Both the position numbers and the translations under genes were made by a program. The notes beneath the pieces are model-generated. The model saw nothing but the letters and a program-made list of their open reading frames with translations, was not told the origin of the DNA and ran no database searches. Of a stretch of DNA of 64,000 nt, positions 1 to 64,000 are shown piece by piece. The stretch is from positions 70,911 to 134,910 of the forward strand of contig JAYOYH010000006.1 in the NCBI GenBank assembly GCA_038153405.1, read 5' to 3'. Every line of letters starts with the position of its first letter. Position 1 is the first letter of the stretch. The DNA is from Gemmatimonadota bacterium (GTDB lineage Bacteria > Latescibacterota > UBA2968 > UBA8231).

Positions 1-155
1 TCGTAGGAAAAGAACAGCTGTAGGCTAAGCGCGCTGGCCGCCAGTCCGCTCAGCGCGCACAGCCAGCGAATGGCCGATACCGCGCGCGCCGGCACGAGCA
101 GCAAGATACAGAGCGTGAGCGTGGGAACGAGAAGTATGTAGCTCAGAAGCGGCAT
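1..155 (-). CDS. nuoM: NADH-quinone oxidoreductase-like subunit M, N-terminal part (runs off window)
   Basis: Manual translation from ATG at 155: MPLLSYILLVPTLTLCILLLVPARAVSAIRWLCALSGLAASALSLQLFFSY; GAAAGGA RBS upstream; directly follows nuoL. Confidence 0.8.
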   Translation of the reverse strand, partial: MPLLSYILLVPTLTLCILLLVPARAVSAIRWLCALSGLAASALSLQLFFSY

Positions 156-167
156 ATCGATCCTTTC

Positions 168-2000
168 TCAGCGCAGTCCAATATAGAGCGCGGCCAATCC
201 CACCAGCACAATCGTCGCCCCGGCGTAGAATTGCAACCAGCCGTTTTGCAGGCGCGAGGCGCTGCCGCCGGCGCGGACGGTGCCGTGCCCCACTTGATCA
301 AAGCCGTCGTCAAAAAGGCGCGACTCAACGGCAAAGAACAGGGCCGAGAGCGCGTCGTTAAGCCGGACGAAGACCGCGCGGTAGATCTCATCGATATACC
401 AGCGATTGACAAAGAGCGTTTGCAGGGCGGGCACGGCGGCGATGAAGCCGCGCCGCGCCGCGCCTTTGCGCCCGAAGTCGAGATAGGCGATGGCGATGCC
501 GAAGAGCACCACGCCGATGGCCGGCAACATAGAATTCAGATCGTGATGTGCTGGCGCAGCGCCCAGCTGCGCGGCGATGGATGCGCCGTAAAAGCCGAGC
601 ACGACGGCACCGGCAGCCAGCAAGACAATGGGCGCCATCATAACGGCGGGCTGGGCCGGACCGTGGTGATGGTCGCCGTGTGCCTCTTCGAGTTTGTCGG
701 GCAGGACGATCAGGAACAGCATGCGCGCGGTGTAATAGGCTGTCAGAAAGGCGGCCAACAGGGCGGCGATGGAAAAAAGCGTAGCACCGTCGTGACCCAG
801 CGCGGCGAAGATCTCCTCTTTGGAGAAAAAGCCGGCCAGCGGGGGAACGCCGGCTAGTGCGCCGGCGCCAACGGCTAGGGCCAGCGTCGTCAGGCCGAGA
901 GAGCGTCCACCGCGTCGCCCAATTTCCCGCATATCGTTGGTGGCAAAGTGGTGTATGTAGACGCCTGAGCACAGAAAGAGCAGGGCCTTAAAGACAGCGT
1001 GCGTGATCAGGTGGAACACGCCGGCAAAGAGGCTGCCGGCGGCCAGGCCCATGAGCATAAAGCCGAGCTGGCTGATCGACGAGTAGGCCAATACCTTCTT
1101 TATATCGGTGGCTACCATGGCGATAGTTGCCGCGAACAGTGCGGTAAAGGCCGCTATGGCGAGTACGACGTTGAGCGCTGTAGGAGCGGCCACAAAGAGG
1201 GGGTGCAGGCGCGCCATGAGGTAGACACCGGCGGCTACCATCGTCGCCGAGTGCAGCAGCGCGCTGACGGGCGTGGGGCCTTCCATGGCATCGGGCAGCC
1301 AGGTGTGCAGCGGAAACTGGGCACTCTTGCCAACGATGCCCATAAAGATCAGCAGCGTGATGGTGCTGAGTGCTGGCCCAGCCAGTTTTACTAGGCCCGT
1401 CTCCGGATCGAGGAGTGCGGGCAGGTCGAAATTATTGGTCAACGGCAGGATCATCAGGATGCCGATAAAGAGGCCGACATCGCCAATGCGCGTCATGAGA
1501 AAGGCCTTGCGCGCAGCGGCGCTGGCCTCGGGCTTCTCGTACCAGAAGCCAATGAGGAAAAACGACGCGAGGCCAACCAATTCCCAAAAGATGAACGACT
1601 GCAGCAGGTCGACGGCGTAGACAAAGCTGAGCATGGCCCAGGCGAAAAGCGAGAGCATGGCAAAGTATCGCGCGCGGCCCGGATCGTCGGCCATATAGCC
1701 GAGGGAGTAGATCATAACGCAGAGCGTAATAAGCGCTACGGCCACGCCGAACATTAGGCTAATGCCGTCGAGCAAAAAGCCGAACTGCAGGTGAAGTTGT
1801 CCGCTGGAAAACCACGCAAAGCGCAGCGGTTCGGTCGGCCCCTGCAGCAGCAGGCCGGCGCTGCCCAAGAGCGCCAGCACCGCACCGGCGATAGAAACCA
1901 ACTGCGCCAAGCGCGGCTGGCCGTTGAGAAAAATCAGCGCAATAAAAAAAGCAGGCAGCGGCGAGAGGGTGGCCAGGAGGGCGAGTGTGAGCGTATCCAC
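168..2000 (-). CDS. nuoL: NADH-quinone oxidoreductase-like subunit L
   Basis: GKSAQFPLHTWLPDAMEGPTPVSALLHSATMV and DIKKVLAYSSISQLG motifs; many TM helices. Confidence 0.97.
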   Translation of the reverse strand: MDTLTLALLATLSPLPAFFIALIFLNGQPRLAQLVSIAGAVLALLGSAGLLLQGPTEPLRFAWFSSGQLHLQFGFLLDGISLMFGVAVALITLCVMIYSLGYMADDPGRARYFAMLSLFAWAMLSFVYAVDLLQSFIFWELVGLASFFLIGFWYEKPEASAAARKAFLMTRIGDVGLFIGILMILPLTNNFDLPALLDPETGLVKLAGPALSTITLLIFMGIVGKSAQFPLHTWLPDAMEGPTPVSALLHSATMVAAGVYLMARLHPLFVAAPTALNVVLAIAAFTALFAATIAMVATDIKKVLAYSSISQLGFMLMGLAAGSLFAGVFHLITHAVFKALLFLCSGVYIHHFATNDMREIGRRGGRSLGLTTLALAVGAGALAGVPPLAGFFSKEEIFAALGHDGATLFSIAALLAAFLTAYYTARMLFLIVLPDKLEEAHGDHHHGPAQPAVMMAPIVLLAAGAVVLGFYGASIAAQLGAAPAHHDLNSMLPAIGVVLFGIAIAYLDFGRKGAARRGFIAAVPALQTLFVNRWYIDEIYRAVFVRLNDALSALFFAVESRLFDDGFDQVGHGTVRAGGSASRLQNGWLQFYAGATIVLVGLAALYIGLR

Positions 2001-2002
2001 GG

Positions 2003-2308
2003 CTATCCCTTTAGGGTTGTGATGTGTTCGGAGTCAATTTCGCGGCGCTGGCGGTAGAGTCGCAGAATGATCGAAAGAAAGATGGCGACCTCAGCAGCGG
2101 CCAGTCCGATAATGATGAGCACGAAGACCTGGCCGACGGCGGGGTCCTGAACCACGTAGCGATTAAAGGCCATAAAGTTGAGACTGGCTGCATTCATCAT
2201 CAGTTCGACGCCGATGAGCACGGCGATGAGGTTGCGCTGTGAAAGAGCAGCTACCAGTCCGAGCGAAAAGAGCACGAGGCCGAGTACCAGGTAGGATTCG
2301 AGTGTCAT
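2003..2308 (-). CDS. nuoK: NADH-quinone oxidoreductase-like subunit K
   Basis: 101 aa, 3 TM; GVELMMNAA and LAAAEVAI motifs. Confidence 0.96.
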   Translation of the reverse strand: MTLESYLVLGLVLFSLGLVAALSQRNLIAVLIGVELMMNAASLNFMAFNRYVVQDPAVGQVFVLIIIGLAAAEVAIFLSIILRLYRQRREIDSEHITTLKG

Positions 2309-2811
2309 GCGGCCTTTCTCTCTCTGCGCGCGATGAGAATCGCACCGACAATGGCCAATAAGAGCACGACGGAAAGCGTTTCAAAGACGAGGTTATAGGC
2401 GTTTAGCAGCAGGTGGCCAATGCGGCTAATGGCCCAGGCATCAGCGGGCAGCGCACCGGTTGGTATGGGGAATTCCGCACCGCGCATGGCGACGAACATC
2501 GCGGCAAAAAAGAGCGCGCCGGCGAAAACGGCTAGCGCCGACTTGCCCCGGTGGCTCTGCGGCGGCCGCATGGCCATGGAGGTGGACAGCATCATGGCAA
2601 AGACGATAGCCACGGTGATGCCGCCAATGTAGATGAGCAGCTGCATGGCGGCGACAAACGGGCTGCCGAGAAAGAGAAATATGCCGGACAGTCCGAGCAG
2701 AGTGACGCCGAGACCGATGATGGCGTAGAGCACTTGGCCGGCAAAAGCGGCCATTAGGCCGCCGAGAAGCACCAGGCCGACAAATAGATAGAGGACCGCG
2801 TGTTCAACCAT
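2305..2811 (-). CDS. nuoJ: NADH-quinone oxidoreductase-like subunit J
   Basis: Start moved to MVEHAVLYLF (2811, GGAG RBS); FVAAMQLLIYIGGI and FETLSVVLLLAIVGA motifs. Confidence 0.95.
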   Translation of the reverse strand: MVEHAVLYLFVGLVLLGGLMAAFAGQVLYAIIGLGVTLLGLSGIFLFLGSPFVAAMQLLIYIGGITVAIVFAMMLSTSMAMRPPQSHRGKSALAVFAGALFFAAMFVAMRGAEFPIPTGALPADAWAISRIGHLLLNAYNLVFETLSVVLLLAIVGAILIARRERKAA

Positions 2812-3382
2812 CTTGCTCCTCCGCTTTTTGGTCGCCGTCCTCGCTGGAGGATTTTGCTGCGGCCGCCTTTTTACGCGCCTCGACGGCGGCGGCTTTTTCT
2901 GCGGCGGCTTTGGCCTCCGCTTCGCGCAGGCGCTCGATCGTCGCCGCTTCCTTGTCCCGCCAGGGATCGAGCAGGTCGTAGACGAAATCTTTGCGAGAAT
3001 AACCGGTCTCGTCGTAGCTGCGGCTGTAGCCCAGCGTGTCGGTCGGGCATACGTCGAGGCAGAGGCCGCACTCGCTGCACAGCGCAAAGTCGACGGTAAA
3101 TTCGGTGACGCGCTGGCGCTTGAGCCCGTCTGGGCGCCCACCGTCGAGGTGGATGCAAAACGATGGGCATACGCGTTCGCAGGCCTTGCAGGCGATGCAG
3201 TCGTGCGACTGTATATCCTCTTTTTCGATGAGCACGATGACGTTGCGGTAGGCTTCCGTCATCTCCAGGCGCTCTTTGGGATACTCCGATGTGACGGGCG
3301 GCTGGAGAAAATTCTGCACGGTGACTTTCATGCCGACCAGCAGCGAAGCGGCGCCGACGTAGATGTCTCTGAGTAGGGGCAT
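2804..3382 (-). CDS. nuoI: NADH-quinone oxidoreductase-like subunit I (2x[4Fe-4S])
   Basis: CIACKACERVCP and CSECGLCLDVCP; T-x-x-YP N-terminal motif. Confidence 0.95.
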   Translation of the reverse strand: MPLLRDIYVGAASLLVGMKVTVQNFLQPPVTSEYPKERLEMTEAYRNVIVLIEKEDIQSHDCIACKACERVCPSFCIHLDGGRPDGLKRQRVTEFTVDFALCSECGLCLDVCPTDTLGYSRSYDETGYSRKDFVYDLLDPWRDKEAATIERLREAEAKAAAEKAAAVEARKKAAAAKSSSEDGDQKAEEQDG

Positions 3383-3397
3383 TGCGGTCTCTCGTCT

Positions 3398-4375
3398 CTA
3401 AAACAGTTTCATCACGACAGTCGTGAGCAGCAAATTGATGATGGAGAGCGGAACGAGCACAATCCATGCAAAGCTCATGAGCTGATCGAAGCGCAGGCGT
3501 GGAAAGGTCCAGCGGAACCACATCATTAGCACGATCAGCGCATAGACCTTTATGAAAAACCACACAAAGCCGGGAAGAAAAGGACCGCGCCAGCCGCCCA
3601 AAAATAGCACGGTCGCCAGCGCGCACATGATGATCATATTGGAGTATTCGGCAAAGAAGAATAGAGCAAAGCGCATGCCGGAGTACTCGGTGTGGAAACC
3701 GGCGACGAGTTCGGACTCGGCTTCGGGGATGTCGAAGGGTGCGCGATTGGTCTCGGCGGTGGCGGCAATGATAAAGACTATGGCGGCAATGGGCTGGACC
3801 AGCAAAAAGGGATAAGTGGTCTGCGCGGCAGCAATGTCGTAGAGGCTGAGCGAGCCGGTCATGAGCACGATGGGAATGACCGAGAGGATAAGCGGAATCT
3901 CGTAGGAGATATTTTGCGCGACGGACCGCACCGCGCCGAGCAGGGCATACTTGTTATTCGATCCCCAGCCGGCGATAAAGATGCCGACGATATTGATGCT
4001 GCCGATGGCCAACAGCAGTACGAGCGCGGCGTCAAAGTCGTGAAAGACCCACTCGCTCGACAGGGGAAAGAGCGAACACAGAGCGACGACGGGCATAAAG
4101 ACTAGCACCGGCGCAGCCAAGTAGAGCGGCCTGTTTACGTGGTCGGGCGTCAGCAACTCTTTGCTGATGAGCTTGCCCATATCGGCCACCGACTGCAGCA
4201 GGCCAAGCGGCCCGTGTTCCGTGGGGCCGAGGCGGCGTTGGATGCGGGCCGACAGCTTGCGCTCTAGCCAGATGAGCATCATAGCGTTGACCGTCAGGTA
4301 GGCCATGATGATCGCAACGGCGGCGGGAATGGCCAGCCATGAGCTTTCGAGTATTGCAGCTAGGTTTCGTTCCAT
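3398..4375 (-). CDS. nuoH: NADH-quinone oxidoreductase-like subunit H
   Basis: ERKLSARIQRRLGP, AETNRAPFDIPEAESELVAGFHTEYSG, PRLRFDQLM. Confidence 0.97.
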   Translation of the reverse strand: MERNLAAILESSWLAIPAAVAIIMAYLTVNAMMLIWLERKLSARIQRRLGPTEHGPLGLLQSVADMGKLISKELLTPDHVNRPLYLAAPVLVFMPVVALCSLFPLSSEWVFHDFDAALVLLLAIGSINIVGIFIAGWGSNNKYALLGAVRSVAQNISYEIPLILSVIPIVLMTGSLSLYDIAAAQTTYPFLLVQPIAAIVFIIAATAETNRAPFDIPEAESELVAGFHTEYSGMRFALFFFAEYSNMIIMCALATVLFLGGWRGPFLPGFVWFFIKVYALIVLMMWFRWTFPRLRFDQLMSFAWIVLVPLSIINLLLTTVVMKLF

Positions 4376-4378
4376 CTC

Positions 4379-5503
4379 TTACCGGTCGATTTCGGGTACG
4401 ACGATATCGATGCTGCCGAGTATGGCGACCGCGTCGGACAGCATGGTGCCCGGCATCACCTCGCACATGGCGGAAATATTTACAAAAGAGGGCGTCGTCA
4501 GTTTATGGCGCAGCGGCACGTCGGAGCCGTCGCTGACGATGATGTGCTGGTAGCGGCCGCGCGCGGACTCGACGGCGAAGCAGTACTCGCCTGCGGGTGG
4601 GCGCAGGCGCTTGGGCACCTTGGCGGCCATAAACGGCCCGTCGGGTATATCGCGCAGCGCCTGTTCGATCAGGTGCAGACTTTCGCGCATCTCATCCATG
4701 CGGACGAGGCTGCGCGCAAAGCAGTCCCCTTCGCTCCGCGTCGGTACGCTAAACTCGAACTGTGGGTAGATGCCATAGGGCTCTTCTTTGCGCACGTCGC
4801 GGGCGACGCCCATGGCGCGCAGGCAGGGGCCGGAGAGGCCGTATTGCTCGATAATGCGCTCGGGAAATGCACCCACGCTTTGGGTGCGCTCCTGAAAGAT
4901 GACGTTGCCGATGACCAGTTCGTCAAAGAGGGTCAGTCGCTCTCTGAAGTAGGCGACAAAGTCGGCGGTCTGGCGCAAGAAGATGTCGTCGACGTCCATC
5001 ACGACGCCGCCGAAACGACCGTAGCTGTAGGTCAGGCGCGAACCGGTAATGCGGTCGAGGATGTCGAGGATCTTCTCGCGGTCGTCAAAGCCGTATAGAA
5101 AGGGGGTAATGCCGCCCAGATCGAGCAGGTAGGTGCCCAGCCACAGCAGGTGGCTGGAAATGCGGTTGAGCTCTCCGGCGATCATGCGGATGTACTGTGC
5201 GCGTTCGGGCACATCAATTTCGAGCATTTTTTCCACGGCCTGGCAGTAGGCCAGATTGTAGATCATACCCGACAGATAATCGATCCGGCTGGTATTGGGC
5301 AGGAACTGCGTGTAGTCGCGATTCTCGGCCATCTTCTCGTGGGCGCGATGGCCGTAGCCGATGACGGGGTCGACTTCGATGATCGTTTCGCCGTCGAGGT
5401 GCAACACGAGGCGCAGCACGCCGTGCGTCGACGGGTGCTGTGGCCCCATGTTCATGTAGTACGTATCGCGATCTTGGGCGACGAGCTCGATTGTATCAGT
5501 CAC
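4379..5503 (-). CDS. nuoD: NADH-quinone oxidoreductase-like subunit D
   Basis: [25 protein letters not shown]-terminal DIVVPEIDR; no NiFe CxxC motifs. Confidence 0.96.
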
Positions 5504-6011
5504 TGGCCATCTCCTCGCGGCGCGGGTCCATATCGGAAAAGTCCTTTAGCAAGGGATGTCCGCTGTAATTGTCGGGCATCAGCAGGCGCCGCAGATCGGG
5601 GTGGCCGGCAAACGAAACGCCGTACATATCGAAGATTTCGCGCTCGTGCCAGTTGGCTCCGGCAAAGACCGCGGCGATGCTCGGTGCGCTGTGGTCGGGA
5701 ACTAGGTCGGCGCAGAGCAGGTGGCGGTCGGGATCGCCGGGGCGATTAAACTGGTAGGCCAGTCGCAGCGCGCCGGTTGGCCGTGCGTCGTCGCTTTCCT
5801 CCTCGCCCTCTTTCTTTTTCCCCTTCACCATATCGCGCGCATCTATGCAGGTCATCATTTCCAGATAGTAGCCGGCAGAGCGGAAGAGCTCGGCGATGGC
5901 CGGCATTAGGGGCAGTTCGGCGCGGTGTCTGTGGTGATATCCGCTGACGGCGTAGTCCGATTCGGTCGACTCGGCAATGCCCTCGTGTTGGCGTAGTGTT
6001 TCGCCGATCAT
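5496..6011 (-). CDS. nuoC: NADH-quinone oxidoreductase-like subunit C
   Basis: [37 protein letters not shown] signature. Confidence 0.95.
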
Positions 6012-6013
6012 AA

Positions 6014-6544
6014 TTATCCCTTGAAATTCTTTCCGGCTTTGATTTTCTCGCCCAGTTTGAGCAGGGCGGCATAGAGCGCTTCGGGGCGCGGCGGACAGCC
6101 GGGAACGTAGACGTCGACCGGAACGATTCGGTCGGCTCCTTCGACGATGGCATACTGGCCTGGGTATTTGAACGGACCGCCATCAATGGTGCAGCCGCCC
6201 ATGGCAATGGCCCACTTGGGCGAGGGCATCTGATCCCAGAGCATCTTAATGGGGTCGGCCATTTTGCGCGAGATCGTACCGGCCAGGATCATGACGTCGG
6301 CCTGACGCGCGCTGGGGCGGAAGACGCCGGCGCCAATGCGGTCTAGGTCAAAGCGCGCCGCGCCGACAGCCATCATCTCGATGGCGCAGCAGGCCAAGCC
6401 AAAGGTCAGCGGCCACAGCGAACGTGCGCGCGCGTGGTTGAGCAGGTTTTCCAGCGAGTTGATGTGCACCAGAGGGCCGATTTGGCGTAGCAGTTCCTCG
6501 CTCTGTGCGTCGACTTTCTGGGGCGTCGTATCGGCAGGTACCAT
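6014..6544 (-). CDS. nuoB: NADH-quinone oxidoreductase-like subunit B
   Basis: GLACCAIEM and [15 protein letters not shown] (N2 cluster ligands). Confidence 0.97.
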
Positions 6545-6552
6545 ATAACTCC

Positions 6553-6921
6553 TTATTTCCAGTGCAGAACGCCTTTGCGCCAGGCATAGACGATGGCCAG
6601 CAAGAGGATGCCCACAAAGAGAGACAGCTCAATTAGATCGCGCCATACGTAGTCGCCCCGGTCAAAAACGAGCGCCACGGGCAAAATGTAGAGCACGTCT
6701 ACTTCAAAGGCGACGAAGATCAGTGCGAATAGGTAGTAGGCAATGTCGAAGCGGATCCAGGCGCTGCCGATGGTATCGACGCCGCACTCGTAGACCTCGC
6801 GGGTCTTATCGCCTCGAGAGCGCGGCGAGATAAAGAGCGGTAAGATGACGGGTATAGTGCCCAACACGAGGCCGGCAGCGAGCAGGCCACCAAAGAGCGC
6901 GTAGTTAGAAATGGGTTCCAT
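6553..6921 (-). CDS. nuoA: NADH-quinone oxidoreductase-like subunit A
   Basis: YECG loop, [24 protein letters not shown]. Confidence 0.96.
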
Positions 6922-6952
6922 ATGCTTCTCTCATGTGTGAATGCTGTGCGCC

Positions 6953-6967
6953 GCAACCATAGTGCCC
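6953..6967 (-). promoter_or_regulatory. Putative sigma54 -24/-12 promoter of the nuo-like operon
   Basis: Minus strand GGGCAC-TATGG-TTGC (GG-N10-GC, one mismatch to TGGCAC-N5-TTGC), about 30 bp upstream of the nuoA start. Confidence 0.55.
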
Positions 6968-7172
6968 TGTGTCGTTTTTCCGCGGCACAACGATCTCGTG
7001 TTCTCTGCCAAAGAAAGGCATATTAACTAGGGTGTGGCAAGCCCTTTAACGATTTTGCGCGTGGGGGAATCGTGTCTCGCTGTGGTTTGAATTGGGGTCT
7101 ATTCGTCACAGTGTGCGTGCGAGAGAGGACACCAATTTATCTCTGAGTGCACTCTCGTAATAAAAAATGGAC

Positions 7173-7188
7173 TGGCATGTAGCTTGCA
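7173..7188 (+). promoter_or_regulatory. Putative sigma54 -24/-12 promoter of the sigma factor gene
   Basis: TGGCAT-GTAGC-TTGCA, about 30 bp upstream of ATG 7220. Confidence 0.7.
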
Positions 7189-7219
7189 GGAGGATGTAGG
7201 CGAGAGAGGAGGAATACAC

Positions 7220-8068
7220 ATGATTACTCAAACAAACGCTACAAATACAGCCGATGGTCTGCAGGCCTATTGGCGCGATATCAGCCGCTGCGAGCCGCTG
7301 AGTCGAGTGGAGGAAGCGCAGTTGGTGGAGAGGGCACATGCCGGCGACGACGAGGCGATGCAGGCGTTAGTGTCGGCCAACTTGCGCTTTGTCGTTCGAG
7401 TAGCACGCAATTATGCTCGTTCGGATATGCCGCTAGGTGAACTGATATCGGCGGGTAATTTGGGTCTGATGCGTGCAGTGCGTAATTTTGACGCCACGCG
7501 CGGCTACAAATTTATCACCTATGCCGTGTGGTGGATACGCCAGGCCATATGCAAGGCGATGGACGGTATGGTGCGCGACGTGCGGCGCCCGTCAAACCAG
7601 CTACTCGATATGAAGCACGTCGAGAGCGCGACGCGCAGGCTTGAACAGCAGCTGGGTCGCGTTCCAAGCATCGATGAGCTCGCAAAAGAGACGGGCTATA
7701 TGAGCGACCGGATGCGCAACGCAATTCAGTCGGGCTGGGGTGAAGTGCCACTCGATAATCCCTCAGGGGGCGACCAGCAGGACCCCCAACTCGATCTGCT
7801 ACCCGACCCGAGCGACTCTATTGAAGAAGAGCACGAGCGCCGCGAATTGCACGTGCTCCTGCACGAGTCGATGGCGGCGCTGAGCCCGCGCGAGCGGCGC
7901 GTGTTGGATGCCTATTACGGCCTTGGCGGCGCCGCAGAGATCAGCTTGGAAAGGATCGGAATTAGCCTGGGGCTTACGCGTGAACGGGTTCGTCAAATTC
8001 GCGATCGCGCGTTGCAAAAGATACGCATGCGACAGGGCGCGCGGTTGGTAGAATATTGCCGTAAATAG
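7220..8068 (+). CDS. RNA polymerase sigma70-family factor (RpoD/RpoS-like, lacks region 1.1)
   Basis: LVSANLRFVVRVA, GNLGLMRAVRNFD..RGYKFITYAVWWIRQAI (region 2), SLERIG..LGLTRERVRQI (region 4); AGGAGG RBS before ATG 7220. Confidence 0.93.
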   Translation: MITQTNATNTADGLQAYWRDISRCEPLSRVEEAQLVERAHAGDDEAMQALVSANLRFVVRVARNYARSDMPLGELISAGNLGLMRAVRNFDATRGYKFITYAVWWIRQAICKAMDGMVRDVRRPSNQLLDMKHVESATRRLEQQLGRVPSIDELAKETGYMSDRMRNAIQSGWGEVPLDNPSGGDQQDPQLDLLPDPSDSIEEEHERRELHVLLHESMAALSPRERRVLDAYYGLGGAAEISLERIGISLGLTRERVRQIRDRALQKIRMRQGARLVEYCRK

Positions 8069-8084
8069 AGGGAATGGGCGATTC

Positions 8085-8113
8085 TTGTCGCACCTGTAGA
8101 AATACAATATACT
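8085..8113 (+). promoter_or_regulatory. Putative sigma70 promoter of pckA
   Basis: TTGTCG-N17-TATACT. Confidence 0.55.
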
Positions 8114-8177
8114 ATGCTCACGCGGCGGGAGAGCTGTCCTCCCGCCGTTTTCCGTTCAGCATTCGAAGAGAGAAGCG

Positions 8178-9761
8178 ATGGAAGAGTGCATAGATCTCAG
8201 CGAACATCAGATATATGTAGAGCGCGCGTGGCGGAATATCGCACCGGCCAAGCTCTACGAAGAAGGGCTGCGCTATGAGAGGGGGTCGGCCATTTCCAAT
8301 GCCGGCGCTCTCGTAGTGTCTTCCGGCGCTAAAACTGGCCGCAGTCCCGGAGATAAGCGCATTGTCGACCATCCCGATACCAGTGGAGATATTTGGTGGG
8401 GATCGGTCAACATCAAGCTGCAAGAGCACACGTTCAGGATTAATCACGAGCGCGCGATAGATTACCTCAACACCTGTGAGCGCCTCTATGTGGTGGACGG
8501 CTTTGCCGGCTGGGATCCCAAGTATCGCCTGAAGATACGCATCGTCTGTTCGAGAGCCTACCACGCCCTCTTTATGCACAATATGCTCATTCGTCCGACG
8601 CCCGATGAACTGGCCGATTTTGGCGAGCCGGACTTCATCATCTACAATGCCGGGCGTTTTCCGGCTAATCGCTATACTTCGGAAATGACGTCAACGACGA
8701 GTATTGACCTGAGCTTTGAGCGCCGCGAAATGGTCATTCTCGGCACGGAGTACGCCGGGGAAATGAAGAAGGGCATCTTCACGGTGATGAACTACCTGAT
8801 GCCCAAGCGCGGGCAGCTTTCCATGCACTGCTCGGCCAATCGCAGCGCAGCGGGCGACGTGGCGCTCTTTTTCGGCCTGTCGGGCACGGGCAAGACCACC
8901 CTATCGGCCGACCCGCGTCGCCAGCTAATTGGCGATGACGAACACGTGTGGAGCGATGAGGGCATCTTCAATATAGAAGGTGGGTGCTACGCCAAATGCA
9001 TTGACCTGTCTGCGCAGAAAGAGCCCGAAATCTATCAGGCCATTCGCTTTGGCTCGGTGCTAGAAAACGTCGTCTACGATGAGCAGTCGCGATCCGTCGA
9101 CTATGCCGATGGATCGCTGACGGAGAATACGCGTGCGGCATATCCCATAGACTATATCCCCAATGCGGCCATTCCCTGCGTCGGCGAACATCCGCGCAAT
9201 ATCATTTTTCTCACCTGCGATGCCTTTGGCGTGCTGCCGCCGGTAAGCCGCCTGAGTGCAGCGCAGGCGATGTATCACTTTATCAGCGGCTATACCGCGA
9301 AAGTCGCCGGCACGGAGATGGGCGTTACCGAACCTGAGGCGACGTTTTCGGCCTGCTTTGGCGCCGCCTTTATGGTGTGGCATCCAAGCGTGTACGCCGA
9401 GCTTTTGGCAGAGAAGATTCGCCGACACGAGGTGCGCGTTTGGATGGTCAATACGGGCTGGACGGCAGGTGGCTACGGCGTTGGGCAGCGCATTGCACTA
9501 GCGCACACGCGCGCCATTATCGATGCCATTCACGACGGCGCGCTCGACGGCGCCGAGACCGCGCGCGATGCGCGCTTTGGCTTTGAGGTCATTGCCGCGT
9601 GCCCGGGGGTTCCATCGCAGGTGCTCGTGCCGCACGCGGCGTGGTCCGATCGTTCGGCCTACGAAGAGAAAGCTGCTCAGCTGGCGGCTCTGTTCAAGAA
9701 AAACTTCGAAAAATTCGCCGCGCAAACCGGTGGGGATATCGCGGAGGCCGGGCCGGTGTAG
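8178..9761 (+). CDS. pckA: Phosphoenolpyruvate carboxykinase (ATP)
   Basis: [38 protein letters not shown]. Confidence 0.97.
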
Positions 9762-9783
9762 CGGCGCGGCGAATGCGCAATGC

Positions 9784-9825
9784 AAAGAGGGGTTCGGCCT
9801 GCACCTGCGCCGAACCCCTCTTTTT
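9784..9825. terminator. Bidirectional rho-independent terminator
   Basis: AAAGAGGGGTTCGGC...GCCGAACCCCTCTTTTT between convergent genes. Confidence 0.85.
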
Positions 9826-9831
9826 GTCAGT

Positions 9832-10416
9832 TCACTTTTTCAGCCAGGGCAGCGAGCCCTCTACTACGCCTTTGCGCATATTGTTTAACCAGATCGGCCA
9901 AAACCAGCCGGTGTCGCTACCGGCCGGAAGCAGCGTCGGGTCGATCGGATATTTCTTGCCGCGCTCGATATCGGCGTTCAGATAGCTGGCAATCGCGGAA
10001 TAGGGTATCCAAGCGAAGGTGCTGCGCTCGTCAAAGGCGTCGCTTTCTTCCGGTGCCGGATTGTTCATCACGCGCTGTGCGGGAACGAAGTCAACCTGAG
10101 CAAAGTAGGTGGCATACGAGCCGTCCATCAGCGGCTTCTGTCCCTTGGCTTTGGCCTCTAAGTCGGTGCGAGCAAAATAACCGCGGGTTTCTTCGTGCGT
10201 CTTGTGCGCCGCCGTTTGCAGCATCGTCTCTCCCTCGCGGTCACCGCCGCCGAAAGCGGCCCAGCCGCGCTGGCTGCCGGCGTGTTCGGCCAGCAGCAGG
10301 TAGACTTCGCCGCCGGACTCGAAGTAAAGAACCATGCCGGCGGGCGACTCGGCCGTGGCCGAATCGCGTGCGAATAGAGCCATGCCGATGGCGAAGAGCA
10401 CGTGTTTTATGTTCAT
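9832..10416 (-). CDS. Exported NUDIX-family hydrolase (variant Nudix box)
   Basis: Start MNIKHVLFAIGMALFA (signal-like); WAAFGGGDREGETMLQTAAHKTHEETRG resembles G-x5-E-x7-REUxEExG. Confidence 0.7.
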   Translation of the reverse strand: MNIKHVLFAIGMALFARDSATAESPAGMVLYFESGGEVYLLLAEHAGSQRGWAAFGGGDREGETMLQTAAHKTHEETRGYFARTDLEAKAKGQKPLMDGSYATYFAQVDFVPAQRVMNNPAPEESDAFDERSTFAWIPYSAIASYLNADIERGKKYPIDPTLLPAGSDTGWFWPIWLNNMRKGVVEGSLPWLKK

Positions 10417-10474
10417 GAAAACCTCGCTGTTTGAAGTGGTCGTGGACGTGGAATGGAAAGCGGCGGTTGCGGGT

Positions 10475-11584
10475 CTAGGTCGCCGCTTCCGCGCTGGTCG
10501 ACTCGGCGTTTTCCAGCGGCGGGTTATAGCCCAGGCTGTAAAACTCGAGCAGGGCGACAAAGAGGGCCGCTAGCACGGGGCCAATGATAAAGCCCATCAT
10601 GCCAAAGACGCTCAGGCCGCCTAGAGTGGAGAAGAACACTAGCAGGTCGTGCATGCCGGTATCGCGTCCGACTAGGTAGGGGCGCAGTATATTGTCGACG
10701 CTGCTGATGATGAATGCCGTGATGAGCACGATGGCAATGCCCGACCAAAGGTTGCCGCTGAGCATTTCAAAGATGCCCGCCGGGTAGAGCACCATCCACG
10801 TTCCGACAAGTGGGATGATGGATAAGATGACCATGACGACGCCCCACAGTGCCGGAGAACTAAAGCCAAAGGCCCACAGGGTCAAACCGCCCAGCGTTCC
10901 CTGAATGAGGCCGATAAAGAGCGTGCCCTTTATCGTGGCGCGCGAGACCGAAGCAAAGCGTTCAATGAGGCCGCGTTCGTAGCGCGGGTCGAGGGGGCTC
11001 AACTCGTGCAGGCGGCGCAGCAGCAGCGGGCCGTCGCGAAAAAAGTAGAACATGGTGAAGAGCGTTATGAAGAAATTGGCCACCAACTGCAGCGTGCTGC
11101 GCGACGTCGTGTTGATAAAGCTGGTCGCCCAGCCGGCCGTCGTTTTGAGAGCCTCCTGTATGGATTGTTGCCAGTCGAGGTGGTTTAAGTTGAGGCGGCG
11201 CAGCAGCTCAAACTGGTCCAGCTTTTCTTGTAGGTTGATGCCGCTGCCGCCGCTGAGAAAACTCGTCGTCCACCGCCCAGCGGATTTGTATATGTTGAGG
11301 GATTCCTGCAGTACTAAATTGGTGACGACGTACGCGGGTACCAGTAAGCCCAGTAGGAGCGCAATACAGCAGATCAGGGCGCTGAGGCCGTCGCGACCGC
11401 GCGTCCAGTGCCGCAGCTTGGCGTAGAGGGGATAGAATAGGCCGGCAAAGGTGGCGGCCAATACCACGGGGACCAGAAAGAGCTTTGTCATCTCAAAGAG
11501 CACCACGCCGGTGCCCACCAGCAGTGCGAGCAGAAAATAGCCTCTGGTTTTTTGCGAATTCCTGTCGGGGACGTGCGTGCTCAC
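10475..11584 (-). CDS. AI-2E family transporter (UPF0118)
   Basis: Multi-TM; IIPLVG, VDNILRPYLVG, STLGGLSVFGMMGFIIGPV. Confidence 0.9.
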   Translation of the reverse strand: MSTHVPDRNSQKTRGYFLLALLVGTGVVLFEMTKLFLVPVVLAATFAGLFYPLYAKLRHWTRGRDGLSALICCIALLLGLLVPAYVVTNLVLQESLNIYKSAGRWTTSFLSGGSGINLQEKLDQFELLRRLNLNHLDWQQSIQEALKTTAGWATSFINTTSRSTLQLVANFFITLFTMFYFFRDGPLLLRRLHELSPLDPRYERGLIERFASVSRATIKGTLFIGLIQGTLGGLTLWAFGFSSPALWGVVMVILSIIPLVGTWMVLYPAGIFEMLSGNLWSGIAIVLITAFIISSVDNILRPYLVGRDTGMHDLLVFFSTLGGLSVFGMMGFIIGPVLAALFVALLEFYSLGYNPPLENAESTSAEAAT

Positions 11585-11731
11585 GATAAGCCGTTTGGGT
11601 TAGACCTGCTCTTGCCGCGCCGATTTAGCGCGGTGGCCTTGAGGTCTACATCTGTAGTTTAGTCCTCGCGGTGCATGATGGCAATGCCGGCCGGTCTCCG
11701 TTGGAGATGTCTGGGCCGCTGTGCGGTTCCC

Positions 11732-12325
11732 TCATATGGCCATTGCCGCCACCTGTGCAACAATATGCTTGAGGACATCCATGGGGCCTTGGCCGGCGTC
11801 GACGGTGAAGATGAGGTCGCTAGAATAGTATTCGAGGACGGGTGCGGTTTCGCGCTCGTACTCGTCAAAGCGCCGGCGAATAACCGCTTCGTTGGTGTCG
11901 TCGAGTCTGTTGTCGTGTAGCGCGCGCCGGTTAAGGCGGGCTATCATCGTTTCCTGGTCGTGCGTCTCCAAATGGATGAGTCGTTTGACATTGATGTATG
12001 CGCGCATGAGCTCGGCCTGCGCGACGTTGCGCGGAATGCCGTCGAGGACTAGCACTTCGCGCTCCGGCGAAAAATCACCGGCGTCGACTAGGCGACGCGC
12101 GTGCGCCTGCCAGAGTCGCACTGTCAGGTCGTCGGGCACCAACTGCCCGTGGCTGGAATACTGCAAAAACGTGCGTCCCAGTTCGCTTTCCGGGCGCAAA
12201 GCTCGAAATACATCGCCGCAGGACAGGTGAAAAAATCCCGGCACCTGGCCGAGTATTTTGCCCTGTGTGCCCTTGCCCGAACCGGGGGCGCCGAAGAGTA
12301 AGATGGTGCGAAATCGGGTATCCAT
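11732..12325 (-). CDS. adk: Adenylate/nucleoside monophosphate kinase (short LID)
   Basis: LLFGAPGSGKGTQ, GQLVPDD, LVLDGIPR, RLDD. Confidence 0.88.
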   Translation of the reverse strand: MDTRFRTILLFGAPGSGKGTQGKILGQVPGFFHLSCGDVFRALRPESELGRTFLQYSSHGQLVPDDLTVRLWQAHARRLVDAGDFSPEREVLVLDGIPRNVAQAELMRAYINVKRLIHLETHDQETMIARLNRRALHDNRLDDTNEAVIRRRFDEYERETAPVLEYYSSDLIFTVDAGQGPMDVLKHIVAQVAAMAI

Positions 12326-12725
12326 ATGCGTCCTGTGCCCAAGGTGGAAGGCCCTAACTTAGGCATTTTGCGCCGTCGTGGGAACAGGCGCTGCGATAGG
12401 GAAACTCTTTGGAGCCGGTAGTCGGCGGCGGTCCCATGCGATCGGCTGCAGGCCAAGCCAGCGTATGGCGGCACACCGTCGACCGGGTGTCTGATTGTCG
12501 GCGGTGCGTTGTCCTTGGCTGGGATAAAGGCGATTATGGGGTTTTCAGGAAGGGCATGCATTCATTTATTATGTGGGTCGCGGTGCCAACCCCAATGGGA
12601 CGAAGAATCTCGCTTTTTGCGCAATTATGCACTATGCTTGGGTAGTTGGCGACTGCGCAGTACTGTGTAGGTCAAGATTTGGCGCGCCGAGCGCCGGTTG
12701 TGGTAGTAGGTAAAAAAGGAGAGAC

Positions 12726-14144
12726 ATGGAATATCCGCAGATCATACAGGGCGGCATGGGTATCGGCGTGTCGAATTGGAACCTGGCTAAGCACGTTTCG
12801 CAACAGGGACAGTTGGGCGTTGTCTCGGGTACCTCGCTCGACAATGTATGCGCTCGACGCCTGCAGCAGGGTGACCCCGGAGGAAACGTGCGCCGTGCTA
12901 TGCAGCACTTTCCCTTTCCAGACGTTGCCCAGCGCGTCTTGGATCGCTACTACATCGAGGGGGGTAAGGATGCGGATAAGCCATTTGCCATCGTGCCCAT
13001 GTTTACGGTAGAACCAGACCCCGCGCTGGTCGAATTGACGGTCGTGGCCAACTTCGTCGAGGTCTTTCTCGCCGGCGAAGGGCATGATGGTCAGGTGGGA
13101 ATCAACTACCTTGAGAAAATCCAGATGCCCAATGTCGTGTCGATTTTTGGTGCGATGCTGGCTGGGGTTGACTACGTCATAATGGGAGCGGGTATCCCGC
13201 GCGAAATTCCCGGTGTGTTGGACGCGCTGGCGCGCGGCGATGAGGCGCAACTCAAGCTCTCGGTCGACGGGCAGGGCGAAGACGTGTGGATGCGCTTTGA
13301 TCAGAGTGCATTTGGCATGAGAGCGGATGCACTCAAACGCCCTAAATTTCTCGCCATCATATCTTCTGTGACCCTTGGGCAGGCGCTGCTCAAGCGCGCC
13401 ACCGGAGAGATCAACGGCTTTGTTGTCGAACTGCCGGTGGCTGGCGGACACAACGCACCGCCGCGCGGCAAATTACAGTTGGACGAGGACGGCGAGCCGA
13501 TTTACGGCCCGCGCGACGAAGTCGATCTGGTGAAAATCGCCGAGTTGGGCAAGCCGTTTTGGGTTGCCGGCTCCTTTGCCTACCCGGGGCGGCTGCGCGA
13601 GGTGCTGGAAGTGGGTGGTCAGGGCATTCAGGTGGGCACGGCGTTCGCCTTCTGCGAAGAATCCGGCCTCGCCCCCGAGTTCCGCGCCGAAGCGCTGCGC
13701 CAGGTGCGCGCGGGCACGCTGGACGTGTTTACCGATCCCGTTGCTTCGCCGACGGGTTTCCCCTTCAAAGTGGTGCAGATGCCCGATACGCTAGCCGATC
13801 GCCAGTACTATGAAGACCGGCCACGCGTGTGCAATTTGGGTTATTTGCGCACGGTGTACCGACGCGAAGATGGCAGGATAGACTACCGCTGCGCCTCCGA
13901 ACCGGTGGCCAGTTATGTGAAAAAGGGTGGTTCCTGCGAAGATGCGGAGGGGCGCAAGTGTCTGTGCAATGCGCTAATGGCCAATATCGGCCTGCCGCAG
14001 CGCCGCCCCAGCGGCTATGTGGAAAAGCCACTATTTACGGCTGGAGACGATCTGCCTGCCGTCGTGCGCTTTCTCGGCAATGAGCGACAGAGCTATCACG
14101 CGTCCGACGTCATCCAATACCTCTTAGAACAAAACGCCGACTGA
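12726..14144 (+). CDS. Nitronate monooxygenase / 2-nitropropane dioxygenase-family flavoprotein
   Basis: PQIIQGGMGIGVS, VAGGHN, GIQVGTAF, SPTGFPF. Confidence 0.85.
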   Translation: MEYPQIIQGGMGIGVSNWNLAKHVSQQGQLGVVSGTSLDNVCARRLQQGDPGGNVRRAMQHFPFPDVAQRVLDRYYIEGGKDADKPFAIVPMFTVEPDPALVELTVVANFVEVFLAGEGHDGQVGINYLEKIQMPNVVSIFGAMLAGVDYVIMGAGIPREIPGVLDALARGDEAQLKLSVDGQGEDVWMRFDQSAFGMRADALKRPKFLAIISSVTLGQALLKRATGEINGFVVELPVAGGHNAPPRGKLQLDEDGEPIYGPRDEVDLVKIAELGKPFWVAGSFAYPGRLREVLEVGGQGIQVGTAFAFCEESGLAPEFRAEALRQVRAGTLDVFTDPVASPTGFPFKVVQMPDTLADRQYYEDRPRVCNLGYLRTVYRREDGRIDYRCASEPVASYVKKGGSCEDAEGRKCLCNALMANIGLPQRRPSGYVEKPLFTAGDDLPAVVRFLGNERQSYHASDVIQYLLEQNAD

Positions 14145-14160
14145 ACGCCGATTACCGCGC

Positions 14161-14196
14161 AAAAGAGCCCCGCACCGTTCGGTGCGGGGCTCTTTT
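14161..14196. terminator. Bidirectional rho-independent terminator
   Basis: AAAAGAGCCCCGCACC-GTTC-GGTGCGGGGCTCTTTT perfect hairpin between convergent genes. Confidence 0.9.
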
Positions 14197-14217
14197 ATTA
14201 TTGCGACAAGTAGCTGC

Positions 14218-14427
14218 TTATAGGGCTATGACGCCCTCGGCGGCCAAGCCCTTCTGGCCTTGGACGACGCTGAATTCCACTTTCTGTCCTTCGGACAGGG
14301 AGCGGAAACCCTCCGAGCGGATCGAGGAGTGGTGGACGAACACGTCGTCACCGCTCTCGCGCTGGATAAAGCCAAAGCCCTTGGCGTCGTTGAACCACTT
14401 GACGGTTCCGGTCTCGCGATCTGCCAT
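14218..14427 (-). CDS. Cold-shock protein (CspA family)
   Basis: [15 protein letters not shown] (RNP1), DVFVHHS (RNP2). Confidence 0.97.
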
Positions 14428-14885
14428 GGTAATTTTCCTTTCGACAGGTTTACGTGAGCTCAGAGCGTTTCGAACAGGAGAGAACGGCTGCTTCGGGCTT
14501 TACTGTAGGGAGCTACTTCGTAGGATTACTTCGGGAGTAAACTACATTCGGTAGGATACTACATTTGGGCCAGGCAGGAATCTACTGAATCCGAACGACT
14601 CTACCACGGTTTAAGCTTCTGCACGCATTGCAGAGGCATGTTACCTGCTAATATCATAAAAAACCATCCCCATAGCAAGCAATATCGAAAATTAGTGCGG
14701 AGACGGTCTGGTAGACGATGGTCCGGCAGATGCCGAAGTGCGCCACGCCTGCCGCAAGGGCAAGGGATATCATGCGTGACTGCCACAGCCCATTGAGACA
14801 TAAACATCTCGCTCACGACGGCCTGACGCGGGTCCTTCACGGCATTACGCAAACAATAAACGGCTGTTATTGACCAATCGGTGGG

Positions 14886-14901
14886 TGGCATTGCGTTTGC
14901 T
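14886..14901 (+). promoter_or_regulatory. Putative sigma54 -24/-12 promoter of the USP-PFOR-DHOD-like operon
   Basis: TGGCAT-TGCGT-TTGCT, about 45 bp upstream of ATG 14945. Confidence 0.7.
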
Positions 14902-14944
14902 ATCTACTCGGTGTTCGCAGCGCACTTATCTGAGGAGGCATTCC

Positions 14945-15406
14945 ATGATTCACGCGAAGAAGATTCTCATACCGACGGATCTGTCCGAGGAAGCGCGCCA
15001 CGTATTACCCTACGCCGTCGAATTTGCTCGTTCGTATGGGGCGAAGATTATACTGGTACACGTCGTCGATGCGCGTTGGGTTGGGCCAGTGGCCAGCGCG
15101 GAGTTCCCCGGGATGGTGGAAGACCAAATCGATAGCAGCAAGACGGCCGCCACACAGGTCATGGAGGAGATGCGCATCGAACTGGGCGACTTGGAGGTCG
15201 AGACGCAGGTGCTGATCGGGTCGCCGCACGTGGAGATCGTGCGCTATGCGCGCAGCGAAGACGTCGACTTAATCATTCTGGCCACGCACGGAAGAACGGG
15301 CTTGGCGCACGCGCTAATCGGCAGCGTCGCCGAGAAAGTTGTGCAAATGGCACCGTGCCCAGTGCTGACGCTCAAGCATCCGGAACACGAATTTGAGCTG
15401 TCCTAA
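14945..15406 (+). CDS. Universal stress protein (UspA family)
   Basis: KKILIPTDLS, DLIILATHGRTG..LIGSVAEKVV..APCPVL; GAGGAGG RBS. Confidence 0.95.
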   Translation: MIHAKKILIPTDLSEEARHVLPYAVEFARSYGAKIILVHVVDARWVGPVASAEFPGMVEDQIDSSKTAATQVMEEMRIELGDLEVETQVLIGSPHVEIVRYARSEDVDLIILATHGRTGLAHALIGSVAEKVVQMAPCPVLTLKHPEHEFELS

Positions 15407-15427
15407 AATAGCTCGGGAGGGGAACTC

Positions 15428-18400
15428 ATGCAGCGCAAGATGATTGCGGTAGACGGCAATGAGGCCGCGGCCTATGTCGCACATAAGGCGAGTGAAGTGA
15501 TCGCCATTTATCCGATAACTCCCTCTTCGCCTATGGGGGAACTGGCCGATGCGTGGTCGTCGTCTGGCCGGACCAATATCTGGGGGCAGGTGCCAACAGT
15601 CATCGAGATGCAAAGCGAGGGCGGCGCCGCCGGTGCGCTGCACGGTGCGCTGCAGGCCGGCGCGCTGGCGACGACCTTTACCGCCTCACAGGGTCTGCTG
15701 CTGATGATTCCCAATATGTATAAGATCGCCGGTGAATTGACGCCCTTTGCCATGCACGTGGCCGCTCGTTCGTTGGCTGCGCAGGGCTTGTCGATTTTCT
15801 GCGATCACAGCGATGTCATGGCGGTGCGCCAGACGGGGTTTGCTATGCTCGCTTCGTCCTCGGTCCAGGAGGCTATGGACATGGCGCTCATCGCCCATGC
15901 AGCAGCGCTCGAAGCGCGCCTGCCTTTCCTGCATTTTTTTGACGGCTTTCGCACCTCGCACGAGGTGGCTAAGATCGAGGCGCTGTCCGATGAGGATATA
16001 CGCGCGCTGATCGATGACGAGTGGGTGCGCGCACATCGCGCGCGCGCGCTGAGTCCCGACCATCCAATGATGCACGGCACGGCGCAAAACCCGGATATCT
16101 ACTTTCAGGGACGCGAAACGGTCAACCCGTTTTACGAACGGGTGCCGGCTGTCGTCCAACGCCTCCTCGATCGGTTGGGCCAGCGCGTCGGCCGTCGTTA
16201 CCGGCTGTTCGAATACGCTGGTGCAGCCGACGCCGAGCGCGTTATTGTGCTGATGGGTTCCGGTTCCGAGGCCGCACTTGAAACGGTTGAGGCAATGCGA
16301 GCTGCCGGGGAAAAAGTAGGCGTGCTACGCGTACGCCTCTATCGCCCCTTTTCCGCCGAGCACTTTCTGCAGGCCCTCCCCGCCAGCGTGAAACGCCTCG
16401 CCGTGCTCGATCGAACAAAAGAGCCCGGTTCGCTCGGCGAGCCGCTGATGCTCGACGTGCTAGCCGCGGTCGACGTGGGCGACCGTGCGCTGCAGGTGTG
16501 CGGCGGCCGCTATGGATTGGGATCCAAGGAGTTTACTCCTGCCATGGTCAAAGGGGTGTTCGATGAATTGGCCAAAAGCGCGCCGCGCAAGCGCTTTACC
16601 GTTGGCATCGACGACGATGTGTGCGGCACCAGCATCGAATACGACCCCTCGTTTAGCACGGAGAAAAGATCGGTGATGCGCGCCGTGTTTTACGGGTTGG
16701 GATCAGACGGCACGGTCGGAGCCAACAAGAACTCGATCAAGATCATCGGCGAAGAGACGGATAATTTCGCACAGGGCTACTTTGAATACGATTCGAAAAA
16801 ATCAGGGGCGATGACGATTTCGCACCTGCGCTTTGGTCTCGAACCTATCCACTCGACCTACCTAATCGAACGGGCTAATTTTGTCGCCTGTCATCAGGCC
16901 GTATTTCTCGACCGCTTTGACGTGCTGGAAAAGGCCGAAGAAGGGGCGACATTCCTGCTCAATACGGCGGCGCAACGGGACGAGGTGTGGGACAGCCTGC
17001 CCCGTATAGCGCAGGAGCGCATTATTCAGCGCAAGATCAAACTCTATGCCATCGACGCGCACGCGGTGGCCAGCCAGGCGGGTATGGGCGGGCGGATAAA
17101 TACGGTCATGCAGACCTGTTTCTTTGCCCTTGCGGGCGTTTTGCCGCGCGACAGGGCGATTGCTTCGATCAAAGATGCCATCGGCAAGACATACGGCAAG
17201 CGCGGCGAGGAAATCGTCGTGCGCAACTGCGCGGCCGTGGACCGCGCGCTGGAAAATCTGCACTGCATCAAAGTGCCCGCGCAGGTGACCAGCAAGATCG
17301 AATTGGAAAGGATTGTCCCAGACAGCGCGCCCGATTTTGTGCGCGAGGTAACGTCGGTCATGATGGAGCGCCGGGGGGATTCGTTGCCTGTGAGCCTGAT
17401 ACCGATCGACGGCGCGTTTCCAACGGATACGGCCCGCTGGGAGCGGCGCAATATAGCCCAAGAAATACCGGTATGGGATTCCGATACGTGCATTCAGTGC
17501 AATAAGTGTGCGCTGGTCTGTCCGCACGGTGCCATCCGCGCCAAGATCGTGGAAGAGAGCGATCTTGTCGGTGCGCCGGCGGGGTTTATGACGGTGCCCC
17601 TGCGCGGTCGCGGTTTCCCCGATGGCGCCCATTACGCTCTGCAGGTAGCGCCTGAGGACTGCACCGGCTGTGCACTGTGCGTAGAAGTGTGTCCGGCCAA
17701 GAATCGGCAGGAATCGCGTCTCAAGGCGATTAATATGCAGGACCAGACCGCGCTGCGCGAAGGCGAGCGGGCCAACTGGACGTTCTTCCGCGCGCTGCCG
17801 GAATACGACCGCCGCAAACTCAAAGTAGGGCAGGTCAAGGAGTCGCAGTTCCTGCAGCCGCTCTTCGAGTTTTCTGGCGCCTGCTCAGGCTGCGGCGAGA
17901 CGCCCTACGTCAAGCTGATCAGCCAGCTCTTTGGCGATCGCTCGGTTGTGGCCAATGCCACCGGATGCTCGTCGATTTACGGCGGCAATCTGCCGACGAC
18001 GCCGTGGGCCAAAGACGCGGCCGGGCGCGGCACTGCCTGGTCGAATTCGCTCTTTGAAGACAATGCCGAATTTGGGTTGGGCATGCGCTTGGCCATCGAT
18101 AGCCACAAGGCACGGGCCATTGCATTGCTCCACGACGTTGGGGAGTGCATTGGCGCACAGCGGATCGAAGCGCTTATCGGCGCCGACCAGAGCGACGAGG
18201 CGGGCATCTACGCACAGCGACAGCGTGTGGCCGATCTAAAGGCGATGTTGGCCGAGGTGCCGGGTGATTCGGCAAGGCAATTGATCGAATTAGCCGACTA
18301 TTTGGTGAAGAAAGATGTGTGGATTATGGGCGGCGACGGCTGGGCCTACGACATTGGCTTTGGTGGACTCGATCACGTTCTCGCATCGGGTGCCGACGTC

Positions 18401-18961
18401 AATGTTTTAGTAATGGACACGGAAGTATACTCCAATACCGGCGGACAGATGTCCAAGGCGACGCCGCGCGCCGCAGTGGCCAAATTTGCCGCCGGCGGCA
18501 AGCGCGAGCGCAAAAAAGATTTGGCGCGCTTTGCCATGGGCTACGGCAACGTATACGTCGCCAGCATCGCCATGGGCGCTTCCGACGCACAGGCCGTACG
18601 CGCGATCGTCGAAGCCGAAGCCTATGTCGGTCCCTCGCTGGTCATCGCCTATTCGCACTGCATTGCGCACGGCATCAATATGCGATTGGGGATGGAGCAG
18701 CAGAAGGCCGCCGTCGACTCGGCCTACTGGCCGCTGTTCCGCTACCATCCGGCGCGGGGGTTTTCTCTGGACTCGAAAGAAGCGAAGATTCCATTCAAGG
18801 AGTATGCAATGAAAGAGGCGCGCTATGCCATGCTGGCGCGCGGCAAACCACAGGAGGCCGAGCAGCAGCTGCGCCGGGCCCAGCAGGACGTCGATGAGCG
18901 CTGGGCGTACTACAGTCAGTTGGTCGAGTCCAATGACTTGGGGCAGCAGGCGGCAGGTTGA
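15428..18961 (+). CDS. nifJ: Pyruvate:ferredoxin (flavodoxin) oxidoreductase, single-chain
   Basis: YPITPS, EMQSEGGAAG, two 4Fe-4S motifs (CIQCNKCALVCP, CTGCALCVEVCP), GGDGWAYDIG TPP motif. Confidence 0.97.
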   Translation: MQRKMIAVDGNEAAAYVAHKASEVIAIYPITPSSPMGELADAWSSSGRTNIWGQVPTVIEMQSEGGAAGALHGALQAGALATTFTASQGLLLMIPNMYKIAGELTPFAMHVAARSLAAQGLSIFCDHSDVMAVRQTGFAMLASSSVQEAMDMALIAHAAALEARLPFLHFFDGFRTSHEVAKIEALSDEDIRALIDDEWVRAHRARALSPDHPMMHGTAQNPDIYFQGRETVNPFYERVPAVVQRLLDRLGQRVGRRYRLFEYAGAADAERVIVLMGSGSEAALETVEAMRAAGEKVGVLRVRLYRPFSAEHFLQALPASVKRLAVLDRTKEPGSLGEPLMLDVLAAVDVGDRALQVCGGRYGLGSKEFTPAMVKGVFDELAKSAPRKRFTVGIDDDVCGTSIEYDPSFSTEKRSVMRAVFYGLGSDGTVGANKNSIKIIGEETDNFAQGYFEYDSKKSGAMTISHLRFGLEPIHSTYLIERANFVACHQAVFLDRFDVLEKAEEGATFLLNTAAQRDEVWDSLPRIAQERIIQRKIKLYAIDAHAVASQAGMGGRINTVMQTCFFALAGVLPRDRAIASIKDAIGKTYGKRGEEIVVRNCAAVDRALENLHCIKVPAQVTSKIELERIVPDSAPDFVREVTSVMMERRGDSLPVSLIPIDGAFPTDTARWERRNIAQEIPVWDSDTCIQCNKCALVCPHGAIRAKIVEESDLVGAPAGFMTVPLRGRGFPDGAHYALQVAPEDCTGCALCVEVCPAKNRQESRLKAINMQDQTALREGERANWTFFRALPEYDRRKLKVGQVKESQFLQPLFEFSGACSGCGETPYVKLISQLFGDRSVVANATGCSSIYGGNLPTTPWAKDAAGRGTAWSNSLFEDNAEFGLGMRLAIDSHKARAIALLHDVGECIGAQRIEALIGADQSDEAGIYAQRQRVADLKAMLAEVPGDSARQLIELADYLVKKDVWIMGGDGWAYDIGFGGLDHVLASGADVNVLVMDTEVYSNTGGQMSKATPRAAVAKFAAGGKRERKKDLARFAMGYGNVYVASIAMGASDAQAVRAIVEAEAYVGPSLVIAYSHCIAHGINMRLGMEQQKAAVDSAYWPLFRYHPARGFSLDSKEAKIPFKEYAMKEARYAMLARGKPQEAEQQLRRAQQDVDERWAYYSQLVESNDLGQQAAG

Positions 18962-18971
18962 GGAGGCGATA

Positions 18972-19961
18972 ATGGACCTGAGAGCGAATTACATGGGCTT
19001 AGAGTTGAAAAATCCGCTGGTAGTGTCGGCTTGTCCGCTATCGCGCGACGTGGACAATGTGCGGCGGATGGAAGATGCCGGTGCCGCAGCCGTGGTGATG
19101 TTCTCTCTATTTGAAGAGGAGATTCGCCACGAGATGCTGGAACTGGATCACTTTCTCGACTACGGCACGCACAGTTTTGCCGAAGCGCTGGACTACTTTC
19201 CCGAGCACGAGCAGTACGACGTTGGTCCACACGCTTATTTGGAGCACGTGCGGGCGCTGCGCGCTGCAGTAGACATTCCCATCATAGGCAGTCTGAACGG
19301 CGTGGCAGTTGGAGGCTGGGTAGAATATGCGCGCTTAATAGAGGACGCCGGGGCCGATGCGCTGGAATTAAATATCTACCACATTCCTACCGAAATTGAA
19401 CAGTGCGGTGAAGACATCGAACAACTGCATCTGGATATACTGCGCTCCGTTAAAGATTGCCTAAATATTCCCATCGCGGTGAAGCTGAGTCCATTTTTTA
19501 GCTCGATGGCCCATATGGCACGCCAGTTCGACTGGGCCGGGGCCGATGCGCTCGTTCTGTTCAACCGCTTTTACCAGCCCGATATCGACCTCGATTCGCT
19601 CGAAGTCGTGCCGAGCGTCAAACTCAGCACCTCGCATTCGATGCGTCTGCCGCTGCGTTGGATTGCTATTTTGAGCGGTCGCGTGCGCTGCGACTTGGCT
19701 GCTAGCAGCGGCATTCACTCGGCGCGCGATGTGCTCAAAATGGTGATGGCTGGCGCCGACGTGGCGATGATGGCTTCGGCACTATTGCGCAATGGTATCG
19801 ATCATATCGCCCACGTATTGGGCGATATGAGGACGTGGATGGAGGAAAGGGAGTACGCATCGCTGGGCCAGATACGGGGTAGTATGAGCCACGCCAAATA
19901 CGCCGACCCAACGGCATTTGAACGGGCCAATTACATCAAGGCGCTCAACACCTACGCGTGA
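18972..19961 (+). CDS. Dihydroorotate dehydrogenase-like FMN protein (PFOR-associated type)
   Basis: YMGLELKNPLVVSA, GADALELNIY, PIAVKLSP, LVLFNRFYQPD; AGGAGG RBS right after the nifJ stop. Confidence 0.88.
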   Translation: MDLRANYMGLELKNPLVVSACPLSRDVDNVRRMEDAGAAAVVMFSLFEEEIRHEMLELDHFLDYGTHSFAEALDYFPEHEQYDVGPHAYLEHVRALRAAVDIPIIGSLNGVAVGGWVEYARLIEDAGADALELNIYHIPTEIEQCGEDIEQLHLDILRSVKDCLNIPIAVKLSPFFSSMAHMARQFDWAGADALVLFNRFYQPDIDLDSLEVVPSVKLSTSHSMRLPLRWIAILSGRVRCDLAASSGIHSARDVLKMVMAGADVAMMASALLRNGIDHIAHVLGDMRTWMEEREYASLGQIRGSMSHAKYADPTAFERANYIKALNTYA

Positions 19962-20010
19962 GCGCGGCTGCAGTCTGCAGGGCATAGCGTGGCCAGCCTC
20001 GTGCCGTGTG

Positions 20011-20481
20011 CTATACCCTCGCCCGGCGCGTGTTGTCCACCAGCTGTTGGCGCGTAGCCTCTAGGCGCTGGGTGGTGATCTGCACCAGGCGGCGCAGCAG
20101 TTCATAGCCCATGTCTGGATGGGCATCGCACAGGGCGCGCAGCGCTTCGGCTTCTAGTGCAACGGTCCGCGTGTCTTCCACGGCGCGGGCGTCAAAGCGC
20201 CATCGGTAGGGTGGGACCATCCACGACCAGCCGAGAATCTCATCGGGGTCAACGGCCTGAACTGGAATGCCTCCGGTCTCTAGTGCGACGCGCCCGTGAA
20301 AAATCAAAAAGAAATGCTCGGCCCGCTCACCCTGGCGCCCCAAATAGGCGTCGCCGGCATAGACTTTGTCTTCTGCGCATGAGGCTAGTAAGTGTAAATG
20401 AGCCTTGTCCATGCCGCGGAAAAAATGGTGTTCCCCTATGGCATTGGTGAATTGCTGTACTCGATCGCTATTCATGTCCAT
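20011..20481 (-). CDS. Stand-alone cyclic nucleotide-binding (CRP effector) domain protein
   Basis: QGERAEHFFLIFHGRV, EILGWSWMVPPYRWRFDARA; no HTH. Confidence 0.85.
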   Translation of the reverse strand: MDMNSDRVQQFTNAIGEHHFFRGMDKAHLHLLASCAEDKVYAGDAYLGRQGERAEHFFLIFHGRVALETGGIPVQAVDPDEILGWSWMVPPYRWRFDARAVEDTRTVALEAEALRALCDAHPDMGYELLRRLVQITTQRLEATRQQLVDNTRRARV

Positions 20482-20551
20482 TCCTCTCTTCCTCAGTGAG
20501 CTATACGGGCAAAGCGCTTGTGTCCGTGGAGATCGCAGCAGGTGTTTTTCA

Positions 20552-20600
20552 GAGACGTGGCAGTCCCAAAGAAAAGCCTATCGAGACCTAGCAGTCCCAA
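20552..20600 (+). repeat. Tandem imperfect dyads GAGAC-N3-GCAGTCCCAA, 31-bp period
   Basis: GAGACGTGGCAGTCCCAA (20552) and GAGACCTAGCAGTCCCAA (20583). Confidence 0.7.
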
Positions 20601-20650
20601 GGATAGCGCGGAAATACGCATAACCGACCTCTATGGCATGGGTAGGGCTA

Positions 20651-20665
20651 TGGCACAGTTTTTGC
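20651..20665 (+). promoter_or_regulatory. Putative sigma54 -24/-12 promoter of the thioredoxin gene
   Basis: TGGCAC-AGTTT-TTGC, perfect core consensus, about 35 bp upstream of ATG 20702. Confidence 0.75.
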
Positions 20666-20701
20666 CGACTTCTCGTTGAATATAGAGGGGAGGTTAGGGC
20701 T

Positions 20702-21037
20702 ATGACAGGGTTGATCGAAGAATTGTGCAGAGTAGATGATGTGATGGAGAAGGACGCAGAGGTGGAAGGGAGAGGGGTTTGCCTGATCGATTTTTGCGCC
20801 TCTTGGTGCGACGTCTGTCAGGTGACGTGGACGTTGAGCGAAGCGCTTGCTGATCATTACGGTCGGCATCTGACGCTGTGCCACGTCGATGTCGACGACC
20901 ACCCCGAACTAGCGGCGCGCTATCGGGTGCATACCGTGCCGACGCTCATACTGCTGAAAGACGGCGAGATGGTAGAACACTTTGCCGGCGTTACGACGAG
21001 GGAGCGCATCTGCGCGGCGGTCGAGCGGGCGATGTAG
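20702..21037 (+). CDS. Thioredoxin-family protein (WCDVC)
   Basis: LIDFCASWCDVC, VDVDDHPELAARYRVHTVPTL; GGGGAGG RBS. Confidence 0.88.
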   Translation: MTGLIEELCRVDDVMEKDAEVEGRGVCLIDFCASWCDVCQVTWTLSEALADHYGRHLTLCHVDVDDHPELAARYRVHTVPTLILLKDGEMVEHFAGVTTRERICAAVERAM

Positions 21038-21077
21038 GGAGGGGGGAGCACTAGAGGCGTATGGAGGGGGATGTGCC

Positions 21078-22691
21078 TTAGGGCGCACCCCCCTTGCTCG
21101 TAGAGAGCGCATTTTTGACCTGGTCGAGTAGGTCGGTGACGGCCAATGGCTTTTGCAAGACCGGTATTTGTGCCGATCGCACCTGTGCCCAATCGGTTTT
21201 TTCATCCATGTAGCCGGTCACCAGTAGCATGGGCAGGTCGGCGTGTTCGCGCCGCAGTTCCAGCAGCCATTCGGATCCGCGCCCATCGGGTAGAAATACG
21301 TCGCTCAGCAGCAGGTCAAAGCGCCCGTCTTCGCGGCGGAACAGCGCGCGTGCGTCGCGCAGCGTCGCGCAGGCAAAGACTTCGTAGCCCTGGTCGCGCA
21401 GCACGCGCAGGGAGCGATCGCGCAGGTCGGGTTCGTCTTCCAACAGCAGCACGCGCTCTCCACGCGCGCGTGCGCGCGCGTGGAGAATAGGCGCCAACTC
21501 GCGCTGTCGGGCATCGGTAGCTTCGCCGTGAACGGGAAAGTAGAGCGAGAATGTGCTGCCCTGTCCCGCTTCGCTAACCAACTCGATCCACCCCTCGTGT
21601 GCTTCGATAATGCCGTAGACGACCGACAGACCGAGTCCCGTTCCCTTGTCGACGTCTTTGGTGGTAAAGAAGGGTTCGAAAATGCGTTGGCGCACAGACT
21701 CGTCCATGCCCGAACCGGTATCGCAGATCTGCAGACGCACAAAGCGCCCAGGGCGGGCCTGCGAGTGGTGGCGACAGTGCTCCGCATCAATTTCCACATT
21801 GGCGGTAATCAGACGCAGCGAACCGCCTTCGGGCATGGCATCGCGGCTGTTTATGGATAGGTTGAGGATGACCTGGTCGATATTGCCGGGGTCGGCATTA
21901 ATCGTCCACAGGTTGTCACCCAGGTCCATCTGTATGGTAATGTGCTCGCCGAGCAGGCGGTCGAGCATCTTCTGCAGCTCATTTACCTGGCCGTTTAAAT
22001 TTAAGATCTGGCGTTCGATTTGCTGGCGGCGACTAAAGAGCAGCAGCTGGCGCGTAAGGTTGGCTGCGCGCAGCACGACCTTGCGAATTTTGAGCAGATC
22101 CTCGCGCAGATTCTCCTCTTCGTGCGCGGCCAGCATCATATCCACGTCGAATAGCATAATGCCGAGCTGGTTGTTGAAATCGTGGGCGATGCCGCCGGCC
22201 AGTTGGCCGACCGACTCCATTTTTTGCGACTGGACGAGCTGGGCCTCCAGCTGCTTGCGCTCGGTGATGTCGCGGACGATACCAGTAAACATGCGCCGCT
22301 TGCCCAGTTGGAACTGACTGACGGCCAAGTCGAGCGGAAACGTAGTGCCGTCCTTGCGTTTTCCCGTGACCTCGCGGCCTATGCCGATGATCTTTGCATG
22401 TCCGGTGTTCAAATAGTTCGCTATGTAGCGGTCGTGTTCGTCGGTGTAGGGGGATGGCATGAGGATCGATACGTTGCTGCCGATCACCTCGTTTGCGGCA
22501 TAGCCAAAGATCGTCTCTGCGGCGCGATTAAACGACTCTATACGGCCGTGCTCGTCGATGGTTATGATGCCGTCGACGACGTTTTCCAGCGCCGATTGGT
22601 AGCGCCGTGCGTCCTCGCACTGCTGCAGTTGCAGGCGCAGTCCCCGTAGCTCTTCGATGAGCTGCTTTTTGTTCTTTCTTTCGTCTTGCAT
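21078..22691 (-). CDS. Hybrid sensor histidine kinase with FixL-like PAS and receiver domain
   Basis: PAS MPSPYTDEHDRYI..KIIGIGREVTGKRKDG; H-box GIAHDFNN; FEPFFTTK..GTGLGL; receiver LLLSDVFLPD. Confidence 0.93.
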   Translation of the reverse strand: MQDERKNKKQLIEELRGLRLQLQQCEDARRYQSALENVVDGIITIDEHGRIESFNRAAETIFGYAANEVIGSNVSILMPSPYTDEHDRYIANYLNTGHAKIIGIGREVTGKRKDGTTFPLDLAVSQFQLGKRRMFTGIVRDITERKQLEAQLVQSQKMESVGQLAGGIAHDFNNQLGIMLFDVDMMLAAHEEENLREDLLKIRKVVLRAANLTRQLLLFSRRQQIERQILNLNGQVNELQKMLDRLLGEHITIQMDLGDNLWTINADPGNIDQVILNLSINSRDAMPEGGSLRLITANVEIDAEHCRHHSQARPGRFVRLQICDTGSGMDESVRQRIFEPFFTTKDVDKGTGLGLSVVYGIIEAHEGWIELVSEAGQGSTFSLYFPVHGEATDARQRELAPILHARARARGERVLLLEDEPDLRDRSLRVLRDQGYEVFACATLRDARALFRREDGRFDLLLSDVFLPDGRGSEWLLELRREHADLPMLLVTGYMDEKTDWAQVRSAQIPVLQKPLAVTDLLDQVKNALSTSKGGAP

Positions 22692-22708
22692 AATCGTTTT
22701 TAAGAAAC

Positions 22709-23794
22709 CTATTGCAGGCGCAGACGCGCCCAGCGGGTATGGGTTATGCCCGAGACGGTGCACCAGTACCAGGCCAGTATATCGCCGTCTGCTAGCTGAA
22801 TTCCGCCGGGTTTGCCAAAGGCGATAAGCAGGTGCTCGGCGAGGAAATTTTCGCTCTGGGCCTCGCCTAGAGTGGCTTCGCTACCGGCGTCGAATACGGC
22901 GAGTACATCGGTAAAGTGCTGCAGATCTTCGCTGATGGCTAGGCGCACGCCCTGCGGATGATGGCGATGGTTATACAGGGCGGCCACGCGTCCGTCGCCT
23001 AGGGCGATGGGGCAGCAGACCTGTCCCTGCAGATTGGTCGCACGCGGCGGCGACCAAGTGCGTCCCGCGTCTTCGGAAACGACGTAGTGATTGGGCGCGT
23101 CAGTGCTCGTGCCATAGCGATGCGTCCACAGCAGGGTGTAGATGCGCCCGTCGGCCAGCTGTGCGCACATTTGGTCCCAGTAGCACAGGCGCCCAGAGCG
23201 GTCGTCGGCGACGATCGACCACTCGTTCCAGGTGCGGCCCTTATCTGCGGAAAAGAGCGCGCCGGCCTTCTGGTCGGGTGGTCCGCTATAGCCTTCCGGC
23301 TTCCACGTTTCAAACGGGTACATCCATCGTCCGTCGGCCAGTTGCAGCAGCGTGCCCGCCCCGTTGGCAGTGTATTGGTCGGCGGGTAAATCGACCGGCA
23401 CCACGCTTGGCTGGGACCAACTGCGGCCGTTGTCGTCGGAAAAGTAGAGCAACATCTGCGGCCGCTGCAGCGCCTCGGATTCCGGATCGAATAGGTCGGT
23501 TTCGCCGCACTCAAAGCGCGTCGCCGTCATCAGTAGACGCCCGTCGGGCAGGGCATGTATCTGCGGCATGCGATAGGAAAAAGCCGCGTCGTCGCAGGCG
23601 ATGGGACCCTCGTTATGCCATTGTCGTCCGTCGGTCGAGCGTAGAATCTCGATGCGACAATCGTTGGCGCCCAGTGCCGTGCCCACGTGCTGGCTGGCGA
23701 TGAAAGAGCCGTCGGGCAGCGGGGTAATCCACGGCATATAGGCCCCGCGTCCGGGCGCGCGGTCGAGGATGCCTTCTTCTGCGATGTGCACCAT
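22709..23794 (-). CDS. Sialidase/BNR (Asp-box) beta-propeller protein
   Basis: Asp boxes SDDNGRSW, SADKGRTW, SEDAGRTW; start at MVHIAEEG. Confidence 0.8.
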   Translation of the reverse strand: MVHIAEEGILDRAPGRGAYMPWITPLPDGSFIASQHVGTALGANDCRIEILRSTDGRQWHNEGPIACDDAAFSYRMPQIHALPDGRLLMTATRFECGETDLFDPESEALQRPQMLLYFSDDNGRSWSQPSVVPVDLPADQYTANGAGTLLQLADGRWMYPFETWKPEGYSGPPDQKAGALFSADKGRTWNEWSIVADDRSGRLCYWDQMCAQLADGRIYTLLWTHRYGTSTDAPNHYVVSEDAGRTWSPPRATNLQGQVCCPIALGDGRVAALYNHRHHPQGVRLAISEDLQHFTDVLAVFDAGSEATLGEAQSENFLAEHLLIAFGKPGGIQLADGDILAWYWCTVSGITHTRWARLRLQ

Positions 23795-23801
23795 AATGCG
23801 G

Positions 23802-24413
23802 CTAGTCCAACAAGCGCGCATCGCGCGCTTCGAGGTGTCCGCGTGCACGGGCGAAAAAGGCGTCGAGGACCTCTTCGGGGGCCAAGTTGGAAGTGTCGAT
23901 AGACACTTTGCGCTTGATCCACGATTGGCGACACTGCTGGGCGAATGCATCCAGTAAATGCGGAATGTGGTCGCGGTGGATCAGCGTGTGGGGGTGAGGC
24001 GTACGCTGCATGCGCTCGGCAATCACTTCAGGGTGCGCGTGCATGTGCACGAGGATGGCGTCGTCTGGCATTTCGCTCTCGTAGCGCCGCGTATCGCTGA
24101 CCTGCAAGCCCGGGTAGTAGTAGCGCGGACCATAGACTTCTTCTTCTATATGGAAGCCGCCCAGTAGAATGTTCTCGTAGAGGTTGATGAGCCGCACGTG
24201 GTAAACGATCTGAAAGCGCTGGAAGCGCTCCTTAAGCGCCGGCAGCATGTCGAGCATGGCGCGCTGTTCCTCCTCTGAGAGGTGATAGGCGTCGGGAATG
24301 GTGAAGTGGTCGTCCATGTGATAGTGGACGTGTCGCTGTGCCCCCCACGCATAGAGCCCGTTCAGCAGCGTGCTGACGCCGCTGTACTCGCAGCCGACGG
24401 CGATGATGCGCAT
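23802..24413 (-). CDS. P-loop nucleoside/nucleotide kinase-like protein with degenerate Walker A
   Basis: MRIIAVGCEYSGVSTLL; ILVHMHAHPEVIAERM; AGGAG RBS. Confidence 0.6.
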   Translation of the reverse strand: MRIIAVGCEYSGVSTLLNGLYAWGAQRHVHYHMDDHFTIPDAYHLSEEEQRAMLDMLPALKERFQRFQIVYHVRLINLYENILLGGFHIEEEVYGPRYYYPGLQVSDTRRYESEMPDDAILVHMHAHPEVIAERMQRTPHPHTLIHRDHIPHLLDAFAQQCRQSWIKRKVSIDTSNLAPEEVLDAFFARARGHLEARDARLLD

Positions 24414-24545
24414 GGCGTATCTCCTCTGACCAGTGTGACAGACAAGGAAAACGTGGCGGAAAATAGCTGGTGCGTCAACGCCTATCGCCGGTGGGCGGGG
24501 AAAAAACTGTGGATAATGGCCTCGATGGACCGATAAATAGGCCAT

Positions 24546-24565
24546 ATATCAACAAATCTTGATAT
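24546..24565. promoter_or_regulatory. SahR-type operator palindrome
   Basis: ATATCAA-CAAATC-TTGATAT (20 bp), abutting the -35 box upstream of ArsR-methyltransferase + ahcY. Confidence 0.85.
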
Positions 24566-24593
24566 TGACATTTAACGGAGCTGAGGATATGTT
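24565..24593 (+). promoter_or_regulatory. sigma70 promoter of sahR-ahcY
   Basis: TTGACA-N17-TATGTT. Confidence 0.75.
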
Positions 24594-24602
24594 CTTGTGA
24601 CC

Positions 24603-25529
24603 ATGACCGACCCCTTAAAAATCTATAAAGCCCTAGCCGACGAAACGCGCTTGCGCCTCGTCCGCCTGCTGGTGCGCGGCGCGCTCAATGTCAACGAGAT
24701 TATCGGCATTCTCGGCATGGGGCAGAGTCGCGTATCGCGCCATCTGAAAATTTTAGCCGAAGCGGAATTAGTGACGAAGCGCCGCGAGGGCACGTGGATA
24801 TACTACCAGGGAAACGGTCAGTCGTCAGAGGCCATCGTCGCCGACGCGCTCGACTTGTGCGAGCGCCACGAGCGCCAACTGCCCAATTACGCAGAGGATC
24901 TGCAGGGTCTGGAAAACATCGTCGAGGGACGTCGCCAGCAGACGCGCCAGTTCTTTGACAGCATTGTAGATCCCCAGCAGCTGCACCAGTCGCTCGACGG
25001 GGATTACTACCGCAGAGTGGCCATGGATCGCGTGCCCGATGGCATTGGTACAGTGCTCGACATGGGAACGGGAGCGGGCTTACTGCTGCCGGGTTTGCTG
25101 CGCCGCGCAGAGCGGGTCATCGCCGTCGACTCGTCGACCACGATGCTCGATATGGCGCGCAAGGCGCTGGGCAAAGAGACGATGCGCTGCGATTTTCGTC
25201 TCGGCGATTTGGGCCACCTGCCGGTGGCCGACGGCGAAGTCGATCTCGTCGTCGCCTGCATGGTATTGCACCACCTCTCGCATCCGGCCGAGGCCATTGG
25301 CGAGGCGCGTCGCGCACTGCGAGCCGGCGGCCGTCTGGTCATAGTCGATTTGTACCGGCACGAAGACGAGAGTTTACGCGAGCATTTGGCTGACCTCTGG
25401 CTCGGTTTTCTACCGGCCCAAGTGGAGCGCTGGCTGCGCGAATATCGCTTTGTCATTGAAGGCGCAGAAGTCGTCGGCGCCGCAGATACGCTGCAACTCA
25501 TTGCATTTCAAGCTCAGAAAGAGGAATAG
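24603..25529 (+). CDS. sahR: ArsR-family HTH fused to SAM-binding methyltransferase domain (SahR-like regulator)
   Basis: KALADETRLRL..QSRVSRHLKIL..RREG (ArsR); VLDMGTGAG, MVLHH (class I SAM-MT); operonic with ahcY; alternative GTG start at 24597. Confidence 0.85.
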   Translation: MTDPLKIYKALADETRLRLVRLLVRGALNVNEIIGILGMGQSRVSRHLKILAEAELVTKRREGTWIYYQGNGQSSEAIVADALDLCERHERQLPNYAEDLQGLENIVEGRRQQTRQFFDSIVDPQQLHQSLDGDYYRRVAMDRVPDGIGTVLDMGTGAGLLLPGLLRRAERVIAVDSSTTMLDMARKALGKETMRCDFRLGDLGHLPVADGEVDLVVACMVLHHLSHPAEAIGEARRALRAGGRLVIVDLYRHEDESLREHLADLWLGFLPAQVERWLREYRFVIEGAEVVGAADTLQLIAFQAQKEE

Positions 25530-25532
25530 AAC

Positions 25533-26858
25533 ATGACGCAAGCAGCAGAGAAGACCACCGCGTTGCAGGACTATAAAGTTGCCGATATCTCGTTGGCCGA
25601 GTGGGGCCGACAGGAGATCATTCTCGCCGAACAGGAAATGCCGGGCCTGATGGCTCTGCGCGAGGAGTTTGGCGCGGAACAGCCCCTAAAGGGCGCGCGC
25701 ATTGCCGGCTCGCTGCACATGACCATCCAGACGGCGGTGCTGATCGAGACGCTGGTCGAGCTGGGCGCCCAGGTGCGCTGGGCTTCGTGCAACATCTTTT
25801 CCACGCAGGACCATGCGGCGGCTGCCATTGCCGCAGCCGGCATCCCGGTCTTTGCCTGGAAGGGTGAGACGGAAGATGAGTATTGGTGGTGCACCGAGCA
25901 GACGCTCAATTGGGGCGACGGCGAAGGACCCAATCTGATCCTTGATGATGGCGGCGATTTGACCAAGTGGGTGCACGACAACCACCCGGAAATGCTGGAG
26001 GCCATTCGCGGCATATCCGAGGAGACGACCACTGGCGTTCATCACCTCTACCAGATGCTGAAAGAAAACGCGCTCAAGGTTCCGGCGATCAACGTGAACG
26101 ACAGCGTAACCAAATCGAAGTTCGACAACCTCTACGGCTGCCGCGAGTCGCTGGCCGATGGCATAAAGCGCGCCACCGACATCATGATTGCCGGCAAGGT
26201 GGTCATAGTGGCTGGCTACGGCGATGTTGGCAAGGGCTCTGCCGACGCCATGAAGGGGCTGGGCGCGCGCGTTATCGTCACCGAAATAGACCCAATTTGT
26301 GCGCTGCAGGCCGCAATGGAGGGATACGAAGTCAAGAAGATGGACGATGCGGTCGCCGAGGGCGATATCTTCGTCACGACGACGGGCTGCAAGGACATCA
26401 TTCGCATCGACCACATGGAGCGGATGAAGGACGGCGCGATCGTGTGCAATATCGGCCACTTTGACGTAGAAATTCAAGTGGCTCAGCTAAAGGGATTTGC
26501 CGGTATCAAGCACACGGAAATCAAGCCGCAGGTCGACAAGTTTACCTTTCCATCGGGCAGTAGCATTATCCTGTTGGCCGAGGGGCGCCTAGTCAACCTC
26601 GGCTGCGCCACCGGCCATCCTTCGTTTGTGATGTCCAATTCGTTTACCAACCAAGTGCTGGCGCAGATGGAACTGTTTAGTCGCGGCGACCAGTACGAAG
26701 TAGGCGTCTACATGCTGCCCAAGTATCTCGATGAAAAAGTAGCGCACCTGCACCTGAAAAAGCTCGGCGTCGAAATCGACAGTTTGAGCGACGATCAGGC
26801 TGCCTATCTCGGCATTCCGGTAGAAGGGCCCTATAAGCCGGATCACTACCGCTACTAA
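25533..26858 (+). CDS. ahcY: Adenosylhomocysteinase
   Basis: [56 protein letters not shown]. Confidence 0.98.
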
Positions 26859-26874
26859 GCGATTTTCGCATAGA

Positions 26875-26916
26875 ACGAGAGGGGCCTGTGGGTTTTGATC
26901 GACAGGCCCCTCTCGT
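26875..26916 (+). terminator. Stem-loop after ahcY (probable terminator)
   Basis: ACGAGAGGGGCCTGT...ACAGGCCCCTCTCGT followed by GTTGTT. Confidence 0.7.
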
Positions 26917-27051
26917 GTTGTTGCAAGAGCAAAATTAGCGTATACTCCCACGCGAGTACGCGTGTATCGGGCAAATTTACTAACGGTAGCTCATTGGCTG
27001 CGCTCGGCTGCTGTTAGTTCCATCTAATTGGTTGATGCCCGGAGATGTCGA

Positions 27052-29805
27052 ATGTGGCAATACACTCCCTATAATTTGCTGCTGGGTGTTGCGACGCTCC
27101 TTTCGCTGGTCGTTTGCGCCTATGTTTGGCCACGGCGCGCCAGTCGCGGCGGACGTCCGCTGTGCGCGCTCATGTTGGGTGTATCGCTATGGTCGCTGGG
27201 AGCGGCATTGGAAGTGGCGGCCGTGTCACTGGACGCCAAGCTCTTATTCACGAAAGTCCTCTACTTGGGCGTCGTATTGGTGCCGGCGTCTCTCCTCCTA
27301 TTCGTCCTAGAGTTCAGCGGCCGTTCGGTGCGCTGGCGCGACTACAGTTGGCTACTTGTCGAGCCGATCGCTGCGCTGGCTATGGTGTGGTACGATCCGC
27401 TGCATCCATTTTACTGGCAGAGCATCGACCGGATCGAGTCGGCTGGATTCGTCGTATTTGCAATGCGCAGCGGCACCGGATTCTGGATACATGTCCTGTA
27501 TTCTTATGTGCTGATGGCCGCCTCGCTCTTTATTATGGCGCGCACCTACCGGTCCTCAGCAGGCTCGTACCGAAAACAGGCGGGCGTGAGCATTGTAGCG
27601 TTGAGCATTCCTTGGGTGTCCAACGCATTTTATTTGTCCCCATTTAATCCTCTGCCCTTTGTCGATTTGACGCCGCTTTCTTTCGTTTCTACGGGTGCGT
27701 TATTTAGCTGGTCGCTCCTGCGCTTTCGCGTATTTGATCTGACGCCGATCGCCCGCGATTTGCTCATCGACAACATGAGCTACGGCATCTTGGTATTTGA
27801 CGATGAGAAACGCGTAGTCGATGCAAATCCGGCGAGTGGGCACATACTGGGTAGGGACGATGCCCTAATAGGATGCAGTCTCGACCAAGTGGCCTCTGAG
27901 GTCTCAGCGTGGTTAGATGGTCAAGACCTTCAGAGCGGCGATAAGAAGAGGGTTGAGTTAACCCTCGGCGCTTCTGGTCACCCGTGCGAAGTCACGCTGT
28001 TTTCCCTGCATGGCGACAGTGGAGAGCAGCGCGGCTCCATGGTGATGCTACAGGATATCAGCGAGCGCAAGAACAAAGAACGGTTAGACGGTTTGGTGCG
28101 TTCCATGCGCGAGCGCGTATGGAGTATGGAGCGTAGCCAGGACATTGACGAATCGCTGCAATTTGCCTGTTTCTCGCTTCAGTCGCTAGGGGTGCCGGTG
28201 GCCTATTGCACGCTCAATGTCTTCGCAAAAAACGCCGCACCCCTGATCGATGTGCTGCACGCCTTAAACGCAAATAGCAAGGGGTTGTTCGCGCAGATTC
28301 GCAGTGAAGAAGAGGATTCTGTGCGCGCCGATCTATGGAGGTCGGGAAAGAGCTATTACCGGCCTGACCTGCGCGCAGACGATCCGCTCGGAGAACGCCA
28401 AATGCTGGCCGAACAGTGTGGGGAAGAAATTCGTTCGGTTATTGACATGCCGTTTTCGCACGGCATGTTGACTATGTGTAGCACCCAAGAGGATGCGTTT
28501 CCCGATCGCGTTGCCGAGACAGTGCAGTTGATGGTCGGCCTGCTATCGGAGTCGTTCCATCGCTTGGACGACATCCGCGCTAGCGAACTGCACCTACAAG
28601 AGCTCAGTCGGGAAGTAGAAGAGCACCGTCGAACAGAAGAGCAACTGCGCGTTGCCAGAGATAGAGCGGAGTCGGCTTCAGAAGTAAAGAGTGCATTTTT
28701 GGCGAATATGAGCCACGAAATTCGCACGCCGATGAGCGCTGTATTAGGCATGACGGAGATCCTATTGGATACCGAGTTGAAAGAGAGCCAGCGCACGCAG
28801 CTAAGAGTGATATATAACTCGGCGGACAGCCTGCTAAAATTGCTCAACGACGTGTTGGATTTTTCGCGTGCCGAGCGCAAGGCTCTGGAGCTAGAATACG
28901 CGCCGTTTTCGCTCCGCGAGTGCGTGCGTTTTGCGGTAGAAACAGTGCAGAATCTCGCCGAAGTAAAGGCCCTGCAGCTGAATTGGAGCGTGGATGCGGC
29001 CGTGGCCGATTGCTATGCAGGCGACGTTGGCCGCATGCGTCAAGTGCTGATCAACCTGTTGGGCAACGCGATAAAATTCACGCGCGCGGGTTCGGTGCGC
29101 GTAGAAGTCGATCTGGCCGCATCGAGTGCGGAGGGCGATTTGCTGCGCATCGCGGTCGCAGATACGGGTATTGGCATTGCCGAGGATGCACAGTCTCGCA
29201 TTTTTGACGTCTTCACCCAGGCGGATCCATCGACGACGCGCGAGTTTGGCGGCACGGGACTAGGTTTGTCTATTTGCCGCCAGATCGCGGGGTTGATGAA
29301 CGGCGAGATATGGGTAGAGAGTGAGGTGGGGGTAGGCAGTACCTTCTTCTTTACTGCGGCACTTGATCGAGAGGATGCCGCGCATCGTCGGCTGGACAAA
29401 GATAAAAGCGATTCGCATAGTGATCTGCCGAAGAAATCGTGCAGAGTGCTGCTGGTAGAAGACACGCTGATAAATCAGAAGATCGTTCAGACCATACTGG
29501 ATAAGCGCGGCCATGAGGTTGTCGTTGCCAACAGCGGATTGGCGGCGCTGGAGATACTGGATGAGGACCGCGCATTCGACATGGTATTGATGGATTTGCA
29601 GATGCCCGAAATGGGGGGTATTGAGACGACTCAACTCATTCGGCAGCGCGAGCGCGCGCAGCAGGTGGCGCCGCTAAAAATTGCCGCGCTTACGGGCAAT
29701 GTGACGGACGAAGCTCGCCAGGCGAGCCAAGATGTGGGCATGAACTATTTTTTGACCAAGCCCTTTCGTCGAAATGAATTGCTAAAACTCGTCGAGGGGT
29801 CCTAA
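27052..29805 (+). CDS. Hybrid histidine kinase with N-terminal 7TM (HisKA_7TM), PAS and receiver
   Basis: Hydrophobic N-terminus ending FRVFDLTPIARD; FLANMSHEIRTPM; NLLGNAIKFT; GGTGLGL; VLMDLQMPEMGG. Confidence 0.92.
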   Translation: MWQYTPYNLLLGVATLLSLVVCAYVWPRRASRGGRPLCALMLGVSLWSLGAALEVAAVSLDAKLLFTKVLYLGVVLVPASLLLFVLEFSGRSVRWRDYSWLLVEPIAALAMVWYDPLHPFYWQSIDRIESAGFVVFAMRSGTGFWIHVLYSYVLMAASLFIMARTYRSSAGSYRKQAGVSIVALSIPWVSNAFYLSPFNPLPFVDLTPLSFVSTGALFSWSLLRFRVFDLTPIARDLLIDNMSYGILVFDDEKRVVDANPASGHILGRDDALIGCSLDQVASEVSAWLDGQDLQSGDKKRVELTLGASGHPCEVTLFSLHGDSGEQRGSMVMLQDISERKNKERLDGLVRSMRERVWSMERSQDIDESLQFACFSLQSLGVPVAYCTLNVFAKNAAPLIDVLHALNANSKGLFAQIRSEEEDSVRADLWRSGKSYYRPDLRADDPLGERQMLAEQCGEEIRSVIDMPFSHGMLTMCSTQEDAFPDRVAETVQLMVGLLSESFHRLDDIRASELHLQELSREVEEHRRTEEQLRVARDRAESASEVKSAFLANMSHEIRTPMSAVLGMTEILLDTELKESQRTQLRVIYNSADSLLKLLNDVLDFSRAERKALELEYAPFSLRECVRFAVETVQNLAEVKALQLNWSVDAAVADCYAGDVGRMRQVLINLLGNAIKFTRAGSVRVEVDLAASSAEGDLLRIAVADTGIGIAEDAQSRIFDVFTQADPSTTREFGGTGLGLSICRQIAGLMNGEIWVESEVGVGSTFFFTAALDREDAAHRRLDKDKSDSHSDLPKKSCRVLLVEDTLINQKIVQTILDKRGHEVVVANSGLAALEILDEDRAFDMVLMDLQMPEMGGIETTQLIRQRERAQQVAPLKIAALTGNVTDEARQASQDVGMNYFLTKPFRRNELLKLVEGS

Positions 29806-29866
29806 GTGCCGCGGCGATGTGGCAATCGCCAATACCTGCTCGAATACCACCTCATCACCGACATAT

Positions 29867-32074
29867 ATGCGCACGGTTCACTTTCGTCTTCACATCGACT
29901 CGCCTCTTCCGGATGACCTCGGGTTAATACCTTTTGCCCCGCGCATCGATTTGGCCGACGTTGCGCGCAGCATCAATGCCAGTGGGTTCGTGGATATCGA
30001 CTCCGTTGAAATCGTCAACCTGACGACTGGACAGCGCGTGGAATACGCACGCGGTGAGGAGTTTGCCCACGGCGCAGTCGGCCGCTTCGAGTGGCCTATC
30101 GCAGATTCTCAGCACAGAAGCTACCTCGTTTCCTTTCGCATGCGTCCCCAGCGCAGCCGACTGCATCCCCAGGTATACGTGCCGATGGTGGGAACGGGAG
30201 ACGTGTTGCGCTATAACGCCGGATGCCCGCGTCCGCTGACCCTTGGCGGCTCGATGCAGTTGGCCGATTGGAGTGGAGAGGGGCGCGTCGATCTGCTCGG
30301 CTGCTGGAACTACTACCGCCGTCCGGGGGAGCCCGTTAGTGGCCTGGTGTGCTATCCGCGCTGTGCGGACGATCTGTGCTTTGGCGATATGGTGCGCCTG
30401 CGCTACCGCGATGCGGACGGGAGTGCGCTACAGCACTTTGCCGGCGTCTACCAATGCGCCGATTTTGCCGATATAGATGGCGATGGTCGCATCGATATTA
30501 TCTTTGCTGAACGAGGTTCGGGCCGCGTCGAGTTTTTCTTGCAGTCGCACGAGCGCGACGGCGGCGACTGGCCCATTTTTCGGCGTGGCCCCTCTATTGA
30601 AGTGCCCTTCGCCGATATTGTCGACGTGCAGTGGACCGATGTCGATGGCGATGGCGTGCCCGACCTAGTCGTCAACGGCCACTGGATGCGCAACGAAAAC
30701 CCAGAGGGCTGGCCCTTTGTTGCTTCTCAACCCATCGATCTTGGTGCGGGCGAACGCGTGGCATTCTTTGCGTGCGAAGGCAACGTCGAAATGCTATCGC
30801 TCGAGGTCGGTCCGTGGCGCTTTGCGCGCTCGCTGCGCTGGCATCGTGCGCTTGGCTCCGGTGCCTTTGCCGATGGAGAGGTGCTCGATTTACTTGCACC
30901 AGAGGAGTGCTGCACTCAGCTGCGCTTTGTCAAAGACGGACAACGCAACGGCTTATTAGTTCAGGGCAATGTCTATCAGGACCTGCGCTTTTACGCGTAT
31001 GAGGGCGCGTTGGGGGGGCGGCCGCGCTTTGCCGCGGCCGAGCGTTTGCAGTCGCCGTCGGCGGTGCTTTCCTGGAGCGACCAAGCGTGGCCGTGCCTGT
31101 GCGATTGGAACGGCGATGGCGTGTATGATCTGCTCGTCGGCGGTGGCTACGGCTGGCCGCGCATTGCCCTAAACGTCGGCACCAATGCGCGGCCCGTTTG
31201 GCAAGAGCCGGGGCTGATCCATGCCGAAGGCGGGCCGATACGCATTCTGCGCGACGAGGTGTTGGGTGGAGAACATTGGCACAATATGGGTTACCCCTAT
31301 CCGGTTTGGATCGACTGGAACGGCGACGGACTGCCGGACTTAATGCTGCCCAACGAGACCAATCGCATCGCTTGGTATGCAAACATCGGCACTCGACAGG
31401 CGCCGCGCTTTGCCGCGCGCCAGTTTATCGAAGTGGAGGGTTTTGCCGATTCGCCGCTACTGCGCGCGGCATCGGGACGAGACGGGTGCGATCCGTCGTT
31501 GGCCAACCATCCCTATCCCCGCGATGGGCGCTCGCCCTTCTTTTGGCGCACGGGAGCGGCTTTTGCCGATTGGAATGGCGATGGTCTGATGGATTTTATC
31601 ACGCACGATGCCGAGCGCAAAGCGGTCCTCTTTGTGCAGTACCGCGATGCGGGCGGCGCACTGCGCGTGCGCCGAGAGGGGCCGGTGCTGTTGCAAGATG
31701 GACGCGTGTTATGCGATGAGATAGTCGGCCGCCAAAAACGCTGGACCGAGTCCTTTCGCGCCGTAGACTGGGACGGCAACGGCCTGAGCGATTTGATCTA
31801 CAGCTTGGCCGGCACGGGTGAAGTATATTTAGTGCGCAATGTGGGATCGCGCGAGAAACCGGTCTTTGCCCAGCCGCAGCAAATGTGCTGCTACGGCGAT
31901 CCGCTGGCCTTTACTATCCACGGCCCCAACGCGTGGCCTGGTGACGTCAATGGCGATGGCAAACCAGACCTCATCGGCTGCGTCGAGTGGAGCGTTTACC
32001 CGTTTTTTGCCCATGCCGCTCTGCAGATGAGCGACCACCCCGCGTGGCACATCGAACAAGTACAAGCGGTCTGA
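29867..32074 (+). CDS. FG-GAP/VCBS repeat beta-propeller protein
   Basis: Repeated D(W/I/V)(N/D)GDGxxDL motifs (DIDGDGRIDI, DWNGDGLPDL, DVNGDGKPDL); start uncertain. Confidence 0.8.
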   Translation: MRTVHFRLHIDSPLPDDLGLIPFAPRIDLADVARSINASGFVDIDSVEIVNLTTGQRVEYARGEEFAHGAVGRFEWPIADSQHRSYLVSFRMRPQRSRLHPQVYVPMVGTGDVLRYNAGCPRPLTLGGSMQLADWSGEGRVDLLGCWNYYRRPGEPVSGLVCYPRCADDLCFGDMVRLRYRDADGSALQHFAGVYQCADFADIDGDGRIDIIFAERGSGRVEFFLQSHERDGGDWPIFRRGPSIEVPFADIVDVQWTDVDGDGVPDLVVNGHWMRNENPEGWPFVASQPIDLGAGERVAFFACEGNVEMLSLEVGPWRFARSLRWHRALGSGAFADGEVLDLLAPEECCTQLRFVKDGQRNGLLVQGNVYQDLRFYAYEGALGGRPRFAAAERLQSPSAVLSWSDQAWPCLCDWNGDGVYDLLVGGGYGWPRIALNVGTNARPVWQEPGLIHAEGGPIRILRDEVLGGEHWHNMGYPYPVWIDWNGDGLPDLMLPNETNRIAWYANIGTRQAPRFAARQFIEVEGFADSPLLRAASGRDGCDPSLANHPYPRDGRSPFFWRTGAAFADWNGDGLMDFITHDAERKAVLFVQYRDAGGALRVRREGPVLLQDGRVLCDEIVGRQKRWTESFRAVDWDGNGLSDLIYSLAGTGEVYLVRNVGSREKPVFAQPQQMCCYGDPLAFTIHGPNAWPGDVNGDGKPDLIGCVEWSVYPFFAHAALQMSDHPAWHIEQVQAV

Positions 32075-32105
32075 GAGCCGGTCTCGTACCGGCTTTCACT
32101 GTGAC

Positions 32106-32432
32106 TCATAGGTCTTCCATGAGCACCGGAACACCGGTGTTGGGAATGACCTGCACGCAGCGGTCATCCCATAGCTCGATCATGGCAAAATCTTTGACGC
32201 AGGTAATTTCCAGCGCGCCGACATCGTGCTTGCGCAGCCACGCCGCAACGGGGGGGATATAGGCTGGCACAGAGGCGCGCGCGGTGAATAGTTTGACCTG
32301 CTTGCCCTCGGCCAGCCAGGCGCGCACGCGATCCAACATGGCCGGGATGGGATCGCCGATGTAGTCGGGACCGCGCCAGCCATCGTAATGTGCTAGGGTG
32401 CCGTCTAAATCTACGCCGATCCATCCGCTCAT
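32106..32432 (-). CDS. Small HAD-superfamily (capless) phosphatase-like protein
   Basis: WIGVDLDGTL motif I, LFTAR motif II, K..LWDDR; GGAGG RBS. Confidence 0.8.
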   Translation of the reverse strand: MSGWIGVDLDGTLAHYDGWRGPDYIGDPIPAMLDRVRAWLAEGKQVKLFTARASVPAYIPPVAAWLRKHDVGALEITCVKDFAMIELWDDRCVQVIPNTGVPVLMEDL

Positions 32433-32751
32433 AGGGTGTCCTCCAAAATGACTGCCTTGGTGTGTGTCGAACTGTTTTTTCGTCCAAAAGATTGGCTATA
32501 TCGCACGCTCCCCGTGCTCGCCGTCGCGCAACGTGGCCGGCTAAGACTGCGCCCAAAGATCGAACGGACGAGTTGGGCACGGACAAAGCTAAGCGATAAG
32601 CCGCTGTTCGGCCATGCGCCGTTTAGGGCGGTCTCGCGCGTCCGACGCGCTGCGGAGTCGAACGCACGCGTTCGTTGTCTACGGGCGCTGCTTTGGCTAT
32701 ATTCAGTGCATACAAACCCCGCTCGTGTTAACGCTATACACCCCCTCGTTG

Positions 32752-34017
32752 ATGGTTGCCATTTCCGAACTACCAGATTCCCTTTTGCGTATTGCAAGGC
32801 TACTGTCGGTGGCGCTTTTGCTCGGTTGTGCAGAAGATGCACCACCCGCGCAGCCGAGTAAAAGCGCCGCGCCGATGGAACGAGTGCTCTCAGACGAAGA
32901 GCGCGGCGATCAGTTGGTGCGCGCCGGGCGCTACGGCGAAGCTGTACAGGCCTATCGCCGCGCGTCGCGCGAGTTGAGCGCAACGGCTGAACTGTATCGG
33001 AAGCTAGCCCAAGCACACGCGCTGAATCAGGAACTGCCCGCTGCGGTGCGCGTCTACGAGCAGGCCATAGACCGGCAGGCCGATTTTGCCAAAGCGCGCA
33101 CGGAGCTAGCCGTGCTGCTCACCCGCCTCGACCGACCGGCCGATGCGTTGGAACAGCTCGAGCGCGCCGTGCGCGATCGCCCAGATTACGCGTGGGCTCA
33201 TATGGTGCTGGGTCTGATGCGCTTTCGTCAGGGCGACTACGAGGCGGCCATCGCCGCGCAGCGCCGCGCGATTGCAGCCGTGCCCGACTACGCCGAGGCG
33301 TGGTTTAACCTCGGCGAGGTATATCTCAAGCAGAACGCCTACGCCGAGGCCGAGGAGGCGTTCCGTCGGGCGGTGGCATCCGACTCGACAGCGGCGCGCT
33401 TTCACAACGGACTGGGCCGCAGCTATTACCAGCGCCGCGACTACGCGACAGCGGCGCTGGCGTTTGAACGCGCGGTGCAGCTCGACTCGCTCTTCGCGCG
33501 CGCGCGCTTTAACCTGGGCAACAGCCGGCTGCGCATGGGAGATAAGGACGAGGGCCGGCGCCAACTGGCCCTCTACAGGGCGCTAGAAGAACAGGAGAAC
33601 CGCATTTCAATTTTGCTCAATACGCTAATGACCTATCCAGACAGCGCGACGGTGTACCACGACTTGGCAATTATGTATAGTCAGCGCGGGCAGTGGGCCG
33701 AGGCACATGCGCGATACCTACAGGCCATCGCACGCGATGCGTCCTTTGCGCCGTCGTATCACAACTTGGGTAATCTATACATGCGCAACGGTGCGTTGGA
33801 CCAGGCCGAGCGCCTGTTCCAACAAGCGCTGCGCGCCGATTCTACTTATGTGCTCGCTCATCTGGCGCTGGGCAATGCGCAGATGCTGCAAAAGCGCTTT
33901 GACCGCGCAATGGCTAGCTTTCGCAGCGGTCTGCGCTACGATCCGCAAAACGCTACGCTGCGGCGCAACTTAGCGGTTGCACAGGACATTGCCGCGCAGG
34001 CGCGGGGGGAGCGATGA
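32752..34017 (+). CDS. Tetratricopeptide repeat lipoprotein
   Basis: Lipobox-like LLLGC; about 10 TPR units (AEAWFNLGEVY, SYHNLGNLY); start uncertain. Confidence 0.85.
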   Translation: MVAISELPDSLLRIARLLSVALLLGCAEDAPPAQPSKSAAPMERVLSDEERGDQLVRAGRYGEAVQAYRRASRELSATAELYRKLAQAHALNQELPAAVRVYEQAIDRQADFAKARTELAVLLTRLDRPADALEQLERAVRDRPDYAWAHMVLGLMRFRQGDYEAAIAAQRRAIAAVPDYAEAWFNLGEVYLKQNAYAEAEEAFRRAVASDSTAARFHNGLGRSYYQRRDYATAALAFERAVQLDSLFARARFNLGNSRLRMGDKDEGRRQLALYRALEEQENRISILLNTLMTYPDSATVYHDLAIMYSQRGQWAEAHARYLQAIARDASFAPSYHNLGNLYMRNGALDQAERLFQQALRADSTYVLAHLALGNAQMLQKRFDRAMASFRSGLRYDPQNATLRRNLAVAQDIAAQARGER

Positions 34018-35669
34018 CGACTATGGTGACTTCGGTAAGATGTTGGTCGATTTGTTTAGTGCTCTCCCTCGGTGCCCTGCCGCTGCGCGCGCAGCAACCG
34101 CAATTTGTCGATGTGACGCAGGAGGCTGGAATCGACTTCCACTATGTCAACGGTGCCAGTGGGAGCAAATACATGGCCGAAGCCGTCGGTTCGGGTGCGG
34201 CCTTTTTTGACGCGGACGGCGACGGTTTGCTTGATCTCTACGTAGTAAACGGCGCGGCGCTGCCGGGGTATACTGGTCCCACCGGCCCTAATCGGCACTA
34301 TCGCAATCGCGGCGACGGCACTTTTGTCGACGACACGGCGCGCGCGCGGATTGGCGACGAGGGCTTTGGCATGGGTGCTGCTGTGGGTGACTACGACAAC
34401 GACGGCGACCCAGACCTGTACTTGGCTAACTACGGCGCCAACGTATTGTACGACAACGACGGCAGCGGGGTCTTTGCCGACATAACGGAGCAAACGAATA
34501 CGGGCGATGCGGGGTGGGGCACGCATCCGGCGTTTGTCGACTACGACAACGACGGCGATGTCGATCTCTACGTCGCTAACTACATGCTGTTCGATCCGGC
34601 TGATAATAAGGGCTGTTTTGCTGGCGAAGCGCCGATCTACTGCGGACCCAACACCTATCCGGGACAGTCGGGCGTGCTGTATCGCAACGACGGCGCACGC
34701 ACCTTTGTCGACGTGACGCAGAGCGCGGGTTTAGACGACGATAGCGGTAGGCAACTGGCCGCTGTGTTCGGCGACTACGACGGCGATGGCGATGCCGATT
34801 TATTCGTGGCCAACGACAAGCGTCCCAACTTCCTCTTTGTCAATCAGGGCGACGGCACCTTTGTCGAGGAGGGCGCCATTGCTGGGGTGGCTTACAACGA
34901 AGAGGGGCTGGCCGAATCGGCGATGGGAGCCGATTGGGGCGACTACGACAACGACGGTTTGCTCGACATTGTCGTAGCTACGTTTCAATGGCTGCCCAAT
35001 ACGCTCTACCGCAACGACGGCGATGGATTTTTTACCGATGTGACTTTTGCCGCTAATTTGGGTATTGCCAGCGTGCCGTTTCTCGGTATGACGGCGTCTT
35101 TTATCGACTATGATAACGATGGGTTCTTGGATGTATTCGTCAGCAATGGGCACCTCGACGAGAATGTCAGAGACTATGATCCGGCGACTACCTATGCGCA
35201 GTCTAACCAACTGTTTCACAACGACGGTCGGGGTGCGTTTGTCGACGTGAGCGCCACTAGCGGGGCCGGAATGCGCGTGGCCCGCGTCAGCCACGGCGCG
35301 ATCATGGGGGATTACGACGACGACGGCGATGTCGATATCTTCGTGTCCGATTCAGACGGCCCATCGACGCTGTTGCGCAACGATGGCGGCAATGCAAATC
35401 GCTATGTGAAGGTCCATGTCATCGGCACAGAGAGCAATCGCGAAGGCATTGGCGCACGCGTGCGCGCCGTATCCGGTTCGCTGGTACAGACGCGGGAAAT
35501 TCGCCGCAGCTACGGTTATATGGGTTCGAATGCCGTGCAGTTGACGCTGGGCCTGGGACAGAATGCTGCGGTTGACACGTTGGAGGTGCGCTGGCCCAGC
35601 GGTCTGGTGCAGACGCTGCTCGACGTGCCGGCTAACCAGACCATCGTAGTCAAAGAGGGCGCGCGTTGA
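34014..35669 (+). CDS. CRTAC1-family FG-GAP protein with C-terminal ASPIC/UnbV domain
   Basis: Signal peptide; repeated DYDNDGxxDL and LYRNxGDGTF; SNREGIGARV..LGLG..LEVRWPSG. Confidence 0.9.
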   Translation: MTTMVTSVRCWSICLVLSLGALPLRAQQPQFVDVTQEAGIDFHYVNGASGSKYMAEAVGSGAAFFDADGDGLLDLYVVNGAALPGYTGPTGPNRHYRNRGDGTFVDDTARARIGDEGFGMGAAVGDYDNDGDPDLYLANYGANVLYDNDGSGVFADITEQTNTGDAGWGTHPAFVDYDNDGDVDLYVANYMLFDPADNKGCFAGEAPIYCGPNTYPGQSGVLYRNDGARTFVDVTQSAGLDDDSGRQLAAVFGDYDGDGDADLFVANDKRPNFLFVNQGDGTFVEEGAIAGVAYNEEGLAESAMGADWGDYDNDGLLDIVVATFQWLPNTLYRNDGDGFFTDVTFAANLGIASVPFLGMTASFIDYDNDGFLDVFVSNGHLDENVRDYDPATTYAQSNQLFHNDGRGAFVDVSATSGAGMRVARVSHGAIMGDYDDDGDVDIFVSDSDGPSTLLRNDGGNANRYVKVHVIGTESNREGIGARVRAVSGSLVQTREIRRSYGYMGSNAVQLTLGLGQNAAVDTLEVRWPSGLVQTLLDVPANQTIVVKEGAR

Positions 35670-37900
35670 AGCGCTGGTTGCGCCGTTGCAGATCCGATTG
35701 CACCGGAACGTGCGCTGCGCTACTTGTCGCATTGGCCGCGCGCGCGTTGGCCGACGACGTTGCTGCGCCAGCAGACGCCGGTTCGCAGTGGATGGTCGAC
35801 TATTTGCAACGAATTGCGCGCACGACGGATCCGGTTGTAGATATTTATATGAATCGCGCGCGCGCAGCGGGTATCAGCACGCTGTTGGGGCAGCCGATCA
35901 GCCCGATGAAGGAGCTGCAGCTGCGCGTTAAAATCGCCCAGGAACGGCTGCGCGGCGGGCAGACGCGCGCGGCCATAGAAATGTACCAGCAGGTATGGGA
36001 CCAGATTGAAGAGCGCAGGTTGCCCGTGAAAGAAGACGTGCTGTGGATGCTGCGCGATAGGTTGGCCATAGCGAATCTGCGGCTGGCAGAGCCTGGGCGC
36101 CCCGCCGAAACGGAAGGCGTGCCGCCGCACAGCTGGATCTTTCCGATGCGGGACCACGTGCCGACCTATGCCGAGGGAGCGCGCAGGGCGGTCGAGTACT
36201 ACGAGCAGAATCTGGAAAGTAAACCCGATGATTTGGCGACGCGTTGGTTGCTCAATATCGCCTACATGGCGCTGGGCGAGTACCCGCAGGGCGTGCCGCT
36301 GGCCCATGTACTCGAGCCTACGGTATTTGCCGATACCTTCGCCATGGGCCGCTTTGCCGACGTGGCCCCGGCAGCCGGTGTGGCGCTGGTCGGTCATGCT
36401 GGCGGCAGCGTTATGGAAGATCTGGACGGCGACGGTCTGCTCGATATCGCCGCATCGTCGCGCGGCTTGCTCGACCAACTGCGCTTTTATCGCAACGAGG
36501 GCGATGGCACGTTTGCCGACTGGACGCAGCGGGCGGGACTCGTCGGTCTGTATGGCGGTCTCAATATGACACATGCCGACTACGACAACGACGGCGATCG
36601 CGATTTGCTAGTGCTGCGCGGCGCTTGGCGCGGAGAGGCGGGATTGCATCCCAATTCGCTGCTGCAAAACGACGGCAGTGGGTGTTTTACCGACGTGACG
36701 CGCGCCGCGGGACTCTTTGCCCTACACCCGACCCACTCGGCCGCTTTTGGCGACTACGATGCAGACGGCTTGCTCGACCTATACGTGGGCAATGAATCGA
36801 GCCCGTCGCCCAACCCCGCCCATCCCAATCAGCTCTATCGCAACGGCGGCGATGGGACCTTTGTCGACGTCGCACCCGCAGAGGGCGTCGATCGCGTTGG
36901 ATTTGCCAAGGGGATTGCCTGGGGCGATTACGACAACGACGGTCAGATCGATCTATACATATCGCATCTGAACGGCGCTAATGCGCTCTATCACAACGGA
37001 GGCGGGCAAGCCCAGGGTCCGCGCTTTCGCGACGTCGCGCAGAGTGCGGGCGTGGCCGATCCCCACATTAGCTTTCCCACCTGGTTTTGGGACTACGATA
37101 ACGACGGATGGCAGGACCTGCTGGTTGCTGGCTTTGATATGGCCGACCTGTCGGATATGGCGGCCGTGCACGTAGGACTACCCTTTGCCGCCGCGCACGT
37201 TCATCTCTATCGAAACAGAGGGGATGGCACCTTTGCCGATGTCTCTGAGAAGCAGCATCTCGATCGAGTTGTGCTGTCGATGGGGGCCAACTTCGGTGAT
37301 ATCGACAACGACGGCTATCCAGACGCCTACTTTGGAACGGGGATGCCCGATCTGCGCGCGCTCTTGCCCAACCGCATGCTGCGCAACGGCGAGGGCCAGG
37401 GTTTTGAAGACGTCACGGTTGGCGGCGGGTTCGGCTCTCTGCACAAAGGGCACGGGATTTCCTTCGGCGACGTGGATAACGACGGCGATCAGGATATATA
37501 TCAGGTGCTGGGTGCGGCCTTCGAAGGCGATGTCGCGCCCAATGTGCTCTATGAAAACCCGGGCAATGGAAACGGCTGGCTGACGCTCTTTGTCGAGGGG
37601 GTCCACGCCAATCGGGACGCCCTCGGCGCGCGCGTGCGCGCGCGCGTGCGGAATGCGGCCGGCGCGGAGCGTGATCTGTTTGCCACCGTGGGCACGGGAG
37701 GCAGCTTTGGCTCTTCGTCACTTCGCCTCGAAATGGGACTAGGCGATGCTGCGGAGATCCTTTTTATCGAAGTGCGCTGGCCTAGTCATACCGAGGTGCA
37801 GCGCTTTGTGGGATTGACGCTCAACGGGGCCTACCGCTTGGTTGAAGGCGCGTCGTCGGCGCGACCAGTGGAGCAGTACGCTTACGATATGTCGCCGTGA
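35666..37900 (+). CDS. CRTAC1-family FG-GAP/ASPIC-UnbV protein with helical N-terminal extension
   Basis: DYDNDG repeats; ANRDALGARV..EMGLG..IEVRWPS; N-terminal TPR-like TRWLLNIAYMALGEYP. Confidence 0.88.
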   Translation: MKRWLRRCRSDCTGTCAALLVALAARALADDVAAPADAGSQWMVDYLQRIARTTDPVVDIYMNRARAAGISTLLGQPISPMKELQLRVKIAQERLRGGQTRAAIEMYQQVWDQIEERRLPVKEDVLWMLRDRLAIANLRLAEPGRPAETEGVPPHSWIFPMRDHVPTYAEGARRAVEYYEQNLESKPDDLATRWLLNIAYMALGEYPQGVPLAHVLEPTVFADTFAMGRFADVAPAAGVALVGHAGGSVMEDLDGDGLLDIAASSRGLLDQLRFYRNEGDGTFADWTQRAGLVGLYGGLNMTHADYDNDGDRDLLVLRGAWRGEAGLHPNSLLQNDGSGCFTDVTRAAGLFALHPTHSAAFGDYDADGLLDLYVGNESSPSPNPAHPNQLYRNGGDGTFVDVAPAEGVDRVGFAKGIAWGDYDNDGQIDLYISHLNGANALYHNGGGQAQGPRFRDVAQSAGVADPHISFPTWFWDYDNDGWQDLLVAGFDMADLSDMAAVHVGLPFAAAHVHLYRNRGDGTFADVSEKQHLDRVVLSMGANFGDIDNDGYPDAYFGTGMPDLRALLPNRMLRNGEGQGFEDVTVGGGFGSLHKGHGISFGDVDNDGDQDIYQVLGAAFEGDVAPNVLYENPGNGNGWLTLFVEGVHANRDALGARVRARVRNAAGAERDLFATVGTGGSFGSSSLRLEMGLGDAAEILFIEVRWPSHTEVQRFVGLTLNGAYRLVEGASSARPVEQYAYDMSP

Positions 37901-37959
37901 CGAGGGGGTTACTCGTCTGTCGTGCGACAAATTACGCACACCATCAGAGAATGAGGTCT

Positions 37960-39318
37960 ATGAGAATGTTTATTGCTGCGGCGTTAATGTGGGTTATGAT
38001 CGCGTTAGCTTGCTCAGAACGCGCATTGGCTGACGAGCCGGTGCTCGTTGCGCGCATTGGCGACCGTACACTGTCGGTCCAGCAGTTTGAAGATATGGCC
38101 AGAGAGCTCAAACAGACGGGCTATAGCCGCGTTGCGCAATACAATGCCGAGGGCAAGCGCACCCTACTCGACGGCATAATTGCCCGCCAGCTCTTGATTA
38201 TGGAAGGCGTGCGCAGAGGATACGATCGCGACTCGACTATTCAGGGGACCGTCGATAAGAGCGAGCGCAAGATGCTGATGATGGAGCTGTATGAGCGCCA
38301 AGCAGTTCAGCCATCATACCGCTTTACTGAAGACGAACTGCGCGCATTTTTTCACGAGTATCAATATGACGTGGAAGTGCTGAGCCAGCACATCGTCTGC
38401 ACCAGTCAGGAGCGCGCGCTCGAGGTCTTAGCAGCGCTCAAGGCCGGTGCGGTTTTTGAATCGCTCGTCGGCACCTATTCGACCCAGAATATTATCGCGC
38501 GCTTTGGTCCCAAGGGATGGGTGGGCTGGTTTAAGATCGGCGATGTGATGGAGCCGCTAAAAGAGCCGCTGAGCACCATGCCGATTGGCAGCCTCTATCC
38601 CCAACCGGTGCTCACGGCTATGGGGTACCACGTATTTCGCCTGGCCGAACGCCGTTCCATTGAATTTTCGGCCGCGCGCGAGCTGATGGAAAAGCAGGCG
38701 CTCGTGCAGCGTCGCGCTGACGATATGGAGCGCTACGTGCATAGCTTGCGCGCCCGCTACCAGCTGCGCTGCGATGAAGAAGCGCTGGCCAAGTGGTCTG
38801 ATGCGTCCGCGTATGACCGCACCCTGTGCACGTGGGAGGGCGGCGAACTGACGAAAGGTGATTATATGGATGCTGTCGCCGCCGGCAGTGCCCATGCGCC
38901 GGGTAGTAGCACCGGCGATATGCTGCTGCGAGACGCCGACAATTTATCCGGCAAGCAAATCATGCTGGCCGAAGCGCGTCTGCTGGGGCTCGATCGAGAC
39001 GAGACAATTCGCAGCCGGATCGATGCCGAGCGCGACAAGCTGATCGTTGGCAAACTCTTTCGCACAGAAGTTACAAAGCGCACGGCGCCGATATCAGACA
39101 GCGATGTGCGCGCCTTTTACGACGACCATATCGGCGACTTTACGCGCGAAGATGGCAAGGTGACGGAGTTCGAATTTTTGCGTGAAAGCATTCGCACCGC
39201 TATGCAAAACGACGCGCAAAACAAGGCGATGGACGAGCTTTTGAATGAGCTGAGACAGGTGTTTGAAGGGCAGGTGGAGATTTTTCCCGAGGGGCTCGAT
39301 CTGGCATTTTCCGAGTGA
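37960..39318 (+). CDS. Exported parvulin (PpiC)/SurA-PrsA-like peptidyl-prolyl isomerase chaperone, probably a lipoprotein
   Basis: IALACS lipobox-like; VLVARIG; SQHIVC..GAVFESLV..YS..GWVGWF..PVLTAMGYHVFR parvulin pattern; start among 37951/37960/37966. Confidence 0.78.
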   Translation: MRMFIAAALMWVMIALACSERALADEPVLVARIGDRTLSVQQFEDMARELKQTGYSRVAQYNAEGKRTLLDGIIARQLLIMEGVRRGYDRDSTIQGTVDKSERKMLMMELYERQAVQPSYRFTEDELRAFFHEYQYDVEVLSQHIVCTSQERALEVLAALKAGAVFESLVGTYSTQNIIARFGPKGWVGWFKIGDVMEPLKEPLSTMPIGSLYPQPVLTAMGYHVFRLAERRSIEFSAARELMEKQALVQRRADDMERYVHSLRARYQLRCDEEALAKWSDASAYDRTLCTWEGGELTKGDYMDAVAAGSAHAPGSSTGDMLLRDADNLSGKQIMLAEARLLGLDRDETIRSRIDAERDKLIVGKLFRTEVTKRTAPISDSDVRAFYDDHIGDFTREDGKVTEFEFLRESIRTAMQNDAQNKAMDELLNELRQVFEGQVEIFPEGLDLAFSE

Positions 39319-39330
39319 ACAGAAAGTCGA

Positions 39331-39378
39331 TTAAACGCAGATGGCCGCCGGACTGTTCCGGCGGCCATCTGCGTTTAA
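39331..39378. terminator. Perfect 22-bp stem hairpin between convergent operons (probable bidirectional terminator)
   Basis: TTAAACGCAGATGGCCGCCGGA-CTGT-TCCGGCGGCCATCTGCGTTTAA. Confidence 0.8.
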
Positions 39379-39384
39379 AGTCGA

Positions 39385-42036
39385 TTAACGCTCGGTGCCC
39401 AATCCCGCGTATACGCTGATAAAGGAGAAGAATTCCGACGCCGCCGGCGCTTCGTCGAAATTGCTGTGAATCCAGCGCACGCCGACGTTGGAGGTCAGCG
39501 AGTAGCCCAAGTATGCCGAGCTGTTGGCCACCTGAGCGGCTAGGATCCACGTCTTGCCGTCGAGCAAGTAGCCGGAGGGCAGGGGATCGGGCTTATTGCG
39601 CAAGTTGTTGAATATCTCGTATTCGCTGCCGGCAATAAAGCGCATGTTCTTATTGATGGGGCGCACGGCCTGCAGCGACAGGATTTGCGTCAATTCGCGC
39701 TGCTTTAGGCTGCCGCGCTGCGCTGGCGTGCGGTCGCTGTATATTTGCTTCCAGCGCGGAATGAGCGTCCAGCTTTTAACGTCGGTAGCGTATTCGCCCT
39801 TGGTAACCACGCCGAAGAAGCGCTGGTCGCGCAGACCGTCGGGTGCCGAACCAAGTTGGTCGTAAAACTCGTGCTTGATTTTGGCCGTCAGCGGCAGGTA
39901 GCGATCGTAGTGCACTTCCAAATAGGTCGTATTGATAAACGCATCGCGCGCGGCGAGAATATCGCGGGTAAAAATCGAGCGTCCGAACGTGCCCGGCAGG
40001 TCTTTCCACAGCAGCACGTCGTCGGGTATATCGTCCTGCACCTTGCGCGGGTTGACGACCATCCACACGCTCAGATCGCGCTCCGGGTATTCTTTCTTCG
40101 CGGTGAGCAGCAGATACGCCGACTGGTTTTCACGCGAAGTCTTTAGCAAGCGTTGGTCCAGATAGCCGACCATGAGCGTGGTGCGGGGAACGATTTCGAC
40201 GGTGGCATAGGCATTGTATCCCCTGCGGCCCAACTTATAGGGGTAATCCGCTTCTTCGTCGTCTTCAAAGCGGTCGATGACGCCGTTGTTGTTCATATCC
40301 AAGCCGAAGAGAAAATCCGGCGACTCGACTTCAAAACGCAGAAAGGGTTCGTCGTAGTCGGGCTGCGAATTGAAGTTGCGGTTGAAATCGGATATGTCGT
40401 CGTTGTCTTCGTCGATGCCCGGAAAGACGGCCACGTCGGAGTACAGGCCTTGTCCTTGGCGCGTATTAACGCGCGTGCCGTACGAGCGTCGCGTCCAGTC
40501 TGGCAGTTCGTCTTGGTCGTCGTTATCGTCGACAAATTCGTAGATGTGGCGCTGTTCGTTGTCGTAGAATACCTGACCCTCGGCATTGGGCATAAAGGCG
40601 CGGGTGCTGTAGTCTGGATCAATGCTGAACAATTCGCCGAAAATCGTCCACGGATAGCTGCGCTTCTGCGCCGTCAGGTAAAAGGCGTCGGCTTTGTTGG
40701 TGGCCCGCTTCTGATCGCGCGGAAAGTTTTCGTTGGGAAAGCGTCGATACTGGAAGTTGCGCACGAATTCGCCCTTGATATCGAGACCGCCTACGTCGGC
40801 TATGGACAGGTCGAATCCCAGCATGCGCGTGGCGGTAGGCAAACCGTAACTGAAGCGGTGAAAGGTCTGGTTGGATCCGTCTTTCACATTGCCCGAGGCA
40901 CGCAGCACCGGCAGGTAGACGGGTGTGCCGAGGTTATTCGTCTGCTTATTGGACGTTATGTCTACGCGGTAGTCGTTGGCCAGAACCAGACCAATTTCTA
41001 TGCGCTCAATTTCGCGGAAGTCGTCGATTTCATCTTGCACGCTCGGCGAAAAATCCTCGATGTTGAAGGTCAGGGTGATTACGTCCGTGCCGCTCGCTTC
41101 TATGACGCCGCGTCGGCGCACGCCGCCTTCGACCGTCGGTATAATATCGTCGGTGTGCTCGACGCCGTTTACAAAGATACGCCAACGCGATAGGAGAGCG
41201 CCGCCCTCGCCATCTTCGGGCGAGTCGTCCGATATGCGCACTACGACGGAACGCACGAAGTCGGCGTTCATCGGGCCGCTCAATAAGCCGCTGAGCGAGT
41301 TATCGCCGAAGGGCACGTTCGAGTTGCGATGTGCCGCGTTGACAAAGGTTGCCCCCATGCTGGCAAAATCGCCGACCTGTACGCGGCCACGCGCCGCCAT
41401 CAAGTTGGTAAACGTGCCGGCCTGCACGCCGCCGCCAATTTCCGTGCTGGATATTTCACCGGTATTGCTCACGCGCGACGACAGTAGAGTCACAGCGTAT
41501 TTGTCGGTCATAAAGTCCCACTGAATACCGTCGAAGCGGGGCTTTGAAAAGGTCAGTGGCGTCAGCGTCGTGCGGATGCCATCGCCGACCATGAGCGACG
41601 AGTGGAATTCTCCCGAATGGCTCGACGAGATGAGCAGGTTGTTGAACCAGGAGCGGAATTTTGGGTTCTTGGTGATGATGCTGCCGTTGTCCACTGGATA
41701 GTCTTCCGTCCAGTCATATACTAGCCATCCCTGGGTTATATAGTCGCCGTATATGTCGTAAAACGGCGTGCCCTCGAGAAAGACGTCGGTATAGCGCTCG
41801 TAGTTATTGCGCGCGTAGTTGGAGTACTGTTCCTGGCGCCAATCGTAGAGCGAATACAGACGCTGCGGCAGATACCACTTGCGCACAGAGGGCACGAGCG
41901 TTGCCGGCGAAAGTTCGGTGCCGGTGGTGTAGTAGGGGTTTTCATACCCCGTGACGTTTTGGGCCGTGGACTGGCGAGCCGTCCAAAGAAGCAGGACGGA
42001 CAAGCAGGCCGACAGTATGAGCATATTACGTCTCAC
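39385..42036 (-). CDS. Large exported protein, probable outer-membrane beta-barrel with Asp-rich Ca-binding loops
   Basis: Signal peptide (..STAQ); alternating aromatic/hydrophobic strands in the C-terminal third; DDNDDQD, DEDNDD, DMNNNG motifs. Confidence 0.6.
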   Translation of the reverse strand: MRRNMLILSACLSVLLLWTARQSTAQNVTGYENPYYTTGTELSPATLVPSVRKWYLPQRLYSLYDWRQEQYSNYARNNYERYTDVFLEGTPFYDIYGDYITQGWLVYDWTEDYPVDNGSIITKNPKFRSWFNNLLISSSHSGEFHSSLMVGDGIRTTLTPLTFSKPRFDGIQWDFMTDKYAVTLLSSRVSNTGEISSTEIGGGVQAGTFTNLMAARGRVQVGDFASMGATFVNAAHRNSNVPFGDNSLSGLLSGPMNADFVRSVVVRISDDSPEDGEGGALLSRWRIFVNGVEHTDDIIPTVEGGVRRRGVIEASGTDVITLTFNIEDFSPSVQDEIDDFREIERIEIGLVLANDYRVDITSNKQTNNLGTPVYLPVLRASGNVKDGSNQTFHRFSYGLPTATRMLGFDLSIADVGGLDIKGEFVRNFQYRRFPNENFPRDQKRATNKADAFYLTAQKRSYPWTIFGELFSIDPDYSTRAFMPNAEGQVFYDNEQRHIYEFVDDNDDQDELPDWTRRSYGTRVNTRQGQGLYSDVAVFPGIDEDNDDISDFNRNFNSQPDYDEPFLRFEVESPDFLFGLDMNNNGVIDRFEDDEEADYPYKLGRRGYNAYATVEIVPRTTLMVGYLDQRLLKTSRENQSAYLLLTAKKEYPERDLSVWMVVNPRKVQDDIPDDVLLWKDLPGTFGRSIFTRDILAARDAFINTTYLEVHYDRYLPLTAKIKHEFYDQLGSAPDGLRDQRFFGVVTKGEYATDVKSWTLIPRWKQIYSDRTPAQRGSLKQRELTQILSLQAVRPINKNMRFIAGSEYEIFNNLRNKPDPLPSGYLLDGKTWILAAQVANSSAYLGYSLTSNVGVRWIHSNFDEAPAASEFFSFISVYAGLGTER

Positions 42037-42146
42037 ATCACCCTCCCATGGATGAGTACCAACTTTTAACTAATCGCTTATGGGCGGTGTCTCGTGCCCG
42101 AAATGGATGGGTGAGACACCGTGTTCACTGCGTTGAGAAATGCGTT

Positions 42147-44525
42147 TTAGTACGCGACGCGAACGAGTCGGTGGAGCTGTTCATCGCGCGCGTCCGCGTC
42201 CACTTCAATGCGCACGATGTAGATGCCGGGCGGCACAACTCCTCCCGCATGCGTGCCGTCCCATTCGTAGTGCGAGCGATGGCCTCCGAAGCTCATATCG
42301 GTCAATTCGGTAACGTGCTCGCCGCTGAGCGTAAACACGCGCACCTGCGGTTCGACACCCGTCTTCACCACCGTGAAATTCAACTCGTAGCGGTCGTTGA
42401 CGCCGTCACCGTTGGGCGTGATCCACTGCGAGTCGACCACTTTGCGCACCAGCGAAGTGCCGGAAACAGCATCCGGAACAAAGACCTGAATGGCGCCGTA
42501 CTCGGCTGGAACAACGCCTTGGAAATTTTCTTGCTGTTCGGAGTTGGCAACGGCCGTGTTAAACTCGGTCGGACTTTCGCTAACGCGTGCCCGAAACGTG
42601 ATCTGCACGGAGTCGCCCCGCACTACGGGCGGCGGCAGCTCGACGATCAGCGAATCGCTGCGCAGCGCCGCGCTCGCCTCGACGTCGTTGCCGCCGACGC
42701 TGGCTCCGACAAATTCGGCATCCACACTGCCCGGCGGCAGGTCGATGAGCACGCGGTCAAATCCGGCATCGCTTCTGCCCAAGGCCACGGGCTTGATGGT
42801 ATAGCGAAATGTCTGCAGCGAATCGATCGCCGCTTCGCGCGGTGTAATACGCCCTATTAGGCCAGCGGTGATGACCGGCGAGTTGGCGACAAATTTGATA
42901 CTGCGCAGCTTGGGAAAGACTGCGGCGTCGTCGCTGATGAGGCGCGCGCGGGCACGCAGCCACTGGCGCGGCGACGGCGAGAGAAACGCTTGGCCCGAGA
43001 AGCGCTGCGGCAGACTCCAACTGCTCCAGGTATCGTCGCGCACGCGCTCTTCGACAATATCGCCGCGGTTGCGCGATTTGGCCGCATCGTAGGCGTCTTT
43101 TGTCACTTCTTTGCCGTTGGACAAGAAGTAGCGCTGCAAGGTGTCAAAGCCGTTGCCGGTTTGCGTCTCGATCTCGATTCGGGTACCCGCCGGTAGGTCT
43201 GCATCCCACTCGACAAAGCGTATACTGCGCGCTCCGCCCAGGAAGATGTCGTCCGATTCCAATTCGATCTGAGCCGGGTAGCCCTCGCTGTGAAAGACAA
43301 AGAGCTGCACGGCGCGGTGAAATTGGTCGGGGCGAATTACGCGCCACATCAGCAGGCGCAGCGCGCGCGGAGCAAATTGAAAGTCGAATAAATAGCGGCG
43401 CTTCGAGTTGTCCACGGCAGAGAGCTGTTCATAGAGAAACGGGCCCTCGACGACCGGATCGGAGCGATTGCTCGGCGTGCCGTCCGACGCTAGAAACTCA
43501 AAGCTGCCCCAGAGGCCCTGCTTGTCGCGCTGATAGCCGTAGAGAAACGGCCCTTGGCCAGAGACGATGGGCATCCAGACGATGCGGTCGACGCGGAATA
43601 CATTGCCAAAGTCGATAACCGACCAAACGCCCGAGTCGCGCCAGTTGCCCTTGTCAGACGCCTCGATATTCCAGCCGCGAAACCCGATATCTTGGTCGAT
43701 GAGCGCCTCCGCACCGCTGCCCTTGCCACAGCCGTCGCAGTCGCGGTCCTTGGAAGTCCAGGTGCGTCCTCCCCAATGGGGTAGGTTGTCTTCTACGCGC
43801 GCCTCGGTTTGCACCCGCGTCGACAGGTTAAAGCCGATTCCGTCCACTTCGATTTCGGCCAAGGCGGCATCTGGTGTTTTGCCGGCCGCCTCAAAGCGCA
43901 CAAAGCGCACGATATCAAAGTCCACGTCTTCTTCGCTCGCAAGGTAGTCACCCGTTGCGGGAAAGAGCCCGCTCGTCTTCAGATCGAATTCAACGGTGCT
44001 ACTCGTATTGTTGTTGATCGGCCGGCCGAGACGGTTGTAGACGATGCGCTGAGAGGCGCCGCCGAATACCGGAATGCCGGGACTGACGTATACGGAGAAA
44101 AAGCTGAAAGGGCGCGCCCCGTCTTGGTCTGGAAAAATTATGCGCAGCTTTTCGGCGACTACTGCGCGTCCTAAGTCGATCTCTATCCACCACTTTTCCA
44201 CCTCGTCATCGGCGCTGGGCTGCCACCAGGTGCTGAGATCTTGATCGCCGGCTAGATGGCCAGCGCCGGCATTAGACGGAGTGCGGGCAAAGCGCTGGCC
44301 GTAATCACCTATGACGCTGGCGCGGAACTCGCTGGCGTTGGCTACGGCGTTAAATCCCTTTTCAAAGCGTTTAACGGCGATGCCATCCGACTGCACGTTG
44401 ACCAATCCACGCGGATAACTCCACGTCTCGAAATCGCTGCCGGCAAAGTCGATGTCCTGGGCGTGGCCAATGCCGTAGACGCCCAGCAGGGATAGCAGTA
44501 TGAACAGTCGCAGTATGGTATTCAT
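42147..44525 (-). CDS. Exported protein: two discoidin/F5-8-like domains, WSxWS module, C-terminal FlgD-Ig/'TPNGDG' domain
   Basis: Signal peptide; WIEIDLGR..LAEIEV; TWSSWS; ITPNGDGVND..WDG..VPPGIY. Confidence 0.75.
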   Translation of the reverse strand: MNTILRLFILLSLLGVYGIGHAQDIDFAGSDFETWSYPRGLVNVQSDGIAVKRFEKGFNAVANASEFRASVIGDYGQRFARTPSNAGAGHLAGDQDLSTWWQPSADDEVEKWWIEIDLGRAVVAEKLRIIFPDQDGARPFSFFSVYVSPGIPVFGGASQRIVYNRLGRPINNNTSSTVEFDLKTSGLFPATGDYLASEEDVDFDIVRFVRFEAAGKTPDAALAEIEVDGIGFNLSTRVQTEARVEDNLPHWGGRTWTSKDRDCDGCGKGSGAEALIDQDIGFRGWNIEASDKGNWRDSGVWSVIDFGNVFRVDRIVWMPIVSGQGPFLYGYQRDKQGLWGSFEFLASDGTPSNRSDPVVEGPFLYEQLSAVDNSKRRYLFDFQFAPRALRLLMWRVIRPDQFHRAVQLFVFHSEGYPAQIELESDDIFLGGARSIRFVEWDADLPAGTRIEIETQTGNGFDTLQRYFLSNGKEVTKDAYDAAKSRNRGDIVEERVRDDTWSSWSLPQRFSGQAFLSPSPRQWLRARARLISDDAAVFPKLRSIKFVANSPVITAGLIGRITPREAAIDSLQTFRYTIKPVALGRSDAGFDRVLIDLPPGSVDAEFVGASVGGNDVEASAALRSDSLIVELPPPVVRGDSVQITFRARVSESPTEFNTAVANSEQQENFQGVVPAEYGAIQVFVPDAVSGTSLVRKVVDSQWITPNGDGVNDRYELNFTVVKTGVEPQVRVFTLSGEHVTELTDMSFGGHRSHYEWDGTHAGGVVPPGIYIVRIEVDADARDEQLHRLVRVAY

Positions 44526-44543
44526 ATCCCGTCTCCGACGCGC

Positions 44544-46616
44544 TTAATAGGCTACGCCCAGGTGGGCGATCTGGCTGAATAGGCCGCCGTCCACTTCAAT
44601 TTCAACGCGAACCAAGTAAATGCCCGGCGCAACGACATGACCACTGTCGTTGCGACCGTCCCACGCAACGGCATAAGGTCCGGCCACAGCGCTGTCATCT
44701 AGCAGCGTGGCGACCCGGCGACCGGCAAGGTCAAAGGCGGTTACCCGCAGTGCGCCTCCGTTGACGCTGAATAGGTCGAACGACGCAGTTGCGCGATCGT
44801 TGACGCCGTCGCCGTTGGGTGTGAAGGCGCTGGATGATAGCGCGATGCTACTGAGAATGTCGATTTTGACATCGCTGGCTACGATTTGCACGCCGTCGCT
44901 GGCTACGTCGGCCCGCGCGTTGCCCGCCTCGACGGACTGGGGCAGAGCGATGTCGGTCGAGCGGTTGAGTATGCGCCCTTCGAGGAACACCGACGCCTGA
45001 AATATGGCCGAGTTAAAGCGCAGGCGCAGCGAGCGATCTTCGCGTACGATCTGCGGAAAGACAATGAGGAACTTCCGGTCGGCGCTTTCCAGCGAAAAGT
45101 CGCTGCCCTCGACGGCGGCTTGCCCATCGATTTCAAGACCGACAAACTGGGCCGCGCCCGGCACGTCGAGTTCGATGGTATCGTAGCCCACCCGACCCGT
45201 GCCTGCGACGGTGCGCAGGTCATATGCGAATGCCTGCGGCACGCCCAGCGGGACTTCAACCAGCCTGCTCTGCGCAGCCAACTGCACGTCGTCAATGGAG
45301 ATCTCGGCCAGCGCGCTGTCGGCTAGGAGCGGGGAAATTTCAAAGGCAATGCTGTCGAGCACGCCAAAGGCCATCGGATCTTCGCTGCGAATGTTAAAGC
45401 GAAACTGGAGATACTGCGCCCCGTCGGAAGAGCGGATCTCATCGCCCGACGCTTGGTAGGGAACGGACCACGTGTTCCAGTTTTCGGTGTCGTCTCCGCG
45501 CAGCGCTCTAAAACCGGTGATGCCTTCGGAAAAGCGCTCAACGACGCGCGGCGAGTCGAAATAGGTCGCTTCGTCGACTTCGCTGGGACGACCAAGGTCG
45601 TCGAATACGAAGTAGGTCTTGGGCTCGTCGTCAAAGCCGGCGCGCGTTTGCAGGTCGAGGTGGACGGGGGCATCGGGATCGGCGAAGATCGCGCCGGAAG
45701 TAGCCTGCCGATAGCGGGTAAAGCTCCAGTGCACGCGGCCGAGGCTAACCGGTTCGCCAAAGGAATGCGGGACGGAAATATAGCGCGCTTCCTGTGGGTA
45801 ACCGCGGCCGAATACCTGGATTTCAGCTAGCAGGGTCGTGACCGTCGTCTCACCAAATTTAAAGCGGAGAAACCGCGTAAAAGCTAGTTCGGGGGTGAGG
45901 GAAACGACGCTGGTGTTGTTGGCAAAGGTGCTGCCGAGTATTTCGTCGAGCGGATGATAGCCCACCGAGCCGGTCGACGTATTTTCGTCTTCGAAGATCA
46001 GCCATTCGACGGGCACGTTTGCTCGGCTCACCTCATAGGCGCGAGCAAAGAGGTCGCGTTGGCGCTGATTATCGCTGGTCAGTCCGGTCTGCGGCGGAAA
46101 GAACACGACGCTGTCGACGGGCACGGGCACGCCTAGGTCGATGGTGATGAAGTTGACGCTGTTGGGACGTCCATCAAAGCGCGCGTTGTGCTGGTACGCC
46201 GCCGTCAATTCGTCGCCGTCCACCAGCCCGCGGTACACTTCGGGGGCGAAGGCATCGGTTCCTCCACCGGGCCACAGGCGCGGGTGCCAACCCACTTCGA
46301 GCGTATCGGCTTCGATTTGCCGAGGCCCTTTGTGCAGGCTCCAGCGATAGCCGAAGACGTTGCGCTGGGTCGTGGCAATACCTGTGCGCAGCAGCTGGCG
46401 CGTCAGGGTGTGGCCGCGCGGAACCTCCTGCGGCTGAATCGAGCCGGCGTTGGACGTGTCGTCGAGGGCAATCCAGCGCTCGGCTTGTTCGACCCAAGGC
46501 TGGCCGCCAGAACCGCCAATTACCCAAGTCGTCTGCGCGCCGAGAGGTAGGTTCGAAAGCGCCAGGAGCACTAGGCCTAGTACCGTAGCTGTAAATGGCT
46601 GCGTCGCGCGACTCAA
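44544..46616 (-). CDS. Exported protein, paralog of its neighbours, with C-terminal FlgD-Ig domain
   Basis: Signal peptide; ITIDLGVP..LAEIQVFG; NWNTWS; FTPNGDGVND..WDGRNDSG..APGIY. Confidence 0.75.
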   Translation of the reverse strand: MSRATQPFTATVLGLVLLALSNLPLGAQTTWVIGGSGGQPWVEQAERWIALDDTSNAGSIQPQEVPRGHTLTRQLLRTGIATTQRNVFGYRWSLHKGPRQIEADTLEVGWHPRLWPGGGTDAFAPEVYRGLVDGDELTAAYQHNARFDGRPNSVNFITIDLGVPVPVDSVVFFPPQTGLTSDNQRQRDLFARAYEVSRANVPVEWLIFEDENTSTGSVGYHPLDEILGSTFANNTSVVSLTPELAFTRFLRFKFGETTVTTLLAEIQVFGRGYPQEARYISVPHSFGEPVSLGRVHWSFTRYRQATSGAIFADPDAPVHLDLQTRAGFDDEPKTYFVFDDLGRPSEVDEATYFDSPRVVERFSEGITGFRALRGDDTENWNTWSVPYQASGDEIRSSDGAQYLQFRFNIRSEDPMAFGVLDSIAFEISPLLADSALAEISIDDVQLAAQSRLVEVPLGVPQAFAYDLRTVAGTGRVGYDTIELDVPGAAQFVGLEIDGQAAVEGSDFSLESADRKFLIVFPQIVREDRSLRLRFNSAIFQASVFLEGRILNRSTDIALPQSVEAGNARADVASDGVQIVASDVKIDILSSIALSSSAFTPNGDGVNDRATASFDLFSVNGGALRVTAFDLAGRRVATLLDDSAVAGPYAVAWDGRNDSGHVVAPGIYLVRVEIEVDGGLFSQIAHLGVAY

Positions 46617-48643
46617 TGCGCCACTCCTATCAGCTGAGTGCTCTCAAATGTCTCCGAATCGGCGGCGACTTCCACCCTGCAAAAGTAGAGTCCCGGTGGC
46701 ACGGTGCGTCCAGCTGCATCGCGTCCGTCCCACGCATCCGAGTACGAGCCGGAAGAGCGCGGCACCGTTGACAGGCTGCGCACGCGGCGCCCGCTGAGGT
46801 CGTAAATGTCGACGGATACGTCGATATCAGCCGAAAATTGCGATAAGATTAATTCGATATCGACACCGTCGTTGATGCCGTCGCCGTTTGGCGTGATAAA
46901 GTGCGTGGAGAGGTCGACGCGCATATCCGGTTCCGACTGATTAGCGAAGGCGTTCATGACGCCGGTGCTAATGGCATCGCTGGCATTGCCTGGAGCAATC
47001 GGATGCGGCGGCACGCCGTCGTCGCCCAACAACCAGGCATTGATCGGCGTATTGTGCTCTAGCAGGCGCATGTCGAATACGACGCGCACGGGCTGGTTGT
47101 TGGCGCTGCGAACGGGGGCAAAGAGCACGTCAAAGCCCCGTTCGCGAGTCACCACCTTGACATCGGCAACTGAGGTGAGCGGATCGCCAGCCCGTAGGTC
47201 TAAGAACGCGGGCGGCGGGAAGGCCTCGATGCGAATGCCGCGATAGCCCGCTAGATCGGCGCTGGAAAACTCCGTTCGCACATCGTAGACGAAGGTCGTG
47301 TCGACGCCGCTGGCCACTTCTAATACGCCGCTAGCCGGCTGTAGGTTCGAAGCGAGGGCAATTTCGCCGATGGCTCTGCTGACCAGACTCGGGGAGAACT
47401 GCACCTGTAGTGTATCGATGCGTATGGCATTTTCTGCGTCGCCGTTAAAAAATACGCGAAACTGCATGTACTGGCGGGGGCTGGGCAGTTCAATGGGCAT
47501 TTCCAATAGCCCGGTCGAATTGATCTCGACGCCCGGAGACCAGGCACTCCAGTTGTCGACATCGGCGCGGATATCGCCTTTGACAAAATCGCGAACGGGA
47601 CCCTGCTCTTCGACGGGCAGGTCGAGGTAGGGCGCGCGATCGAGCTCCTCTAGCAGTGCCCCGGTTGTGGGATCCTGTCGATATAGGGCACGCCGCGGCA
47701 GGTCGCTGTTATACTCGGCAAAAGAGACTTCTTCCTGTGAGCCGGTGTTGCGATCGCGCCGAAAGTAGCTAAGTGGCGTATCGTCTGCGCCCGTGCGCAG
47801 TTGAATCATAGCCGTAGGCGTAGTGGCCGGATCGCCCAGCGCGCTCGTCAGGCGTGTCGCGTGCACGCGCAGCAGGCCGTAATTAACAGCTGATCCAAAC
47901 GAATGCAGCGAAGATTCATAGCTGGCAATGGGCACGAAGCCCTGTCCGTAGATTTCGAATTCGGCAATGTTGAACGTCGTTTTCGAGAGCACCAGGAGCT
48001 GCAGAAAACGCCCCTGCAGCGGAGCGAATTGAATATCGACGACCTGCTGTCTATTCACCTCGACGCGGCGCAGCAGTTCGTATTCGGGGCGATTTATATT
48101 GTTAAACGTCTCGCCGTCGTTAACCTGCAGTTCAAACGCCTTAATGAAGGCATCGGGGTCATCGGGTTCGGGATAGAAACGTATGCGGTTGATGGGAAAG
48201 GGTGCACCTAAATCCCAGAAGAACGCCGCGCCGGCTTGGCTTTGAGCCGACTTAAATACGCTCTTTGAAGACGTCTTGGGATCGCCGTCGATCAAATCAA
48301 GCGGTCCGTTGAGCTGGTTGAAAAAGCCGTCGTTCGACCAGGCGCGCGGTTGGCCACCCTGGGTAAAGTCGAGCGGCTGTCCGTTGAGAAAGCGCTGTCC
48401 CGAAGAGTTCAGCAACTCGATTAGGCTTTCGCTTTCGGCCAGTTCGAGTGGCTGTAGGGCGCCGTCGACGTCGAGTGCGCCGATCTGCGTTTCCGCCTGC
48501 GACGACCAAGATAGTCCGCCTTTGCCTATGTGCCATACGTCGATCTGTGCGCAGCTATCCCGAGGCGAAAAGAGGATTGCTGATGCCGTGAGTCCAATTG
48601 CGAGTGTGCGCAGAAGGGAATGCGATTTCATACCGGTGCTCAA
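46613..48643 (-). CDS. Exported protein, paralog of its neighbours, with C-terminal FlgD-Ig domain
   Basis: Signal peptide; FWDLGAP..IAEFEIYG; NWSAWS; ITPNGDGIND..WDGRDAAG..PPGLY. Confidence 0.75.
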   Translation of the reverse strand: MSTGMKSHSLLRTLAIGLTASAILFSPRDSCAQIDVWHIGKGGLSWSSQAETQIGALDVDGALQPLELAESESLIELLNSSGQRFLNGQPLDFTQGGQPRAWSNDGFFNQLNGPLDLIDGDPKTSSKSVFKSAQSQAGAAFFWDLGAPFPINRIRFYPEPDDPDAFIKAFELQVNDGETFNNINRPEYELLRRVEVNRQQVVDIQFAPLQGRFLQLLVLSKTTFNIAEFEIYGQGFVPIASYESSLHSFGSAVNYGLLRVHATRLTSALGDPATTPTAMIQLRTGADDTPLSYFRRDRNTGSQEEVSFAEYNSDLPRRALYRQDPTTGALLEELDRAPYLDLPVEEQGPVRDFVKGDIRADVDNWSAWSPGVEINSTGLLEMPIELPSPRQYMQFRVFFNGDAENAIRIDTLQVQFSPSLVSRAIGEIALASNLQPASGVLEVASGVDTTFVYDVRTEFSSADLAGYRGIRIEAFPPPAFLDLRAGDPLTSVADVKVVTRERGFDVLFAPVRSANNQPVRVVFDMRLLEHNTPINAWLLGDDGVPPHPIAPGNASDAISTGVMNAFANQSEPDMRVDLSTHFITPNGDGINDGVDIELILSQFSADIDVSVDIYDLSGRRVRSLSTVPRSSGSYSDAWDGRDAAGRTVPPGLYFCRVEVAADSETFESTQLIGVAH

Positions 48644-49347
48644 TTGCGCGACTGGGCGGTGGCCGCCGAATAGCCCTGCAAAATATCGCGGCTAAAAGAA
48701 AAGCTCAGATCTAGGGTCTCGATTGGGACGTTGGCGTAGTCAAAGCGCAGTGCGACGCCCTTAATGAGCACGTCGATGTTGCTCACGTCGTCGTGCAGCG
48801 TGGGAAATACGAGAAAGCCCTGCTCTTCGTTGCCGCTAAAGATGAGTGCGTCGCTGTAGAGGGTGCGTTTGAGCGCGTCGGTGCGGGTTTGGAACGACGC
48901 GCGGCCCTGGCCCGTGCGTCCCAGCCAGAAGGCGCGGTAGTAGTTGTATAGGTCGGCGTAACTCAGCGACTCGTAGTAGCGGCTGTTGGCCGTTGAAATA
49001 GAGGCGTTGAGCGGGTCGATCTGAATCTTGGGGTACTGGTAGTTATTTACTTTGAGGCGAAAGACGGTGAAGCGCGCCGGTGTGTGTTCGTCGCCGGGGG
49101 CTTTCCACGTGCCGAAGGTGTAGGGGTTGGCCGAGGGGTCGGCGCTGGCCGCAGAGAGCCGGTTGAGCTCGTCATCGGTCATGGGCTTTAGGTTAATTGA
49201 CAGGCGATCGCGCGTGAAGGTGATCGACCCATCGTCGTTGAGGGTCATCCCGTCATCCTGTTGTTCGGATGGAAGTAGCGGGGTGTGGAAATAGCGACCA
49301 CAGCCGCTAAACGCGACCAGCAATAATATGAGGAATATTCCGCGCAT
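48640..49347 (-). CDS. Lipoprotein of unknown function
   Basis: MRGIFLILLLVAFSGC lipobox; beta-rich; GAGTT/GAAGG RBS-like sequence upstream. Confidence 0.75.
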   Translation of the reverse strand: MRGIFLILLLVAFSGCGRYFHTPLLPSEQQDDGMTLNDDGSITFTRDRLSINLKPMTDDELNRLSAASADPSANPYTFGTWKAPGDEHTPARFTVFRLKVNNYQYPKIQIDPLNASISTANSRYYESLSYADLYNYYRAFWLGRTGQGRASFQTRTDALKRTLYSDALIFSGNEEQGFLVFPTLHDDVSNIDVLIKGVALRFDYANVPIETLDLSFSFSRDILQGYSAATAQSRN

Positions 49348-49396
49348 GAACTCGACCTTCGCCTAAAGCAGTAAGACTAATAGCGGTGTAGACCAG

Positions 49397-49436
49397 AAAA
49401 AAGTCGGGCCAATTGGACCTCTCCAATTGGCCCGAC
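49397..49436 (-). terminator. Intra-operon rho-independent terminator / mRNA-stabilising hairpin
   Basis: Minus strand GTCGGGCCAATTGGA-GAGG-TCCAATTGGCCCGAC-TTTTTT, between the 318-aa gene and the lipoprotein gene. Confidence 0.85.
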
Positions 49437-49471
49437 ACACATACTCAGGGCACTGCTATTAACAAGAGACT

Positions 49472-50428
49472 CTATTTGAACGAGTTCTTGATATCGCCCC
49501 AGGTTGAGGATTCGACGGCCGTGGCGCTGCTGGCGTACTCGCCCATGCGCAGCAGCTTGGCGATCGAGTAGTACTGACGAGCCGAAGCTTCGGGACCGCG
49601 GGTCGTCCAGTCGTTGCGACCACCGGGGGTGCCATCTTCGTTCGGGTTGAAGCTCGAATCCGGGCCCTCGCCGTCTTCGTACCACATGGCGAAGGGCATA
49701 CCGGCACCGTCTTCGCCGGATACGTTGTCCAACTGCCAGACTTCGCTGACGCTGGGACCAGCATCTTCCTGAAAGGCCAGCACTTTGACGCTGAACTCGT
49801 AGTAGGTGGTGCCGCCGTCGGTCCACAGATCAGCAGCCCAAGCTTCCGCCGGATCGACGCGCACGGCGAAATCAATCCACGGAGCTTCGCCATACTCGGC
49901 CCAAGCTTCCTGCTCGGTGTAGCGGAAAGCGACGTTGGTGGGAGGGCTGAGATCGCCGGGAGCCATCAGCCATTCCATCGTGTAACCCGAGGCCGGGCTG
50001 CGCTCGCGGCCGTGATCCTGCGGATCGAGGCCAACTTGCAGCATGTCACCGTCCCAGCGCGCGACGTTGGTGCCGGCGTGGGCGATGACGTCGTCGGTGG
50101 CTTCGAGGAAGACGTACCAGCGATTGTCGTCGCCGCCCTTCCAGCCCATGAACGTGGTGACGTTGAGGTCACTGCGATCGGGGGCGGGGCGATCGCCTTC
50201 GTCGCGCCACTCGTCGTTGGTCAGCGTAAACTCGGGATCGAACCAGGCCCAATCGTCGTTGAAGCCGTCCATGCTCATCGAGCCGGGATTCGGCACTTCG
50301 AGCATGTAGAACCAGAAGCCCTGGCTACCGTTGCGGTCGGCCAGCGCCGGCGGATCAAAAAACTGAGCGCTCGCTATGCCAACGAGGCACAGGCTAACAG
50401 CCAGAGCTCTCTTCGCTACTTTAAGCAT
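49472..50428 (-). CDS. Exported CBM9/DOMON-like (sugar-binding fold) protein with C-terminal TAVE..TWGxIK tail
   Basis: Signal peptide (..ASAQ); MDGFNDDW, MGW..NRWYVFLEATDD, WDGDMLQVGLD, YYEF pattern typical of CBM9-like domains; ends ATAVESSTWGDIKNSFK; AGGAGG RBS. Confidence 0.65.
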   Translation of the reverse strand: MLKVAKRALAVSLCLVGIASAQFFDPPALADRNGSQGFWFYMLEVPNPGSMSMDGFNDDWAWFDPEFTLTNDEWRDEGDRPAPDRSDLNVTTFMGWKGGDDNRWYVFLEATDDVIAHAGTNVARWDGDMLQVGLDPQDHGRERSPASGYTMEWLMAPGDLSPPTNVAFRYTEQEAWAEYGEAPWIDFAVRVDPAEAWAADLWTDGGTTYYEFSVKVLAFQEDAGPSVSEVWQLDNVSGEDGAGMPFAMWYEDGEGPDSSFNPNEDGTPGGRNDWTTRGPEASARQYYSIAKLLRMGEYASSATAVESSTWGDIKNSFK

Positions 50429-50616
50429 CGTTTCCTCCTAGGTTGCGGATGAATGCCCTGTAGGTTTGGTGAATGCTGCGCAGTGCGCGCAGAGAAGGAC
50501 AAATATATCTGCCATAAGTGTTGAAACAATAAACGAAAGACGCGTTCGAGTGTCAACAGGTGAAAGCATAGAAAATCTACTAATTGTGATTATATATTGC
50601 AATTTACATCTTTACC

Positions 50617-51618
50617 TCAGCGCGTATTGCCCCCCTCGGGGCCAATGTCGCCGGCGCTGAGGGCGGCCCCTTCTAACACTTCGCTATACCCGGGATAGGT
50701 GACGGAATACTTGAAGCCCTCATTGGTGCCGGCCGCGCCGTAGCGCCCCTGTTTATCCAACGCGACAAAGTTGATATGCAGGTCTTCAACTGGACGAGGA
50801 TCAGCCGCAACTACGCGCTTTATGGCGGCAATGCAGGCCGCCTCTGGATGCAGGCCCTGGCGCATATACTCCACCACCAAAAACGATGCGCAGTAGCGCA
50901 TGACGTTTTCTCCCAGTCCGGTGGCACCGGCGGCACCGACTTGGCCGTCGACGTAAAGACCGCTGCCGAGTATGGGCGAATCACCGACGCGCCCGGGCAG
51001 TTTATAGCCCCAACCGCTCGTCGAACAGCCGCCGGCTATATGGCCGCTGGCGTCGACGCCAAGCAGAGCAATCGTGTCGTGGTTATCGGCTTTGTGCTGC
51101 TCCTCCTTCCATTTCTCCCACTTCTTGCGCTGTTCTTCCGTCAGCAGGTCGACCTTTTCAAAGCCCTGCGAAAGGGCAAATTGGCGCGCGCCTTCGCCGA
51201 CGAGCATGACGTGCTTGGTCTCGTCCATAACGCGGCGCGCGACCGATATGGGGTGCAGGATGTCTTCAATGCCGGCCACGCTGCCGGCCCGTTGCCCCTC
51301 GCCGTCCATGATACAGGCGTCCAACTGCACGACGCCCTCGGCGTTGGGTATGCCGCCCAGTCCGACCGAGGCGTTGCTGGCATCGGCTTCGGGCACGTGA
51401 ATGCCCATCTCGACGGCGTCGAGGACCGAACCGCCGTTCTCGAATACTTCCAGGGAGCGTTCGTTGGCCGCTTTGCCGAAAGGCCAAGTCGATACGAAGA
51501 GAGGACGGGCAGCGCTCATGTATTTTTCCTTTGTCGCGCCGCTGACCGGGCCGGTCAATGCGATGCTGCTGGCGGCCAGCGCGGTGGTTTGAATGAACTG
51601 TCGTCGGGTGATCGCCAT
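50617..51618 (-). CDS. N4-(beta-N-acetylglucosaminyl)-L-asparaginase (Ntn hydrolase), Tat-exported
   Basis: TRRQFI Tat motif; SVGLGG.P, LDACIMD, HDTIA autocleavage site, GRVGDSP. Confidence 0.9.
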   Translation of the reverse strand: MAITRRQFIQTTALAASSIALTGPVSGATKEKYMSAARPLFVSTWPFGKAANERSLEVFENGGSVLDAVEMGIHVPEADASNASVGLGGIPNAEGVVQLDACIMDGEGQRAGSVAGIEDILHPISVARRVMDETKHVMLVGEGARQFALSQGFEKVDLLTEEQRKKWEKWKEEQHKADNHDTIALLGVDASGHIAGGCSTSGWGYKLPGRVGDSPILGSGLYVDGQVGAAGATGLGENVMRYCASFLVVEYMRQGLHPEAACIAAIKRVVAADPRPVEDLHINFVALDKQGRYGAAGTNEGFKYSVTYPGYSEVLEGAALSAGDIGPEGGNTR

Positions 51619-51619
51619 A

Positions 51620-52048
51620 CTATTCCTCGTCGTCTTTGTGGGCAATAGCGGCAATCTCGACTTTGAAATCAAAGACAATTTGCGCGCCGCCGGTGCAGGC
51701 GCGGGCGGGAAACTGTTTTTTAAAGTACGACGCGTAGGCGCGGTTCATTTCGTGGTAGTCCTCGATGTCGTTGAGCCAGACGGTGACGTTGACGAGGTCG
51801 TCGTACGCATAGCCGTGTTCAGCGAGTATACTCCCGATGTTTTTCATGATTTGGTGCGTCTCTGCTGCTACGGAGTCTTTGACGTCCTTTCCATCGGCGG
51901 TGCGCGCGATCTGTCCGCTGATGTAGAGCGTTCCATCGGCCAGGCGTGCGGCGCTGAACGGCAGCTTGCTAATGGCGACGGATTCCTGCGCCAGAGCGGA
52001 TGTGATCGTGATGCTGCAAGTAAGCACAGCGGCGAGTAGCAGGTTCAT
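51620..52048 (-). CDS. RidA/YjgF-family protein with signal peptide
   Basis: MNLLLAAVLTCSITITSALAQ signal; PFSAA..LYISGQI, FPARAC, KVEI; AAGGAG RBS. Confidence 0.9.
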   Translation of the reverse strand: MNLLLAAVLTCSITITSALAQESVAISKLPFSAARLADGTLYISGQIARTADGKDVKDSVAAETHQIMKNIGSILAEHGYAYDDLVNVTVWLNDIEDYHEMNRAYASYFKKQFPARACTGGAQIVFDFKVEIAAIAHKDDEE

Positions 52049-52153
52049 TATGTGCACTCCTTTAATGGCTTGGCGCGAGGGATTTTCGCGCAACGGTTTA
52101 GGTTCGACAGGTGCTTAATAAAGGCATTGATAGATCGGCTCACAACGGGCTGT

Positions 52154-52182
52154 TTGTCGCTGTTGGCTAGTGTTTTTATACT
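52154..52182 (+). promoter_or_regulatory. Putative sigma70 promoter
   Basis: TTGTCG-N17-TATACT (same hexamers as the pckA promoter). Confidence 0.5.
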
Positions 52183-52232
52183 AGATAGACGGCGATACTA
52201 GGGACACACTATACGCATTAAGAGGGAAACAC

Positions 52233-53543
52233 ATGGAAAGACGCAATTTTGTAAAGGCGTTGGCGACTGCGGCGGTGGCTGCACAGGTAGTGCCCGATAT
52301 CGCTGAGGCACTGGCGTCGCAAATCGACGACCTGCGCTCGGCCGTGCGCGATGCGCAAGATGAGGACAAACTGTGGCGGCGTGTGCGCAGGGAGTTTTCC
52401 CTCAACCCGGGCTTTATCCACTTCAACTGTGGCAGCACGGGGGCGCCGCCCCGCTATGTAGTCGATACGGTATGCCACTACCTGCGCTCCGACGAGATGA
52501 ATCCGTGGTCGCATGCCTTCCCCTCGCAGAGCGAAGTAATTGGCAAAGTAGCCGAGTTTATCGGAGCCGAAGTGGGCGAAGTGACGCTGACGCGCAATAC
52601 GACCGAGAGCATGAATATGATTGCTACGGGGCTGCATCTGAAGCCCGGCGACGAAGTGCTCACGACCAACCACGAACACGGTGGCGGTATGCTGTGCTGG
52701 CAGTATCTAGCCAAGTTTCACGGGGTGAAAATTCGCTATATGGATATTCCCAACCCGGTCCGAGACAAGGCGGATGTCCTGGAACTGTTTGAGAACCACA
52801 TAACCGACCGCACGCGCGTCTGCAGCGTCAGCCAAATCGATACCATCACCGGTATGCATATGCCGATGGCCGATATGGCGGCCATCGCGCGGCCCAAAGG
52901 CATCGTGATGGTCTGCGACGGAGCCCAGGCACCGGGCATGCTCGATGTCGATGTCAAGGCGCTCGGCGTAGACGCCTTTGCGTCGTCGAGCCACAAGTGG
53001 TTGCTGGCCCCCAAGGGCAGCGGCGTGCTCTACATACGCGAAGAGATGCAGGATCGCATCCGACCGGTCAGCGTATTCAATCCGGTGGGCGATAGAGACA
53101 ACTACAACATCTACAGCGCCCAGTCCGGATCGAGCAACGTCGCGCACATCTACGGGCACGGCGCGGCGGTGGACTTTCACAACGCGATTGGACGCGAGCG
53201 CATTGAGGCACGCTGCCGCGCGCTCAGCCGACGAGTGCGCGCGCACCTGCGCGAAATTCCCGCATTGACGCTTATTACGCCGGAACAGGAGGAACTGTCG
53301 TCGGGCATGGTCAGCTTTTCCGTCGATCCCGACAAGGCGTCAAACAGTCAGATCAATAGCTACTTCAGCAGCCAGCACAATATCGTGCTCAAGACGGCGC
53401 AGGGAACGTATCCCTATGTGCCCGAAGATCACCAGACCGGGCCGCGCATCAATTACAATGCCATCCGCGTGTCCACCCACATATTCAATAGCGAGGACGA
53501 AGTCGATAAAATGGCCGAATTGATGAAGGCGTTTTTGGCCTAG
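52233..53543 (+). CDS. Class V PLP-dependent enzyme (cysteine desulfurase/isopenicillin N epimerase-like), Tat-exported
   Basis: ERRNFV Tat motif; TRNTTE, HEH, DGAQ, SSHKWLLAPKG (PLP lysine), IRVSTHIFN. Confidence 0.9.
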   Translation: MERRNFVKALATAAVAAQVVPDIAEALASQIDDLRSAVRDAQDEDKLWRRVRREFSLNPGFIHFNCGSTGAPPRYVVDTVCHYLRSDEMNPWSHAFPSQSEVIGKVAEFIGAEVGEVTLTRNTTESMNMIATGLHLKPGDEVLTTNHEHGGGMLCWQYLAKFHGVKIRYMDIPNPVRDKADVLELFENHITDRTRVCSVSQIDTITGMHMPMADMAAIARPKGIVMVCDGAQAPGMLDVDVKALGVDAFASSSHKWLLAPKGSGVLYIREEMQDRIRPVSVFNPVGDRDNYNIYSAQSGSSNVAHIYGHGAAVDFHNAIGRERIEARCRALSRRVRAHLREIPALTLITPEQEELSSGMVSFSVDPDKASNSQINSYFSSQHNIVLKTAQGTYPYVPEDHQTGPRINYNAIRVSTHIFNSEDEVDKMAELMKAFLA

Positions 53544-53564
53544 ACATCGCCTGTCGCGCATACG

Positions 53565-53607
53565 ACGAGAAAGGCCCCCGGCAGCGATAGCCGAGGGCCT
53601 TTCTCGT
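53565..53607. terminator. Hairpin between convergent genes (probable terminator)
   Basis: ACGAGAAAGGCCC..GGGCCTTTCTCGT. Confidence 0.75.
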
Positions 53608-53630
53608 TGCTGTTGTCACCGTGCTATGCG

Positions 53631-54311
53631 CTAGGCTATTTCGGCGCGAATTTCCTTAATCCACTGCACGCTCTGCGCCACCTTTTCGGCTAGTCCGTCC
53701 CAGTCCTTAGCATCGACCAATTCTTTGGTGATGAGCTTGGAGCCAGCGCCGACGGCGGCCACGCCTGCTTTAACCCAGGCCTCGAGGCTTTCGCGCGTGG
53801 CGTCGACGCCACCGGTGGGCATGATGCGCGTCCATGGGCAGGGACCGAGGACCGATTTGACGAAGGCGGGTCCGCCGACTTCGCTGCCTGGAAAGACCTT
53901 GACGATTTCGACGCCCAACTCTTCGGCTTGGCCAATCTCCGTAACCGAACCGCAGCCCGGAGAATAGGCGATCTTGCGGCGGTTGCATAGGCGAGCCACC
54001 TCTTCGTTGAGCAGCGGGCCGACGACAAAATTGGCCCCGTTGGCAATGTAGAGCGCGGCGGTCGGTGCATCGGCAATGGAGCCGACGCCCATGATCACGT
54101 CGAGCCCGTTGGCGATGACGTGGCGCACCGCATCGGTGAACACGTGATAGGCCAGATCGCCGCGGTTGGTAAACTCCACGCAGCGCGCGCCGCCGCGGGC
54201 GCAGGCCTCGACAATATGAATGGTTGTCTCGGGGTCTTTATGGTAGAAAACGGGAACGATCCCGGTATCGTATATGGCATTGAGAACGGCCATGCGATCA
54301 TACTGGGCCAT
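53631..54311 (-). CDS. eda: KDPG/KHG aldolase
   Basis: VEFTNRG, GANFVVGP, PGCGSVTEI, IVKVFP, MPTGGV. Confidence 0.92.
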   Translation of the reverse strand: MAQYDRMAVLNAIYDTGIVPVFYHKDPETTIHIVEACARGGARCVEFTNRGDLAYHVFTDAVRHVIANGLDVIMGVGSIADAPTAALYIANGANFVVGPLLNEEVARLCNRRKIAYSPGCGSVTEIGQAEELGVEIVKVFPGSEVGGPAFVKSVLGPCPWTRIMPTGGVDATRESLEAWVKAGVAAVGAGSKLITKELVDAKDWDGLAEKVAQSVQWIKEIRAEIA

Positions 54312-54372
54312 TGGGGGCTCCTTAGCGGTTGTGTGGTCAGATACTAAAATTGCTCGGTGCGGCTGCGCTATG

Positions 54373-55134
54373 TCAAGACAGCGTGAACGGACACTCCTGT
54401 GTGGGAAAGTGGCCGTAGCGATCTTCGCCACGCACCAGAATGGCCGGCCACTTATCCCCGGTGGAGTTGAGGTTAACCTGCTTTACGTGCGGGGGCACAA
54501 AACGCACCGTCAGACCGCAGCGGCGGCGGTTGGACGTGTTGGGGTTGCTGGCGTGATAGAGCTGGCCGTCGTGGATGGAGATCTGTCCGGCTCGCAGCGC
54601 CATATTGGCGGCTTGACTGGTGTCGACATACTCGTCGGGAATAGATTGGTTAATGCTGAGCAAATTGCCCTCTTTGTCGGACTTGGAGTGCATGACAATG
54701 CCGTTTTTATGCGATCCGGGAATGGCCTGCATGCAGCCGTTTTCCACGTCGGCATCGTCGATGGCAATCCACGCCGTATGCGCTTCGGCCGGTTCTAGTC
54801 CCCAGTACGTGACGTCCTGGTGCCAGGCGACGAATTTCTTGGCTTCGGGGTCGGGGTATTTGCAGAAGAAATGGGTAGAGAGCAGGAGCAGGTCGTCGCC
54901 CATGACCTCCTGCATGGCGTCGAGCAGGCGGCTATCGGTAGCCAATTGCCAGATAAACTCGTCCGTTAGATGGCGCGCCTGCAGGCCGATCTGGCACTTT
55001 TCGCGCCCTTCTTTCTCCTCCAACGCGTCAAAACAGCTGCGGTAGTGATCGATTTCACTGCGCTCGAATATATCGATGCTCGTGACGTAGCCCTGTTCGG
55101 CGTATTGCTGACGTATATCGGTACTCGTGCTCAT
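54373..55134 (-). CDS. Phytanoyl-CoA dioxygenase-family Fe(II)/2OG enzyme
   Basis: WHQD, WIAIDDADVENGCM..IPGSH, HASNPN..RR. Confidence 0.9.
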   Translation of the reverse strand: MSTSTDIRQQYAEQGYVTSIDIFERSEIDHYRSCFDALEEKEGREKCQIGLQARHLTDEFIWQLATDSRLLDAMQEVMGDDLLLLSTHFFCKYPDPEAKKFVAWHQDVTYWGLEPAEAHTAWIAIDDADVENGCMQAIPGSHKNGIVMHSKSDKEGNLLSINQSIPDEYVDTSQAANMALRAGQISIHDGQLYHASNPNTSNRRRCGLTVRFVPPHVKQVNLNSTGDKWPAILVRGEDRYGHFPTQECPFTLS

Positions 55135-55406
55135 ATGCGCTTGGCTCCTGTAGCTCCCAATTGGGTATCGCACCCATCGGCGCTGATGCGGTGCGCCTCG
55201 TCGTTTTACTCGGGGAGACGAGATGTGCATAATATATGGGAAAAAGGCCTTCGCACCAATCGGCTATCGGTGGGTGAGCGGGCCTACGTACTGCCGGTGC
55301 CAACAGGCTGATTTCGCGCTGCACGCGCTGCATGTGCAGCCCGTTGGTATCGGGCGCAAGATGTGCAAATGGCAATACGTGGCAATACACGGAGGAATAG
55401 GTCGGC

Positions 55407-56651
55407 ATGGCACAGGTGCAAGTAAACGAGCAACTGCTCGGCGATAGCGCATTTTTTTCCGACGCGCAGCGCGTAGAGGAACTGAAAGAGATTTTTAAGT
55501 TTTCCGAGCGGCGCGTGCTGTTGGGGGAAGGGGCCGTGGAGAGGTTGGGCGCCGAGTGCCAGCGGCTCGGAGTTTCGCGGGTTATACTAGTACGCGATCC
55601 GGGCGTGCGCGACTTGGCCGATCGGGTGCACCGCGCACTGCAAGAGGCTGGAATAGAGTGGGCCGGTGAGTATGGTGAAGTCGTGAGCAACCCTACGGTC
55701 GGCAGCGTCGGCGCATGTGCCGAGGCCATTGCCGCTAGTGGGGCTGACGCCGTGCTAGCGCTAGGCGGTGGTAGCACCATGGATACGGCCAAGGCCGCCG
55801 CCTGCGTAGCGACTACGGGCGAGTCGATCGATCGCTATTGGGGCTTTGATCTGATACCTCAACCGGCGCGCTGGCCCGTACTTGCACTGCCGACTACGGC
55901 GGGCACGGGGAGCGAGGCCAGTCGCGTATGCGTCATCGCTGATGCAGAGGGCAAGAAGGCGGTCTACAGCGATTATCTACAGCCGCGCGTGGCGCTGGTC
56001 GATCCGCTGCTGCAGCGCACGCTGCCGCCGCTGCTGACGGCGGTAACGGGTCTCGATGCCTTGGGGCATGCATTGGAGTGCACGGCGTCGAAAAAGAGCC
56101 ATGCGGTAGGCGATGCGGTGGCTCGCGAGGCGCTGCGGGCCGGTGCAGCCGCCTTTGTTGCGGCTATCGAAAACGGAGCCGACGACGGCTCGGCACGCCT
56201 GGGCATGGCTCGCTGCGCGCTATTGGCCGGCTTGCTGCTCAGCCCGATCAATACCGGTGCGGGGCATGCGCTGGGCTACGGTATTGAAAAACTATCCTAC
56301 GAGCGGGGCAAACCGGTTCCCCACGGTGCAGCCGTGGCGCTGGTGCTGCCGGGCGTTATGCGCCATAACGCCGCGGTCGCTGCCGACAAGTACTATTATG
56401 CCGCGGGCGTAGCTGGGCTGGATTTGCGAGACAAGAGCCGCGAAGAGGGCGCTGAGGCGGCGGCTCGATGGGTCGATGACCTGCGTCGCCGCTATACGCC
56501 CTATGCGTCACTGCGCGCGTCGGGACTGAGCGAGGACGATGTGCCGCGCATGGTCGAGTTGGCGATGACGGTGCGTCGCTTGCTCGATCCCAATCCGGTC
56601 GAAGTCCAGGCGGCCGACGCGGAGGCGATCTACCAGGCGGTGTTGGACTAA
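55407..56651 (+). CDS. Iron-containing alcohol dehydrogenase
   Basis: ALGGGSTMD, PTTAGTGSE, DALGHALE, GHALG, PHG. Confidence 0.92.
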   Translation: MAQVQVNEQLLGDSAFFSDAQRVEELKEIFKFSERRVLLGEGAVERLGAECQRLGVSRVILVRDPGVRDLADRVHRALQEAGIEWAGEYGEVVSNPTVGSVGACAEAIAASGADAVLALGGGSTMDTAKAAACVATTGESIDRYWGFDLIPQPARWPVLALPTTAGTGSEASRVCVIADAEGKKAVYSDYLQPRVALVDPLLQRTLPPLLTAVTGLDALGHALECTASKKSHAVGDAVAREALRAGAAAFVAAIENGADDGSARLGMARCALLAGLLLSPINTGAGHALGYGIEKLSYERGKPVPHGAAVALVLPGVMRHNAAVAADKYYYAAGVAGLDLRDKSREEGAEAAARWVDDLRRRYTPYASLRASGLSEDDVPRMVELAMTVRRLLDPNPVEVQAADAEAIYQAVLD

Positions 56652-56726
56652 ATCGGAGCACTTTCGTTTGGCAATTCATTTACACGGCGATACCACATTG
56701 CCTTTTTACCGAGGAGAGTATAGGGC

Positions 56727-57224
56727 ATGGCATTTGATGCGATGAAGCAGCGACAGATAATGGGGCGCTTTGCTACGGGCGTAACGGTCGTCACTACGCG
56801 CCACGGAGAAGAAGTGTCCGGCATGACGGCCAATGCCGTAATCTCGCTTTCGCTCGATCCGCCGTTGGTCGCCGTCTGCGTCGATAAGGGCGCCAGCATG
56901 CACGGGCACATGAGTGCAGGATCATGCTTTGCCATTAACATACTGCGTCTCGAGCAAGAGGCGCTGTCCAATCGCTTCGCCACGCCCGGTCCCAAAGATT
57001 TTTCCGATCTATCCGTAATGACGTCGGAGACGGGTGCGCCGATTTTGGTCGATGCGCTAGCGTGGTTGGACTGTCGACTGGTCAACGTAGTAGAAGCGGG
57101 CGACCACGATCTTTTTTTGGGCGAGCCGTTGGCGGGTGAAACCGGCGAGGGTGTGCCGCTGATGTACTACGGCGGTCGCTATGATCAATTGGTTTCTGGC
57201 ACGGTGCGCGAGGATCGCAAATAG
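56727..57224 (+). CDS. Flavin reductase-family protein
   Basis: FATGVTVVTT, SLSLDPPLV, AGDHDLF. Confidence 0.93.
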   Translation: MAFDAMKQRQIMGRFATGVTVVTTRHGEEVSGMTANAVISLSLDPPLVAVCVDKGASMHGHMSAGSCFAINILRLEQEALSNRFATPGPKDFSDLSVMTSETGAPILVDALAWLDCRLVNVVEAGDHDLFLGEPLAGETGEGVPLMYYGGRYDQLVSGTVREDRK

Positions 57225-57227
57225 CCT

Positions 57228-57839
57228 GTGGGCACGGTGCTCTTAACGGGGTTTGAGCCCTTCGACGACTTTGCTGATAATCCTGCTCTGCGCGTGGCCG
57301 AGGCTTTGCACGGCGCGCGCATAGCTGAGCACATCGTAGAGAGTTTGATTCTACCGGTAGAGTTTGGTCGCGATGCCGAGCGCGTGCTGCCAGCGATCGA
57401 GAACATCCGACCGCACCTCGTGCTATCGCTGGGCTTGGCCGCGGCGGCCCCGTGTATTTGGGTCGAGCGGATTGCGCTCAATCTGCGGCGGGACGAATGC
57501 GGGGAACAGCAGATTATAGCGCAGGGACCGGCTGCCTATTTCGCGCGGTTAGACGCCGAAGCGGTGGCCTGCGCAATACGCCAAGTGGGCGTTCCAGCCG
57601 TCGCGCACGTCTATGCAGGCAACTACCTATGCAACCACCTGATGTATCAGGTACTGCATTGTTTAGAAGAGAGCGACTGGCCGTGTCGTGCGGGTTTTTT
57701 GCACCTGCCCATATCTAGCGAGCAGGCCGTAGCAGAGCAGCGTTATCGGGACCCATCGCTGCCCTTGTCCCATATCGAGCGCGGCGTGCGCGCGGCGATT
57801 GAGTCGGCGTGCACCGCGCATCCGGTCACTCCTCGATAA
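57228..57839 (+). CDS. pcp: Pyroglutamyl-peptidase I
   Basis: VLLTGFEPF..NP, VERIALN, AGNYLCN, GFLHLP. Confidence 0.92.
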   Translation: MGTVLLTGFEPFDDFADNPALRVAEALHGARIAEHIVESLILPVEFGRDAERVLPAIENIRPHLVLSLGLAAAAPCIWVERIALNLRRDECGEQQIIAQGPAAYFARLDAEAVACAIRQVGVPAVAHVYAGNYLCNHLMYQVLHCLEESDWPCRAGFLHLPISSEQAVAEQRYRDPSLPLSHIERGVRAAIESACTAHPVTPR

Positions 57840-58881
57840 CCGTGCGCAGTGCTGCTTTCATATAGCCCATGGCGAAGGCCATGCCAGCATGCCAAGGAGC
57901 TGCGCAGTGCATTTGCGGCGTGTGGTCTGGAATGAGCACGCCGTCAAAGTTGTTGTCGCGCAGGATGCGCAGCACGCGGATCATGTCGATATCGCCCTCG
58001 TCGACAAATACCTCGCGGTAGTTGGGCACGGTGCCCGATACGTTGCGGAAGTGCACGTAAAAAATCTTGCCCAGGCGACTGTACTGCTCGGTGGCTTGGT
58101 AGACATCGCCTTCGGTCATTTCGGCGATCGATCCCAGACAAAATTCGAGGCCGCTAGACGGGCTGGGACGCATGTCGATGAGTCGCTGGTAGAGTTGGGG
58201 CTGGTAAACTAAGCGGGGTGTCTGGCGCAGGACGGGCACGGGTGGGTCGTCCGGATGTGCGGCTAGTTTGACGCCTTCTTCTTCGGCTACTGGCAGCACG
58301 GCTTCGAGAAAGGCATCCAAGCGCTGCCAGAGTTCGTCGTGTGGTATATTCGGCAAGGTGCCGCTCGGAGCCTCCTCGTCGTAAACCATGTTCCACACCG
58401 TTCCGTTGGGCACCGGCGTTTGGTCGATGTGCTCCATACACGCCGAGACCGCTGCGCCGCGCGCGGCGGGAAGTGAGACGCGCGAACAGACGCCGGCCAG
58501 GCTAAAATTGTAGCCGATAATGGGAATGCCAGCGCGCCCCACGTTGCGTATCATCGTCTTTATGTCTTCTAGTTGGTCCGCCTTGCGCGGGCCGTCGAGC
58601 AGCACGTCGTACCAGTGGGCCGGATCGAAGTTCTCGATGGCTTCGAGTTGAAGGCCGGCGTCGTTTATTTCGCGTTTGAGGGCGCGCAAGTCATCGAGCG
58701 TCCATTGGGCACTGCCGGCGCGGCCCCAACCGCCGCGCTCGTCGGTGGGCTGTCCGTCCCGGTCTTTATGGGCGAAGTAGTCGCAGAGATGGGCTACGAT
58801 GTGAGTGGCGCCGGCTTGAACGGCGAATTGGTAGTGGTCGCGGTTGAGCAGATGGCGGTAGAGTCCGAGTCCGAGCTTCAC
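57826..58881 (-). CDS. uxuA: Mannonate dehydratase
   Basis: GTG start (KLGLGL); AAHPDDPP, GLEFCLGS, YVHFRN, IPDHTP, AFAMGYM. Confidence 0.9.
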   Translation of the reverse strand: MKLGLGLYRHLLNRDHYQFAVQAGATHIVAHLCDYFAHKDRDGQPTDERGGWGRAGSAQWTLDDLRALKREINDAGLQLEAIENFDPAHWYDVLLDGPRKADQLEDIKTMIRNVGRAGIPIIGYNFSLAGVCSRVSLPAARGAAVSACMEHIDQTPVPNGTVWNMVYDEEAPSGTLPNIPHDELWQRLDAFLEAVLPVAEEEGVKLAAHPDDPPVPVLRQTPRLVYQPQLYQRLIDMRPSPSSGLEFCLGSIAEMTEGDVYQATEQYSRLGKIFYVHFRNVSGTVPNYREVFVDEGDIDMIRVLRILRDNNFDGVLIPDHTPQMHCAAPWHAGMAFAMGYMKAALRTVIEE

Positions 58882-58964
58882 GTGAAGACCTCGCTTGAAG
58901 AAAGTTAGAGCGCGTACGCGCATGGAGCGATAACGCAGCACGCACATTGGGGAGCATAGAAAAT

Positions 58965-59366
58965 ATGGCCGATAAAGTGGAAAAGAGCGACGCCGAATGG
59001 AGACAGCAGCTGAGCGATGAGCAATACGCCGTTGCGCGCTGTGGCGGCACCGAACCCGCCTTCACCGGAAAATATTGGAACCACAAGGGCGTGGGCGTAT
59101 ACCGCTGCGCCTGCTGTGAACACGAGCTGTTTAGTTCGCAGAGCAAGTACGATTCGGGCTCGGGCTGGCCGAGCTTCTGGCAGCCAATCCGCACCGACTG
59201 CATTGCTGAAAAAACGGACACTAGCCACGGTATGGTGCGCGTGGAAGCGGTGTGCAGCCACTGCCAGGCGCATCTGGGCCACGTATTTCCCGACGGTCCG
59301 CCGCCGACGGGGCTGCGCTACTGCATGAACTCTGCCTCGCTCGACTTTGTCGAGCGTCCGGCCTAA
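58965..59366 (+). CDS. msrB: Peptide-methionine (R)-S-oxide reductase
   Basis: [35 protein letters not shown]. Confidence 0.97.
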
Positions 59367-59442
59367 TGGTTGCCAAGAGCGCATTGCGAATGTGTCGCTA
59401 GGGGTAGAGCCGAGGGTACCCGTGCCGCAAAACCCATCGCCC

Positions 59443-60228
59443 ATGCAGGAGCACACGCGGGCGCACGGGCGCATTGAACAGAGCGCCTGGCTAGGCGTGC
59501 AGCGCACTGTCGACGGCATTTTCGCGCACCCAGTCGAACTCTGCGTGCAACCGACGAATGGGGCCGCGCTGTGGATTCACTTTCACGGCGCGCCCTTTGT
59601 CGCTCAGCACGCGGCAGCGCGCGCGAAAAGACCGCTGTCGCTGGCCTGCCTACAGCTGGGCGCAGGCAGTGGGGCGTACGAGCGGCCCTTTGCCGAGCCC
59701 GGCGCGTTTGCGCGCCTGCTGTCGTTCCTTCGCGAAGAAATGGGCAATTCAACGGGCCTGTGGCTGAGCAGTTTTAGCGCTGGGTATGGGGCGCTGCGAG
59801 CCGTTCTTACCGACGAGGCGCTGGCCGAGCAGGTCGACGGCGTGCTGATACTCGACGGGCTGCACAGCGGCTATCGGCCAGATGGGTGTCCGCTGGCTGA
59901 GGGCGGTGCGATCGAAGGAGAAGACCTGGCGCCCTTCGTGCGCTTTGCCCGCCGCGCGATGACCGGTGATGTCCGCATGTTGATCACCCATTCCGAGGTG
60001 TTTCCCGGCACGTTTGCCAGCACTACGGAGACGGCCGACTACTTGCTGAATTCGCTAGGACTGTCGCGCCGGGCGGTCCTCGAGTGGGGCCCGCTGGGCA
60101 TGCAACAGCTGAGCGAAGTGCGCAGCGGCAGGCTGCGCGTCATGGGGTTTGCCGGCAATTCAGCGCCCGACCACGTGGATCATCTGCACGGTCTGTACCA
60201 CTTTGTAGACGCGTGGCTTGCCCTGTGA
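59443..60228 (+). CDS. Alpha/beta-hydrolase-like hypothetical protein
   Basis: IHFHG, nucleophile elbow-like SSFSAGYG, LILDGLH; start uncertain (GTG 59422 possible). Confidence 0.55.
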   Translation: MQEHTRAHGRIEQSAWLGVQRTVDGIFAHPVELCVQPTNGAALWIHFHGAPFVAQHAAARAKRPLSLACLQLGAGSGAYERPFAEPGAFARLLSFLREEMGNSTGLWLSSFSAGYGALRAVLTDEALAEQVDGVLILDGLHSGYRPDGCPLAEGGAIEGEDLAPFVRFARRAMTGDVRMLITHSEVFPGTFASTTETADYLLNSLGLSRRAVLEWGPLGMQQLSEVRSGRLRVMGFAGNSAPDHVDHLHGLYHFVDAWLAL

Positions 60229-60247
60229 GGGCCGCTGTGTAACGCGC

Positions 60248-61213
60248 TTAGAATGCGAGCAGCACTTTGAGCGCGCGATGCTGCTGCGGTTCGTCAAAGG
60301 CCATCGAAAAGCCCTGCTGAATCTGGTCAAAAGGCAGGATATGACTAACGACGGGGGCGACGTCGACGCGCCGCTGAACGATCCAATCGAGTGCGACTCG
60401 GTAGTCGCGTTCGGGGTTTGGGCCGATTGACGTAATGAGGCGCAGTTCTTTGCGGTACATATCGCGCAGTCGCAGCGATACGACACCGTCGTGGCTGTCC
60501 TTGTCGGGCACGCCAAAGCAGATAACGTGGGCGTTGCGCCGGGCAATGGAGGCGCAGAGGTTAAAGGTGTCGGCGTGGCCAACAGCCTCGACGACGAGGT
60601 CGACCATATCGCCGTTGGTAATGTGCGCGACGGCGTCTATGGGGTTTTCGCGCGACGAGTCGATAGCATGGGTTGCGCCCATCTCTTTGGCGACCTGCAG
60701 GCGGTATTCGAGTGGGTCGATGGCGATGATCTGGCCGGCACCCAAGTTGCGCAGCACCGCGTCAAAGAGCAAGCCAACCGGACCCTGACCGAGCACGGCT
60801 ACCTTCCAATCGATGATATTGCCCAACTTGTAAAAACTGTGGATAACAGTGCCCAACACCTGACTCATCAGCACCTGTTCATCGGCTAAGTCGACCGGCA
60901 AGCGGATGCAGCCGCCCGCGTCGTTGGCGAGTACATATTCTTGGTAGAGACCCCGATCAAATCCCCACAGCAGTACGCGATCGCCTTCGCGGTAGCGACC
61001 CGATGGGCACGACTCGACGATGCCCATGCCCTCGTGGCCCGTTGCGCCGGGAGCGAGGGGGTAGTCTGCGTGCACGCCAACGAACGGGGGTTTGTCGCTG
61101 CCGCATATGGCGACCAATTCCATGCGCACCAGCATGTGTTCTGCACCGGCTTGCGGCTTCTCTACATCGATGATATCCCAGCGGCGCGGAGCCACCAGTT
61201 GCGCAGCTTTCAT
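60248..61213 (-). CDS. Zinc-binding (MDR) dehydrogenase, sugar/threonine dehydrogenase-like
   Basis: AICGSD, GHEG, VLGQGPVGL, VVEAVG. Confidence 0.9.
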   Translation of the reverse strand: MKAAQLVAPRRWDIIDVEKPQAGAEHMLVRMELVAICGSDKPPFVGVHADYPLAPGATGHEGMGIVESCPSGRYREGDRVLLWGFDRGLYQEYVLANDAGGCIRLPVDLADEQVLMSQVLGTVIHSFYKLGNIIDWKVAVLGQGPVGLLFDAVLRNLGAGQIIAIDPLEYRLQVAKEMGATHAIDSSRENPIDAVAHITNGDMVDLVVEAVGHADTFNLCASIARRNAHVICFGVPDKDSHDGVVSLRLRDMYRKELRLITSIGPNPERDYRVALDWIVQRRVDVAPVVSHILPFDQIQQGFSMAFDEPQQHRALKVLLAF

Positions 61214-61448
61214 GACGGGTATCTCCCGCTATATAGGTTAGGGCAATCGGGTGTTCGGGGTGCAGTAAAGCGCATTGCTGCCTTCAGGTCAAGAGCGCAT
61301 GTGAACGGAAGGTACATGCGTACTCGGCCCCGCTTAAACGGCCGGGCGTTACCGCCTGTTGGTTGGGATTTTGAGGCGCAGATCAGCGCAGTCCAGCCCT
61401 ACACGTGGGCAACTAAAGGAGCTGCACGCGTCAATCGGCTTATGCGGT

Positions 61449-62810
61449 TTACCTGCTGCCCATGGTTTCCAAGGTGTAGGATATATCGTTGCGCATATCG
61501 GGGCACCATTTGTCGAATTCTCTACGGTCAATGCCCGTTTTTTCGAAGTAATCGTTGTGCAGTTCAGGGGCCTTGCCGTCTGAGCGCACCATGCCATAGC
61601 CTAGCTCATAGCTAGCTGCATCGGCAATGCGTATGACGCGCTGGGCGAGGCGGCCCTGCTTGGTCTTGAGTCGCGGAAGAATTTTTCCTAGCGGCCAGTG
61701 GTGGCGTCCAATTACGTTGATGAGGAGGATGGGAAACTGCCACTCCATGCTGGCGTGCAGTCCGGCATCTGCGTGGTCAAATCCCAGCACGGCTGTCTCG
61801 GCTTGCGTCATAGAGGATTCGTTCGATTGCATGCGGGAGACGATCTCGTCTACTTCGATGATAAAGTGCTGTGCGAGCAGCGCCTTGCCAATGTCGTGCA
61901 GCAGGCCAGCCGAAAACATGGCGCTGCTAAAGTCAATGCGATCCTGCACATTGCCGTAGGCGTAGCACCGTCGCGCAACGAGGCGTGCAATCGAGCCCAC
62001 GGCGTAGCTATGCCTGCGCAGCGATTCCATATCGAAGTCCATCGGCAGTGTGCCGAGCACCTCCAAGGCCTTGGTCGCCAGTAGCGTATTGGTAACGGAT
62101 TTAAGCCCCAGCTTTTTGCAGGCGCCTTCGACCGTCATGATATTGCCAGATGCGCTATAAGCGGGACTGTTGGCCAACTTGATCAAGTTGGTTGCTAGCG
62201 CCATATCCAGGTTGACGGACTTGCTCAGTTCCTCAAAAGAGACATTCGGATCGCTCAACGTCTTTTGCACGTGTATAACCATATTCGAAAGAGTAGGCAT
62301 GTGCACGATCTGCTTAAGCGTCTCTTTTAAACGGCTCTTTATAGCCTGATGGTTTTGCGCTTCGTCCCGCGTGCTGTTTTCGAGCGTTTTACTTTTCTCA
62401 ATAGAACGGCGCACGGCGTCGAGCAGTTTGTCGCCCGCCGTTTCGATCTCCTCATCGCGCAACAGCACGTAGTGGACTAGCGCTAGCTCGGAGAATCGAT
62501 AGGCATACAGGCGGACGATGTCGCCTCGCTGCTCTGCGCTGCAAACTATAATGGGGGGGAGTGCTATCTTGTCGCGTTGATGCTTTAGGTAGAGGGCCTT
62601 TATAAACTTCCCGCCGTCTTTTTCGTCGCGACTGATCTTGGTGTTGGTAATGATCAGCTCAATGTCGTCTCTGCCGTCTATAGTGTCTATCAGCTGGCGT
62701 GGCGAGTCAGACACGACGATGTTGTACTGCCCGGGCCGCTGCAGCACAACTTTTAATTTAGCTGCGCGCTCGGGGGAGCTTTCGAGGACTATGACGCTAG
62801 TCTTTCCCAT
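61449..62810 (-). CDS. Receiver-like domain + HDOD domain signalling protein
   Basis: MPTLS, LIKLANSPAY, RHSYAVG, AGLLHDIGK, GFDHA..WQFP..RHH. Confidence 0.88.
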   Translation of the reverse strand: MGKTSVIVLESSPERAAKLKVVLQRPGQYNIVVSDSPRQLIDTIDGRDDIELIITNTKISRDEKDGGKFIKALYLKHQRDKIALPPIIVCSAEQRGDIVRLYAYRFSELALVHYVLLRDEEIETAGDKLLDAVRRSIEKSKTLENSTRDEAQNHQAIKSRLKETLKQIVHMPTLSNMVIHVQKTLSDPNVSFEELSKSVNLDMALATNLIKLANSPAYSASGNIMTVEGACKKLGLKSVTNTLLATKALEVLGTLPMDFDMESLRRHSYAVGSIARLVARRCYAYGNVQDRIDFSSAMFSAGLLHDIGKALLAQHFIIEVDEIVSRMQSNESSMTQAETAVLGFDHADAGLHASMEWQFPILLINVIGRHHWPLGKILPRLKTKQGRLAQRVIRIADAASYELGYGMVRSDGKAPELHNDYFEKTGIDRREFDKWCPDMRNDISYTLETMGSR

Positions 62811-62974
62811 GATATAAAAGAAAATAAAAGCTTAAAAGATGGAATAAAGACAAATAAAACATGACATAGTTAAAGCGGAACTCAAATATCTACAAATCAG
62901 AGTAAAAAACAAGAAAAAAATATCAAATTGACCAAAGTGGACACCCGAGGAGGTGGACTAGGCCCCAAGCCAAT

Positions 62975-63007
62975 AAAAAAGGGGGCCAGCGCATTGCTGT
63001 ACCCCCC
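62975..63007 (-). terminator. Terminator downstream of tRNA-Lys
   Basis: Minus strand GGGGGGTACAGC-AATGC-GCTGGCCCCC-TTTTTT. Confidence 0.7.
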
Positions 63008-63012
63008 GTAAA

Positions 63013-63088
63013 TGGTACGCCCACTTGGACTCGAACCAAGGACCCGCTGATTAAGAGTCAGCCGCTCTACCAACTGAGCTATAGGCGC
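63013..63088 (-). tRNA. tRNA-Lys (anticodon CTT)
   Basis: GCGCCTATAGCTCAGTTGGTAGAGCGGCTGACTCTTAATCAGCGGGTCCTTGGTTCGAGTCCAAGTGGGCGTACCA; 76 nt cloverleaf with encoded CCA. Confidence 0.97.
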
Positions 63089-63176
63089 AAACCACTGATA
63101 TAAAACGACCTACGCTGATTTTGGAGGCCCATTTACATCCCTAATATTCACCGCGTAAGTCCAAAATTAGATCCTT

Positions 63177-63204
63177 ATTATAGCTAAAAGTGCCTTTTTT
63201 GCAA
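63177..63204 (-). promoter_or_regulatory. Putative sigma70 promoter of tRNA-Lys
   Basis: Minus strand TTGCAA-N16-TATAAT. Confidence 0.65.
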
Positions 63205-63374
63205 AGGGTTCGGCAAAAACTTTGTCCGAGGCGGTGAGGAGGAGTAAAGGGGCCGATCCTTCGCAGTTTTCTGACAGATTGATTGGGGGCAACAGAGCGT
63301 TTTTAATTGATTAGTACAGCGATAAACGCAGGTAGAGGCGGCCTACAGACAAAACCAACAGTTGTGATAGAAGG

Positions 63375-63411
63375 CCTCCCTGAAGCGGCATGCATCACCG
63401 CTTCAGGGAGG
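63375..63411. repeat. 14-bp perfect inverted repeat (hairpin) just left of the IS
   Basis: CCTCCCTGAAGCGG-CATGCATCA-CCGCTTCAGGGAGG. Confidence 0.7.
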
Positions 63412-63437
63412 TTGACGAGCTGAAGCTTGTGAGGAAA

Positions 63438-64000
63438 GGTGTAACTTTTCTTCTGTAAAATCTGTTTGATGGCCCGAAGACCTGGACAGTCGAGGTTGAG
63501 CGGCGGGTCATATTCGCTCTTTTTGTTGATAGGCTACCAAACCAATCAACACCAAGGAGCAAGCTATGACCCACCCCCCAGAAGATAATGCGATTCGTGC
63601 AGCGATGGAAAGTCTGATAGAGCACGGCCTTGATGGCATGGGCGAGGCGCTGCGCATTCTGATGAATGAGGCGATGAAAATCGAGCGCTCTGAATTTCTC
63701 CAAGCTGCTCCTTACCAAGCGCAGTGAAGAGCGGGTCGGACACGCCAACGGCTTCAAGGATAAAACGATACAGACGCGGGTCGGCGCCTTGCCTTTGCGC
63801 GTGCCTCAGGTGCGTGGTCTGCCCGCCGATCTGGTGGGTTTTTACCCGCAGTCGTTGGAGAAGGGACTGCGCAGTGAGCGGGCGCTCAAGATGGCCATTG
63901 CCGAGATGTATGTGACGGGGGTATCGACGCGTAAGGTGGCACAGGTCACCCAAGCGTTGTGCGGTTTCGACGTCAGCAGCACCCAGGTGAGTCGGGCCAC
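63438..64000 (+). mobile_element. IS256-family insertion sequence, left part
   Basis: Transposase homology (next feature); GGTGTAACTTTTCTTCTGTAAAA resembles IS256-type terminal repeats; exact left end unverified. Confidence 0.7.
63566..64000 (+). pseudogene. IS256-family (Mutator) transposase, frameshifted, runs off window
   Basis: MTHPPEDN..MNEAMKIERSEFLQAAPY then TGA at 63725-63727; the shifted frame continues RSEERVGHANGFKDKTIQTRVGALPLRVPQVR..FYPQSLEKGLRSERAL..EMYVTGVSTRKV. Confidence 0.85.

Follow-up and report, generated by a model that had tools for sequence, protein, structure and literature searches.

A candidate FixL-like oxygen sensor and sigma54 regulon sharing a palindromic upstream site in Latescibacterota

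Introduction

FixJ, the partner of FixL in rhizobia, belongs to the LuxR/NarL type and regulates sigma70 promoters. In Brucella, the heme-PAS kinase NtrY is paired with the NtrC-family regulator NtrX, which has no GAFTGA motif and is not a sigma54 activator. In the Rrp2-RpoN-RpoS cascade of Borrelia, sigma54 drives a sigma70-family factor, as is proposed below for the locus analysed here. Vibrio FlrB/FlrC likewise joins a heme-PAS kinase to an NtrC-family regulator; in the published description, the FlrB PAS is atypical and the pair controls flagella. FixLJ of R. palustris has been described as able to repress nif when it responds to O2 (PMC13327599), the reverse of the sense proposed below and a point against it.

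Myxococcus xanthus NmpRSTU resembles the candidate circuit of this study in that a heme O2 sensor and a hybrid kinase work with an NtrC-like activator, in its tandem dyad enhancers with sigma54 boxes, and in autoregulation; a USP and HemN are among its described targets, together with a P-type ATPase/cbb3 oxidase operon (PMC11841059). It differs in that NmpRSTU uses a protoglobin kinase, NmpU, and a multi-step relay, whereas at our locus a single hybrid kinase carries the FixL-type heme-PAS, and the NmpRSTU enhancer is GCGCA-N5-TGCGC, whereas the site found here is TGnGAC-N6-GTCnCA (PMC11841059). PFOR, thioredoxin and a sigma factor among the predicted targets are a further difference.

The Desulfovibrio vulgaris sigma54 regulome likewise consists of many bEBP sub-regulons (flagella, nitrogen uptake, pyruvate metabolism, ncRNAs), but there the reported pyruvate targets are operons for pyruvate formate-lyase that have single-component regulators, unlike those predicted here (PMC4641369). 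In Planctomycetota and Bacteroidota, chaperones are under sigma54, as in our genome; that 2025 survey makes no mention of Latescibacter or Gemmatimonad (PMC12316311). A literature search on Latescibacter and sigma54 found nothing related.

Results

Three sigma54 boxes in the window are above chance

The window is the whole analysed stretch of 64,000 nt, and its genome is called G000; G001, G002, G005, G013 and others are related genomes compared with it. A first-pass annotation had proposed a low-oxygen energy module of four transcription units co-activated by RpoN, a reading that is partly supported. The gene identities hold (nuoABCDHIJKLMN, a sigma70-family factor, pckA, USP, PFOR, DHOD-like, thioredoxin-like). 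All four -24/-12 strings are present with the canonical 5-nt spacer, at 32 (sigma factor), 44 (usp), 36 (trx) and 31 nt (nuoA) from the start codon. A profile search found rpoN and 13 bEBP genes (13 strong PF00158 matches) in G000, and rpoN is above the cut-off in 41/41 genomes.

In G000, TGGCAY-Nk-TTGC in intergenic, upstream, sense position occurs 25 times at k=5 and 0-3 times at each of 11 other spacers, and 22/22 TGGCAY-N5-TTGCW sites are intergenic. Starting from 21 seed sites outside the window, a sigma54 matrix was derived and applied to 2366 upstream regions, for which spacer-shifted controls gave 30-45 regions at 8 bits or more. Because of the k=5 enrichment and the matrix ranks against these controls, the sigma factor, usp and trx boxes are placed above chance and the nuoA box is not.

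The sigma factor box (7173..7188, plus strand, TGGCAT-N5-TTGCA; predicted +1 at about 7199) scored 16.9 bits (rank 22/2366) and is found at the same -48 position in G001 and G005. It precedes the gene of an alternative sigma70-family factor of 282 aa with regions 2-4 (7220..8068, plus strand), a predicted target that scores below the RpoS cut-off, a difference from the Borrelia cascade. Related sigma genes with enhancer and box adjoin the bEBP in G115 and G116. The usp box (14886..14901, plus strand, TGGCAT-N5-TTGCT; predicted +1 at about 14912) scored 19.1 bits (rank 17/2366) and is kept in G001, G005, G013 and 8 more genomes. It heads a three-gene plus-strand operon (14945..19961) encoding a universal stress protein (USP, 14945-15406), pyruvate:ferredoxin oxidoreductase (PFOR, TIGR02176, 15428-18961) and a DHOD-like protein (PRK07565, 18972-19961). 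PFOR is deleted in G001, while usp and its promoter remain, and a HemN-like gene stands divergently beside PFOR in 6 genomes. The trx box (20651..20666, plus strand; TGGCAC-N5-TTGC at 20651-20665; predicted +1 at about 20677) scored 18.4 bits (rank 19/2366) and 17.7 in G005, with weaker variants in G001 (TGGTAC) and G013 (TTGT); it precedes a thioredoxin-like protein gene with a WCDVC active-site motif (20702..21037, plus strand). There is no sigma70 promoter upstream of the sigma factor, usp or trx genes. Judged by sequence, with 10 nt between GG(-24) and GC(-12), the three boxes are conserved predicted sigma54 promoters.

The nuo operon and pckA

The complex I-like genes nuoABCDHIJKL occupy 168..6921 on the minus strand and nuoMN continue left of the window, giving an 11-subunit operon without nuoEFG. 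This operon, which the first-pass annotation had counted as a sigma54 member, is probably no target. Its box (6953..6967, minus strand, GGGCAC-N5-TTGC) scored 6.4 bits (rank 106/2366), inside the control range. It reads TTGT in G001, where it is no better kept than its flanks, and is absent in G002 and G005; in the alignment its G005 counterpart is an enhancer-type palindrome, at position -61 relative to nuoA. The box is probably a chance match or a decayed enhancer-type site. A sigma70-like element (7013..7042, minus strand, TTGCCA -35 and an atypical -10) is kept in 4/4 same-genus genomes; it scored 8.3 bits, a value reached by about 3% of shuffles. This conserved element is a better candidate promoter of nuoA than the sigma54-like box, and the nuo operon probably lies outside the sigma54 regulon.

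For pckA (8178-9761), the sigma70-type promoter that had been proposed was confirmed at 8085..8113 (plus strand, TTGTCG-17-TATACT; score 12.6) and is kept in G001 and G002. pckA is not a sigma54 target.

A palindrome shared by the three promoters

About 30-40 sigma54 boxes were found in G000, with targets including flagella, chaperones and amtB (ammonium uptake). Since this set is mixed (flagellar, chaperone, ammonium-uptake) and there are 13 bEBPs, an RpoN box in common does not by itself mean co-activation. The co-activation and low-oxygen signal suggested by the first-pass annotation are thus not backed by the boxes alone, but they are backed by a common enhancer and a FixL-type heme-PAS kinase.

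The palindrome TGnGAC-N6-GTCnCA is present upstream of the sigma factor, usp and trx promoters, and also before a REC-bEBP operon. The sigma factor gene has a tandem pair (7061-7080 and 7092-7111, 31 bp apart), which lies at -159/-128 from the ATG in G000, G001 and G005 (pair score 14.6). The usp-PFOR sites are weak at 14774-14793 and strong at 14793-14812. The trx pair (20550-20569 and 20581-20600, also 31 bp apart) is the best in G000 (27.8) and is kept in G001, G005 and G013. Overall, the tandem palindromes are 20 or about 31 bp apart and 50-130 bp upstream of the box. A gene divergent from trx (20011..20481, minus strand) encodes a cNMP-binding-domain protein and is a possible second user of the trx enhancer; its own box has only 3.3 bits in G000, 11.7 in G005, and 13.4 with an enhancer pair in G020/G090.

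An enhancer matrix for which 28 sites in other genomes served as training set, the G005 part of it orthologous to the window sites, ranked trx, the bEBP operon, a C59 gene, usp and the sigma gene on top over 264 G000 boxes; the motif had first been spotted in G000/G001/G005 alignments. A pair score of at least 8 was reached at only 6/40 strong G000 boxes, three of which are those of the sigma factor, usp and trx. An unbiased palindrome search over the 40 strong boxes did not return the motif among its top matches, and by a simple mismatch count in G000 it was no better than an 8-nt spacer control.

In 8 bEBP-bearing relatives, 9/43 perfect palindromes had a box of at least 11 bits 30-200 bp away (1.4% of 1500 random positions) and 15/43 had one of at least 7.5 bits (4.3% of random positions), with no nearby box for the other 28/43; in genomes without the bEBP the count was 0/17. 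Twelve further bEBP neighbourhoods outside the training set contained 26 sites, whereas the reversed pattern occurred once, and 18/26 were tied to a box. The palindrome is present at 7/9 close bEBP orthologue loci and 0/11 distant ones. Enhancer and box precede the PFOR operon in 11/12 PFOR-bearing genomes, and 10 of those 12 have the bEBP; genome counts here and below overstate independence because the genomes are kin. Palindrome-box targets in relatives include cbb3-type cytochrome c, CcoI-type ATPase, FeoA and multiheme cytochromes, and also YceI and corrinoid proteins.

A FixL-like hybrid kinase and a candidate activator

The predicted sensor is a hybrid histidine kinase (21078..22691, minus strand) with a FixL-type heme-PAS, HisKA (H170), HATPase and REC (D464), and is the only protein with a FixL-type PAS in G000. 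The best matches of its PAS are FixL structures (E about 1e-34). His86 and Arg106, which we take to be the heme-ligand (proximal) His and the distal Arg of a FixL-type PAS, are kept, and the His/Arg pair is kept in 9 relative loci. The heme-PAS motifs are near-identical to those of rhizobial FixL. The whole kinase falls below the FixL cut-off NF041777 (229.7 vs 850); its core is CckA-like and is followed by the C-terminal REC.

The predicted partner bEBP (REC-AAA+(GAFTGA)-HTH; G000:C6:66612-68042) is encoded outside the window behind a PilZ-domain gene that has its own enhancer pair and weak box, in an operon 3 kb to the left of the window. Its GAFTGA and D54 are intact, and the operon's own box is weak (8.4) yet conserved. 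Among the best 120 bEBP relatives, the few entries with a named source carry Latescibacterota or Gemmatimonadota labels, and Myxococcus is not among them. In G000 a distance of 24 kb separates the kinase from the bEBP; a FixL-type kinase lies within 5 kb of the bEBP in 17/27 bEBP genomes, and a FixL-like PAS is present in 25/27 bEBP genomes vs 11/98 others.

Discussion

We consider it reasonably probable that a sigma54 regulon for low oxygen is under the control of a FixL-like oxygen sensor, acting through an NtrC-type activator at the common palindrome, as predicted from the sequences compared. As oxygen falls, O2 would leave the PAS heme, as homology to FixL suggests, and the kinase would autophosphorylate at H170. 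The phosphate would pass to D54 of the bEBP, directly or via a relay through the kinase REC, a transfer suggested by gene adjacency in relatives. The bEBP would then oligomerise on the tandem palindromes, whose sites and geometry are seen and whose binding is predicted, and would open the sigma54 promoters that serve its own operon, PFOR/DHOD-like/USP and trx, as well as those of the sigma factor and a few small proteins. Induction of the sigma factor may form a second-tier cascade. With PFOR, pyruvate would be converted to acetyl-CoA by an oxygen-sensitive route that reduces ferredoxin. nuo and pckA would be read by sigma70-type polymerase; the nuo complex could take PFOR electrons and is probably not co-activated. 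G000 has an aa3-type oxidase; that no cbb3 or bd oxidase was found in it speaks against this reading, as does the loss of PFOR from G001. The circuit suggests that some Latescibacterota that carry an aa3-type oxidase change their metabolism when oxygen is low.

Several other readings need to be weighed. nuoA might also be transcribed from its sigma54 box, using the 7061-7111 pair from the other side in tandem with the upstream sigma70 promoter, whereby the complex I-like enzyme along with PFOR would be co-induced as a ferredoxin-linked chain. E. coli glnAp1/glnAp2 is a precedent for such tandem sigma70/sigma54 promoters. The pair is 92 and 123 bp from the nuoA box, a typical distance, and scores 14.8, and in G005 nuoA is preceded by a 22-bit box 273 bp away, with an enhancer pair at -92/-61. 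The TTGT change in G001 is not decisive, because the bEBP's own box is also conserved despite a similarly low score, and enhancer-linked boxes with TTGT are found in G013 and G026. PFOR has also been proposed as donor to an 11-subunit complex I in Desulfitobacterium (PMC11238625). However, besides the chance-range score of the box and its homology to an enhancer-type site in G005, 0/78 nuoA-related loci have a box of at least 10 bits within 500 nt, and neither box nor enhancer precedes nuoA in any of 7 other bEBP genomes. nuoA orthologues (40/125 genomes) and PFOR (12/125) share only 4 genomes, and a NuoF-like gene elsewhere in G000, on C13, may supply an NADH module. We regard this sigma54 contribution to nuoA as unlikely.

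That the enhancer and co-activation are real while the input is not oxygen via the FixL-like kinase, coming instead from another kinase or a general redox/stress signal, or that the kinase acts as a phosphate sink like NmpS/NmpU, seems to us quite improbable. The bEBP does adjoin other, non-heme kinases in G013 (a HAMP kinase) and G026; in G011 and G026, which contain both bEBP and palindromes, no FixL-like PAS was found. Being a hybrid, the kinase carries a REC itself, and USP, thioredoxin, YceI and corrinoid protein targets are general stress/redox genes. Nevertheless, the co-occurrence and adjacency of FixL-like PAS and bEBP, and the single occurrence of such a PAS in G000, argue for the kinase, and a low-oxygen signal is indicated by the PFOR, HemN-like and cbb3-related targets. 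It is very improbable that the three promoters are ordinary, separately controlled sigma54 members and the palindrome a chance pattern or the site of an unrelated regulator. The many boxes with diverse targets, and the failure to recover the motif de novo in G000, would fit such independence, but the out-of-sample enrichment (26 vs 1; 11/12 PFOR operons), the fixed geometry in orthologues and the dependence of the palindrome-box link on bEBP presence speak against it.

If the FixL-like circuit is correct, it would join FixLJ and NmpRSTU as a third arrangement in which a heme O2 sensor is coupled to transcription. It is complete and testable (sensor, activator, site, promoters, targets), is proposed for an uncultured phylum, and lends itself to stepwise reconstruction in vitro or in E. 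coli; the palindrome may be usable as a marker for low-oxygen genes in Latescibacterota genomes. In a more tentative extension, which we would put below even chances, a FixL-type sensor wired directly to a sigma54 bEBP with an undescribed site would be the master hypoxia switch in a class of Latescibacterota, with PFOR and the downstream sigma factor switched on and the nuo/pckA promoters set via overlapping sites. A FixL-to-sigma54 architecture was not found in the literature searched.

The predicted low-oxygen outputs are similar to those of rhizobial FixL-FixJ(-FixK) (hemN, cbb3 assembly). The G000 pair was rejected as a FixLJ system on the NF041777 score, the hybrid architecture and the conserved bEBP neighbour. 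It was also rejected as NmpRSTU, on the PAS of the linked kinase and the difference of the conserved site from GCGCA-N5-TGCGC. The only protoglobin among 70 G000 proteins examined sits on an MCP.

Sigma54 boxes in the window and in the genome

In the 4.86-Mb source genome (G000, of which the window is C6:70911-134910; 4021 gene calls, made with a codon model of our own), window positions 168-22691 contain nuoA-L on the minus strand, with nuoMN just left of the window. The same region carries genes for a 282-aa sigma70-family factor (the sigma gene), PckA, NUDIX, AI-2E, Adk, NMO-like and cold-shock proteins, as well as usp-PFOR-DHOD-like genes, a cNMP-domain gene, a thioredoxin-like gene (trx) and a PAS hybrid kinase. 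No Rfam match was found in positions 1-30000. The closest nuoA relatives mostly bear Candidatus Latescibacterota labels, and the nearest two bear Gemmatimonadota labels. The four -24/-12 boxes reported by the first-pass annotation, upstream of the sigma gene (7173), usp (14886), trx (20651) and nuoA (6953-6967, minus strand), were all found exactly as written. The rpoN and NtrC-type activator (bEBP) genes, whose confirmation it had called for, are present: rpoN exceeds the cut-off in the source genome, as in 41 of 41 genomes searched, and 13 of 17 PF00158 matches are strong.

The motif TGGCAY-N5-TTGC occurs upstream of genes at 25 sites, against 0-3 for each of 11 other spacers. When 2366 upstream regions were ranked with a sigma54 matrix built from 21 sites outside the window, usp was 17th, trx 19th and the sigma gene 22nd; nuoA was 106th, in the range of the shifted controls. 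With a threshold of 14 bits, 30 true matches compare with 1-6 in shifted controls; lowering it to 8 bits gives 83 and 30-45, respectively. Among relatives' genomes, the sigma-gene box is kept at -48 in G001 and G005 as in the source genome, the usp box is retained in G001, G005 and G013, and G005 has a strong trx box, of which G001 and G013 carry weaker variants; the nuoA box is broken or absent. The usp, trx and sigma-gene boxes are almost certainly three real sigma54 promoters.

Pfam searches of 70 proteins encoded at or close to some 30 of the top-scoring boxes revealed flagellins, flgB, flgFG, fliOPQR, an MCP, cheA and amtB-glnK, together with groEL, groES, dnaK, hsp20, pspA and large secreted proteins. 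Because the sigma54 regulon is so broad, common boxes are no proof of co-activation, and the proposal that RpoN boxes alone join the four transcription units into one low-oxygen module is not borne out. Broad regulomes of a similar kind are known in other phyla, as far as the available parts of PMC12316311 and PMC4641369 describe them, and the available part of PMC2725144 mentions neither NADH, pyruvate nor thioredoxin. The idea that sigma54 drives many sigma70 paralogues was rejected, since of 10 such paralogues the sigma gene of the window is the only one immediately preceded by a box.

A probable shared enhancer and its putative activator

Alignments of relatives disclosed a palindrome, TGnGAC-N6-GTCnCA, which occurs in pairs upstream of the boxes of trx (20550/20581), the sigma gene (7061/7092; at -159/-128 in three genomes) and usp (14774/14793). 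The enhancer signal is modest in the source genome alone and strong across genomes. De novo palindrome enumeration at 40 strong boxes of the source genome did not recover it, and mismatch counting gave 8 box-linked matches at the 6-nt spacer versus 9 at an 8-nt spacer. GGAAA-N3-TTTCC-like dyads head the de novo list.

Among 43 perfect copies from 8 relatives carrying the bEBP described below, 9 have a box of at least 11 bits at 30-200 bp, versus 1.4% of 1500 random positions, and 15 have one of at least 7.5 bits (4.3% of random positions). In 5 genomes that lack the bEBP, none of the 17 copies is box-linked (Fisher p 0.006 at 7.5 bits, with kin not independent). When 264 boxes of the source genome were ranked with an enhancer matrix derived from 28 sites in other genomes, the highest scores went to trx, a PilZ-bEBP operon, a gene on contig C59, usp, the sigma gene and genes on C26 and C22. 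A pair score of at least 8 was reached by just 6 of the 40 strong boxes, versus 2% of 391 background zones. In 12 bEBP neighbourhoods outside the training set (155 kb), there were 26 sites versus 1 for the reversed pattern, and 18 of the 26 were tied to a box.

The bEBP, a REC-AAA+-HTH protein with GAFTGA and D54, is encoded at C6:66612-68042, some 3 kb beyond the left edge of the window. It met no cut-off of named NCBIfam models, and its few source-named relatives among the best 120 carry Latescibacterota or Gemmatimonadota labels. The palindrome lies upstream of its own operon in the source genome and at 7 of 9 orthologue loci (at least 55% identity), versus 0 of 11 distant bEBP loci; a copy in G014 was found subsequently on the joining contig, and the G013 locus has none. 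In G002, nuoA adjoins pckA, the sigma gene is missing from that place, and close orthologues of usp, trx, PFOR and the bEBP were not found. It is very probable that the palindrome is a common enhancer read by this bEBP.

Grouping the three genes with the chaperone boxes was rejected, as the latter have no enhancer. These boxes (groEL, groES-groEL, dnaK, hsp20 and pspA at C15:47385, C3:145272, C2:113804, C86:9146 and C33:27886) form a predicted separate sigma54 heat-shock sub-regulon. More distant bEBP homologues (49%) at L232 and L233, loci of G033 and G034, adjoin FixL-like kinases. There, a diverged pair of TGTAAC-N6-GTTGCA-like dyads, 22 bp apart, precedes a strong downstream box and is a possible co-evolved site.

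The PFOR operon and the predicted oxygen sensor

PFOR is present in 12 of 125 class genomes, and in 11 of them its operon is preceded by an enhancer of at least 13 bits and a box of at least 15 bits; the exception, G016, has no enhancer and just an 8.4-bit box. A HemN-like gene is divergent upstream of PFOR in 6 genomes. PFOR has been lost in G001 (L033:700-1140, contig C5), where a 66-codon DHOD-like remnant and a cNMP gene fragment follow usp, while the promoter and enhancer of usp have survived intact. A survey of 59 enhancer-linked proteins in relatives, selected for nearness to sites, found cbb3-type cytochrome c, CcoI-type ATPase, FeoA, multiheme cytochromes, corrinoid proteins and YceI. 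The source genome, at 93% completeness, has an aa3-type oxidase; neither a bd oxidase nor a second heme-copper oxidase was found in it.

The best matches of the kinase PAS domain (21078-22691, minus strand) are FixL heme-PAS structures (E about 1e-34). His86 and Arg106 align with FixL residues that we take to be the heme ligand and the distal O2 contact. Both residues are retained in 9 of 12 relative matches, and no other PAS of the source genome keeps them. The bEBP was found in 27 of the 125 genomes, a FixL-like PAS in 36 and both in 25; as read from coordinates, they lie at most 5 kb apart in 17 of the 27. In G069 the kinase, bEBP and PFOR-DHOD-like operon are neighbours, and in G115 and G116 a sigma gene, with enhancer and box, lies beside kinase and bEBP. 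Against this pairing, a FixL-like PAS was not found in G011 and G026, and other kinases adjoin the bEBP in G013 and G026. O2 input through this kinase appears likely.

Boxes, palindromes, their geometry, domain motifs and co-occurrence are seen directly in the sequence. In the model that we build on them, the kinase would sense O2 by heme and pass phosphate to the bEBP, which would bind the palindromes and activate the sigma54 boxes; PFOR, HemN-like and cbb3-related targets suggest that control is exerted at low O2. We consider this model as a whole somewhat more probable than not. It resembles the working of M. xanthus NmpRSTU, as far as the available part of PMC11841059 describes it, but differs in sensor type and binding site. 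The FixL sensor domain is shared with FixLJ, but the system is not FixLJ. In the open-access literature, nothing was found on a FixL-type kinase paired with a sigma54 activator, or on sigma54 control in Latescibacterota; the supplements of PMC12316311 and PMC4641369 might include regulons of this kind. Of four RNA runs, all in the form of contigs and with shares of at most 0.09, three were aligned; start sites and strands cannot be read from them, and they were kept out of the support.

Promoters of nuoA and pckA

A generic sigma70 scan was at chance (7 sites versus 7.2 expected), so a genome-trained matrix was used in its place; a score of 8 was reached by 3.4% of shuffles. The sigma70-type promoter proposed for pckA was upheld (12.6; 13.9 in G001 and 13.6 in G002). 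The sigma gene, usp and trx scored -5.5, 2.5 and -6.9, and nuoA scored 8.3, with 8.1-10.9 in three relatives.

The assignment of nuoA to sigma54 is probably mistaken. Its box ranks low, appears as GGCAC-N5-TTGT in G001 and is missing from G002 and G005. No box of at least 10 bits lies within 500 nt at any of 78 nuoA-related loci. A TTGCC(A/T)CACCC block is conserved before nuoA in all four same-genus genomes. When aligned with G005, the weak box falls on an enhancer-type palindrome 61 nt before nuoA. The pair to which this palindrome belongs (-92/-61) overlaps the sigma70 start predicted there, a repressor-like position; a further strong box of G005, at -273, is unrelated. Neither box nor enhancer was found before nuoA in 7 other bEBP genomes with sequence available upstream; most of these are distant and carry nuoA inside an operon. 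A functional sigma54 promoter at nuoA is retained as an unlikely reading, because the box of the source genome lies within working range of the sigma gene's enhancer pair and this regulon does include weak boxes.

A weak enhancer-type site (4.7 bits; 8074-8093) overlaps the pckA -35 element. It is conserved in G001 and missing from G002, where this bEBP is lacking; possible pckA repression is suggested. The pckA leader opens with a GC-rich hairpin (8122-8148) in G000, G001 and G002.

Additional observations

TTG-N(19-21)-TAnnTTTG, which we take to resemble the Bacteroidetes -33/-7 promoter, is enriched genome-wide (17, 16 and 10 versus 0-4 at other spacings), and TTG-N20-TAT promoters are also present. 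Strong boxes precede unannotated small ORFs at C26:13135(+) (38 aa), C59:1378(-) (32), C36:36446(+) (40) and C22:40542(+) (76); those on C26, C59 and C22 also have the enhancer, and the hydrophobic peptides of C26 and C59 are paralogues. Strong boxes without a convincing ORF are located at C13:48373(-) and C61:15744(+) and, in G005, at L035:14735(+) and 14704(-). Terminator-like hairpins lie within about 100 nt after the C13 and G005 plus-strand boxes, which are candidates for sigma54-dependent small RNAs. At C13:41981-46395, a NuoF-like 568-aa gene and its neighbours look like a detached NADH/hydrogenase module, through which electrons might enter the 11-subunit complex. The thioredoxin (20702-21037) has an atypical WCDVC motif, kept in G001 and G005. 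The leader (14430-14625) of the cold-shock gene (14218-14427, minus strand) has no Rfam match and is near-invariant between the source genome and G001, and contigs related to it are present in three RNA libraries.
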